A DNA stretch of 64,000 bases from contig JAAILG010001553.1 in the NCBI GenBank assembly GCA_012026655.1, positions 1 to 64,000 on the forward strand. The letters run 5' to 3'. The position numbers were made by a program, and so were the translations under genes. Position 1 is the stretch's first letter, and each line of letters begins with the position of its first letter. Origin of the DNA: Hydrolagus affinis. Taxonomy: Eukaryota. The notes under the pieces were generated by a model. That model made no database searches. It was given only the letters and a program-made list of their open reading frames with translations, and was not told the DNA's origin. This document shows, piece by piece, positions 1-64,000 of the stretch.

Positions 1-370
1 GGGGGAGAGAGACGGCTGAGGGGGGGGAGGGAGAGCGAGACGGCTGGGGGGAGGGAAGGAGAGAGAGACGGCTGGGGGGGGGGAGGGAGAGCGAGACGGC
101 TGGGGGGAGGGAGGAAGAGAGAGACGGCTGAGCGGGGTACGGGGGGGAGAGAGACGGCGGGTGGGGGTAGTGGGGGGAGAGAGATGACGGGGAGGGTGGG
201 AGAGAGGGACGGCAGCGGGGGTGGGGTGGGGGGAGAGACGGGGTGGATGTGATAATATACAGATAGGTAGAGATGGGGGGAGATGTGAGAGAGGAGAGAG
301 ACACAGAGACACAGACAGAAAAACACAGAGATGGAGAGAGTGAGTGTGAGAGACACAGAGAGAGAAAGAT
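1..370. repeat. G/A-rich degenerate tandem repeat grading into (GA)n/(GACA)n
   Basis: Recurrent units like GGGGGAGAGAGACGGCTG with long G runs. Confidence 0.85.
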
Positions 371-553
371 ATTTACCTCCTGAGGAAATAGGCCCTGAAT
401 GCGCACGCACCCCGAATGTGCACGTACCCCGAATGCACGCACCGCGCGCGCAGGCACAGTACAAAAAACCCGAAAATATCGATATTTCGGTATATCTCGA
501 TATGAGCCCGTCGATATATCTAAATCGGAAAATTTCCATATCGACAGACCCTA
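371..553. mobile_element. Terminal region of a non-autonomous hAT-like DNA transposon (probably includes the G-rich repeat at 1-370)
   Basis: CpG-rich segment with repeated ATCGAT/CGATAT subterminal motifs ending in ...atcgacagacCCTA (TAGGG-type terminus); the other end is outside the window. Confidence 0.55.
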
Positions 554-3081
554 GTTGGCAGTATTAATGTAGAAATAGCGAGAACCAATATACAATATAG
601 TACTTTACTTTTCGCATACTTTACTTTCATACTGTGTTTTTCGTGAATCTAAATGGAGCTTAATACGCCGGAGGAGACATGGGTGGGGGTGGAGGGTCAC
701 CTTCTCTCTCCCACTGGCTCGGCCTCGAGCTCCGCCCTTGTTAAGCACTCTGAGATGCCGCCCAGTGTGGAGGGCGTTATATAAATACTTCTTGTTGTTA
801 TAAAAACAGTGTAAGGCATTTCATCATTACTTATTAAAAGTTTCTATGTGCACAACATTGCATTGAGGTTCACATACTCAGAATTCAGCTGTTGTCTGCA
901 AATTTACCATTAGCTAATTTAAAACTGCTCAAATTGAATTTTCTGCCAATTTAATTTGTATTAAACAAAAAATGGACCAGAGCCAATAATATTATACCTG
1001 GTACCTCCAAATTAATTTAGAGGAAACCAAAAAGCTAAAGAGAGTAGCATACATTTGCAGCACAATTTTTGATACATTATTAGAAAAGTGGATGATATTG
1101 TCAGTACGGGGTAAAAACATTTTCAATGTGACAATGCTTCGATTTTATTCCAGCCTGAAAAATACATTCTTTTTAATAGTTAAATGTTGCACAAGTTCCA
1201 TGACAATAGATAAAGGCTATCTGAACTTGACCATGCAAGTCACATCTGAGCAGCAACCAATTCAATTGAGATTGTCTGGGAAAAAAGCAATTTACCATAA
1301 AGTCTAAAGAAAGAATGACAGGTAAATTGAAAGAGACAGAGAAAGGATAGCAACTCAAACAGTGTTAATCCCAAACAACAAACGGAAATTCAAAAAATGG
1401 CAGGAACGTATCACTGTATAAATGAATTGTATAATTAATCTGTCCCATTCGGCGAGCAGAGAAAAACGGATAACAAAAAGCGTACATTCTATGACAATTC
1501 AGTGTTGTAACACAAAAAAACAGAGAAGTTCAGCATGAATACAAGCCCCAGCATTACACCGACAAAAAGTAAGAGTTATATTTAATGCTATATTAAACGC
1601 AAGGATTTTCCTTATTGATACCAGGGGAGTAAAGAAATGGTACCAGCGACAAATCACCTCCACCAAATCTGTTGAAAATGAATCTGTAGCCACACTATTA
1701 TTAGCATTAAAAGAAACTTTGAGGAAACTCTGATGAGGAATTTGTGAGGAATGATATAGTGCTTTATCACATCCTTGAGATATTTCAAAGCACTTAGCAG
1801 TCCCAAATAGCATTTGTTCTAACACCAAGTGGCATTTTATGCAATCACTCTCTCAAGCATGACAATTCAAATGAAAATAGTTGACATGGAATGTCATATT
1901 GAAACAATGAAAGAACAGTGCAGTTATTATTATTATTATGATGATGATGATGATGTCATTTCAGCCTTTCCAATTCTGCCTTTGAAAGGGGAGACATTAA
2001 TAGATGTAATTTTCCCTTTCCTTCTTTTGATGATCACAGAAGACCATTGGGACTCAGATTACAATGAATCCAGCAGTAACATTAAGTGCAAAAAACTAGA
2101 TGCAATCTACTTAATTGGAGTTTATTGCATTTGAAAATTGAAGGTCGTTCTACTAGGTGCGCCAACTGCAACAGGAAAAATGTTCTATTAATGTGCAGTT
2201 GACATATGGTGCAAAGAACATTATTGCCTTGTCTGCTTCCATTACACAAGCTCTTCTATCCTTTGCCAATTCTTTACAATTGGATGATGGAGTCATGTAA
2301 GTACACCAGGACTTCAGCTACAATCAGGATCATCTACAGATGTTCAGAGGCCTAACATTTTTCTTGGTCTTAGCCTTAAGACCAATGTCTTAACATTCAA
2401 GGTCACACTGAATTCGAAAATACTTACAAGTAGCAGGAACTTGTCTTTGTTGCAAGTTCCACAACATAGATATCCGTCCTGCAAATACAGTCAATCTGTC
2501 CCACAACAACAATGACAGATGGATGGTAGAAACAGATAAGGAACAAAGACATGGGACCAGGAGTGACATATGGTAACATATTTGTGATAGCTTTATGTAC
2601 TTCACTATTGATGGGATGCCTATAGTGTGTCACAGTTGGCGATGTGATGGCAGCCATGTTCTGTCATTGGCTTGTGGAGTGACTTTTAACATTGGCATTT
2701 ACAGCACAGGAGTGGGGTAGGGATTAAGTCTTGCCCTGCTGTTGTTGATTTCTCGGAAGTGTCAGGTTCCTCAGTATTCTCAACATCATTAGACAGCAAG
2801 AGAGCAGAGCCCTGATTTTCCTCTAAGCAACTTGTATGATACTTTCCTACCCAGCCTCTATGCTGGGTGATCAGAATTGATTGTTTGTTACTGAAGGTTC
2901 CTCTCATCCATACAGTGGATATGATGCTATTTACAGTATATGGAAATACTATGAGTGCAATAATACATGTATATGTTGTAGATCGTCCTATATATACATA
3001 CATGTATATATAAAAACTGAAACGAAGTAGCCAATAAAATGGTACAATTTCTTAGTGATGCTTTTCTGTTTTCAATTGCAG

Positions 3082-3332
3082 GTTCTGTACAAACTATTTG
3101 AGACTTTCTGCACGATGCCCTCAATCGGGACGTGGGATATTGTTGCTGGAATTGTTAAATTTTTTCTTGTAGGATTTGGAGGCTTAATAGTAGGCATTGT
3201 TTATGGAATCATCGCATCACTAACAACACGCTTCACTGAGCACATCCGTGTCATCGAGCCTCTCTTTGTCTTCCTGTACAGCTATCTGTCGTACCTGACT
3301 GCAGAAATGTTTCATTTCTCTGGTATTGTGGC
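3082..3332 (+). CDS. slc9a2: SLC9A2-like coding exon (equivalent to human exon 3)
   Basis: ttgcag|GTT...GC|gtaagt; VLYKLFETF...[31 protein letters not shown]. Confidence 0.95.
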
Positions 3333-3669
3333 GTAAGTATAATAACTAAAACTCTGAATTTAGGATCCGGAACCTTTCCAAACGCCTCCACAATCGCTTA
3401 TAATGTAATAGTGATAAGCTGAATTTATCATGCAATTCAGACGCTTGCGCAAGGATTTTCTAACAATTTGCCATAAATAATACAATTTATTATTATGATA
3501 TAGAGACCTTGGCTTTATGTTCAGAAGAATCAAGTACAAACTTACGGAATTCATTTTTGATTTATGCAAATCTTTGTTAGAAGGAAAACTTTGTGCAGTA
3601 CTAGCCACCACAATAGTGGAATGATGGTGGTGAGTGAGGTATAGATTTGCAAGGATGTTATTTGGGATG

Positions 3670-3925
3670 AATGGTTACAGCTATTAAAAAACGTTGAGCA
3701 GTTTGGAGCTTTTCTGGCTGGAGATGAGACAATTGAGACGGGACCCAATATCAGTGTTTAAGATTACAAAAGGGTTTGATCGGGTGAATATTAGTGTTTC
3801 CATTTAGCTACATGTTGACAAAATGAGAGTTTAGAAGGAGCTTCTTTACAGAGATGGTGGTGAGAATGTGGACCTCACTAGTTAAAGCAAACAGCATCGA
3901 CACATGTTATAAACAGTTAATGCTA
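3670..3925 (+). mobile_element. Old CR1 LINE 3' fragment
   Basis: gtgtttaagattacaaaagggtttgatcggg and ttctttacagagatggtggtgagaatgtgg resemble the CR1 ORF2 C-terminus. Confidence 0.5.
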
Positions 3926-4352
3926 TACTCATAAACACCTGTAAACATGTATTCACTGTATGGATTTACCCATTCAGCCAATGGGTAAATCCATATACAA
4001 TAATTTTCATATTATGTATTGCATACCTCTTTCCATGTACACTGACACGTACACCTGCTGGAAAGCCTACATGTGAATATTGATGGAAATATCTTGGCCC
4101 AATCTTCATCTAATCTACCAATACTCAAGGTACAGGGATTACAAACTCTGTGTTTGCAGAGAACTGAAGAGGACCCTCAATATTTATTGTTTTGATTAGA
4201 AAAATAATATGTAGGTAATACTATGAATATACAGTATATGGTAATCAAAACTTTAAATGACAAACAAATGATGCTTTTGTATTGTAAATTACTTATCATA
4301 GCTGTAAATTCATAATCAAAGTGGCAGGGACTGGTCCTGACTGAAGCATAGT

Positions 4353-4650
4353 TAATAATGATAATAATCCGTACATTTGATGTTGCACTTTTCATGTCTT
4401 CTGGACGTCTCAAAGCGCTTCACAGAAAATACGGTAAAGTGAATTAACTGTATATTTGTGGGCGAAATGTGGCAGCGAATTGCCCACAGCAGTGTCCCAC
4501 AAACAGTCATGGATTGAAATGACAATTTTTTTTTGAGGGATTATTGTTAGGCATGTGGAGTAAGGAAAATTGCCCAAGGTTTCAGCCTGTCTGGAATTGA
4601 ACCCAGGTCTCTCACTTGTAAGGCGAGTGCTTTAACAACCGAGCTACAGA
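4353..4650 (-). mobile_element. tRNA-headed SINE with Deu-like body and L2-type tail (short form)
   Basis: Same consensus as the other copies in the window; B-box-like motif on the minus strand; (ATT)n tail. Confidence 0.85.
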
Positions 4651-5342
4651 TTTAGCTAGTTTAGTTTCATTCCCACATGATCTCCGATCAGTGATAAAAA
4701 CAATTCAGCCTTATCACATCACTTTTGATCATTGTCAGTGAAGCAGTAATGGACATTCTGGGATTGATTATTTTTGCAGATTCATATTTCACATGTTGAA
4801 TCATCACAGTGTCGCCAATCTGTTTCTTACCCAGTGACCAGTGGAAGCATTCCAATTCAATAAAATATAGACTTCAACATTCTCACTCTTGTGTTATTGT
4901 GCCATTACCTTGTGCCATTATCTTAATGGCATAGAGAGACAAAGAGCATTATACTATTGTGTTATCCTGATCTTTTTCATAAAATGCAGCCAAGCCTGAA
5001 ATTGGCCTGAAGTTATTCCTAATCTCTGTTGTACAATTGTAAACTCTGAAATCTTAATTAAAACTTCTAATTGCTGCAACACCCGTTCGATTGAACTCAG
5101 AGAAAAAATAATTCACCTTAAAGCACCTCACTGTCACAGAGAAAGCATATGTTCATTGCTGTAAACGAACTAAATGAGTCAGGCCTAAAATGACCTTTCC
5201 AGTCATTCAATGTGTGACCAATGGGATTTTACTGAGTGGGATTTGTTTTATTTGCTATAATGATGAAACACTAGAAGAACACTAACATCCTGATTTCCAG
5301 ACTACACATCTGTTCTCATACAATATAAAATAACCTTAGAAA

Positions 5343-5685
5343 TAACAACAGCTTGCATTTATATAGCCCTCTCCACACTGCATGATGTCTCGGAGAGCTT
5401 CACAAAGGCGGAGTCTGAGGCTAAGCCAGAGTGTGGAGGAAGATGACCAGCAAGAGAAAGCTCTTTATGCACGACGATGGAAAAGGAGGGGGTGAGGCAA
5501 AGGGGATGAGGGAGGGAGTTCAAAAATTTCAAGGGGTTAGTGGCTGAATTAAAGCATGGGCGCCGATGGTGGAGTGGAGGATTCAGGGGACAAGGAGGAG
5601 GCTAGACCCAGTAGAGCGGGTACTGCTGTGAGGAGAGAGGAGGTTAGAGAGGTAGGGGGTTGCAGAGGAGTGAAGGGATTTAAAT
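5343..5685 (-). mobile_element. L2 LINE 3' fragment
   Basis: (TTG)n tail and similarity to the L2 copies at 25081 and 53531. Confidence 0.8.
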
Positions 5686-8503
5686 GAAATAAGTGAGGAA
5701 GAAGAAATAAAATTAATGAATAAGAAGAAAATGATAGCAAAATGTTAAGGATGAGACATCACACAATAATGTATACTCCTGCATTCATTAAATCAATAAC
5801 AATTAGAAATGATTTTTTTTACATGCTTTTCACATGTAGTCTTTTTAAGAATTACTGTCCACATTGTCTGAATACATTGATATTTAAATAATGTGTAATC
5901 ATTGCATACTTTGCTCCCATGATTCATATACTGTACTTACAAATATAAATTTTTGCTTGTTTTTGTGACCAGTGGTTTTGATAGACAATGTATAGTAAAG
6001 AAAGCTGAAATGCATCTGGGAAATTGAATTGAACTAATTTAAAATAATTTTGGTCAGTATAGTTATGAAAAACAGAATAGTTAACATCCAACAATGCCTT
6101 CATTTGCAAATACATGACAGCTATAGAAAACCCAGACAATTGGAGGTAACATTGCAGGATGTCTTAAGTATTTGAAAATCACATATCCATTTTTAACTTC
6201 TCGTAGGTATTCTGTGTGCAAAATATTGAACCATTTGCTGACAGCAGGATGGAATAAGTGTCAATTCAGTTTAGTGTGTGATGTGACAAACAAAGGCATA
6301 ATATAATTAATGTATTAATGTGTATCAGGAAATAAAATTGGTTCAGTGGAAAGTTTTCAACACTGGAAAATGTTAACAACACAATCCACATTGTTCCAAG
6401 AATCCACATTGTGCTGGTTAGCACTAGGTACTTATGCCACATGAATGTGAAGATGGAGACTGGTGTCTGCACATTAGTATAACATCATTAGGTCACTTTA
6501 TTGTAATGTAATTCAATTCTAGATGTTAGAGAAAAACAATCTGGTAACATTCAGGATGATTGTCCAAAGCTACCAAGGATCAATAACAGTTCATGTGGAA
6601 AAGAGAAATCGAGTTCTTTCTCAATTCATCTTTCAAGTACAAGATAAATTGTTGACACTTTCCTGGGGAGATTTAAGAGAATGATTGTACAGGAACAGAT
6701 TATTTCATGGCCTGTAGAAGGAACACACTTGATGCACCAGTTTTTTTTTGCCTATTCTGGGTTATCCTGTTTCTTCTCAGAGAATGATAGCAGTTTAATT
6801 AGTACAGTACTGTAATAAGATTTTTGCAAATGTGGTATCTTTGCAATATTGCTGATTTGGCAGCTTTAAAACAAATATTATTAACAGAATCATGATGCTG
6901 CAGCTTCTTTTTAATCTTAGTCTAATATATGATTTATCACAATCAATACATTCTGTCTCCTGAATAATTCATCAGGTTCTACTGTTAAGCCTTCACTCAA
7001 GTTCTTTATTTTGTTCTAAAAATGCGTAAGTGAAATGTGTATAATAGTGTAGGGCCATGTAATGGGGCTAAACTCTCATAAGGTTTTGTTTGATAACATT
7101 ATGGTATATAGTTTGCCTGATAAACAACATTTTATTTTTGCAAAATATATTAGTGATATGTTCTTAAAGTTTGAAAAGTACATCTGGTCCAAAATGCTAA
7201 TTTTTCAGCAAGTGATTGAAGAACCTACCACAGAGCGAATGATAATAATATAATTTAAAATGTTGGTGCCATGTATATCTAAAAGAGTATAAAGTTTATA
7301 AAATGGGATTTAGAAAAGCATCAGAAATGAAAAAGCCATATTTAATAGTGCAGATCAAAAAAATGAAATGCCCTAAGAATAAATAAGCTGGTCAGGTAAA
7401 GTTCACAGCGTAGCTATTTATTCTCTTACAATGAACCCCTTAACTCAGTAATAATTGATGTGATCTCCTCTTTGGTTAAAGCTCATGAAAAATGCTTGAG
7501 TTGCCTCAACAAAATGCAAACTCTGACCTTTGTTCTATTTTCTGTTCTGAGCTAGGCAGTTGCATAAAGGAATATTGATGGTTTAAAATGATATTCAGAA
7601 TCTCATTGACTTGTCTTCATGGAATCCTAATATTAACCTTTTAAATCACAGAACATGGTACCAATACTTTCAGAAGCTGTATTAGAATGAAAAGAATTTT
7701 TACCTTACCTAAAGAAATAACTAGTGTAAATGTCACTGATGAGAGTCAGGTGAATTATGAACGCAGCTTAATCAAAGCTAGTTGTCTTTGAAGAAACACA
7801 CACTGAGCTTACACACACTGAACATTGATTTGGTTATGGTGTAAAGCACCCTCCATCACCTCACCCACACACATCAATTAAATATGATATGTTTTCAAAT
7901 TCATATTTATTCAGTAAATACGTCAGCACAATACATACTTTATAAGAAAATGATTCCAGATTCATTTTTGACAAGATAATTATCTCCTAGTTATCTTAAT
8001 ATTTGGAATAATTTCCTCCTATTAAACAGGGATGTGCCTTCTGACCTTCTGGCTACTTTGCAGAGTTTTTAAACAGAAAAGGAGAAGGAATTACTCACAT
8101 TTATAATATAGCACTCTTGGAAATACAATTCAGCGGCTCATTACTGGGTGTACGTCTCCATGTAATGGAACAGTAAGGCCCGCTCCACCCTACCTGACAA
8201 TAATGTGTCCTAACCTAAAGCTAAGAGCAGTGCTCTGACTGAAGTAGAGGGTTGCTTCCACTTCCTGTATTAACTAGTGGATTGAGCGAGATTTTAACTA
8301 GGCATTTATTAATGCCAAAATATTTCAAATTGATTGTCTCTGGCAAATTAAGCAAATTAAGCAGATTTTGTGAATTGAATTTTTGAAAAGGGCCAATTAA
8401 GAGTGCTTCACATAAATTGAGGACCACAATTAATTTGAAACTGTTTGTGAGGTCATATTTGTTCCTAAAACACTTGATAATTCTAAGCAAAATTTGATTT
8501 CAG

Positions 8504-8721
8504 AATTATAGCTTGTTCCATGAGCATGAAGCGGTATGTGGAGGCTAATATCTCTCAGAAGTCTCACACTACAATCAAATACTTCATGAAGATGTGGAGC
8601 AGTGTGAGTGAGACCCTCATCTTCATTTTCCTTGGTGTTTCTACCATTGGGGACAATCATGACTGGAGCTGGCCCTATGTATGTTTCACAATGATATTTT
8701 GCCTTGCCTGGAGAGCAGTAG
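8504..8721 (+). CDS. slc9a2: SLC9A2-like coding exon (equivalent to exon 4)
   Basis: tttcag|A...G|gtaatt; [44 protein letters not shown]...AWRAV. Confidence 0.95.
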
Positions 8722-8759
8722 GTAATTGGAATTTACTTCCTAACTATTTTAAAATATGT

Positions 8760-9242
8760 TAAAATGCTTTACAAGATTTACTGTAAAGTGTAGTGGCTGA
8801 ATATCCAAACATGGCAGCCAACTTGCAGACAGCAGTGTCCCGCAAACAGCCAAGAGGATGATCAATTTTATCGCACACTCTTGCTTCTGAGTAAGATGGT
8901 TGTGGTTTCAAGCTTGACATCAAGACTGCGCTCGTAGTCAAGGCTGACACTGGGAGAACGCTGCAGATGCCTTCCTTCAGATGAGACATCAAGCCAAAGT
9001 TTTGTTGCTTGTTTAGGTGGACTTGAAAGATTCCATAACAGTCTTTGAAAGGAGAAGGAATTTCTCCCAGTGCCTTGGTCAAACATTTCCCCCGAAAAAT
9101 TAGTCATTCATTTGTTGTGTTTCGATTGCCATGTTTCGCCCATGAAATACACAATCAATCTACTTTACAGAGTATCCTGTGAAGCGCTTTGAGGTGCCTC
9201 AATGACCCAATAAGGTGCTATATCAAAAGCAAGGATTATTAT
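8760..9242. mobile_element. SINE tail (minus, about 8760-8870) head-to-head with an older DeuSINE-type copy (plus, about 8890-9242)
   Basis: ttccttcagatgagacatcaagcc...gaaagattccat...tctcccagtg is Deu-domain-like; ends in gctatatcaaaagcaaggattatt. Confidence 0.65.
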
Positions 9243-9633
9243 AAATATTATGTCGTCACAGCCGAGACCTGTTATTACCTTACTTAACACTGTAAGATAA
9301 TACTGTATATTCGAAGCTGCAAATAGTGATCTTTCACTTCCTAAACTGTGGCACTGAAACAAGTCTTAGCATCCATTCCTCCCTGGCTGAAATACCCTAC
9401 TCAGTACACATCAGCAGTTGAACCTGTCCAGATCTTCTGTTTCTGTAAGGGTCACTTACTCACTGATTGTTCACTGAATTCTCATCATGTTAAATTTCAA
9501 TTTACAAAAAAAACATTGTAAACTGAGATTTAACAACAAAATTAACCCATTTTATTTATTCCATTTTTTTTTACCTGAGGTGTTTCAGTACATTTCTCTC
9601 ATCAGTGCTAAGTGAACAATGTTTCATTTCCAG

Positions 9634-9830
9634 GTGTCATTGTTCTGACATTTATTGTGAACAAATTCCGGGTGAACACAGTCACAAGGAAAGACCAGTT
9701 TATTATTGCCTATGGTGGATTAAGAGGGGCAATCTGTTTCTCATTAGTGTTCTTACTTCCCAACTTTCCGCGAAAAAAACTTTTCATCACTGCTACAATA
9801 GTGGTTATATTTTTTACAGTGTTTGTTCAG
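9634..9830 (+). CDS. slc9a2: SLC9A2-like coding exon (equivalent to exon 5)
   Basis: ttccag|GT...CAG|gtaagc; [46 protein letters not shown]. Confidence 0.95.
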
Positions 9831-11199
9831 GTAAGCAAGAATTTTTCTGATACCGTCTCTCTTTTATTTCAAAATCCAGTCCACTGTAGTATTTAAAACC
9901 GAAACCATTTTGCATTCATGAAAAACAACTGATTCATTAGAAACCTCGATACAGTGGAAGTCATAGCACAAATGTAAAGCATTGTCAAAGAAGGCACTGT
10001 GATTTTTTTTAACTGGATCAAACCAAGAATAGCTCTCCCTCTAATGTAAGCTCAACTATAAAAAGCTCCCACTTTAAAAATTAATGCTTAGGCGAGAAAG
10101 CTTGACACACAAATGTTTTTATATTCATTCTGATCACCAGGAAAGTATGCATGACATGAAATAAATCCTTAAGGAATTTTAGTTTGGAGCTTCAACTGCC
10201 ATAAAATAAACTAGTCTGTATATCACAAACAATTTGCCCAGTTAAACCAAATAAAAAGTGATGATTTGCAAGGATAATTACAGCAAAATTATAGGCACAC
10301 ATTTCCCATGATTTATTTTATAATTAATCACATGTAATGTGTGCTAATTAAAGTCAGATATCACATGCTTTATTTTCCCTGCTGACACATATAAAGTGCA
10401 TATGAAATTATCAAGTGAGATGGCAGCCCCAGGGCAGATTGCAAGATATGAAGAAAATCTGAAATATTAAAATGAATGAATTGTGAATTTTCACAGGTTT
10501 CTTTGATGAGCTTAAGTTAACAGGTGTAATAGTAAAAACAACTTAAGGTGGAATATGAAACAAACTACAGTAATAATACACAATCTTTTACGAGATATTT
10601 GATAAATATTTATTTAGATTGGTACAAATGCCATTCATATTTGAGTGAAAGCAAGTATTTTATTAAACATTCGGACTTGCAGACAATCAATATAATTTGC
10701 ACCTGAATTTTCTTATAATGGACTTGCATAACTAATATAGTTGTACTATGTATAAATGAACAAAACACATTTTATCAAATTATGATACCAATAAAGACAT
10801 TTAATGCATGATATTCAATCAAGCAAAGTGTTACGTCAAGGCCTACCTCCAATCATGGGCATTTAAACTGTGACAATCTATACACCAGAGAGGAATATAG
10901 GAGCTATCCCCTTTAAAGCAGCAAAACAAATACCTTTCTGAAAGCAGAATATAAATATATATCACTGAGTTGTAATAAAATACATTTGATTTTAATACAG
11001 TATCCATGCCTCCACTGGGATCAGCCCCCAAACGATGGACTACTTTCCATGCTAACATTTGCAATCTCCTAAATCAAAGATCAATGGTTACATTAATACA
11101 TCCTTACTCTTTCATCAGACCTTTAACTGGATCAGATATTGCATTCTGTAAATATAAATAGTTGCTGAGTATGGATTGCACTATTGCATTGGTAGGTGC

Positions 11200-11445
11200 A
11201 TTGAATAAATACACTTACCATTAAATTGATCATTTGCTCATATCGCTGAGGCACGTACATTTTACCAACAATCAGTGGGGACAAGATTAGGCTTTGCTGT
11301 GATACCCTTCACAGTCAAAAAGCCTTTGGCAGTAACTCTCAAGATTCATGCACGAAGAATGAGTGCTCAAGTGAAATACCCAAGAGCACCTTGTACCTGT
11401 GAATCTGCACAGGCATCGTCAGGAGAGGACTGGAAATAATTGAGG
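11200..11445 (+). mobile_element. Ancient SINE-like repeat fragment (related pieces near 4060-4170 and 56030-56180)
   Basis: Shared degenerate motifs such as ggattaggct..gctgtgat..cacagtc and cacgaagaatg; the family is not identified. Confidence 0.35.
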
Positions 11446-12052
11446 GCGGTGAAAAGAGATTTAAAAACTCAATACACTTTTATGTACAAATTGCTAGAGA
11501 TAAGACACACATACACAAACAACCCACTGGCACAGAGAAGCGGTTCAATAATTGGCTTGTTGCTGGTATACATTATACCCATCATTTTTCAATAATGTTG
11601 GCAATTTGGTAGAAATTCGTATTGATTTTCAAATGGGTGCAATTGGTCTAGAATGAACACATGGGTTATCTCATTCAATGGAAACTCAGTCAAAGATCAA
11701 TAATGAGTTTCGCACCAGCTTTGCTGCCAAAATGTTACTTTTGTAAGAACTGATGCGCAAACAGAGCTAAATTGAAAAAAACAGGTAGCCAGTTCATATG
11801 ATGCAAAATGAGATACAGAGCAGTAAAAACTATTCATTATTGTCATGTACACCTGAGGCACCAAAGGGTCACTGGTTCATTGATTCATCGGGTGCTGAGC
11901 CAGCTGTGTGAACTGCTTTGAGATATTCTCCTGGTGGGAAGTGAGATCAGATGAGCCTTCTTCAAACTAATCCTATAAATTGCAGTGTATTTGTATTATA
12001 CACAATTTACGTGTTTCATAAGCGTATTGCGTTCATTTATATTTTACTGCAG

Positions 12053-12142
12053 GGAATGACAATTAAACCACTCGTAGAATTACTGGAAGTTAAAAAAACA
12101 AGCAGAACCCCTCCAACTATCAGTGAGCAGATTCATATTCGG
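12053..12142 (+). CDS. slc9a2: SLC9A2-like coding exon (equivalent to exon 6)
   Basis: ctgcag|GGA...CGG|gtaagt; GMTIKPLVELLEVKKTSRTPPTISEQIHIR. Confidence 0.93.
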
Positions 12143-12665
12143 GTAAGTATGCACCACCTAACATCTTTGCAGTCTCTGCTTTGTGTTAGTGCACTGGCAG
12201 AGCTATAATGCTGTATTCAATTGCTGAGGATTCTTACATAATTCTGCCTGAATGTATTGGCAGCTCTGAAATGTTTGGGTAAATTGGGTCATGGAAACTT
12301 ATTTGCTGGCCAGTGACAACAACAACAACAAAATCACAATTATATCCTAGAATAGGATTGAAGTTTTTTTTCCCCCAAAAAAGACTACATGCTATGGTTC
12401 AGAGACCGATCTAACATCATAATGTCAATCATCTCTGAAATGGCTGAAGAAGAAACCATTGTCCAGAATATGTTTTTTTTGGGAGGCAAGGTTCTCAGAA
12501 CTAATCCTAGTTCTAATTCAACTAATCCTATTACTCCCCTGACTACTTTTCCCACTTTCAAAATGGATTCCGTGATTTGTTTCAGCATAAACTATGGTCT
12601 TTTACATAACTAAAAAGCTGGAAACCTCCCTCAATGTGGTACCATTGCTGCTTTGCTTTATTCAG

Positions 12666-12736
12666 TTCTTGGACCATTTGCTTGCTGGGATTGAAGACAT
12701 TTGTGGACACTGGGGCCAATATTACTGGAAAGACAA
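12666..12736 (+). CDS. slc9a2: SLC9A2-like coding exon (equivalent to exon 7), CHP-binding region
   Basis: attcag|TTC...AA|gtatga; FLDHLLAGIEDICGHWGQYYWKDK. Not in the ORF track; read by eye. Confidence 0.93.
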
Positions 12737-13313
12737 GTATGAAATTCATTTATTTTAGTAGATGGGTGTATGTATGAATGAGTGAGATGATATCATAATG
12801 AAGAAAATATTTTTATCTCAAATAATTATAAAATTATATAGGCTATTCAAGGTGGAACATTAGAATTATGAATTTCACATCAGGATTTCACATAATGAAA
12901 ATGCACCTGTACGTGTATCCTCAATCTGAATTTCAGTGGGTAGCTACACTAACTGTTGCTCTGAACACGTCTAGAATATTATGTATTTGCACTGATCCTG
13001 TCCGCGACTTAAAGTTTTGGTGGTTTAAGCATAAGATGTTATATTATGAGTGAGATAATATTTCTTTAATTCCAACTTATTAAATTGTTTTAAGCATTCA
13101 ATTGGATTGAGTGTTCACCTACAAATTACGCAGTCACTACACTTTACAGGAAATGCTGTAAAGTACTTTGAGACTTACTCCTGATGTGAAATACTATACC
13201 AGGTACAAGGCTAATTATTCATTTTATTATTATCACTGCAGATGGCACACAGAAGCTTTGATGATATCAGCTTGTGGAATCTCTTCTAAAAATGTACTTC
13301 AAATTTCTTACAG

Positions 13314-13478
13314 ATTTGAATATTTCAACAATAAATATTTAAATAAGATTCTCATCAGAGAGCAACACTTGTCCAAATCCAGTATTGTCGTCTTATATCA
13401 GAAACTAGAGAAAAAGCACGCCATTGAGTTAGCTGAGGCTGGACATCTGATAGGTGCACCATCCCTCGCATCTCTCCA
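13314..13478 (+). CDS. slc9a2: SLC9A2-like coding exon (equivalent to exon 8)
   Basis: ttacag|A...CA|gtgagt; FEYFNNKYLNKILIREQHLSKSSIVVLYQKLEKKHAIELAEAG. Confidence 0.92.
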
Positions 13479-14065
13479 GTGAGTGACCTAACTTTGCCTC
13501 GTTCCTCTTTGGATTTTCATTGGGAAACAGTTCCTCTACATGTTTCTGCGGTATTTGAAAGCATTATTTTTTCGGCAGCATTTAAAATTTCTCAGAGTTT
13601 CAAAATATTCCAGTCACCAAGAATTACTCTCCAATGCTCCGAACCAGTGTAGATACAACTGCTTTTACATCTCTCCTGCAGTGAGTTTACTATTGACTTA
13701 ATTTTCAGCACTTGTGCAGGGAACCATTCACAAATGACACAGTACCAGATGTGCAAACTGTCAGCTTTTAGCCCAATGTATACTATGTGTTGGTACAACC
13801 TTGTGGCTGTGATTCCTGGTTGATTAACGATAGAGGAAAACACCCAGCCAGATGAAAGTGTTATTGATCGTGAATATCACTAAAACGAAATGTAAATAGT
13901 CCAGATTTACAAAAAAAAGTCTATGTTATGTATAACGCATGGATGCATCACCTGTTAATCATCACTGAAAGAATTTCCAGTTAAATAATTGGTGTGATTT
14001 GTTGCATTTTAGCCTTTCCACAAGATGTGATAACTACTAACTTTTTTATTAATTCCTTGAAACAG

Positions 14066-14168
14066 TGACCAGCCATCTCCCACGGTTTCCCAAACTACAG
14101 TTCCTCCAGAACAGCTTGATAACATGCGGAAGCTGCTGATAAGGAATCTTTATCGAATAAGGCAAACG
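14066..14168 (+). CDS. slc9a2: SLC9A2-like coding exon (equivalent to exon 9)
   Basis: aaacag|T...ACG|gtatca; DQPSPTVSQTTVPPEQLDNMRKLLIRNLYRIRQT (cf. NHE2 IRELLSRNLYQIRQR); phases fit both neighbours. Confidence 0.88.
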
Positions 14169-14214
14169 GTATCAAAGTTGTTTCTGTCTATGATTTATAT
14201 CTATAATCTATAAG

Positions 14215-14648
14215 ATGTGTTGGGACACTGCTGTGCGCAATTGGCAATTCGCCCATAAATTGTAAATTTGTAAAGTCAATTCATGTTACAGTATATTCTG
14301 GTAAATGCCTTTCACGTCTAGAAGATGTGAAAAGCCCTATATCAAATGCAAGGATTATTATTATTATTTTAGACGCCTCAAAGCTTTCTAAACACCTCAA
14401 AGTGCTTCACAGAATATACTGTAAAGTGAAATAACTGTATATTTGTGGGTGAAATGCGGCAGCCGATTGAGCACAGCAGTGTCCCACAAACAGTCGTGAA
14501 TTGAAATGACCAATTTATTATTTTTTTGAGGGATTATTATTAGGCATGTGGAGTATAGAAACTTGCACGAGGTTTCGCCCTGCCTGGATTCGAACATAGG
14601 TCTCACACTTGTAAGGCGAGTGGACTAACCACTGAGCTACAGGACTCC
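14215..14648. mobile_element. Tail-to-tail SINE pair: plus-strand 3' half (14215-14368) and minus-strand near full copy (14371-14648)
   Basis: gggacactgctgtgcgcaattggc versus its reverse complement gccgattgagcacagcagtgtccc; tRNA head at 14580-14648. Confidence 0.85.
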
Positions 14649-15632
14649 ACAGGACTGCTTGTATGTGAAGCGAATAGCAAACAAGGTCAAACAACTGGAA
14701 AGTGCTGCAGTCTGCTAGACCTGAGCGATTGTCTCAATGATATAGTTTTTAGCCAAAGGCAGTGAATATCTAGAACCGATTTTTTTTTACACTATAATGC
14801 TCAGTAGGTTGCACTGGCACCTTTGCTCCAAAGAATATGATATAAGTCAAAACAAGAGCTTGATGTGACATTCCAATGCTGTATTGATTGAGCGCTGCAT
14901 TGTTGATTGCATACTAAACTGAGTTTTATCTGGATTTTATGGTGGTTCAGATGAATGTTTAAAGATCTGGTGATATTAATTTTAAAGAGCAGTAAATTCT
15001 CCTGTCTGATATTCCTTCTTTCATTCTTAATTCTCAAAAACTGTTCATTTACCTAATTTTTTTTGTGGGACATTGTTAACAGATTAGCTGACAAATTTGT
15101 CTTCATAACAGTCACTGCACTTCAGAGAAACTCATTGTTTAAAGCAATTTGAACGTTTTAATAATAAGACGCTATATCAGATTTTGCAAGTGATCCTCAC
15201 TGTAACAGTTCCTTTAAGAGTTCAAAATGCTCAAATATTTACAGTTCAAAATATAAAGTACAGTTTAGATTGTTTGTGAATTGATCTTAAATCACATAAG
15301 TTTTCCACATTAGATGTTTATCTTTCTATATTGGTAACAGTTGACACGTTTATCCAGTTTAAACCTTAAATGATTTATATACAATTTCCTGTCCATCCAT
15401 CAACTTGTCTACTTCACCTAACAGGAGTACTTGTGCTATATACAAACGCACAGCAGACCTGCCAAGCAACATTCTCTTCAGCTTAATTTAATTTGTTAAC
15501 TGGACTTATTAACGAACTTATTTTGTTGCTTTTCACAGTTTCCTAATTTTATATGAGATTTGTGAACTTTCCTGCAAATCTCACTCCTAACATTGCCCTG
15601 CCATTATGGTATGTTATGCTACTTTTGGAATA

Positions 15633-15812
15633 TGATAAACTCCTTATAACTCAACACTGAATTAATTTGTCACTACCACTTAAGTCATCATGCTGTCAAT
15701 ATTCCAGCTACATTTATTTCCATGCATGTACCTATGCTTAAGTCGCTACACTGGATAACTCATTATCGAACCCCTTTGCCATGGAATCACAAGTTATGAG
15801 GAGTTTACTGTA
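15633..15812. mobile_element. Degenerate Tc1/mariner (Tigger-type) MITE
   Basis: Left aaactccttataac versus right gttatgaggagtttactgTA (imperfect inverted termini, CAGTA-type end). Confidence 0.4.
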
Positions 15813-16204
15813 TTTCTTTTTATCAGTGTATATAAAAGCACACTTCCTGCCCTGAGTCCCTTAAATTCCCACCAAAGCCCACTCCAGTGTTGCGAAGAAC
15901 TATAATAATAACCATCACAGCCCCTTGTTTTCAGATTTTCAGTCTGAGAATAATTCTGCCCTTTTAAAATAAAATCAATGGGGAGGTGAAGGAAAAAAAG
16001 TACCTTTTATTTCCTTGCATTTATGTATCCTTCACATGTGTGCACCAATGTTGCTTCTTGCAGATAGTCTCTGAAATAGGGCCTTTCATTGCTATCCCTG
16101 TCATTGCAGGTAATTACCATCAACTGATGTGTTCAAGTGTGATTATCTTAAATGCAATGTCATCAACGCAGTGACATTTTGTTGTACTGATCCTATTTGA
16201 ACAG

Positions 16205-16324
16205 ACACAGTCCTACAGCAGACACACCCTGCCTCATGGGAAAAATACAAGCCAAGCTAAAGAGATTTTTCTGCGCCGTCAAGAGAGTCTCCTGAAGGAC
16301 GATTCCTCCCTGAGCACAATAAAG
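16205..16324 (+). CDS. slc9a2: SLC9A2-like coding exon (equivalent to exon 10)
   Basis: gaacag|ACA...AAG|gtacat; TQSYSRHTLPHGKNTSQAKEIFLRRQESLLKDDSSLSTIK (cf. NHE2 TLSYNRHSL...QAKEILIRR). Confidence 0.88.
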
Positions 16325-16901
16325 GTACATTCAGTGTTCAATCTCATCTGATAGATCTAAAAATAACAACAACTTGATATATATAAATTATATATACTGT
16401 ATATATATATATATACACATATATACACATTTTTCAAAGTCACATTTGCAAATGATACAATTTTATTTTTAAAGATTAACTCACTTTTTAAATCACTTTG
16501 TAAACACTTTTGCGTTCCATTTCCTCTTCCTGTTTGTTTGAGAACAACTTCTTGATGGAGAACAAACAATATCTTTTAAGTAACTAATTTTCTAAATACA
16601 GCTCAGTTGTCTATATTACATGAATGATGATGTTGTAATAAGAAAGCCAAGTGGGAATAAAGAAAGGTATGCTCTTATTCTGTATTCTCTGTAATCACAC
16701 TCTTCCTCTGCATTGCTGGTCGAGATATAATGCAATACAGAAATGTTTGGCCTTGTTAGACTCTTCAAATTTAAAATGCTGCCGTCATCATGGATTGATT
16801 CACACTTGCTGTTTGATGCTAGGAGGCATAGAACACAGGCTTGAAAAAAATACCTAAGAATAGTTCTGTATCCTTATTGTTTCCCTTCTTCCTGCCCACA
16901 G

Positions 16902-16965
16902 AGGAGATCACTTACAGGGTTGGTTGAGTCTCAAAAGAAGGGTAAACTGGCTCGATCCCTTACAG
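16902..16965 (+). CDS. slc9a2: SLC9A2-like probable coding exon (equivalent to exon 11)
   Basis: Strong pyrimidine tract + cacag|AGG...G|gtacca; RRSLTGLVESQKKGKLARSLT. Supplies the phase 0 to phase 1 change needed for the last exon, but protein similarity is weak. Confidence 0.65.
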
Positions 16966-18207
16966 GTACCAATTTAGCTTGTTTGCTTTGAATAACATTT
17001 ATCTACATTGATTGTCTGGACTCAGATACAAAAACTTGAGATTTACACACAATTGCGCAGACACCCACACACCCACACACAGTACCAAGATTCCTATTAA
17101 AAAAAACCTTGCATTGAATTGCTTTCTTAGTCACAACAGGAGGCTCCATCAGGACCATTATCGTTCTACTGTTTCTAATAAAGGAGTTTGTATTTTTCTG
17201 TTCGTGCAATTTTAAATATTATTAACTATCAAAATGTAAATTGCTATTATAGATACGAGAATGTGCATATAAAAAGTGATGAATTTCAGATTTTTGGCAT
17301 GAAGCTAGCCTTACAAGACGAGTGAACGTTTCAAAATGAGTCGATTTCTGTCCAAGGGTCATGTGCTTAATATTAGTATAAATTAAATTAAAATCACATC
17401 AAGCAATCATCTAAGATGCAGAATGCAGCTAACTGTATCCAATGGAGGAATCATGCACCTCAGACAACAGAAGCTCATTTAGATTGGATCTGAGTCATTG
17501 TGACAGCAGTTTAAACCCCCAGTCTGCTGATTCCTTTGTAAATTCTGGCAGTAGTGACCCAAAGCATTGAGTTTTCTATATATAAATCCCGGGCATTTTG
17601 GGGCCTATGTCACATGACTCGCGCTGTCTTTTCTTCATATACAAAGCTTACTGCACAGATTGGGGATAACTAAAATGAAGCTTTACTTGAAATGCATCTG
17701 TAATTGAGAGTGTGCTGTGCTCAAATAATAATCTCTGCCCCTGGAGAATAGGGTTCGGATTTAGCCTTGGGAAGAAAAAGAGATGAAGGTCATTTTTCAG
17801 GAATGGAGTGAAGTCAGAATTAAATGCAATTCCGGGCACAAAACAAATCTCATGGATTCTTAAATTAAAAGGTAATAAGTAAACCCTGACTCTATCAGAT
17901 AACAGTAATGGAACGTTTTTCATATTTTGCTCCCAGTGTCAACGTAAAACGCTTCTAAAGATCACGGAAAGCATTGCAGAAACGACTAGCTCTATAGTCC
18001 TCCTCAGTACACTTCAACCCCAATCTAGGTGGAGCATTCCAATCTGGAAAAATAATGCAGAATGAAGGCGCTTTGCAACAGCATTCACAAAATATTCATC
18101 AAGATTGAATCGGATGTGTCTTCTGCTAACTAAACATCGCAAGATCAATTGGGATAGTTTATTAGCCCATGACAAATAGACCCATTTGTTTTCACTTTAG
18201 GTATTGT

Positions 18208-18588
18208 AATAATTATCCTTGGATTTGATATAACAGCTTATCACGTCTTTGAGATGTCTCAAAGCGCATCGCAGAATACATTGTAAAGTGGGGTGAGTAT
18301 ATTATGTGGGCGAAACATGGCAGCCAGTTTGGCACAGCAGTGTCCAACAAACAGTTGTCAACTGAGCGACCAAATTATTATTATTATTATTTATTTATTT
18401 TTAAGGGATTATTACTCCCGGAAAAGCAACTCGCCAAGTGGCTAACAACCAGGTTCCTATTTACTGCGAGGTAAACAGAGGTGTAGGGAGTAAGGAAATT
18501 TGCCTAAGGTTTTGCCCACTCTGGGACTGAAACTCAGGTCCTCTTGCTTGCAAGGCGAGTGTTTTTACCCATACACTACAAGACTTCA
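18208..18588 (-). mobile_element. tRNA SINE, long form with CORE-like segment
   Basis: Contains the extra ~80-nt block (ggttcctatttactgcgaggtaaacagagg) that the short copies lack. Confidence 0.85.
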
Positions 18589-18684
18589 CCATATAGTGGG
18601 TAAGAATTGAGAGCTATGCCACTTACAATGAAACCTAATAATCTTTCATTGTGTTAAGATTTCCTTTGCATTTTTTTTCTGCAG

Positions 18685-19040
18685 TTGGAGGATATGGAGG
18701 CAGTAATAATGCCCAGAAGAAATCTACACAATTACCCAAGTCTCAGTCAGCCACAGCACATCAGCAACTTAGCAGCACAGAATGGATCAACGAGGAGGAA
18801 ACAGAAAATGCACAAAGTCCTGATGCAATTGATGGGAACCAGATACCAGAGAGGCTTGTTGATAATAGTGCAAAAGACAATAAGGTTGGACCCAAATTAA
18901 AGTTGAGATTTGCCTCTCAAGATACAGAAGGAAATGAATTGGCACCGAATGGAAATAGTAATGGGCAGAGAACATCAAGTATACCCCGAGTAGTGCACCA
19001 ATTCTCTGAACACCTTAGTGATCGGGAGCACACTGAATAA
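18685..19040 (+). CDS. slc9a2: SLC9A2-like terminal coding exon with stop TAA
   Basis: ttttttttctgcag|TT; open to TAA at 19038-19040; hydrophilic tail containing EWINEEE (cf. NHE2 EWKNEVD). Confidence 0.75.
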
Positions 19041-19630
19041 GAAAGCGTATAGCAGCATGAAATTGATGGAGCACAAGTTGTTCCTTGAAATATTTAACTT
19101 TCATTCAAATTACAAGCTAAGCTTCCAAATGTAAATAGCATTTTCTAGCAGCATATTGCACTTTATGTAGTTTAAGGACAATATCAATTGTCACCACCTT
19201 CGAGCAGGTTATTACATTCCTCGAACAGCTAGCAATAGCCTGCTCAAAATTCCTGCAAAATGTCATCAATGTTGATCATGAGATAAGCTATCACTGAATG
19301 CTCTTGTATAATCCTTGTCATGTATTTTTTCTTCCTTCTTGTTGGTAATTTTATTGTTGTTGTTATTGTCGATAAGGCGTTCTATCAAATGCACGATTTG
19401 TTATATTATTATTATTATTATTATCAGGGACATGAATTAAAGAAGCCCAGAATGCAAGACAACTAGTCCACAGAGGTGCTCTGCTCACTGAGCTGTTTAT
19501 TTGGATAACCCCGCCACTCCAGCACCAACTTGACATCTGCAAATCACTGGCTGCAAATTTCTCTCATCAATTTATCACAGACCAAATTTGATGTATTTAA
19601 TGCAAATAATCTGTTTTCAAATGTAACAAC

Positions 19631-19966
19631 TAATAATAATAATAATCCTTGCATTTGATATAGCACTTTTCACATCTTATCGACGTCCCAAAGCGCTTCA
19701 CAGAATATACTGAAAAGTGAATTGACTGTATATTTGTGGGAGAATTGTGGCGGCCAATTGGACATAGCAGTGTCCCACAAACAGTCGTGGATTGAAATGA
19801 CCAATTTTATTATTGTGGTTTTTTTGGACTGATTATTAGGCGTGTGAAGTAAGGAAACTTGCCCAAGGTTTCGCCCTGACCTGCCTGGAATTGAACATAG
19901 GTCTCCCCAGCTTGATCTCCCCGGCTTGCAAGACAAGTGCTCTAACCACTAAACCACAGGAGCTCC
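19631..19966 (-). mobile_element. tRNA SINE, young short subfamily
   Basis: Carries the diagnostic CCCAGCTTG duplication; highly similar to the 55682 and 60397 copies. Confidence 0.9.
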
Positions 19967-21329
19967 ATGTAAGACCTCTTCATCCCTTGAGCTTTCTAAA
20001 CCACTGTATTTTTTTAGACATTAATTCAGAAAAAATCTCAAACAGTAGGATTAATTACAGTATTTGCATCAGGTCACTGCTTAAAATTCATAAACAATGA
20101 CAATGTTTATAATCTTATTTACAGAAAATGAATATAATATGAATGAAAGGCGCTTATTAATTAATAATTGCATATTGTACAATACACAGATCAAGAAATT
20201 TCCGGATAATTGGGAGTTACAAACTTGTAATTCAGTTGATTTGTCCTGATGACCTGCAATACTATAAGAAAAATGCTCTCATATATATTTTTTTACACCC
20301 CAAACTCTTTTGGTTTATTAACTGAACATAAATCTTGAAATTAAAATCAAGAGTGATTAGTGTACATACTAATGGAGATGATTACTTTTGACCTGAAAAT
20401 AATAATTGTGTGGGAGACTTCAATCGAAGCAGCAGAAGACAGAAATAACTGCTCATTATCTGTAGCTGTCTGAGCCAGACTTGTGGTTGTGGTCATTTCC
20501 ATCCTGAATCATTTCTTAGTGTTGATTTTCACTTGAAATGGTATCTGTAATTGTTTTCATTTCTACAAATAATTAACACACACATTTAAAGTAAGTAAAA
20601 GTGTAAACAGCAAATGGGAACAAAGATAAAAACATGTTGACAAGACACGTTTGCTGGAATTGGCAGTCAGTTTGTATGATTGCTGCAGTGATCATTAATA
20701 AATCTGTGGGAATGGTGGGGATTGATGAGTTGCACAGGTAACAAAAAATACAGTACTGTATATTGCATTTCTGTTACTTATCTGTACAAACTATGTTGAC
20801 AGCCATTGAGAATGATCAGTACAGTTTCCAAACATTTTGTGGTCAGTGATATTTTGTAATAATATGACTGGACAGATAGGATTTTCAGAAATTTAGTAAA
20901 TGTCTTATTTCTTGAAAATGTTGTCGCATAGATTTTATTATGTTTCTAAGTTGAATGAAATTTAACCACATCCAAGAAAAGCAAAATCCAGAAATGATTG
21001 TTGTTCACCTCTTACTCATACACTGTATTTCTACTAAATGGTTATGGCACATTCATTACCATTTGGGTTCTTTGTGTGAATCCAATTAATTGGACAATCA
21101 GATGCAGTGTGTCCCCATGGAGCTGAGATGTACAAGTCCTAACAAAGCTTAACTATTGTTGATATACGGCAGGTCTACTTCTCTTCAAGTATATCAATTA
21201 AAAATATTCCTGAAATAATGTTGATCTGTTTTTTTTTGGTAAAAGCAAGAAGTTCCCAATCACCTCAATGCAGTTTGTCATTTTTCATTATCAAGTTTTA
21301 AGAATGCATCCAACAGTCCAAATACAGTA

Positions 21330-22052
21330 CAATAGAAGCCTGTTTATCCGTGAATCGATGAACCAGCACTTCCGTATAACTGGCATGCCAGAAAAAAAGT
21401 CCCCTTTCGATAAACCGGAATGCATCCGGAACAATAGCACTGGAGCATTTGTAAATGCATAAATAATAATAGAATATTGGTACTTATTGTTAAAACTACT
21501 CTCTTGCGTTTCTCACCTTTCCTGGTAGATGCTGCTCTTGAAGCCATGATGTTGCGGTTGAGGTTTTTAGTCCAGCGATTCTTTTTAAAATGGAGTACGC
21601 CAAGCAGATGAAAAAAACAGAGCGCAATTTTAAGCCATACTAGCGGCAAGCCGATAACGCTAGTTGATAAACTACATTGTTGCACAGGTGCAGTATTTTG
21701 GTTTGCTGCTAGTAGAGTCTAGGGCTATCTGCTTGCCACTAGTAAAATTGTGAGACTTTAAAATCATGCTGCCATTTTTTCACCCGCTTGGCGTCCTCCA
21801 TTTAAAAAAGAATCGCTGGACTGTAAACCTCAATCAGTAAAGGTGAGAAGCACAAGAGAGTATTTTTAACAATAAATACCAATACAATATTCTGTAATTA
21901 TCTGTTATTATTTAGTCTGGTGTGTATGGTGTGTTAAAATAACTTTAATTTTCTTGTGGTGGGTTTTCGGCCGCGGGCCGCCCGAATATCTGGCAGGCGC
22001 TTTAACCGGCAATGGTCGATCCCGCGGGTGCCGGATAAACGGGCTTTTACTG
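21330..22052. mobile_element. Non-autonomous Tigger/pogo-type DNA transposon with internal inverted duplication
   Basis: TA-flanked imperfect TIRs (caatagaagcctgtttatccg / cggataaacgggcttttactg). Minus-strand peptide MASRAASTRKGEKRKRVVLTI resembles a pogo/CENP-B transposase N-terminus. Confidence 0.75.
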
Positions 22053-22610
22053 TATATACAAAAATATGCATTTGCCTGTGACGTGACTCTTTACCACATT
22101 GTTAAAACTTCTCGCTTCACAGTACTCTACTGTGGAATATTGGGACTGTATTTTTGTAGGTGAATATAACAACTAATTTGTGCAACGTCCCACCAACAAT
22201 CATACACATTTGATAGTTAAGTTAACTTTCCATGTCATCCGATAGCTCAGGTGGTGCAATGAGCAAACCATGAGGAAAGTGCACCATTGTGTAACTAAAC
22301 TGTCCTAGGAATGAAGCAATTGATATTCAGTTCAACTAGGCAAAAATTAGATGTTACAATTATTCATTTAATTAACAATTGACCTGGATCCAGTTTATCC
22401 TCAGCAAATAGCAAATGCCACAACTCGGCTGTCAAACATTCTTCAGTAGCTGTTGAAGTCTTGTGGGATTTTGATATTTAAGATAAAAAATATTTGATGG
22501 CATTACACTGTCTTCCCTGTCAGCTGCATAATTGTTTCTACTAAAGCTGACTTCAGCATCCAATGTTTACGTTTTAGACACTTTTAACACTGCCATCCAA
22601 CTGCCAGTGC

Positions 22611-22769
22611 ATATTGGGATTTTTATAGTGTTTTAGACTGCATGTTTCATCAGAACCAAGAAACTTAGTGCTTATTTTATCCTGAGGAATGAAATCCTAT
22701 GGATACAAGCACTAAGTTTCTTGGTTCTGATGAAACATGCAGCCTAAAACACTATAAAAATCCCAATAT
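22611..22769. repeat. Near-perfect inverted repeat, 63-bp arms, 33-nt spacer
   Basis: 22611-22673 is the reverse complement of 22707-22769 with one mismatch. Confidence 0.95.
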
Positions 22770-25080
22770 TCCTTATATCAGGAGGACATCTCGAAGCGTT
22801 TCATAGGTTTTCTATAAATTGTAGTGACTATTTTTAGGTAAATGTGGCTGTCAATTTGTGCACAGCAATATCCCACAAACATGAAGTGAATTACCAATTT
22901 TATTTGATCAAATTTCATTTGTGCATCCCTCTCTTTCAAATTGTGTATTTGCAGCATTCTTTATTTTAAGAAAGTATAATAATAAAAGTAGTGTACTTGA
23001 ATTTGATACCGGTCGTTACCGTGAAGAAATGTATCAAACACATTGCAGTGTACAGTACTTTGAAGCCTAGTGATTGTTATGTAGCCAAGTATAACAACTA
23101 ATCTGCACCTACATAATCCTGCAATGTGATGAAGGCCAATTAATCTGCTTTGGGAGACTGCTCTTGTGACTATTATTCATGTGTGAGCTTTGACAGTATG
23201 TGTTGGCAGGCGATTTGACACCAAAGACATTCCAGCCAAGACGGATCCTGTCGTTACCTGATGTCAACATGCTCTCTCGCACCCTCCAGCAAAAACCTGG
23301 ATAGTAATCTTAATTAGAATAATTATTTTATTTGATATAGCCCTTTCATGTCAGAAAGATGCCTCAAAGCGCTTCACAAAATGTACTGCAACATCGAATG
23401 ATTGTGTATTTTGTAAACAGGAACACTGGCTGATTTACCCCTCCCTAACCCATTAATTGTAGTGTCTGAAAAGTGTTTCTGGATGAGTAAAATGATGGTT
23501 TTATTGAATTATGTGACTGTCATTATGTATTACCAAACAGGAGTGAATGAGATAATGATTGAAGCTCAGCAGTAACAACACTTGGTTTCGGTTCACACAT
23601 GCAATTTCCCTTAAATAACAATTATAAAATTGCATTCTAAAATTTCTAACAACCATTCACTAGTCAAATCAATAATAATATATTATACATGTTTTGGTAC
23701 TTATTTTGGAATTTCTCTTACTGCAAGATGTCCACTTTATCTTCAACATTTGGGAGAACCATTGTGAACCTGCCTGTGAACATCAGTTTTAGGAATGATT
23801 AAAGCTTCTTGGTTAACATTACATGACAGGAGGTGCACATGAGATACTATTGGAAGCTCTCTGGAAAGGATGTCAAAGCTTGACTAGCAAAGAAAGTGCA
23901 GTCACATAACATCAGAGCGTGTTGAGGTTCAAGCACTGTGGAAACAAATGAGGTTGAATCTGGATAATACTACAGTTTCAAATCTTCTCATTATATCTAC
24001 TTGATTATTGCTGTTTGTCTTGGTAAAATAAATGTGTGCACTCGTGCTGCTAGTACAGTATTTGGTTGAGAGAAGCTTGCCTTGCTCTTTTGAACACCAT
24101 CATGCCACTGTATAGAAATTCAAAATGTTGGCTTAATTATCTGAAAGAACTGAGATTCCACTCTCAATCCTATTATATAAATATTTAACAATGTCGCTGC
24201 TTCCAAGCTGTCTGCTAGATTGCCTTAGCTTTTGTCAGTATGACATTCAACTAGAAGGTCATTTACTTATTCAAATTGCAGACATCCTTCAGTTAGAGGA
24301 ATTTTCAATAAATCTTCTGACACATTTTGTGGCTCAGCGATGGATCTCAGCTCTAAAGTAAAATAAATCGGCAAATTTATGAAACGGAAACATTTCTGAA
24401 TGAAACGTATGACTGCAGCTTTGTGCAATTTTAATCTGCAACATTTTTTAAAAGTGTCTTACTGATGGTCCAGTGTGTCTTTATTCTGCTGCTTTTTGTC
24501 CTTTGTTATTTTCTTATTAATAGACACCACGTTGATGGTGAAGTCCTGTATCAATAAATTAATATAAAATTATCTTACTGCTACACAAAGGTTGATTATC
24601 AGTTTACTATTGTTAACAGTTTTGCACTTCAGCTGGAATAGAAATGCAGGTTTCAGGGTTTGTTAATTTGCGTATTAGAGGAAAATCTATGCTGTTGAAT
24701 ATTGACCTCAACAACTATATGAGTATTTATTAAAATCTGATATTGCTAATGAGATCATTATTATCACATCCCATCTCTTCTGACGCTATGCAAATTTACC
24801 CCAGAAGTGCACAAATATTATGTTTGATAAAATCTTTCCATGAATTGCAAATGTAACAAAGCTTTCTGCAATAATTATTTTAGCCACATGATGGAGACAG
24901 TAGGCAATGATTGTGGTTTAAGTTGGAAATAATTGACAAATGCTGAGTTGGTGAACATATCAGAACAGCATTTGGGGAAAGAATCCATGTCGTTGGATTT
25001 GACCTACATTTGCGTGAAGTTACTTCAATATATTTTTTGAAAAACAAAATTGCCTCTTTGTTTAGTTTTTTTTGTTGCTA

Positions 25081-25491
25081 CAACAACAACAACAACTTTG
25101 ATTTATATAGCGCCCTCCACGCCAGACGGCGTCTCAGAGCGCTTCACAGTAGCGGATCCCAGGACCGAGCCAGGAGCAGGGGCAGGAAGGTGACCAAAAG
25201 CTCGGTCGAAGAGAAAGGTCTTCAACTGTGACCTGAAACTGGGAAGAGAGGGGGCGAGGCGAAGCGAGTGAGGAAGGGAGTTCCAGAGCCTCGGGGTGTA
25301 GTGTCTAAAGGCACGGCCGCCGAGGGTGGAGCGGAGGACTCGGGGGACATGGAGGAGGCCAGACCCAGAGGAACGAAGGCAGCGGGTGCTGGGTTGTGGG
25401 GAGAGGAGATCAGAGAGATAGGGGGGTGCAGAAGAGTGGAGGGATTTGAAAACAAGGGTGAGGATCTTGAAGTCAATCCTCTCTGGGATAG
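25081..25491 (-). mobile_element. L2 LINE 3' end (young)
   Basis: Minus-strand peptide ERIDFKILTLVFKSLHSSAPPYLSDLL...RAF..YTPRLWNSLP...FRSQLKTFLF is the L2 ORF2 C-terminus; (TTG)n tail. Confidence 0.92.
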
Positions 25492-26426
25492 ATGCCTGTG
25501 GCCTGCTACCACTTGGCCACAGGCATCTCACTCAAATTGCCATTGTATTTATGTGCGAGTCTTGACACGGAACGTTGCCGAGCTGTTTGACCACGGAGAA
25601 AATCAAAGCCGAACTCAATGCTCTCCTCACTCACCATCTGTACTCACGCACCTTCCATTAGAGCCACCGGATAGCAATTTGGACCACGACCTCTTCCTGA
25701 TTTTCCCCACTCATGGGAGCAGAGGTCAATTGGAACATTTCTACTGTTGCACTGACTGCAGTTGAATCCAGCTTGTATCATTCAGTGGATTGGATACATT
25801 TACAGAGCATAAAGGGGGAATCAGTCCAAATATCTTAACTCTATGTTACCTCATCTCATTGTGTTCTCTCATTAACCTTTCCTGTTTCTTACACTTTATT
25901 CCACGTTCTATTATAATTTCCATTTTCCTCTTATGTTGTACAATGATTTTTTTGTTCCAGGTGCCCCATGCCCATAAATCATGCATGGAATACTTGTCAG
26001 CACTGAGTGTAATAGAACTGCAGGATGCTGCACTTTGCCAGCAGGACAGCCTGCAAAATAAGTTTTTTTGAAATGTTCTCCAAATGTATTCCTTTTTTGG
26101 CCAGTTTTTAAAACTGGATTAAATATTACCCTTGCTGCAATGAAATGAGAATCTATCAAACTTTATTCTGCTTGACGTTTTGACATTTCTACGTGCTACA
26201 TCAAATGCATTAAAACACCATTTCTCTCTTAATCAGTGGTAAGAAATTCCATGAAGAGTTCTGCAGCTATGCCATATTTTAATTTCTAAGTACTGACCAT
26301 GAACTGGACTGGAGTTCAGCTGATGAAGCAAAACCAATAGAAAGTTGAGATGGGGGGGCATCTCATTCATTATAGTCTGCAGAGAACAATATGAATAAAC
26401 ATTCACTTATTCATGAAAAAACCCCG

Positions 26427-26650
26427 CAAAATACTGCAAAGGCTGGAAATCTGAAACAAAAACAGAAATCGCTGGGAACACTCAGCGGATCAGGCAGCAT
26501 CTATGGAGAAAGGAAAAGTGAGTCAACGTTTTGGGTCCACGACAGCACAGCATGACAGTTCTGACAAAGGGTCGTGAACCCGAAACTTTGACTCACATTT
26601 TCTTTCTCCATAGATGCTGAGTGTTCCTAGCGATTTCTGTTTTTGTTTCA
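26427..26650. mobile_element. Foldback element of the Penelope-derived type with a degenerate hammerhead ribozyme
   Basis: Arms tgaaacaaaaacagaaatcgctgggaacactcagc...atctatggagaaag...tgagtcaa and their reverse complement; centre CTGACAAAGGGTCGTGAACCCGAAAC. Confidence 0.7.
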
Positions 26651-27924
26651 TGTATTCATGCTTTAGCTTCCCAGGAGAGTTTCTCTCTCAGATCCTCTTT
26701 AAAGTTCAATGCCATTTGATATTTGTCATTTTGTAAAAAAACAAGAACCTTTTTTTTTGAATGGGTGATTCCTGGTGATGCCGTTGAAGGTAATAGTTTT
26801 TTAAACAGAGCAATGACCAAGGTGAAATGAACATGAGTAGAAACAGAAATTAAACCAAGACTATTGCAATAAACTTACTTCAACTGATATTGTCTTTATA
26901 GTATTTACACCTTTCAAGAAAACAAAAAAAATTAACACCACTCTCAAGTTAATTAAAATTTATTTTAATTGTTGGTTATTCATAGAAGATCACTGATGGT
27001 GAGATTCTCTTGTTAAACTGCCAGGTTTGACAACCTTCAGTGCTGTACCCCTGTGCAGCTTAGCTCGACCGATTGAAGGAACTTTGAATAAATAGCAACC
27101 CACCACACCGCAAGTTTGAACAACAACCATAAAATTCCATCTGTATAATGCCTTTCACTTCGAGAGGACGTCCCAAGGTCTAAACTTGTCAGAGGTTCTG
27201 AGAACTGTGTTTAACACAAGTCTGCCCTGTTAAGAAAGAAAGTTGTACACAGGAACTGAAAGCTGACCTTAAATTCTTTTAGGAGCTGAGCCTGGAGGGT
27301 GGACTAAATAAACTAGTATAACGGCTTTTATAACTCAGAAACAGCTGAAACAGCTGCATCAGTCACTGGGGGATCTGTCTTGGCTCGATGCTGACTAGTG
27401 GAGAGACCAGGGTTCCACCAATGATTCCTGACATGGTTTAAGCTTTTGTATTTGTTCCCAATGCAGCAGTTTATCTTTACTCAGTCCAGATGACTTGAAT
27501 TCTCTATGAGAAGTGAAAGAATTTAAAATTCTAGCTGTATATTTGAGCCTTGCACTGGAACAACAACAACAACAACAACAACATTACATTTGTAAAAATT
27601 TGTGCTTAAATAAAATTCCTCCACACAATGTGAATCCATAGTTCATTTCTGTCCGGTTACTTTTACAGGAGGAATACTGTACAATACTGTGTGAGACTCC
27701 TTCACTGCAATATATGTAAAATAGATGTACCTAGTGAAGCAAAAGGTTAATCATTGAAATCTGAAGTCATCCAAAATGTTTGTCAAGTAACTGATAATGA
27801 CCCAATTCCAATACGATGTAAAATAATAAATTAAAATCCCTGCATCTGATATAGCATCTTTCATGTCAGCAGGACATCTCTAAACTATAGTAACTGTGTA
27901 GTGTACCTAGTGTCTAGTCACCAA

Positions 27925-28108
27925 ACCTATGGAACTCTTTTCCTCAATCCCTCTGCGATGCTCCCTCTTTACCTACTGGTCATCAAATTCCATCTGAACA
28001 CTTTTCTTTTTGACTGTGGCTACTGTCAATTCCCTATCTTCCCCAGCTCGGTATCAAACTCCACCATCATTCACCACTGTGACACGCCGCTGCTCATAAA
28101 GTTGTTGT
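27925..28108 (+). mobile_element. Old L2 3' fragment
   Basis: ctatggaactcttttcctcaatccct...tcaaattccatctgaacacttttctttttgac, ending in ataaagttgttg. Confidence 0.55.
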
Positions 28109-29280
28109 ATTTTGTAGGAGAAAGTTTAGTAAAATAGAATAACTGTCTTTGGACCATTCAAGGATTTGTGAAAAAAAAAGTCTGTATGGTTTTCCACATG
28201 GAAAGGCACAAGCTGATTCATTGCAGTAAGGATCCCCCCTCCGGAGTGGGGGTCATTTGCAATATATTATGGAATGACTAAATAGAAAAGTGCACAGATT
28301 GCGAATGCACTCCATTAAGTTAGTGTATTTTTACTTTAAAAACTTCTCAATACAAATATGTTTAATACAATTTTGCGTTTACACATCCATTTTCCCACAG
28401 AAATTGTTGGAAAATTTATACCACATGATTTATTTATATTTGCTGATGTTTGGGAGCCTGTCATCTTTTACGTGTGAATCACCAAATGAATCAAACCCCT
28501 TGGGTTTCATAATTCAAACATTATGTAGTCAACTCTCCTCAGGCTCTGTACAAATAGTGACAACACTATTCCATATGAACAGCTGTTACTGTGCTTTAAA
28601 GCCTTATCAGAATTATGCGTTCAATGGTGTGTGATATACAAAGATTTCAATGATTAACCTTTTGCTTCACTAGGTAGCTAGTTGCCATCAAACAGAGACT
28701 GCTTTTGTAGCTTTTAAACAGCAGCTAAAATATGAAGGCGATGGATCATCATACAGTATTTGAATTTTTAAAATGTTGATGTATCATTTATCACATATGA
28801 AATTCTAACATTTAACTTTTAATTTTAGTTTTCTTCCCATTGTACCTGTTTTCATCTCAACTTTGTGAAAAATAATGATCTGACAAGGTGAGTGTCTAAT
28901 TTGGACAAGTTAAATTGCCAAGAATTTGTTGTAAAACTATTTAAAATAATTGAAATAGACTTACATCAACGGTACTTGCGAATCTCCCCCCCACTCTCCC
29001 CTAAGACCTATACAATGTAATTTACATTTATAGTAGTACCTTTCACATTGGGAGGACATCTCAAGGAAGAGCAGTTGAGAAGTACTAAAAATTTGCATAG
29101 ATGAAAAGAAGAACAGCAAAATTACATTTGTATAGTGTCTTTCATGTCGGGAGGACGTCCCAAGACGCTGGAGAAGAATAGAATAACAAGAGGATTATTA
29201 CTGAAACAGTTGATATATTTCTCTTTCAAAATAGCTCATCAGGTTACTATTGCTACATTATAATAATAACAACTCCTTAT

Positions 29281-29688
29281 TAGTAATAATTATCCTTGCA
29301 TTTGGTATAGTGCCTTATCAAGTTGTTCATAGAATATACTGTAAAGTGGAGTGACTGTGTATTTTGTGGGCAAAATGCAGCAGCCAATTGCACACAACAG
29401 TGTTCCACACCCAGTGGTGGATTGAGTGACCAAAATTTTGAGGGATTATTACACCAGAAAGTGATCTGCCAATTGTTTGACAACTGGGTTCCTCTTTACT
29501 GCTGCCACAACAACAACTTACATTTATAAAGCGCCCTCCACACTGGACAGCGCCTCAGAGCGCTTACTGCTAGGTAAACAGACATGTGAAATATGAAAAC
29601 TTGACTAAGGCTTTTCTCTGCCTGGTAATCAAACCCAGGTCCTTTTGCTTGTGTGGCGGACGCACTAACCACTAAAATATGGGACTCC
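29281..29688 (-). mobile_element. tRNA SINE, long form, interrupted by a 60-bp L2 tail insertion
   Basis: SINE consensus with an insert at 29504-29563 flanked by duplicated TTACTGCT. Confidence 0.85.
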
Positions 29689-30327
29689 ACACTACAAATT
29701 GTTATTCTCCCACCAAAGTTACACCGTAGTGTCAATTCTAGCGGGAAGAATACATATATTTATGGCATTTGTTTGGAGAGATGTTTTCTCTGTGACATAA
29801 CACTTTAAGGTGGCAGAGCTGATTCTGAACAGTCTTTGAGGCAAGGACTTTATCCCAGATTTTCTGAAAGGGAGTGGATATTGAAGTACAACAAATACAT
29901 GGGTCCAATGTTGAGATTTGCTTCAATAAGTGAACACACAAAAGAAACAACAACAATGTCCTCTCAGCCTGAAAAATGCTATCTAATTGCAATCTGTTGT
30001 TGTGCTGAAATATAATTTGTCAAACAGAAGACTTTAATTGAATCACATAAAATTCATTGTATGTTTCTAATACAAACATTGCCAACTTCTTCGCAGCTTC
30101 TATTATGGGACCTTTGGCAGCTTCTTAGGAACTTAACCCAGAATCATAAAGAAATTTCCAACCTGTTTTCTCCATAGAAACCAAGTCAGCAAAATTTAAA
30201 CGACATTGTATTAAATTAATTCTTGTGACATCAGGCACATTTTTTGCATCAAGGTCATCTATTTTGATATATGTTGTACCGCGCCCTTGTGAAACTTACA
30301 CCGACATGAAACAGAGTTCATCCACGT

Positions 30328-30337
30328 CCTAAAATAG
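30328..30337 (+). promoter_or_regulatory. Possible MEF2-like site upstream of the TMEM182-like ATG
   Basis: CCTAAAATAG about 80 nt before the ATG resembles the MEF2 motif; TMEM182 is a muscle-expressed gene. Motif match only. Confidence 0.25.
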
Positions 30338-30418
30338 CAATCTGATTCTGACAAACATTCATTGCAGACCCAGCTTCCAGCCAAACACTTTATCCCGGTT
30401 AGAAACTTTTGCTGGACC

Positions 30419-30586
30419 ATGAAAGTTAGTATTATTGCCTTTATAGCGGGGCTTATTGGAGCCATTGGGGTGCTTCTATTTCTGATAGCATTTGGGACAG
30501 ATTACTGGCTGCTAGCAACTGAGAACTGTGAAGCATATGATCATGGATCTGAAAGTAAAACGGTCAGGCCTATAGCTCCCACAAAG
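30419..30586 (+). CDS. tmem182: TMEM182-like exon 1 (ATG)
   Basis: gaccATGa Kozak context; [37 protein letters not shown]...PTK; donor AAG|gtgagt. Confidence 0.92.
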
Positions 30587-31457
30587 GTGAGTGCCCGTGT
30601 TTTGTCTGATTTGAACTAGTCAAATTGCCAAGCAGAACCGGAGAGTGTGTCATAACAAGGTATTACAATTCTGTCAGTAATACTGGAGGCGATTCTTGAT
30701 GTGATTTCTCTTTTCAAAACTGGCATATGTGTTGAAAGATGTGTGTATTAGAAACATAAGATGAACTTTTATGTGATTCTCTTAAACAGTACTGAAGTCT
30801 TCTGTTTGACAAATGATATTCAGCGCAGGTTAAGTGGGACCCAAATGATCAAATTCCTGTAGCTTTTGAAACTTTTATTGATTTAATTTTTATTGTTGAA
30901 ATGTTAGTACTGTATTTCGTTCATATCTGGCACAGAGAAAATCATAGAGAGCGGAGTAATTTGTTACGTATTCTAGTAAACATGCAGTGAGGTATTTTCT
31001 CAATCAGAGTTAAGCCTCTACCTTGTGAAGTGTTATTCAACAGCTCAACAATGCCAACCCAATAGCAGCCACAGAGAGATTTGGGTTAGTTTCAGCTTGA
31101 AGCATTGAACTGGAAATGGGAGGAGAGAGGGGTACAGACAGTTGGTCAGTGTGTGTGGGTATGTGTGTATGATTGTATACGTATGTGTGGAGGAAACAAA
31201 AAGTTTTCATTCGGCCACATGCATATCGTTAATATTTTCAGTTAATTTGCTCAAACATGTATCAAATAGAAGATACCAATGCACATTAATGAGGTGCATC
31301 CATTTCTGAAAGCTGTCAAGCTATTGGCAAGTTGTATATGAACTATGCGAGGAGGGTAATATTTAAACTTCAAATTGCCACTGGATATTGCCAGTGTGCG
31401 AGTGAACATATTGCCATATTTTTATTGTACCTGTATTTTTATTTGTCACCACAAATT

Positions 31458-31720
31458 GGGGGGCACTCGATAGTCCGAAGGTTCGACAGTCTGAAGGTTC
31501 GATAGTCCGAATGTTCGATAGTCTGAACACACAAATTTCCTATACCCGGTGTGTTTACCGTGGTTACCGCTCGAAAGTCTGAAAATAAGGTTTGTTAATC
31601 CGAACATTTCCATCCTTAGGTTAGGGTTAGGGTTAGGGTTAGGGGAAGCTTCGGACTAACGAACTTTTGGACTAATGAACCTTTCGGACTAACGAACCTT
31701 CGGACTATCGAGCTGTAACT
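31458..31720. mobile_element. Foldback/MITE-like element with 16-bp subterminal repeats and internal (TTAGGG)4
   Basis: Four copies of TCGATAGTCCGAAGGT on the left and four inverted copies on the right; TTAGGG x4 at 31621-31644. Confidence 0.7.
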
Positions 31721-33056
31721 GACAAATCAGTGCGAGTTGGACAGAAATTTTCTGCAGAATATATAGGGGCTTGGTTAGTGGGAACCATCACAATGGCTCC
31801 GATCACTTCATTTCCTTTCAAAGTTCTCAGCACTAGAACTTTGAATGGAGATGCTAGATAAGCAGCCTTGCGGCCTGCTGGTTTGTTTGAGTTCATACTA
31901 CACTATACTGCACAATAGTTCAAGCACTCTGGGACGCTACCTTGTGTGAGGGGCACTATATAAATGCAAATTGTTGTTGTTGCAGTTTTTAACTCAACTT
32001 ACAACTTTCTCTCAATTCTCTCTCTATCAGTACGACCACATTTGTACGGTTAAAGCTTATTCCATCGTACAGTGTCTTTGAAGCACCTCCTTTCCCATCT
32101 TCCCTACACCCTTCAACAATAACAACAACAGATTGCATTTATATAGCATTTTTCACGCTGAGAGGACATTGTTGTTGTTTCTCTGCGTGTTCACTTATTG
32201 AAGCAAATCTCAGCATTGGACTCGTGTATTTGTTGCACTGCGATATCTACTCCCTCTCAGAAAATCTGGGATAAAATCCTTGCCTCAAAGATGGTTCAGA
32301 ATCAACTATGTCACTTTAAAGTTTCCCTGATAAGTACTGGGATGACAGAATAGAATACTCGGATGAATCACCAGCAGAGAGATTATAATCACACTTTGGC
32401 AAACACATCTCTTCTGCACTGATAAGGAATGACAGTGGCAGTGTTTTATCAAAATCCTGACTGAAGGTGGTGATAGGAAGCCACAATATAAAAAGGCACG
32501 GATTATAATAGCTAAACGTTCCTGTTGTAAGATTTTTGAGTTGTGGTGTCATCACCAATGCACAGACAATGTATTCGTCATATCTGAGGATGGATGCATA
32601 AGCCCATGGGTTTATATAGAACAGAATAATAACTGGGAAGTATTAACCAGCAGAGGGTTGATTTTACAGATCATTTAGACAAAGTAGGAACAAGCTGGCA
32701 GCTTAGGTCATTGAACAACAGGGATCAAAGTTTCACTTTCCTCTTTGAGAAGGTTCAGTGTGTCATATACCCACTTTATCTGTCTGCATTTACTATGGAA
32801 CACACTCCGCACTGTACGTTGAAGAATCCAAGTGCTGAGAGATATGGATACAGGTTCAGTATTACAGCACTAATTCAATGTTAAACTCGTCAGGTCAACC
32901 AGACTATTCACACTCTGCCAGTCAGTGGTAGTAAATCCACTGGTGAAATTCAATTCAGTTCACAAAACTCAATTTGTTTCAATAAAAATCAATTTGCAGC
33001 TTATTTACTGAATTGAGTGCATTGCTTATAAGATACTGTATGTCATTTGTGTGCAG

Positions 33057-33171
33057 GTTTCTAGTGAAACACACAATAAATCTGACATCACCTTTCATCA
33101 TGAGGGATTCTTTCGGCGGTGCTCGTTCAATGAAGACATTTCCCATGACAGCATCTGGAACTTCTGGTTTA
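33057..33171 (+). CDS. tmem182: TMEM182-like exon 2
   Basis: gtgcag|GTT...A|gtaagt; VSSETHNKSDITFHHEGFFRRCSFNEDISHDSIWNFWF. Confidence 0.92.
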
Positions 33172-33794
33172 GTAAGTTATGTAACTACAATCATTTAACT
33201 TTCCCTCATTCATGTGTACCTTAGTCACACCACTTTACAATAATATTTGTTAAAGCGCTTTGAGACATCTTGATAATATGATAAGGTGCTATATCAAATG
33301 CAAGTGTTATTATATCCCACATCTGCTTAAGCCACTTTATGTCCCCAAAAGGTTTTGTCTGAAATCCTGGAATAGCAATGGTCAAGAATTATTCAGCTCT
33401 TAAATACCCTCACGGCAGAAAAAGGTCACCACAACAAACTACAGTGCAGCATACTGAGAGCCTAGTAATCACTGCTGGAGGTGGAATGTGGTGGAAGCAG
33501 TCAAGGAAGTAACATATTATCACACACATTTCAAGACATTATTGCAGAGACATATTCTATGCAAAAAAAAACTCTGTGGATCTTTGCAAGTAAAATGTGA
33601 AGGGACAGCTGCACCGCATTCAGGAAATTCCTATCCAGCCAATCCAAATCATTATTTAAAATATATAAAACCGCCTGCGGTACAGAGATCTCCCATTTTG
33701 TCTCACTGATTATGTCTTTCATAGTTTTATTACTGTGAAAATGTCGCTTTATGCAGTTAGAAACCTACAACCCACATTTCCATTAGGGGCCTTT

Positions 33795-33985
33795 ACAACA
33801 ACAACAACTGGCATTTACATGGCATCTTTAACATAGGGTAGTATCTCAGAATGGTTAACAGTAACAGAGCCTGACACTGAGCCAGTGAGAAGGGAAGGTG
33901 ATTGTAGGCATGGTCAAAGAGGAAGGTCTTCAGGTGTGATCTGAGGATTGGGCAAGGAGGGGACAAGATGGAGGGATTGAAAGGA
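33795..33985 (-). mobile_element. L2 3' fragment, partly duplicated in inverted orientation at 34409-34489
   Basis: (AAC)n tail and LRSHLKTFLFD-type coding remnant; 81/81 identity to the inverted copy. Confidence 0.85.
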
Positions 33986-34631
33986 ATTTAACCATGCTTT
34001 TTTCTGTTTATTTCGCTTTGGACACAGGTTCAGTCAACCCATTTAATGAGACATTATTAAAACACATGTTCTATTAAATGTTTCACCATTAATTCTTTCC
34101 AAGGCTTAAATAGCTGACTTTTATAAAAAAAACATTTTAATTCTTCCTCCTTAGTCCAAATTATTGGGCAAAATTATTATATACCATTGAAGTTGTTCAC
34201 TTTATTGCTGGTGGATTGCATTTACTAATGTTAATACAATGTATTCAAGGGCATCATTAGTTTTTGACAGGAACATGTACATGTATTTTATTTTTTTAAA
34301 ACATAAACTTTAAAGAAGCACAAATTTCTTATTTGCCTTTGCATTTTGTGTAATGATGACTTTACTTCGAAATGTAAATGAAATTTACCAAAAATATTCC
34401 ATTGTTCACCATCTTGTCCCCTCCTTGCCCAATCCTCAGATCACACCTGAAGACCTTCCTCTTTGACCATGCCTACAATCACCTTCCCTACCTCCAATTA
34501 TACAATTATACAATTAAAATGTTTGAATTGAATCAAGTACTGATTCAGTGGTATGTGTGCTATAGTTATAGCTTTACTTTGTTCTCTCCGAGAATTTGAC
34601 TAATTTGCTATTATCATTTTTTTTTGCGCAG

Positions 34632-34724
34632 CAAGCCAGGCCCCATCAAAGAACTGTGATCGTGGCTATCTCTTCCCTTTGCCGATTGCACTGGGGCCCC
34701 ATCCTTCCCACGACAACACGGCTG
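34632..34724 (+). CDS. tmem182: TMEM182-like exon 3
   Basis: gcgcag|CA...G|gtatgt; SQAPSKNCDRGYLFPLPIALGPHPSHDNTA (cf. human NQPPSKNCTHAYLSPYP). Confidence 0.92.
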
Positions 34725-34870
34725 GTATGTTTTGTGAACCATAATTAGTCTTCAACTCGGGTTGCAGTTTGATTCTGTACAATTATCTGAGATCTGCGTT
34801 CTCTTCGTTATGATAGCAACGCTTCTCACCAGACAGTTTGACACCTTTTGCATTCTTTCCAATTACACAG

Positions 34871-35008
34871 TGTACCGTGGCTTTTGGACAGCGTTCATAA
34901 TATTAGCTGTGACTGCTGCTGTTGTGGGAGGATTCCTGTTAGTTTGTGCAGTGCCATTTGTGAGCGCCAAGCTGTACAAAGTAGGAGGTGGATTTCTTCT
35001 GGCTGCTG
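34871..35008 (+). CDS. tmem182: TMEM182-like exon 4
   Basis: acacag|TG...G|gtaagt; VYRGFWTAFIILAVTAAVVGGFLLVCAVPFVSAKLYKVGGGFLLAA. Confidence 0.94.
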
Positions 35009-35640
35009 GTAAGTTGTTGATCATATACATAAGAACCAATACATATCAGGTCCGGTGTCTCCAATAGCTATTCGCATAAAATATAAGCTGTTGTAGAGCC
35101 ATACAAACCTAGAAGAGTCAAACCTTGGTCTGCGTTGCTAGTTAATCTCAACTGCAGTGTATTGGAAGAGTTTCTACTGACTTAATTAACCACTGCAAAC
35201 TGTTAAGGAATCTTTGAATATTGACCAACATGTCGAGTTCTACACTTTTCTCCAATAGGGTGAAAAAGTGTCAATCCAATGTAACGGGAGAAGCATTGTA
35301 TTACATTGCATCATAAATGAAAGATACTCCCTGATCTTAATAGCTTAACAACATTCTTGAAGCAGTATTGTAAAACCTGAGATTTGCTTTAATGTTATGA
35401 CTAGAATGCATATACAAGTGGAACCAGACAATAGCAGATGGAATTCAAGTTCAGAAAACTGAATTCTACTGCCCTGAAACACAATTAAAAGGTTATTTCA
35501 GGGGGAAATCTCAAATTTGGAAGAAATGTATGCATTTTTCAGTCTGCATAATTCTAGCGGAAAATTAGAAGTCTTTTTTAATCGAGGAGATTATAGTTTT
35601 CTCTCATTTCTATGTCCCTAATTCTGGTAATAGTATAAAC

Positions 35641-35920
35641 TAATAATAATCCTTGCATTTGATAAAGCACTTTTCAATTCTTGTAGATGTTTCAAAGTGC
35701 TTTAGAGAATATACTGTAAAGTGAATTACTATATAGTTATGGGCGAAACGCGGCAGCCAATTGCGCACAACAGTGCCCCACAACAGTCGTGGATTGAGTG
35801 ACCAAATTTTTTTTTGAGGGATTATTATCAGGCGTATGGAGTAATGAAACTTTCCCTGGAAATGAACCCAGGTCCCTCGCTTGGAAGGCGAGTGCTCTAA
35901 CCACTGAGCTACAGCACTCC
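35641..35920 (-). mobile_element. tRNA SINE (short form)
   Basis: Family consensus, A-box-like TAGCTCAGTGG on the minus strand. Confidence 0.88.
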
Positions 35921-38344
35921 ACAAAAATGCTGGCAATATCCATTACATTTCTGCCAAGAAAATATGTCAGCAGAGGGATACAAGAGAACACACCTTGAAT
36001 GGCAATTGTCACTGTAACATAATATATATTTTTTTAAATGACTTTGAATATTTGCATTCATTATTATTATTATTCATTTATGGAAATAAAGTTAATATCT
36101 GTCACGTCAATTTTATGTTCTCCCAGAATGAAAGAATTATAAATTCCTTTTTATAATGTTGTTTGGCTATTAATAGTTGCAGTAATCTCCTGATAACTTG
36201 ACCCTGACTTAACATGGTACTGCCACTTAACTCATCATACGGTCAATATCCCGGCTGCATGTATTTGGATATTTAAACATATGCCTAACTCACCACTCCT
36301 GATAACACTTCATGAGCTTCTTTTCTCTTGGAGGATGAGATATGGGGTGTTTTCTGCATCTGGCACAATTTTACAATTAATTAGATCAGTTTATTTACTT
36401 AACATTAGCATTCTGAGGCGTAAATTCGATGTGGTGGGTACCTTCCCTTAGTGGGTCTGGATGGCTTGGAGACCCACAAATTTACTCGACTGCAGCATTT
36501 ACTAGGAATTGGAAACCTCAGCTGGTTTAAAGATAACAGGCAAGTCTTTAAATAGCTAAATGTAATCCTGTAACATTCTGATGGCACTCTGTCAGCATTT
36601 GATGCAATGCATATAACGCAGTGCAAATAAATAACACCATGGCCATACCATATCGAAAGAAGAAAACATTGCCCTGGCTCGTCCCCGGGATCCGTTATTG
36701 TGAAACGCTCTGAGATGTCGTCCGGTGTGGAGGTCGCTATATAAATCAAAGTTGTTGTTGTTTTTGTTGCCCCCTGACTCTTAATAAGCAACATATTTGG
36801 TGTATAACTGGAGGAATGACAATTATTGATGCATATTTTAGTGGAGTGGATTATAGAGTTCTCCATTTTGTAATAATGTATGCCCCTGAAAGATCTGTCT
36901 TTAAGCGCTTCAAGAAGCAATCCTATCTGGAAGGCTCTATACAAGTGTAAGTTGTTATTGTTGTTTTCAGAAACCGAGAGAGAGAGAGAAGGGAAAGAAA
37001 GAAAGAAAGACTTCTGCTATTGTCAGAAACAAAATGCATCCTTTCTCATGTTCTAAGATGAATAACTCCAGAGTGATACAGTGTGAGGGAAGGTATGAAA
37101 ATGCACAACAGAGTAGCAAAGGAAAAATGGTGGTCATCTCTGCTCTACTGTTGCCTTTTCAATCACACCATATGTAATTGTGAAGCTTTTTCAAGCTGCT
37201 TCTCAAAATCTCTCTCTCTGGGACCTCAGAAGACATACATCAGCTCCAGTGTTCGATCTGAATTCTAGTAGTGAAAGCAAAGGTTACACAATAGTGGAGA
37301 TGACAGCTGAGTTGCTATGAATTTAATACACGAGAAACCGGGTTTAAGAGGACTCATTTCAACTTGAAAAAAGGATGTGTAATATAGAAGGAGGGAATTT
37401 TTTGGCATCTTTCATGTTAAATATGGAGATAGTGGCAACCATAATGGTTGTGACAGAATGAAACATAGTGATATCATACGCACACAGGCATTTAGTACTT
37501 ATAGGGAGTCGATTTTATAATCTTTCTAATATGTATATTTAAATTATGATTAATTAGCTGAATTCATCAATATGGAAATGTATTACCATGATAATGTATT
37601 AATCTTAATAATATAATAATTATACTGCCGTGTTTCATAAGGATACGGCTGCTGCGATTTGAATTATAGCAGAAAGGTTCAGTGTCTGATCCAATTTACA
37701 TATGCAAATTAATTAATTAATATATGCCATTAATATGTCCTCCCTTCTAGCAGATTTAAACATCCTCTCCCTATTTCACAAAGATAAGGCTTACAGATGT
37801 TAAGTGATCTGTTAAAATATGAAGAAGCTCGTGCCAACATTGATTAACTTATTTTCACCCTATTCCACAGACAAAGGTAGAAGAAAAGTCAATGAAAGTG
37901 AGAAAGAATAAATATACTGTCAGAAAGCAAAACACATAGAACAGAGAAGGGTGTAAAGATGTTGCAAAAGTGAAGGAAATATACTGTAGATCAGTAACCC
38001 TTTTTAAACCATATTTTTAGTAAGGGAAGAAAAAAATAATGATATAAGGAAAGTAAAGCTAACACAGAATGAAAAAAATGATGAAAGGAGTGTTAACCTT
38101 CCTTTTTGACTGTTCTTACAGTCACCAACCCCTCCCGTCCTCGGAGTCAGGCTCCGCCACTGTTACGCTCTGAGATGCTACCCTGCATGGAGGACGTAAT
38201 ATAAGTCTAAGTTGTTGTGATTTGTTTTTTAAAAGTGTTTTTTATGAGAGGCGTAATGTTACAGTGACTTTTGACATTTGAGTAGCTCTATTTGTCTTAT
38301 ATTCAGCCATAGAGCACTGTGCTTGGTCTCTCCTATATAAGTAT

Positions 38345-38680
38345 ACAGCAGCAACAAAACTACATTTGTATTGTGCCTTTCGCTTCAGGAGAATGTCCCA
38401 AAGAGCTGGACAGACAGTATTTTGGACCTGAGCTGGGAGTAGGGATTGGGAGGGTGGAGGGCAGATGGGGAAGGAGGTTGATTGAAAGCATGGTTGAAGA
38501 GGATGGCCTTGAGATGAGCCTTGAAGAAGGCAAGGGATTGGGCAAGGTGGAGGGACTGCGGAATGGAGTTCCAGATGGTGGGGGCAGAATGGCTGAAGGC
38601 CAACCCGCCAATGGTGGGGCGGGCGAGGCGGGGGATGTAAAGCAGGCCAGAGCCCACTGAGTGGAGGATAATTGAGGATT
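38345..38680 (-). mobile_element. L2 LINE 3' fragment
   Basis: Minus-strand peptide PTIGGLAFSHSAPTIWNSIPQSL...FKAHLKAILF. Confidence 0.85.
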
Positions 38681-38807
38681 GAACAAGACGACAAGAAGTA
38701 TAACCTTTCTGTGGGGCCACAAAGGTTTTTTTTTGACAATCAGAGAGGAGTGCCAGTTGTATCTAGTAAAGTATGATAAAACTCCATGATGATATAATAA
38801 TAAGCCA

Positions 38808-39240
38808 AGCATTCAATATAACACCTTGTCACGCGGTTGAGATGTCTCAAAATGATTCACAGTATATATTGTAAAGTGGATTAACTGTGTATTCTGTGGA
38901 TGAGCACGGCAGACAATTTGTGCACCGTTAAGTCCCAGAAACTGCCATGGAGTGAATGCCAAATTTTATTTGGGTGATTTATTGGCCGGGACACCAGGAG
39001 ACAGAAACTCCCTTCTCTTTTTGAATCAGATCTTTAACAACAACAACAACAAAGTTACATTCGTATAGTGCCTTTCACGTCAGGAGGACATCTGACTGAG
39101 CAGGCAAATAAACCATGCAGCACCCCCACAGCACTGTATTTGAGTGTCAGCTTAGACTATGCAACTCCAAGTCCTGATGTGGGGCTGGAACACACAATCT
39201 TCTGACTCAGAAGCCATAGCGCTCTCACTGAGCCAGAGTG
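38808..39240 (-). mobile_element. Older DeuSINE-type copy with a nested ~55-bp L2-type tail insertion (about 39037-39090)
   Basis: ttggccgggacaccaggag, gagtgtcagcttagactatg and ctcactgagcca are Deu/tRNA-like; the insert begins with (AAC)n. Confidence 0.65.
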
Positions 39241-39794
39241 ATTTCATTACAGATTCAATAACAGCTTTGATCATTATGAACTATTATCAAATATTGCATT
39301 TTCCAACTGATGTTTGTTTCAATGAATTGCTGAACAAAAGCCAAATGTGAGGATGCAGGTGTGGAAAAAATACACAGTGTTCCACTTACTGCCCTTCTAA
39401 TCCTAAATTCCTATGCGTACTACACTTCAAATGTCAATTGAGAACAACTATTTAATCAGGGTTGAAAATGCTTCAAGTATGCATCTCCTTCCAAACTAAG
39501 GATATCGGTGGTACTATTTGCTGGCAGTTCCCTGAAGATGTTAGATGCAATCATTATAACAGAGGTGCAAGATGGATGCAAGCCGTAACAAATGGTATCA
39601 TAAAGAATTCGACTGAACGCCTTATTATGTTTGCTATTACTTTAAGAAATGTTTATTTCAAAAACTAATTTGTATATACAGTATTTCACGTATGTATAAA
39701 CCATTACCAGTGGTGGGTGGGTGAGTGGAAGGATTACTACAGTAGGGTATGGTTTTATATAATTTTTTTTTAAAAAAAATCTCTTTCTTTGCAG

Positions 39795-40021
39795 GAACTT
39801 TATTTTCCATTCTGATTTTTCTCTTTGTCATGTGGAAGGAGTTTGCTGCAGATTTGGAAAAATACATCTTGTTGGACAGAAGTGGCAGCTGTAAGGATGT
39901 ATTAATGTATGTACAGTATGGCTGGTCTTTCATGTTTGCTGCAGCTGGGATTCCTCTGGTTTTACTTTCTGGTCTCTTATTTTATGTGATTGGCCGCACC
40001 ATCGAAGCACATAACAAATAA
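39795..40021 (+). CDS. tmem182: TMEM182-like exon 5 (stop TAA)
   Basis: ttgcag|GA; TLFSILIFLFVMWKEFAADLEKYILL...VQYGWSFMFAAAGIPLVLLSGLLFYVIGRTIEAHNK*. Confidence 0.94.
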
Positions 40022-40096
40022 AAGGCACATTATGGCTTCAAGCGTTAGATTCTTGAAACAAAATGTATGGTGATATATTCCACATGGTCCCTGTGA

Positions 40097-40110
40097 AATA
40101 AAAAAATAAA
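40097..40110 (+). terminator. Candidate poly(A) signals of TMEM182-like
   Basis: Two AATAAA hexamers about 80 nt after the stop; the real cleavage site is unknown. Confidence 0.3.
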
Positions 40111-41454
40111 CAGCACTGCTTCATACAATTGCACCTTGTTGAGATTAACTGAGGATACTTATCTTTACAGTACAGTACTATGTAAAATATAAAATAGCTC
40201 AAGTCCAAAATCAGTTGAGGAAATGTATTTGGTTTGAAATTATAAATCATTTGAGTTATATATCACGTGAATTAACGTTGAAATCCGTATGTATGTTTGA
40301 CCTTTCAGTTTCTCTTGAGGGTATTTTATGTTTCTGTAAAATAAAAGCTGTTAGGAAAGCATTCAGTCCAACAAGATGTTGCACCATAATAAAATTATAT
40401 CCATGGCATATAACTTGCTACTTTTCCATCCACTGGATACACTAACATAATTTTCTTATTGACACATCTTTACTTCACTAAAGTGATGTCAACTTTTATC
40501 ATTGCTATTTTCCTTTCAAGTGAAGTAAAACATTTACGGTGCATTGACTGTTGGAGTACATTGAAATATTGTGACATGTTGCAACAGTAGTGTTTTCATT
40601 GGGAATATTCATGTGGCACCAGTCACATGAGTACACATTTTATCATTAATCTTAGACATGGAATAATAATAATCCTATAATAATCCTAGCTTTTGATATA
40701 ACACTTCATCACATTATTGAGAAATCTTGAAGCGCTGCCCAGAATACACAGGTACTGTAAAGTGAATGATTTACTTAGTGCTAAAACTAATAGCCGGTAG
40801 AGCTAGGGATCCCTGAAGATTGTGCACTGAAACTTTCCTCACCACAAAGTTTTGACAACTAACTTCAATGACTTCTAAACCATTTTATTCTACAGTTAAG
40901 ATGAAATAAGGTTGAATTCTCTTATGTTCTTATTTAGATGTTCACTTGTATTGAATTTAAAATGTATTGCTTCATATTAGACTCGGTGTGATAAATATTG
41001 TATCAAATGTGGCATTTTTCATCTGAATAATTTCCAAACAAGTATGCATTAAGTGGTTATTTGTTGTTCACTAAGCATTTACAAAATATTATATTTTACA
41101 ATGTAGGTAATTTTGTAAATAATAATATGTAACATTTTAAAATCATGACAATCGGTGCTTGCTCCTCAGCTCAAACTTATTTGTTAAAAATGTCTAATGT
41201 AGCAATTGTAATCATAATGGCAACAAGGAGTATATTCATTGCTACTAAGCACAGTATATGTTAAAGTCTTATCTGCCTGTTCATGTCTATTAACAAAAAC
41301 TACAGAATTATTGAAAAACATCATTTTTGTAACATTTTTGAAAATGTATCAAAATGTTATTGCAATTAAAAATGTGTGGGAAATCCTACAAAAATCCTAA
41401 ATAAATCCTAAATAAATTAGGAATTTGAGACAATAGAACTAATAATCACATGTG

Positions 41455-41590
41455 AGGGAATAGAGGAGTTTTGTGGAAGAAAGCTCATGTGCAGTATAAA
41501 CATTAGCACAGACTACTTGGGCTGAATGGCCTGGTGTAGTGCTGTAGATATAATATAATTATAATATTATAATATAATATAGGTATATAA
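41455..41590 (+). mobile_element. CR1-type 3' tail with AT-rich simple repeat (a similar remnant lies near 58340-58445)
   Basis: ctcatgtgcagtataaac...ttgggctgaatggcctg...gtgctgta resembles the CR1 3' UTR terminus. Confidence 0.55.
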
Positions 41591-42554
41591 TTTATACCTT
41601 AATCCTTACTTAGAGACATGTGGAGATTCTGTCAGTAACACTTATTGGAAAACTGGGTGAAAAGTGTTGGGAACAACTCCAATGAGCAGCTAGATACAAT
41701 AATATGGCAGAGAAGATAGTTGCGGGCCAGGAGGTCAGCAATGGTAGGGACCACAAAACCTCCCCCATATGTTACAGGGAGCTATTACTTACCAGCAAAA
41801 GGATGAGTTATTGTTCAATAATGTTAAAAATTTAGAAAATGTAAAAGAGACAAAAGAAACCGGCTGATTAAAACCAGAGACTGATTGTAGACCCAAACCA
41901 CCCTACCCACACACGCCTTTCAACTGTTTTCCTTGTTAACCCTGCATGGACTGGGAAGTTTGAAGTGAGCATTTCCTCCACAGACTCTGGGAAGTTTCTC
42001 ATCATTTATTTTGGTATTCAGAGTAGGACATTTTGTTTTCCTGATCAGAAAAAAACTTGGTCATTTGTTGTGTTGACTAAGGAGGCAGGAAGACCCAGCT
42101 AGTGTCAAAAGATAACTGCCCTTACAGCCAATAGCATCCTCATTTCTACAGTTGCTGAAAGAACCAGCCACCAATTAGAATTTATTTGAATCTTATTATT
42201 CATATGAGACTCATTCTATGGGCTCTGCAAATTATTTACTGTCTATGCACCAAGTGACAGTCTATAACTTTATCTTTCCTACAAGTCACCTGGGCATTGT
42301 AGTTAACACTATATATTGTACACAGTTATTCCATAGAAATCAGAGTAAATATGAATCATCAAGTGAGCCACAAGTGACAAGAGTCTGAAGTGTCGCTAAG
42401 GAACTTTTTGTGCAAAGTGTTTTAATTATTCGGTTGTGAAACTCATTTAAGAATGTTACTTATGAACATCTTCCCAGAAACAGACTGTTGAAACATTTCC
42501 TTTCCTCGGCTTTCATTGCACACATGTGTTCTTTGTCAATTTAAAGTTGCAGAG

Positions 42555-43400
42555 CACGCTACTGTGCCAAATTATACAAGGTAACGCACACTGCAATGAT
42601 TTGGCATGCCTTTACTGAACCATACAATAAGGCTCCACATGATTGATCCAGACATCTCAATCTTTGGTTCAGGATTCCAAACATACACTCAACAGCTGAC
42701 CTTGCTATATGCCTGGTTGCAATTACACTCCTTTTCATTTAATAGATTTTGTACAGTCATATTCAACCAAGATTTCAAACTTGGTCGACCAAAAGCCATC
42801 CACGCAGATAGTTAGCCTGTTCATTTAATATAGGTTCAAGTGAGTTATGCATAAAGAAGGAATCGTATCTAGATTCAGGGTATTTTGCAGTGACCAGCAC
42901 TACAATATTCCATGCATCACGGATTACCTCCTCATCCAGGAAGAGGAACCTTAGAATTGATGCAGACAATTGCAATTTCAGGCAATATCCAAGTCTTGAT
43001 ATATGTGGAATCAAGGACACTGAGAAAGTTTGGCCTGTTCTGTTCCTGCAAACAATTTCTGCTGCTGTGACAACTGTTGATCCTTTGTTTTGGGAAAGTA
43101 AATGAAGCACAAAGAATGGAAGCTTCAATCACATTCTGTATTTAATTTAACACTCTTCTTTAATCAATGACAGGCTATGCTAGGAGTTTGGAAGAACCCT
43201 GCAGCAGAAAAGCAACCTTAAAGGCAGTTTTAAATTTCACTCCACAGATAGAGCAGTGAGATTCACAGATAGGGTTTCCAAATTCTGGTTAAATCAGCAT
43301 ATGTACCTTATTGTTGACATCCTGTTTGATCTAAACCTCCTCACACACTCGTCTTCAGTTATACCAAAGTAAATGACTTCTGGGTTTATAAATTGTTCAC
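42555..43400 (-). pseudogene. Decayed PIF/Harbinger (HARBI1-like) transposase
   Basis: Collinear minus-strand fragments in several frames: EDECVRRFR, FSAAGFFQ, VTAKYPESRYDSFFMHNS, GWLLVD, LKSWL, VECMFGILNQRLRCLDQSCGALLYGSVKACQIIAVCVTLYNLA. They match Harbinger DDE motifs; stops and frameshifts are present. Confidence 0.85.
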
Positions 43401-44259
43401 CTAAATAAGTAACTTGCTGAATCATCATCATCCCTTTGTCTCTCCATCCTTTGATTCAGTTTATGTGCCTTTGGTTCTTTCTCGAAACAAACTGTGATTT
43501 CAGCTGGCAAATCAAATTTAGCAATGCATCGGAAAAATGTTGTGCCAATCTTAAAATCTGCTTCATTATAATTGGCTACATTGGTGGTTTAACACTGTGC
43601 AGAAAACAATTTCGGCCCAAAGATAAGGTGAGAGACATGGATTGCTGGATAATTAGCCAAACACAATTTCAGCCTAAATCTAATTTTCTGCCTGATGGAA
43701 TTCAGGCAGCTTCTTTGCCGATAGCTGCAAGGTGAGTTTTGTACCTTTTAAAACTGCATAGCTCAGTTTGTGGTTTATCCTGTGTTCATAAATTGGCAAT
43801 GTTTTTGTTAGTGTCTTACGAAGGGATTTCCCATCATGAAGTTTGTATGAAAGATTCAGCGATGTATGTATTTAAAATTAATAGACACACCATAAAACAT
43901 TCAAGTTGTGTTGAAATCTTTATGATGAATGGTTTGGCTCCGAATGTGGCACAGATTTCACCAATAAGATTCTGAAACTGTACGGTCACAAAATGAAAAT
44001 ATCTGCACACTCAACGTAGATGTTACTTTATAGACATTATCGATAGTCAATTAACAAAGGGAATAAAATGCTTGCTATACATCCAGGGCCATGCAATATA
44101 AATGTGTATCGCAATAAACACTGATGAATAATACAGAGACATTAAATGAACAGGCAGATGGTATCTTAGAATTTTAACATGTGGTCACGTTAAATGTGTG
44201 CTCTCCTCCCCTTTCCTACCAGACAGATCAAGTAGCAGAACAAAGTCGCTAGACAACAA

Positions 44260-44680
44260 AAGAGGTTTGGATAAAAAGGGTCCTTCAGCCAGTTTGTTTC
44301 CTTAGGCTTTGACCAATACAAATCATACCATCCATGTCACTTGTCATGACAGTTTTTCCCCCGGAGTCAAGTGTATAAGTCTCAACTGTATTCCTGATAA
44401 TCTGTTCCAGCTATTGATTATATTTTGTGTGAAGAACTACTTGCTGGTGTCTTCCTTAAACTGGCTCTTCAGAAATCCAAATCATTGCCCTCTTGCTTAT
44501 GGTAGGACAAATTATAGGTGGTTTGGAGAGGAAAATGGGTTCATGTAGCTCAAATGGTAAATTTCTCTACTCTCCTGTGCACTTGGGAATTCCTCCTCTT
44601 TGAAGATCCTCCTGAAAGCAGAAATACAGCTTCTTTCTTCCCAATTAATTCAACACTGAATCACCTTTATTCCATTTTAC
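44260..44680 (-). mobile_element. Old CR1 3' fragment
   Basis: ctgttccagctattgattatattttgtgtgaagaac...ttaaac...ttgccctcttg is the reverse complement of the CR1 ORF2 end. Confidence 0.5.
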
Positions 44681-45077
44681 ACAAAGGGACTTTACACCAC
44701 ACATCAACCTACAATCACAATCCCTCCTCTGGACTAATAGTGATGACTAATGGCGTCTAGGACAATAGCATTACAAGTCTGTTAAGAAAGCAGATAAACA
44801 GTTGAAAAGGGGATAGATGACAGTGGGCACACTCACACTTCTATTTGCTTCAATAGAACATCCGAGGGTCTACTTAGCAGAGCCAGGGTAGGTCTATTCA
44901 AGGAATGCATGACATAATTCTGCCTCAGTGACAAAATTAGGTGATAGTTTCATTGGCAACCATTGTTGGAATTGTCTTAATTGGTACTGTCAAGGTAAAT
45001 ACATAACACTGCTTAATGCAGCATCACAGTAATGTGTTATGAGTGGATATCATCGATGGTATTATAGAGAGGGCATA

Positions 45078-45365
45078 ACAATAATCCTTCCCTTTTGTAC
45101 AGTGCTTTCCACGTCTTCCAGACATCTCAAAGAGCTTCGCAGAATATACTGCAAAGTGATTCAACTGCATATTTGTGGGCAAAACTTGGCAGCCAATTGC
45201 ACAAAGCAGTGTCCCACAAACAGTCGTGGATTGAGTGACCAAAGTGACCAAATTATTGTTGGGGTTTTTTCATAAGGGATTATTTTCAGGCCTGTGGACT
45301 AAGGAGATTTACCCAAGGTTTTGCCCTGATGGGAATCAAACCCAGGCCTCTCGCTTACAAGGTGA
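45078..45365 (-). mobile_element. tRNA SINE (short form, 5' tip lost)
   Basis: Family consensus up to the B-box region. Confidence 0.85.
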
Positions 45366-45540
45366 CCTGGGTTGATTAGAATAATTATACAGTAGTCATC
45401 ACTCAGTAAGTTTTTGCTGTTATATATGTGTTAAGAGTTATTAAGAATAAATCACCCTATGCATTCCGCCCAAGATGGTACAGGAGTCACCACAATGCAA
45501 ACGCAACATGCTCAGCATTACAGAAATAATATTACGTAGA

Positions 45541-45913
45541 AATAATAATCCTTGCATTTGACATAGCACCTTATCACGTCTTCTAGATGCCTAAAAATGC
45601 TTTGCAGGACATACTGTGAAGTGGATTGACTGTGTTTTATGGGTAAAATGCAGCAGCCAATTTCATACAGCAGTGTCCGACAAACAGTTGTGGATTAAGT
45701 GACCAAATTTTTGTTGTTGTTGAAGGAATGATTACCCTCAGAAAAGCGAAGCACCAATTGACTAACAACTGGGTTGCTATTTACTGTTAGGTAAACAGAG
45801 GCGTGTGGACTAAGGAAACTTGCAAACATTTTGTCCTGCCGGGAATCAAACCCAGGTCCTCTCCCTTGTGAGGTGAGTGCTCTAACCACCTAACCACTAA
45901 GCTACGAGACTCC
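45541..45913 (-). mobile_element. tRNA SINE, long form with CORE-like segment
   Basis: Family consensus plus ctgggttgctatttactgttaggtaaacagagg. Confidence 0.88.
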
Positions 45914-47329
45914 ACATGATATGAATGTATCCCACCATGAACTGTAGTACAGTAAATTACAAGCACAGCTAAATGAGTTTGCTCGTGTTTATCAAACTGT
46001 CAGACTCAAATACCTCAAAAGAGTTGGGATTTGGAATTATAACATGGACATATTTTTACTTAATAAAAACTATTACATAAAGGATGGGTGGTGCCTTAAA
46101 AAATGTTAAATTTAGACGCTTTATCTGGATAATATAACCGCTGAATTATTTTACATGTGTGCTGTGGCATCTGTTCGATAGCGGAGATTTGTAGCAACTC
46201 TTTAAGGCTTCAAAGAGAATCCTTCCCTCCCTTGCTCACACAGCACAAAAGCATTAGTTTATTCTAATTCACTAACTATGCCATTTTTAATCATGCGGGG
46301 GTGCTGTCTTCTGTTGGTGATCTTCAATAAAATGTTTCCTATATCACATGCTTGTCTTTAGATTAATTCATTGTTATTTCCGTTTTATTAAACATGACCT
46401 TTTTGTAAGGAGCATTTAGCAATTTTTTTTGTAGTAAATTATATCCAACTCCTATGCCATCTTCCAGGCAGAGGAGGGAGCTATTGACTGTGTTCACACT
46501 TTTCCAGCAACACTCTGCATGCATATTGTGCAAGGAAACCTCTTAAAATTATTCTGAACTTTGCAGCAAATATCTTGAACTCAGTTTCCGTCAAACAAAA
46601 CAAAGTAAAAATTACTTGCCATTATTCAATTGCATCTTTCAATTACTGTACTGGCATTGCTACTTGTACAGTGATTCCATCCATGAAATTTGCAATTAAC
46701 CTTTGTATAGAGTAACACTGAGTTCAACAATATTCTTATTACAACATTCTCATTTCAGCTGATACTAAGTATGCGAGGTTAAGCAAGATATATACTGTGT
46801 AGAGGGAATACTTGTAAAGCTAAGTAATGAATTTATTTTAATGCAAACAGACATGAACAGTAGTAAGTTCAGAAGTGTCTGAATTCATCCCATTTAGATC
46901 TGTCTTTATTCTAGAAACATATGTGACTAATTGAAGTAGGTACTTCATAAATCATGTTTTAGTCTTTTATACAGCTCTGTAAGATCTACTGTGTGGTGCC
47001 TTTCTCCAAGCTTGAAAAACTCTAATGTAAAGTATTAAGTAGTGCCTTGGGATTTCCTCCTAATGTCAAAGGCGTTATGTAAATTTGATTTCTTGTTGTG
47101 AGCAAGATGTGAAAAGCGCTATATCAAATGCAAGGATTATTATTATATTATTATCATATGAGAGTGCTACACTGTGGATATTGGAGCTTCTGGAGATGGC
47201 TATCTGACCCATTGAGTCTGCTCCACCACTTTATGGCAATTCTTTGACCGATGGCAGGCAATAGAGTCGAAAGATGGAAGTTGATTAAGTTGGAGATGGA
47301 AGTTCAGAGGGAACACTTGGACATATTCG

Positions 47330-47520
47330 GCGGAATTACTCTTGTACTCATTCCTGTACTCTGAGCGTTGGGGATACTGTACTTTGCTGTTTTGACACTC
47401 CAACTACTGAAATCTAGAGCTTTTGGCAAAGAGTAAAACTATCTCATCAAACTCTTTCAGAGTATGTTGTTGAATTCCCCAATGTTACAACGCTAAACAG
47501 ATCACATTTAAGGTAACACT
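47330..47520 (+). mobile_element. Possible ancient Gypsy integrase C-terminal remnant
   Basis: Stop-interrupted frame LSVGDTVL...W...EYVVEFPNVTTLNRSHLR resembles the L.VGD.V...SY.VE...NRRHL pattern. Confidence 0.3.
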
Positions 47521-50500
47521 TGATGACAGATGGCATGTGAAAAACTTGGATTTGGCCAACTTGGACCCAGTAATGTCCTGAATTAGGTATGCAGGCTGTC
47601 CCACTCTGAGGAGAGAGTGAACACAGCGTTCCAGTCGAAGAGAAATGCTTGGGTGGCATACAGATATGGAACGCTGGTTTACATATTCAAGCACGGTGAT
47701 GAGTTTCCATGAGTGTCAGAGACCCACTGGAAGCAAATCAAATGTTTGGATTAAACGTGAAGCAAAATAATTGTTATATCCCTATTGGGTGATAAATGTC
47801 ATGTATTTATATGCGCATTTTTAAAGAAAAACACCAACATCTTCAAATATTGCAAAAACCACAACAACTTTCACCCACAAATATACAGTCAATTCACTTT
47901 ACAGTATATTTTGTGAAGCACTTTGAGATGTCCAGAAGACTTGAAAAGCGATACATCAACTGCAAGGATTATTTATTTAACTTGATGAGCATTTGAAAGA
48001 GAAAGATTGACTCAAATTTTAGGGGTGACCATTCATCAGCACCTTTCGAATATTCGCTCTCTGATCCTGATCACTGCTGTGGTTTTGAGTGTTTTTGTAT
48101 CTCATTGCCCGCAGTGGAACACTGGTTGTAGTTTGGTTACTGTTAAGCATGGTGATAGGTTTCTGCACTGAAAGTACTACTTAGGAGTGTCAGACACCCG
48201 TGTGACCAACATAAAATTACCGGTAAAATCCGATCACCGAATTTAAGCATAATAGCTCCCTCTAGAGCCAGCTCTGACTGCTTCGCCTGTGATATTGCAA
48301 ATCTATCAGCCTTGACCTTTTCTTCCACTGCTTCAACATTTCGCCAGGCCATAACACTATATAAGTGATTACAATGAAGACCAGCCTGGGTACCGGAACA
48401 TGCAGGATGACTTCAGTAAATGTTGTACTACCTGGAAATAAATAAAATGTAACAAGGAATAAAATTTGGATGAATGTAATAATTATTCGATTCAATATTT
48501 CATGAATTGTATTTCTATAAAAGTATTTTTACCTTTGCCAAGGAAAACAATTCCACGATGGATTGAGATACGATTTAAAAAATGCGCTAACCTACAGGTG
48601 TATTAAATGCTTCAAATCAGTTAGAGCCTTGACTAATACACTAAATGTTTTCCTATTTATTTCCCTTACAATCACCTTGTAGCATCCATATTGGATCTTG
48701 ATTAACCGTAGCACTCAGCAAATAGTGATTAGAATTGTCAGTGATTACTGTTATTATTCTTTGTCCAGAGCAATTTAATTGAGTTGGATGCTCAAGGTGG
48801 TGGCTACATTTTACAATCAAAGTACTGTAGGCTGGCAAATTGCTGCATCATTTTGCTTGCCTTTTGAACCTTTGAACACTATAGATTACTATTTCCAATA
48901 AAATTTACAAGCCAATTATATCAAAGTGAAACTCCTGTTTTGAAACATTCATAGCCAGGCAGTTGGAGCAAGAAGCATGAGGGAGGTGACAAGAGTGGGA
49001 GTTGAGAGGGTGGAGATTGAAGAGGAGGATGGAAACTGATGAATTTAGATCATAATCATTACAAATAAAAAAAAGGCCACAAAAGATGAAAGTATGGCTT
49101 AGAAGTGGAAGGTAAACTGCAATGACCACATACCAAACATCACTACATAATCAGACTCAGTTCTCGGTTTACAGTGGTGATGAACAATGTACGAATTTAA
49201 TCCACCAGAACTCAATTATTGACAGTCATTAATCGGCAATCATTAAGTACTAAAAGGTTGCAACCCTAATGGAAACCCCTGTATTACTGGTACAGCAGCA
49301 AATTTTCTGTCAGATACAGTTTCTTCAATAATAACAGGCTTTGTGCTATAAGGCTTGAAAATCACACATCATTGTGTTCAATCAACCAGCTATCATTACT
49401 CTCTGTCACCAACTGAAAACAATCACCTTTTCTACTGTCCTATGATTACAGCCCTATTAACAAAGGCTGCCAGCCTTTGAATGCTTGATTGCACCATTTC
49501 TTTGAGCTTCTCATGGCAGGTTAATGTGCAGCGAGGATGCTAAAAAGCCACAGTTAAACATGTCATCACTGTTACCCTGTGGCAAATGAAACTGCCATTG
49601 GGACTGTATTGCAGCAAGATTTTCTGATGAACCCTGCCAATCACTGACAATTTACATAGTAACGAAAAACCTGCATCATTTTCTGCCATACCTAGACTAT
49701 TATTTGCCTTTGTAGATAATTACCAGTCACTTTGAAAAAGAAAAAGAGAGAAAAAATTGAAATTCCTGATATCAAATTCTCATACCCTTTTCCTTATCTG
49801 TATGTGACAGCATCCTTACTTCTTCAGCAGCTTGAAAACCTTTGTTAAAATGTCAGTATGTCATACTTTTGAATGCAATAAAATCACTGCAGCCTTTTGC
49901 TATAAACTGAACAGATTCAATGCAATTAAAGCTTATTAGTATAAAGTACCTCCATGTGACATTTCTATTAAGCCCATAACCATCGGGTTTGACAATATTT
50001 ATTGATTTTAACAGTCTATTTTTGTGTATACCAGTTATATTTTCCTCTAACGTAAGTAAAATATATTGTTTAACATGTTTGAACACTTACTTACTAAAAC
50101 AAAAAAAGACTCGAGGGGCAATTGAACTTATTATGAGTAAAGGCGAAATATATTTGGGTAACATTTGATCACTCCATCCCTTTGGCTTCACAGAGCTGTT
50201 TGACCCATTGTCAATCCTATAGTTCGAAAAACAGGCAAACTATGCATAAACTATTTTAGAATTTCCAATGAATTGTCAATTTCTCAGCGGTAGCACAGAT
50301 GATTGTATGATTGTCCCATGCTTCCTAAGAAATGGTATAAGTCAGTTGTCAGCCTAGTAGAAGTGGTTAGAGCCCATTATTTGAGTATAGTGATGAATGA
50401 GTTACACTTTATCAATCATCAACTTGTAACCCACAAGGTACTGCAAGGTACTATACCCTTGCATCAGTGCCACCATGAGATCTTTGAGCCAGAAGTTTGT

Positions 50501-50852
50501 GGGTGCAAGCTCCTTGTCGGTCTATAATATGCCAAATTCTTAAAAGCTGTACAGTTGTAAGTGATCTGCAGCAGATACCCCGGCGCACACTTTGGGATCC
50601 CCAAGTCTTGGCTCTTGCCAACCTGATACAATTCGGACTAGATAAGCAAAGTGCATCTCTCTTCTGGAGAGAGGTTGTAAATTTCATTCCAGAAATGGAA
50701 AATTCCATATGAGATAGTGCAAACAAGCTCTCTGGTTTGGCTATTATTATGCACCATGATGGATTTCTGCAGATGACAAATGACTCCAAGAAAGGTAAAT
50801 TATTCTGAACCTAATTCACGCAATAACAAGAGACTTTTGAAAAGCAGAAAAG

Positions 50853-51185
50853 CAACAACAACAGCAACACAATTACATTTGTAAAATGTCTTTCATGTCA
50901 TGAGGACATACAAGGTGCTGAACAATGAGGGATCAGGACACAAATGTGGGAGAGTGGTGGTGGGGGGAGTTGGGTGGGTGGGGGGTAACAGGCTTGGGAT
51001 GACAGAGGGCAGAGGGGCTAGGAGGGTGGTTGAAGGTGCAATCAAAAAGGAGGGTCTTGAGTCATGCGTTGAAGGAAGCATGAGAGGGAGCAAGGTGAAG
51101 GGATTGTGAGATGGAGTTCAAAGAGTAGGGCTGAGAGGCTGACATCAGGGCTGCTGATGGTAGGGTGGATTGGGATGGAAGACTT
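50853..51185 (-). mobile_element. L2 3' fragment
   Basis: (AAC)n tail plus gatggagttcaaagagtaggggctgagaggctga, similar to the 61972 copy. Confidence 0.75.
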
Positions 51186-52029
51186 CAGCACAAACCTTTT
51201 GGAGCAGCAGTATATTTTAATATTTGTATTCAGAGTAGCTGCAGAAGAATATAAATATTAAAATACACTGTGTATATTTGATGTGTGATTTATTTGAAAC
51301 AAATAAATGGAAACTATTTGTTTCATACCTTTCATGATAATTTGCAATCTTCAATTAAAATGGAAAGCAATCGATTATAATTGGAGTGAAGATCGAGTTC
51401 ACGGTGTCTAAGTCTAAGGTAAGTTATCGTGAACTTACAAGGAAATATTGACGTGCAGGAAGCCTACTAATGCATGATGAGAATGGAGGTAAAAGTCAGA
51501 TGGTAAATGACAAATCAACATGCCTAATAATAGTGAAAAATCTCAAACCTTACTCTGCTAAACAAATACGGTTAACGTTCCAAGCTCTCCCAGCACTCGG
51601 CGTGTGAAAGGCACTATCTAAATGCAAGTTGTTGTTGTAAATGCAATATTGTGACTCACACTCTGGAAATATTGGAAATGTTATTTCAGCCTTTACAGGA
51701 ATGTTATTTCAACAATGTGTATGAGGGGCAAATGGCTGTACTCAGTCTCTGTAAATCTACGGCTCGTCTAAGGGTTAACATGTTTATTAAGCACATCGCG
51801 TGATATATATTATAGATTTTAACAAGAACTGCTCAACTCTTTCTGAGAAACATATGGATGAGTCATTATTACCAATTACTTATTAAGGATCTTTTAGGCT
51901 TTGAGATCTTCATAATTCTTCTCTCATGATCCCATTGTTTGAGTCTTAAGAATTAATTCACTCCATGTACAAAAGCAAAACTTCTTTGAAATGGAGGCTC
52001 ATATTCATAGGTTGCAAAAGGTTCCTTTA

Positions 52030-52330
52030 GAAATCATTTTACAATGTCTATGTGGATGAGGACTGCATCAAACATTTGGTCTTCACTGAAGAATATACTT
52101 CAAAATGTTAATAGAACCATTGCCCAATGTGCACTCTGTGCTTGCTTTGAAGGCTTTACCTTCATCTGCCATGTTCACAGAAAACTGTTTTGGCTCAACA
52201 GATAAAGAGGATGCCAAAGAGCTGATTAACATTTTAATATATATGGATGATATGGAGATTGCGGATGAAACAAACACAGGTCAAAGAGTTGAAGTGCAAG
52301 ATAGATTCAAATATCTGTTGTGGGACTCTA
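52030..52330 (+). mobile_element. Ancient non-LTR reverse transcriptase remnant
   Basis: FYNVYVDE, ILIYMDDMEIA (YxDD motif) and VEVQDRFKYL in the expected order. Confidence 0.55.
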
Positions 52331-53530
52331 CGTTAGATATTATTTATTTGGTGAAGTTTTGCCAGGAGTTGCAAGCTCTGAAATTTCCTATCACAATCTA
52401 ACCAGCGTTGATTCACCCGATTAAAAAAGCTGCAACAATTTAGCATCACATCAACCAGGATTCTGATTGGGAGAAGGAAACCCAATTTACATTTTCCCTT
52501 CACAAGGAACTGAATAAATTTCTGCTCAACAGAAAACTCTTCAAATGTGAACCAATTACAGTTAGATTATTAATTTTACTAATGAATTGGAATAATGTCC
52601 ATTTCTAAATATGGCAAAAAAAATTTAAGTTGGGTTCAATAGAACAGGCAAGATTTGAAAAAAATTCAAATTTAGAAGTTACCCCTTGCCTATTTAAAAA
52701 CACATCTGTTCATAGTAATACATTTTTCACTGTTCCAGAGGCAACAGAAGCAGACTGTCAGAGACAAGCCAATATGTTAGACTTCAAAAAGCTCTTTCCA
52801 AGTTTTCTGCCTAAAAATCTCCAAAAATATAGTATACTGATACTGTGACCAAACTATAATTTTTAATGTGTTAATAATATTGTCACACATTGCTGCTGTC
52901 TGATAAATCACCACACTTCTTAAAAATGAATAGCTCACCTTTTCAAATGATTAACTTTATGTATCAAATATTTTGCATCAAGGAAGACATACAATTAGCA
53001 ATGGTATAGGTGAAAACAAATCTTTTTCTCCCCATTGTACGGAGCAAATTTATTCATTGACACCCCCACACACAAACCCTTGAGAGTTTATAGTAAAATC
53101 TCATTATCTTTGAAACCCTGGAGACTTTAGTATATTTCTGCATGATTAACTCAGAAAATTGAGCATGGACAATAAATTTATCTGAAGACAATTTCTGAAA
53201 GCCAGTCAAAGTACCACAACACAAATTGGCTAATTGTGCTCCTGCAATACACATCTGTCAGTGTCAATGAAACTGGCTGTTGTACACTTTGCTCAGGTAT
53301 AACTTTTATTCATGGAAAACATGATCACAACATGTTACAGTTGTCCTTGTACATGCATAACCACTAGGTAACCATCGTCAAGTTATATTCATGCCTTAGG
53401 TATCTGAGCATCTCACACAATTGGATAGAATGAGTGGCTTGACATCCGATGGATGATCCTTCTTTCAATCCTGACATCCAAGTTTGCTTAACTTCCCTTT
53501 TACTCAAAACTACTTATATAGCACCATTCA

Positions 53531-54250
53531 TACAACAACAACAACTTTGATTTATATAGCACCCTCCACGTCAGACAGCGTCTCAGAGTACTTCACAACA
53601 ACGGATCCTGGGACTGAGCCAGGGGCAGGGGTAGAAAGGTAACCAAAGACGTGGTTGAAGACAAAGGTCTTTAGCTGAGACCTGAAACTGGGAAAAGAGG
53701 GGGCGAGGTGAAGGGAGTGAGGAAGGGAGTTCCAGAGCCTCGGGGTGTAGTGGCTGAAGGCACAGCTGCCGATGGTGGAGCACAGGATTCGGGGGACACG
53801 GAGGAGGCTAGACCCGGTGGAGCGAACACAATGGTTGCTGGTTTGAGGAGAGAGGAGGTCAGAGAGGTAGGGGGTTGCAGAGGAGTGGAGGGATTTGAAA
53901 TCGTTCCTCTCTGGGACAGGGAGCCAGTGAAGTCTGGCAAGGACTGGGTTAATGGGGGAGTGAAGTTTGGTGCGGGTGAGAATGTGGGCAGCAGAGTTTT
54001 GAATGAGTTGGATTTTATGGATTGTGGTGAAGGGGAGACCAGTGAGGAGGGCATTGGAATAGTCTATTCGAGAGGTGACAAAGGCATGGACCAGAGTTTT
54101 AGCGGCTTTTGGGGCGAGATATTGCCGGAGATGGGTGATAACCTAACAGGCTTAGGTTATAGAGGCCCAATCAGATCGGAGAAGTAGGGAGGTACCAGGG
54201 TGTGGAGAAATTTGAAGCTGAGAGTGAGGATCATAAAATCAATTAATTGC
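53531..54250 (-). mobile_element. L2 LINE 3' portion
   Basis: Nearly identical 3' end to the 25081 copy and extends further into ORF2 with deletions. Confidence 0.9.
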
Positions 54251-55681
54251 TGGTCTGATCTTTCTCTTCTTGTCCCCGCATATTCTAATTACACCACCCT
54301 TCCTTGTATTTTCATTGTATTGAAAATTAAGGTCCATTTTGTGTGGTCTTCTATTCTAACTTATTCTTTCCCATAATAATAAATAATCGTTGCATTTGAT
54401 ACAGAGCCTTATCTTTGTGATGTCTCAAAACGCTTCACAGAATATACTGTAAAGTGAATTAACTGTATATTTTGCAGGTTTAAATATTTAAATACTATGG
54501 ATCTCACCATCTCCCCCAATCTTCACATCCTCTTACAATCTACAGGATTTTAAACTTAACTTTTTGTTACTATCAAGTAACTTCTTGACTTCTTGTTGTC
54601 TTTTCAACCTTGGTGTCTCTTTACTCAGATCAGTGGGAATATTTTAGAGAAAATGTGCATTCTTTCCCTGGTTGGAAGCACCCTATTTACCTAATTTCAA
54701 AGAGCATTAGGAACAGATTGACGAGAGCTAAGGGTTGTGGACACCAGGGTGTGAGCTGGGGTGCTGCTGGAGATTAACCGCGTAGTTCAATCTGTATAGA
54801 TTGCTATTTGTTTTTAGATGATTAAGTAACAATGGTCAATGGTAATCAAATGTTTCAATAAAAGTTATTTTATTGTTTGAAAAAGGTAAAACTGGCGGGT
54901 TCATCTTATTATTTAATAACACCATTTGATTAATATTACAGCTGTATATTGTTTGTACGACTGCTTGGAACTACCTGAATCTGAATAATATGAAAGCAAG
55001 TGGTGCAGATGGTTCATTTCATTCGGCTCATATAACAGTCTGCTTTCAAAAGCATCTGTGGATTATGAGTAGGCTTTTTTAAATTCAAAGAAAAACATTT
55101 ATTAAAACACTTCTAACAATAGTGGATATATGTGATGATCTGCATAATGTATAAAATGTAATATCGTTAAGTGCATAACATTACCACTAGGATTTTCACA
55201 ATGCTTTGAAACTGTACAAATCTTCAATAAACCTTATGAAACATGAAGAAGCCACAAAGCAACCAGTTTGTAAGCAACATGATCTGTTATCTGATGTTCT
55301 TGAACTGAAGCCTAAATTACAGCACTTTGTGACATAAGGAGACAGGCAGGTTCAGTTAAGTTGACTTTACAGTCTCAGAACATTAGGTGAGATGAGGCGA
55401 CACCCCAAGGCTGGTTACAGGATTGGTCACAACAAAATATGTTAGATCTTCCTCCAAGTATAGTCAACCTTTGGTACTGGAATGCGTTCAATCTGGGATA
55501 CGTTTTGCAATGACTGTGAAGTTGAGTTTAGAAAATAGTGTTTCTCTTTGCCATATCTGAAAGTTCACAACATTCATGAAATGGAACCCTTGAGTAAGCA
55601 ATCAGCTCGTGGGAGAATTTAATAATAAAATAAAGGCTTGTTGATTCGACGAAACATGAAATGTCTTAGCTGCAACAGCTA

Positions 55682-56027
55682 TAATAATAAGAAGAAGAAT
55701 CCTTGCATTTGATATAGTGCTTTTCCCATCTTATCAACGTCCCAAAGCGCTTCACAGAATATACTGTAAAGTGAATTGACTGTATATATTTGTGGGTGAA
55801 TCGCGGCAGCCAATTGCATACAACAGTGTCCACAAACAGTCGTGGATTGAAATGACCGATTTTATTATTGTGTTTTTTTGGGGAGGGATTATTATTAGGC
55901 GTGTGGAGTAAGGAAACTTGCCCAAGGTTTCGCCCTGACCTGAGCTGCCTGGATTCGAACACAGGTCTCCCCAGCTTGGTCTCCCCAGCTTGCAACACAA
56001 GTGCTCTAACCACTGAGCCACAGGAGC
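55682..56027 (-). mobile_element. tRNA SINE, young subfamily, intact A/B boxes
   Basis: TGGCTCAGTGG and GTTCGAATCC on the minus strand. Confidence 0.92.
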
Positions 56028-59000
56028 TATTCAGCCATGTGGGTCAAGGAGGGTAAAAATCAGCCAGTGTTTCTCATCCTGATAGTTATCTAGAAACCCA
56101 ATTGTAAGGTCTGTACGTGTGATCCTTGGTGACCATAAGGTTAGGCTCGGTTGTGGTTCCATCCGCCTCCACAGTCTGCCAACTGGAGGGCAACTGTGAT
56201 GCACTCTAGGATTTGTATCTCCATTGAAAGAAAACAGAGGTAGCACCTTGAGAAGTTCTTGTACATTTAGAACTGAACATAGAGGTATAAACAAGAAAGG
56301 CTTCACAGAACATGAAAATGTTATTCAGCTAACTCTAACATCTGCACAAGTAGGGACAAGTAGGATCTCTTCCAGTGATCAAAAGAATGCCCCATTGACC
56401 TGCAGGAGCTTTGTTCTGATTATCTATAATAATCCATATATTTGTACATTGCCTTTCAGGCTAGAAGGATATCTTAAAGCACATGAAGGATATTCTGTAA
56501 AGTGCGGTGTTCGTGTATTTGTAGGTGAATCCTAGTAGCCATTTAAGCAGAGCAATGTCCCACAGACTGCCATAAATAAACGACCAATTTTATTTGGGGG
56601 ATTGTTGGCCAGGGTGCATAGATACATTTCTGCCCTTACTTCCTTTAAGGAATTTCATTAAGAAATATTGCATACTAAAACTCAATGTGCTAAGGTTATG
56701 ACCACACACACTGGCTCATTTGCTTTTTGTTTTCAATGATATGAAACCCAAAGCCATCATTATTGTCATTCTTTCAATCTTTTTCCCCCCAAATTTTGGT
56801 CCTTTGAACAGAACTGCGCATGACAGAGGCAATTTCATTAGCACTATTAACATTCTGATTTTTTTTAAATTCAGACAATAAGCCTTTTCCCTTGTAAATG
56901 TACAGATCGATGTAATGCTTTATGAAATATTCCTCATACAATTATATAAAACAACTAAATTGGCAGTAAAATATTAAGCTTAAAATATTATATTTACTAC
57001 GTCTTAGTTAAAGACTTGAAATCTGTAAACATGTGGAGATTTTCCATTGTGGAAACACAATGTATCCATTTTAAGAGTCAAATAGAATTTTTCTCTCTAT
57101 TTGGCTATATGAATTATTATAATTTAGAAATATCCTTTGATGAAAAATAAGAAACCATCAGTGACTATAAATGTATCTTTTCATTTTATGATTTACATCT
57201 CCACTTGAGACATCTCACATCTAAATATATTTGCATTTTGTGGGGAAAATGCCACTGATCAAAGAGCAACAGGTTCAGTAAAATGCATTAGTTAATTGTC
57301 AACATGAGCTCATGATGTGGCGAAGAATGATGAAAGCGAGCTATTGAAAATGTGAAAAACATGTCTCACTTCAATCAGTCCCCTTCAAATGGGGTTTTAA
57401 GCCCTCTCCACTTGTTACTTCTTTTGCTGAACTTTCTCTGACTATACAGGTGCCCATCACATCAAAGCTCAGTTTGATCAAACAAAACAGCGTATTTCGA
57501 ATTCAAACACATTAGCGTTTTAAGAGAAAAGATGTTAACGAAGCGAGAAGAATAGCAGTTTTTTAAAAAATAAAGAAAGTTCACATATATTATTGCTCTT
57601 GAGCCTTTGTATATTCTAGCCATGTCTGAATAAAATTGGTCTTTGTATAAACAAATAAGTATTTCCATTGGAAAGTAGCACTAGAGTGCAGTGCGTATTA
57701 TGTCTTCTGAGATATCAATCTTTTAACTAAAAAATGAACAATCATTTGGAAAAGCAACATAGTATAATGACCAATGGAAACTAAAACATACAAACTGGAC
57801 AAAACGTAATTTTAACGAAAGTTAAAATGATAGTATTACTCTTTAAGTGAAATACTTCCTTATAGTTTGGGAACTGTTTAAATCATTCTGACATTTCACT
57901 CCTACTTACAAATGCAGGCTGTTAGCTTGTGCGATTACATGGCTCATTAATAATCAATGGTTAAGAATCATTACAATTAATTTTACATTCTGGGTGCCCT
58001 GAAAGATGCTTTGCTCATTCATTCAATTTCACATTTCTGAGCATCAAAATAATAGTAAAAGTCTGTGTACAGTTGAGTCCAGGGTTTGCATTAAAAAGAC
58101 CTTTCAAAGTAAGATTTTTTTGTTTGTTTACTGGTTGGATCAAATTGATCTTTTGTGGTCCTCCATCAGAAAATGCAACTGTCGAGATTGAAATCTGAAC
58201 CTGAATTTTTACTTAATTACACTAATTTAGAATAATTTGGAAACATCCAAATATTTGACGCATTCCACGCACTTGGGAATGTTTGCAACTGGATGTTGAA
58301 GGCAGGATTCTGTGGTGTATGTTCTCTTTGTCGGAATAGAGAGGGGACTTGAGTGATGGAGTCATGTCTTGTGTGAAGCATAAACAATGACACAGACCAG
58401 TTTGGCTGTAAGTCCCTGTTTTCCTATCATATCATTCTACGTAACATTCTCAGCTCTACTACTAAACGTTGAATAACAAAGTTATGTGAGAAAAATACAA
58501 ATCGCTACATCTAAAAATACCTAAACAAGTTTACCGTGGAAATCAAATGGACTCCTTTTCCGTTAAATAAACAGAAATCTATATGCTAATTATTTTCTTT
58601 TTTCATGTGGTATTACCACAATGCTGTGCTTTATAAGGATGCCATTTTCAGCTGGCTTCTTCCTCATGTGGCTTGAGTAGAAAATGATCTAGCACGTTTT
58701 CATTTCTTACTTTTTCCAATAATTGGTGCTTAGAGACTTAGCTACAAAAGTGTACACAAATTACACAAGCGTAATTTTATTCTTGTTGTTAGCGGTTCAA
58801 AACTTGGGAAAAGCAGATCGACCTTTCCAAAAGTATTCTTTAAGTGAAGAATCCGTCAAAAACGTACTTAAATCAAACATAATGAATTGTTGCATGACCA
58901 ATACTGTGTTGGGGACTTCTTGTCCGTAATCTCCAATGATGTACAAATTCCAGGGGCCCTTAGAAAATTGAAGGAAAAGATGATTTGTCTCCCACCTCCT

Positions 59001-60396
59001 ACCCCAATCCATCCAGGGCCATGAGCCAACTTGTGACTAGATCAGAGCTGCTTTGACAGAGATCTGCAAGCAGGTCACAATTCAAGAGACAAGGGCGAAA
59101 ACCCCCCAGAATAATCGAACAATGTAAAACAAAACAATCCAAATCCTTAATCAGATCAAATATACTTTCTAATTGCATCTTACTACCAATAGATATGCTA
59201 AATTTTTAAATTGAAGAAAACAGTGTTAAATGAAAATTGAGGTCCTTATTAGAGAAATATATCAAAATGTTTCTTGAACTCATGCGTACATAACATATGC
59301 TAGCCACGTTTTAACATTTTAATATCAAAGAATGCATTAAAATGTGGATAAAAAGGATCCAAGATTAGATGGCCTAATTTTGTCCATCTAAACCCCTATG
59401 GAAATATGAAGCAATCCTCTCTTATTACAAATATTAGACAAAATAGAATAAAAATCCCACACATTGATCTTATTACTGCTTATTGTTGAACATTTCGAAT
59501 GGACAATAATTTCATCAGTGCAAAGTGTTTCCAAATCATTGGCAAATCAACAGAAAAAGGCAAATACTACAATCAATGTTTAACCTCTGTGTGTGTGTGT
59601 TTTTAAAAAAAGTAAAATATGATTTTCAAGGACAAATCATTTGCAATTAAACGCACAATGGAAACTTTATGTTGGATGTCAGTTTTGCTTAACAAACTAA
59701 TACGTCTTAGCAAATTGGCTGAGACAACTGAACTTTGTCCTGAAAATTGGGTCAAAATACAATTTATTGCATTTGAAATAAAGAATTTGCTGCATACCCT
59801 GCATTTAACTTCACAGTGTGTGGGCTAAAGAAACAAATGGCTAATCTAAAACCAATGAAGATTGACAAAACCCACAGATGTGACATTGTTGCAATAAAAT
59901 ATATCCCATCATATATCACTGTCACAGAGATCTATTTTTCTTTAGTCATAAATAGATCTGTGATATGAATGTTGTAGAAACGTACAGTTCATTAATATAT
60001 ACCTTAAAATATCAATGTTCACATTATGTAGACAAAGTACAGTTGAAATGATCATAAATAAAAATACTATGCACTGAATCAGTTCGACTTTACCATGCTA
60101 CCATTTAAACTGTTTGTGGAACTCAGAATATTTAGACACTGGGATTTAATGCAGTTGCGCGTTATTAATCCTTTCTTTATGAATGACAGGAAAGTCCATT
60201 GATTCTCCAAAGCAAAAATAGGGAGTTTCTGGAAATTACCCTTGCAAGTGAGATAATAGCAAAAATTAAAGTTGCAAGACCTTAGAGGATGTTATGAAGT
60301 AAGATTGTATGACTTATACACATGTGGTATGAAACATGATGTTAAACATTTTCAAACAATTTATGCAAAAACTCTTTAAATAAAGAAAAAAGCTGA

Positions 60397-60740
60397 AAAT
60401 AATAATAATAAAATAATCCTTGCATTTGATATAGCACTTTCCACATCTTATCAACGTCCCAAAGCGCTTCACAGAATATACTGTAAAGTGAATTGACTGT
60501 ATATATTTGTGGGAGAATCGCGGCAGCCAATTGCGCACAGCAGTGTCCCACACACTGTCGTGGATTGAAATGACCGATTTTATTATTGTGTTTTTTTGGA
60601 GGGATTATTATTAGACGTGTGGAGTAAGGAAACTTGCCCAAGGTTTCGCCCTGACCTGCCTGGATTCGAACACAGGTCTCCCCAGCTTGGTTTCCCCAGC
60701 TTGCAAGACAAGTGCTCTAACCACTGAGCCACAGGAGCTC
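60397..60740 (-). mobile_element. tRNA SINE, young subfamily, intact A/B boxes
   Basis: A box 60721-60731 and B box 60662-60671 on the minus strand; L2-like tail ending in (ATT)n. Confidence 0.92.
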
Positions 60741-61515
60741 CAAACGTCTACCAAACGCAAGGAATTGGGAATACCCTGGAATCATTGCAATGAACTGTCA
60801 CCAATCGCAAGGTCCTCACTGAAATGTTTGATATTGTGTGATTTGTGCTGGGTTGTTACAGTTTACTTTGGAGTTTGATGCTGATGCATTACCACATCTT
60901 GTACTCCCTATGATGCTAAGCACAGATATAAGACTTTTTTTCCTCCAAATATAGTACAGGGCGGGGATTGTTTGTTGAATCTTGACAGGTTGATTGCAGT
61001 GCTATATAAATCAACATTATGCAACCTTCAGTTTCTACCTTATCCTTACGAGTTCCGCCTTCAGAAGCCAAAGCAAATAATTTGCATAAACACAATTAAT
61101 TTTTAATAGCAAGACATAAATTATTTTTCATTAAAACTGGGTTCTGTTTAAAGTGGCATAATACACTTATGATCTTGGCAGTTTAAACACACAGCCTGTT
61201 TAAATCAATCAAAAGGGTTCTGCTGTTTATTTCCACCAATACTTCGCAACCTGAAAAGAGCTGACATTTTGTGTAAATGTACTGCATTGAGGTTAGTGCT
61301 TCAAGAGTAGGACACCTCACATAACTGCTGGACTATTTAAAGAGTTGATCATAATGGGAAAGATAACCACAACTTTGAGCAACATGGGACAACACTGTAT
61401 GGAATGTACATTTCAGTGGATAATTATGGGTGCATACACAATTTATAATCCCAACATACATTGGCACAGGAAATGGAACACAATGATGATTTAACAAAAA
61501 GACAGATTTTTGTAG

Positions 61516-61817
61516 TAATAATAATAGTCCTTGTATTTGATATAGTGCTTTTCACGTCTTTTATATAGACGTCTCAAAGCGCTTCACAGAATATACTGCA
61601 AAGTAAATTGACTGTATATTTGTGGGAGAAATGCGGCAGCCAATTGCGTACTGCTGTGTACCACAAACAGTAGTAGATTAAAATGACCAGTTTATTATTA
61701 TTTTGTGGGATTATTATTAGGCGTGTGGAGAAAGGAAACTTGCCCAAGGTTTTGCCCTGACCTGCCTAGAATCAAACCCAGGTGTCTCGTTTGTAAGGCA
61801 AGTGCTCTAATTACTCA
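61516..61817 (-). mobile_element. tRNA SINE (short form)
   Basis: Family consensus. Confidence 0.87.
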
Positions 61818-61971
61818 ATAAAAGTACAACATTTACCGCTTTTTTTAGAACAGCAGTTCTCAATCAGATTAAAACAGCTCCATTTCAATGGTTTGGATTG
61901 AATGGACTTCATTGCATTTGAGTTTCCCACCACTGCACTTCGTTGGATTATCGTATTTCTATTTTCATCAA

Positions 61972-62790
61972 ATAACAATAACAAAATTATATTTATAGAG
62001 CGCCTTTCACGTCAGGCAGGGTAGGAGGGTGGGGAGGGAGAGAGGTGGAAGGGTGGCTGAAGGCACGATTGAAAAGGAGTGAGGAAGCGAGGTGAAGGGA
62101 CTCTGGGATGGAGTTCCAGAGTGTAGGGGCAGAGGGGCTGAAAGCCCGGCCATCAATGTTAGGGTGGGTCGGGCGGGAGACGTGGAGCACACCAGAGCCA
62201 CTGAACGAAGGGGGAGAGCAGGTTGGCAGTGAGTCAGCAGGTTGGAGAAATAGAAAGGGGCAAGGCCTTGAAAGTGAAGAAAAGGATCTTGAATTCAATC
62301 CTCTGGGGGATGGGGAGCCAATGGAGTTGGGTGAGGGTGGGAGTGATGGGGTCGCAGAACCTGGTGCGGGTGAGGACACGAGCTGCGGAGGTTTGGATGA
62401 TCAGCAGCTTGTGAAGGGAAGAGCTGGGAAGGCCGTCGAGTAGGGAGTTTCCATAGTCAAGCCTTGATGTGACGAATGCATGGGTGAGGGTTTCGGCAGC
62501 CTGAGGGGTGAGGCAGTGGCGGAGTCTGGCAATGTTACGGAATTGGTGGAAGGCAGTGCTGGTCATGGCGTGGATGTGGGGGAGGAAGGACAGTTCAGGG
62601 TCAAACAAGTCACCCAGAATCCTGACTGATTTGAAGAGATGGAGAGTGCAGCCATGGATGCTGATGCTGCCAGCGACCAAGGTGGGGAGGCGCTGACGCG
62701 AGCCAATCAGGAGGGCTTCAGTCTTGCTGACATTCAGCTGGAGAAAGTTGTCCCAGGACACGATGTTGGACGGGCAGGAAGTCACACACT
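61972..62790 (-). mobile_element. L2 LINE ORF2 3' part
   Basis: NFLQLNVSKTEALLIG...HAFVTSRLDYGNSLL...QTSAARVLTR...LHWLPIPQRIEFKIL. Confidence 0.95.
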
Positions 62791-62899
62791 TTTACAAGAA
62801 ATATCCAAATGCAATCATCCATAGGCTATGATAAGGTAATGCAGATATTCCAAAATTAGAGTTATTCAAAGGCAGTGAAACTATAGACCAATCTGTTCC

Positions 62900-64000
62900 A
62901 AATATAAGAGGGAAGGCAGTTAAGGAATTAATAAAAGGAGCAGTTACGCTATTAGGGGTATACTATAGACCATCAAATAGTCAGAAGGAGATAGAAGAGC
63001 AGATCTGCAAGCGGATTTCGGAAAGATGCAAAGCCAATAGAGTAGTGATAATGGGAGACTTTAATTATCTCAACATCGACTGGCAGAATAGTAGTGTAAA
63101 GGGAAAGGAGGGAGAAGAATTCCTGAAATGTGTACAGGACAACTTTCTTGATCAGTATGTTTCCAGTCCAACAAGGAAGGATGCAATGCTGGTTCTAGTT
63201 TTGGGGAATGAGGTGGGGCAAGTACAACAGGTTTCTGTAGGTGAGCACCTAGGAAATAGTGATCACAACATCATTAGATTCAGAGTAATTATGGAAAGGG
63301 ATAAGGAACACTTAAAGGTGAAGACACTCAACTGGAAGAAGGCTAATTTCAGCGAGTTAAAATAGGACCTAGCCAAGGTGGACTGGAAAAAAAGATTGGC
63401 AGGTAAACAGCTAACGAGCAGTCTTCAAGGAAGAGATAGTTCGGGCACAGGTCAAAAACATTCCAACAAAGATAAAATGCAGGGCATCCAAACTTCCCTG
63501 GATGACTAGGGCAATTGGGGTTAAAGTAAAGCAAATAAAGGAGGCTTATGACAAGTGTCAGGCCCAAGATATAGAGGTCAACCAAGCAGAATATAGGAAA
63601 TGCAGGAGAGAACTGAAAAAGGAAATTAGAGGGGCAAAAAGATTGCATGAGAAACAATTAGCAGGTAATATTAAAGGGAACCGTAAGGTATTTTACAAAC
63701 ATGTTAAAAGTATAAGATTGGTCAAGGTAGGGTGGGGCCAATTAGGGGCCAATGAGGAAATCTTATTGTGGAGGCAGAGGGCATGGCTGATGTACTGAAT
63801 GAGTACTTTGCCTCTGTCTTCACAAGAGAAGAGGATGCAGCCAATGTCACAGTATTGGAGGAGAGGGTAGAAGAAATGTATAGGATTAGTATAAACAGAG
63901 AGGAAGTACTGAAAAGGTTGACGGTGCTCAAGGTAGATAAGTCACCTGGTCCAGATGGGATGCGTCCTACGTTACTAAGGGAAGTACGGGAGCAAATAGC
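62900..64000 (+). mobile_element. CR1 LINE ORF2 (endonuclease domain and linker), frameshifted, continuing beyond the window
   Basis: GVYYRP, IMGDFNYLNIDW, DQYVSSPTR, HLGNSDHNII, NEYFASVFT, KSPGPDG. Confidence 0.93.

Follow-up and report, generated by a model that had tools for sequence, protein, structure and literature searches.

How did 278 bases directly upstream of a TMEM182-like gene come to mirror two separate pieces of that gene's first intron, and does the arrangement have a role today? The sequence lies in a 64,000-base stretch of Hydrolagus affinis DNA, which is called the window here. A preliminary description had read the locus as a multi-step templated insertion made of two nested inverted duplications, and had suggested either an invertible on/off allele or a duplication of enhancer motifs into the promoter. 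We consider it reasonably probable that 29802-30079 copies both ends of a 1.58 kb intron-1 block in inverted orientation, likely through one old germline template-switching event, and is likely functionless today. The parts of the arrangement are as follows.

29763-29800, plus strand: C, a tentative candidate third piece, which matches 30721-30759 in direct orientation, a segment across the inner end of B'
29802-30003, plus strand: A, the outer upstream arm, an inverted copy of 32122-32322, also found in runs X1 and X3
30001-30003: the A/B junction, a 3-base overlap, with two of the three bases matching on the B' side
30001-30079, plus strand: B, the inner upstream arm, which repeats 30739-30827 in inverted orientation and is 10 bases shorter than B'
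30739-30827, plus strand: B', the intronic partner of B and the inner end of the putative donor block
30828-32121: Y, the 1294 bases between B' and A', which have no upstream counterpart
32122-32322, plus strand: A', the intronic partner of A, placed by alignment

The gene that surrounds these parts was delimited by protein mapping and by RNA reads. Five exons were placed between 30419 and 40021 with the Callorhinchus milii protein annotated as transmembrane protein 182, which is 95% identical to the last exon; shark and ray proteins named TMEM182-like are 71-84% identical to that exon. TMEM182 has a known role in muscle, which may not apply here, as the gene groups with the "TMEM182-like" proteins; it may be a paralogue of mammalian TMEM182 that was lost in mammals. 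The homologue search returned 91 proteins with an E value of 1e-10 or better among 429 candidates. The 91 listed homologues come from cartilaginous fish, ray-finned fish, coelacanth, amphibians, reptiles, and birds, with no mammalian entry among them.

30080-30418, plus strand: probable proximal promoter and 5' untranslated part, the promoter status being putative
30419-30586, plus strand: coding part of TMEM182-like exon 1, 56 codons, with a GT donor at 30587 and 33 spliced reads
33057-33170 (right end approximate), plus strand: exon 2, from spliced reads and protein mapping
near 34637-34723, 34870-35009, and 39791-40021: exons 3-5

RNA reads from a related organism (run X13, of which ~27% was read, with 87 reads placed on the window) cover 30270-30587 on the expected strand. 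The 33 of them that splice exon 1 to exon 2 fix intron 1 at 30587-33056. The reads begin in the bin 30270-30326, which therefore puts the probable transcription start downstream of B. Over 29700-30269, no RNA reads were found in this ~27% of the run, a depth at which rare upstream transcripts could be missed. The normal transcript would include B' and A' and would contain neither A nor B. Further upstream, on the same strand, are exons of a sodium/hydrogen exchanger (Pfam PF00999) at 3031-19040, and no sign of a gene between the exchanger and the TMEM182-like gene was seen among open reading frames of at least 90 residues. Fused exchanger and TMEM182-like gene models occur in two ray-finned fish records, and the neighborhood is therefore old.

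The self-comparison of the window that the preliminary description had proposed returned both inverted pairs at the coordinates it had given. Aligned to the reverse complement of 32122-32322, A has 181 matches, 20 mismatches, and 1 gap column, which agrees with the ~90% identity claimed for this pair. B, aligned to the reverse complement of 30739-30827, has 71 matches, 7 mismatches, and 12 gap columns (79% identity overall, 91% outside gaps), and it directly adjoins A, again as described. Divergence is equal in the two arms (A 20/201, B 7/78, Fisher p 1.0). Along the DNA, the arms are nested (A B ... B' ... A'), and 1294 bases separate B' from A'. Past the arms, homology has no statistical support at the two outer ends (p 0.78 and 0.74). 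No clear microhomology was seen at the two outer junctions and 2-3 bases were seen at A/B, with the caveat that 10% drift blurs the junctions. Piece C reached a targeted p of 0.003, as one of 16 tests and post hoc, and a p of 0.12 in a wider search. A search of Rfam over 27500-34700 gave 0 matches at E 0.1. Inversion between staggered breaks leaves interleaved duplications that abut at both breakpoints. That origin was rejected on arm order, which is nested here with 1294 bases between B' and A'.

An obvious concern is that the pattern could be an assembly artifact, or could consist of dispersed repeats inserted independently. The assembly is fragmented (245,464 contigs), and the first 48 bases of A' are indeed a common tail. 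Searches of the 1.11 Gb assembly nevertheless returned 2 matches for A and 2 for B, and a 23-base pattern with 1 mismatch permitted gave 2 genome matches, where a SINE-like repeat taken from the window as a control gave 3924 candidates. When A' was the query, 19 further genome matches appeared, all inside its first 58 bases. The 48-base tail is retroelement-like, of a kind that we take to be L2/SINE, and matches the end of a reverse-transcriptase-like remnant at 25083; its simple repeat continues past the copied part. All of B and A outside this tail are thus two-copy in the genome, which bears out the earlier statement that the copied DNA is mostly unique and argues against high-copy repeats, one of the two explanations by which the preliminary description could have failed. 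The first 303 bases of Y are single-copy.

A foldback or miniature transposon with terminal inverted repeats was also tried and was rejected, as there are only two copies and no target-site duplication was seen. Two further repeats were mapped in Y:

31466-31712: a small foldback element whose arms consist of 16-base repeats, with four telomere-type hexamers in a row at its center
31922-31985: a retroelement-like tail

The foldback element has very high depth in all four runs compared and is thus a high-copy repeat. To the left of the arms, 29010-29700 is a pile of nested repeat tails, with one reverse-oriented SINE-like element that ends ~100 bases left of A.

The second concern, misassembly, was addressed with sequencing runs from other organisms. 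Part of the window is present in 12 of 16 listed runs, none with more than 47% of its words, and five of the 16 were compared, with run X1 representing organism A and run X3 representing organism B. These two related organisms, 1.3-1.7% diverged from the window, carry the same junctions in their contigs. In X3, one contig over 29684-30542 crosses all three upstream junctions with 11 substitutions and has an 11-base deletion inside B, additional to the 10 bases that B lacks relative to B'. A second X3 contig (31959-32672) spans A', so that both A arms are seen to be colinear with their flanks. In X1, one contig over 29838-31483 crosses the A/B junction, exon 1, and B' with 28 substitutions. The X1 contigs break at a 36-base core common to A and A', which has a depth of 119 against ~61 alongside, equivalent to two copies, and X1 therefore cannot orient A against A'. 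Runs X2 and X9 are near the window's sequence and thin over A and B, and they give evidence neither way. With arms 10% apart and junctions contained in contigs from independent runs of two other organisms, there is next to no chance that an artifact or independently inserted repeats explain the locus.

The shared junctions in X1 and X3 therefore indicate that the structure is real and that it predates the split of these organisms. The arms differ at 27/279 positions, a divergence 5.7 times that from X1 and 7.5 times that from X3. No relative without the insert was found; the well-covered X1 and X3 both carry it. Extant holocephalan families arose ~150 million years ago, according to the available text of PMC11521621, which makes the other chimaera families natural outgroups.

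The order of the arms points to how the structure arose. A followed by B matches the reverse complement of 30739-32322 in order: read backwards from 32322, intron 1 presents A', then 1294 bases, then B'. The upstream sequence therefore corresponds to one inverted copy of a 1.58 kb block that lacks its 1.29 kb middle. Both templates are otherwise unique, they abut in one insert, and they show the same divergence. The templated insertion proposed earlier thus stands as the best reading, given the equal divergence, the abutting junction, and the evidence against repeats and misassembly; its two separate duplications are better seen as one inverted copy without the middle.

As a mechanism, a DNA end under extension would have left its template at 29801 and primed on the opposite strand near 32322, where 201 bases would have been copied. 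A jump of 1.29 kb along the same strand, at the 2-3 base overlap, would have been followed by the copying of 89 bases and a return to the forward strand at 30080. Such synthesis would be of the MMBIR or polymerase-theta type, and the reverse reading order on the other strand would be equivalent. The allele would then have been fixed, and its arms would since have drifted ~10% apart. In the two human germline sets described in the available part of PMC8421209, 33/103 and 26/99 templated insertions of at least 25 bases drew on multiple templates, and 138/155 and 135/148 insertion junctions had microhomology.

The same final sequence could have been reached in two steps, by inverted duplication of the whole 1.58 kb block and a later microhomology deletion of the 1.29 kb middle from the upstream copy, in which case either copy could be the original. 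Arm order and divergence would be as in the single-event reading, and the 2-3 base overlap suits a deletion equally well. This route requires two fixed events instead of one, however, no remnant of the first 303 bases of the middle was found elsewhere, and the short form is already present in each of X1 and X3. We regard it as rather unlikely.

An RNA route is far harder to reconcile with the data. Here, an antisense transcript ending in the tail of A' would have been reverse-transcribed by LINE machinery and inserted beside an earlier copy, B. The right end of A does fall inside the simple-repeat end of the retroelement-like tail, where such copying would begin. Retrocopies are not normally inserted 2 kb from their source, as this one would have been, and the route leaves B, its equal age, and the colinear order unexplained. 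No target-site duplication was seen in the alignment at the outer ends of the arms, and no splice signals were found on the minus strand at the A/B junction, all of which makes this origin very remote. A variant with a spliced antisense retrocopy was rejected, because B' has no acceptor AG ahead of it and the minus strand offers only a weak donor.

Which side is the copy was approached through CpG sites. All five aligned CpG sites are intact in A'/B' and none is intact in A/B (two-sided p 0.06); four of the changed sites read TG or CA and one reads CC, which largely matches the earlier remark that CpGs of A' appear as TG/CA in A. This asymmetry by itself is weak evidence, and the site at 29900 is still C in run X1. 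Taken with two positions in the tail, whose ancestral state was read from other tails in the window, all polarizable positions are altered in A/B (7:0, p 0.016). Two of the seven changes are recent, judged by X1 and X3, which leaves 5:0 (p 0.06). With moderate confidence, we take the upstream arms to be the copy.

We also considered whether the accidental copy could have been retained for bringing regulatory sequence from the intron to a position 200-500 bases ahead of the transcription start. It adjoins the probable promoter, is fixed in three lineages, and has one NKX-like hexamer common to A and A'. Against this, the muscle-type E-box, MEF2, CArG, and MCAT motifs are absent from A, A', B, and B'; B is 10 bases short of B', with another 11 missing in X3. 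Between A and X1, 5/202 positions differ, in line with 28/1646 for the whole X1 contig, and there is therefore no sign of constraint. A few changes, namely the 11-base deletion in B in X3 and substitutions that X1 and X3 carry in A and B, suggest neutral decay. From the DNA itself, a regulatory role thus appears improbable, and the enhancer duplication that had been put forward finds no support in the simple motif scan or in a B that has lost 11 bases in X3.

The most striking of the earlier proposals was that recombination between A and A' or between B and B' flips the promoter and exon 1 and so creates an invertible on/off allele. The nested geometry permits such a flip. In bacterial invertons, a promoter lies between short, near-perfect inverted repeats and is flipped by a site-specific invertase. 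The likeness is that a promoter is enclosed by inverted repeats; unlike in invertons, the arms here have no conserved recombination core, no invertase gene was noticed in the window, and no inverted form was seen. The longest exact match between the arms is 26 bases for A (chance mean 32, p 0.76) and 20 bases for B, and the 36-base A/A' run in X1 is also within chance (p 0.27). No gene-conversion tract was found between the arms, in which the longest runs are not above chance, and 10% divergence speaks against ongoing exchange.

Recombination over short matches does occur: at the human alpha-globin locus, repeats 5 kb apart recombined over matches of <50 bases, as recounted in the accessible text of PMC2583991, so rare flips could take place here, and in X1 the 36-base identical core sits where contigs break and orientation across A is unreadable. 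The same text gives a 20-fold drop in recombination in mammalian (mouse) cells when the uninterrupted match is shortened from 232 to 134 bases. Long, near-identical arms, with a match above ~130-200 bases, were not what we found, and 26 and 20 bases are well under this range. Repeats at recurrent human inversions measure 1.6-24 kb in the portion of PMC3961182 (Aguado et al. 2014) available to us. Over 29700-31400, no joint was observed in four runs, whose contigs drop rare variants, and no joint linking the arms was present among the 15 of 736 joints examined; X3 is colinear over both A arms. A flip would also detach exon 1 from exon 2 and yield a null allele, no enzyme or site that might control it is apparent, B appears to be decaying, and the RNA reads begin downstream of B. 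Rare inverted molecules could escape the contigs. On the short exact matches, the missing core, the lack of a joint in four runs, and the colinear X3, the switch is extremely remote.

The single-event copy that we favor belongs to a class of event already known, of which it is a further example and not new biology. It most resembles the complex germline MMBIR templated insertions (MMB-TI) described in the available sections of Osia et al. 2021 (PMC8421209), in which inserts of at least 25 bases also derive from nearby templates, with several templates per insert, inverted copying, short junction microhomology, and inheritance or fixation without gross rearrangement. Unlike those, the present event is old (10% diverged) and is reconstructed from the arms; both main pieces lie colinearly on one strand, and the outer junctions are without clear microhomology. 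Cancer local n-jumps and templated-insertion bridges, as presented in the accessible part of Li et al. 2020 (PMC7025897), share local copy-and-paste, inverted junctions, and origin in a single event, but are somatic and mostly far larger, whereas the present one is germline and 278 bases long. The recurrent human inversions covered in the same portion of PMC3961182 likewise have part of a gene between inverted repeats; there, repeats of 1.6-24 kb segregate in both orientations, whereas here the arms are 80-200 bases long and 90% identical, with one orientation seen. In a search of the literature on TMEM182 and inverted duplication, we found no published inverted duplication of this gene. On the reading given here, the locus is a clean fossil of multi-template germline copying in a cartilaginous fish, which makes it a useful example and a marker for chimaera phylogeny. 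It would be very surprising to find a vertebrate promoter under a controlled DNA flip, and the evidence runs against one.

How ordinary such a copy is in this genome was judged against 140 stretches of 10 kb from large contigs (1.4 Mb, with 2000 N), a non-random sample. Local pairs were defined as at least 30 bases long and 50-5000 bases apart. There were 1268 pairs including those in the window, and 67 came through a word-count filter, 61 of them outside the window; 26 of these 61 were dropped for having an arm that matches another locus, which left 35. Among the 35 control pairs, 14 are inverted and 21 direct, and 33 are less than 2 kb apart. Local two-copy pairs thus occur about once per 40 kb in control DNA, and the same filter finds two events in the window, A+B and the pair 28893/30603, where 1.6 would be expected. 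A chimera of two abutting pieces does not occur among the 35, and of the 14 inverted pairs only 2 are longer than 200 bases; two compound-looking control cases (L016, L131) were among the pairs dropped as repeats. Local copies are common here, and A+B is longer and more complex than most, and uncommon.

Three extra local copies lie within 27.7-34.5 kb, with none elsewhere in the window through the filter:

27728-27762 and 28642-28676: a perfect inverted pair of 35 bases, two-copy in the genome
28885-28922: a direct copy of the exon-1 donor region, from 30584-30632, from which it differs at 4 of 38 bases and by an 11-base gap
33891-33971 and 34409-34489: a perfect inverted pair of 81 bases; the fit of X1, X3, and X9 contigs ends at 34409 or 34398

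X1 contig ends reach 30 bases into the 35-base pair on three sides, and these breaks therefore mark it as common to organism A. The donor-region copy scores 49 against 22 ± 3 and lies ~1.4 kb upstream of the probable start; its divergence resembles that of A/B, and it may belong to the same event. Upstream of 28885, there is no similarity to a decayed second exon 1 (p 0.68), and between this copy and piece C the sequence is unlike that of the donor gap (p 0.95 and 0.66). For the 81-base pair, the copy at 33891, inside a LINE-like remnant (33795-33989), is the likely donor of 34409-34489, which is either a private allele or an assembly error. A short tandem repeat follows the latter copy at ~34495-34515.

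Three extra events in 10 kb correspond to a Poisson p of 0.002-0.010, and two, if the 81-base copy is an assembly error and is left out, to 0.03-0.07; none of the 140 control stretches has three pairs. The local cluster is a weak hint of a template-switching hotspot, and the locus would gain weight if the four-copy cluster proved to be a hotspot tied to a transcription start, or if the arms served an upstream transcript in skipping exon 1. The nested arms have predicted duplexes of -301 and -86 kcal/mol. One could imagine that the 5' end of the gene recurrently template-switches intron-1 pieces upstream, the donor at 28885-28922 included, and that an upstream transcript would use this donor as the arms loop out exon 1, an accident-born RNA switch that would remove the first membrane segment; we rate this combination as highly improbable. 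Among the controls, long near-perfect inverted pairs were also observed in L136:1-6772 and L065:6528-10000 (2871 bases at 99.6%, 789 at 97%, and 284 at 100%), and these are either recent duplications or assembly errors.
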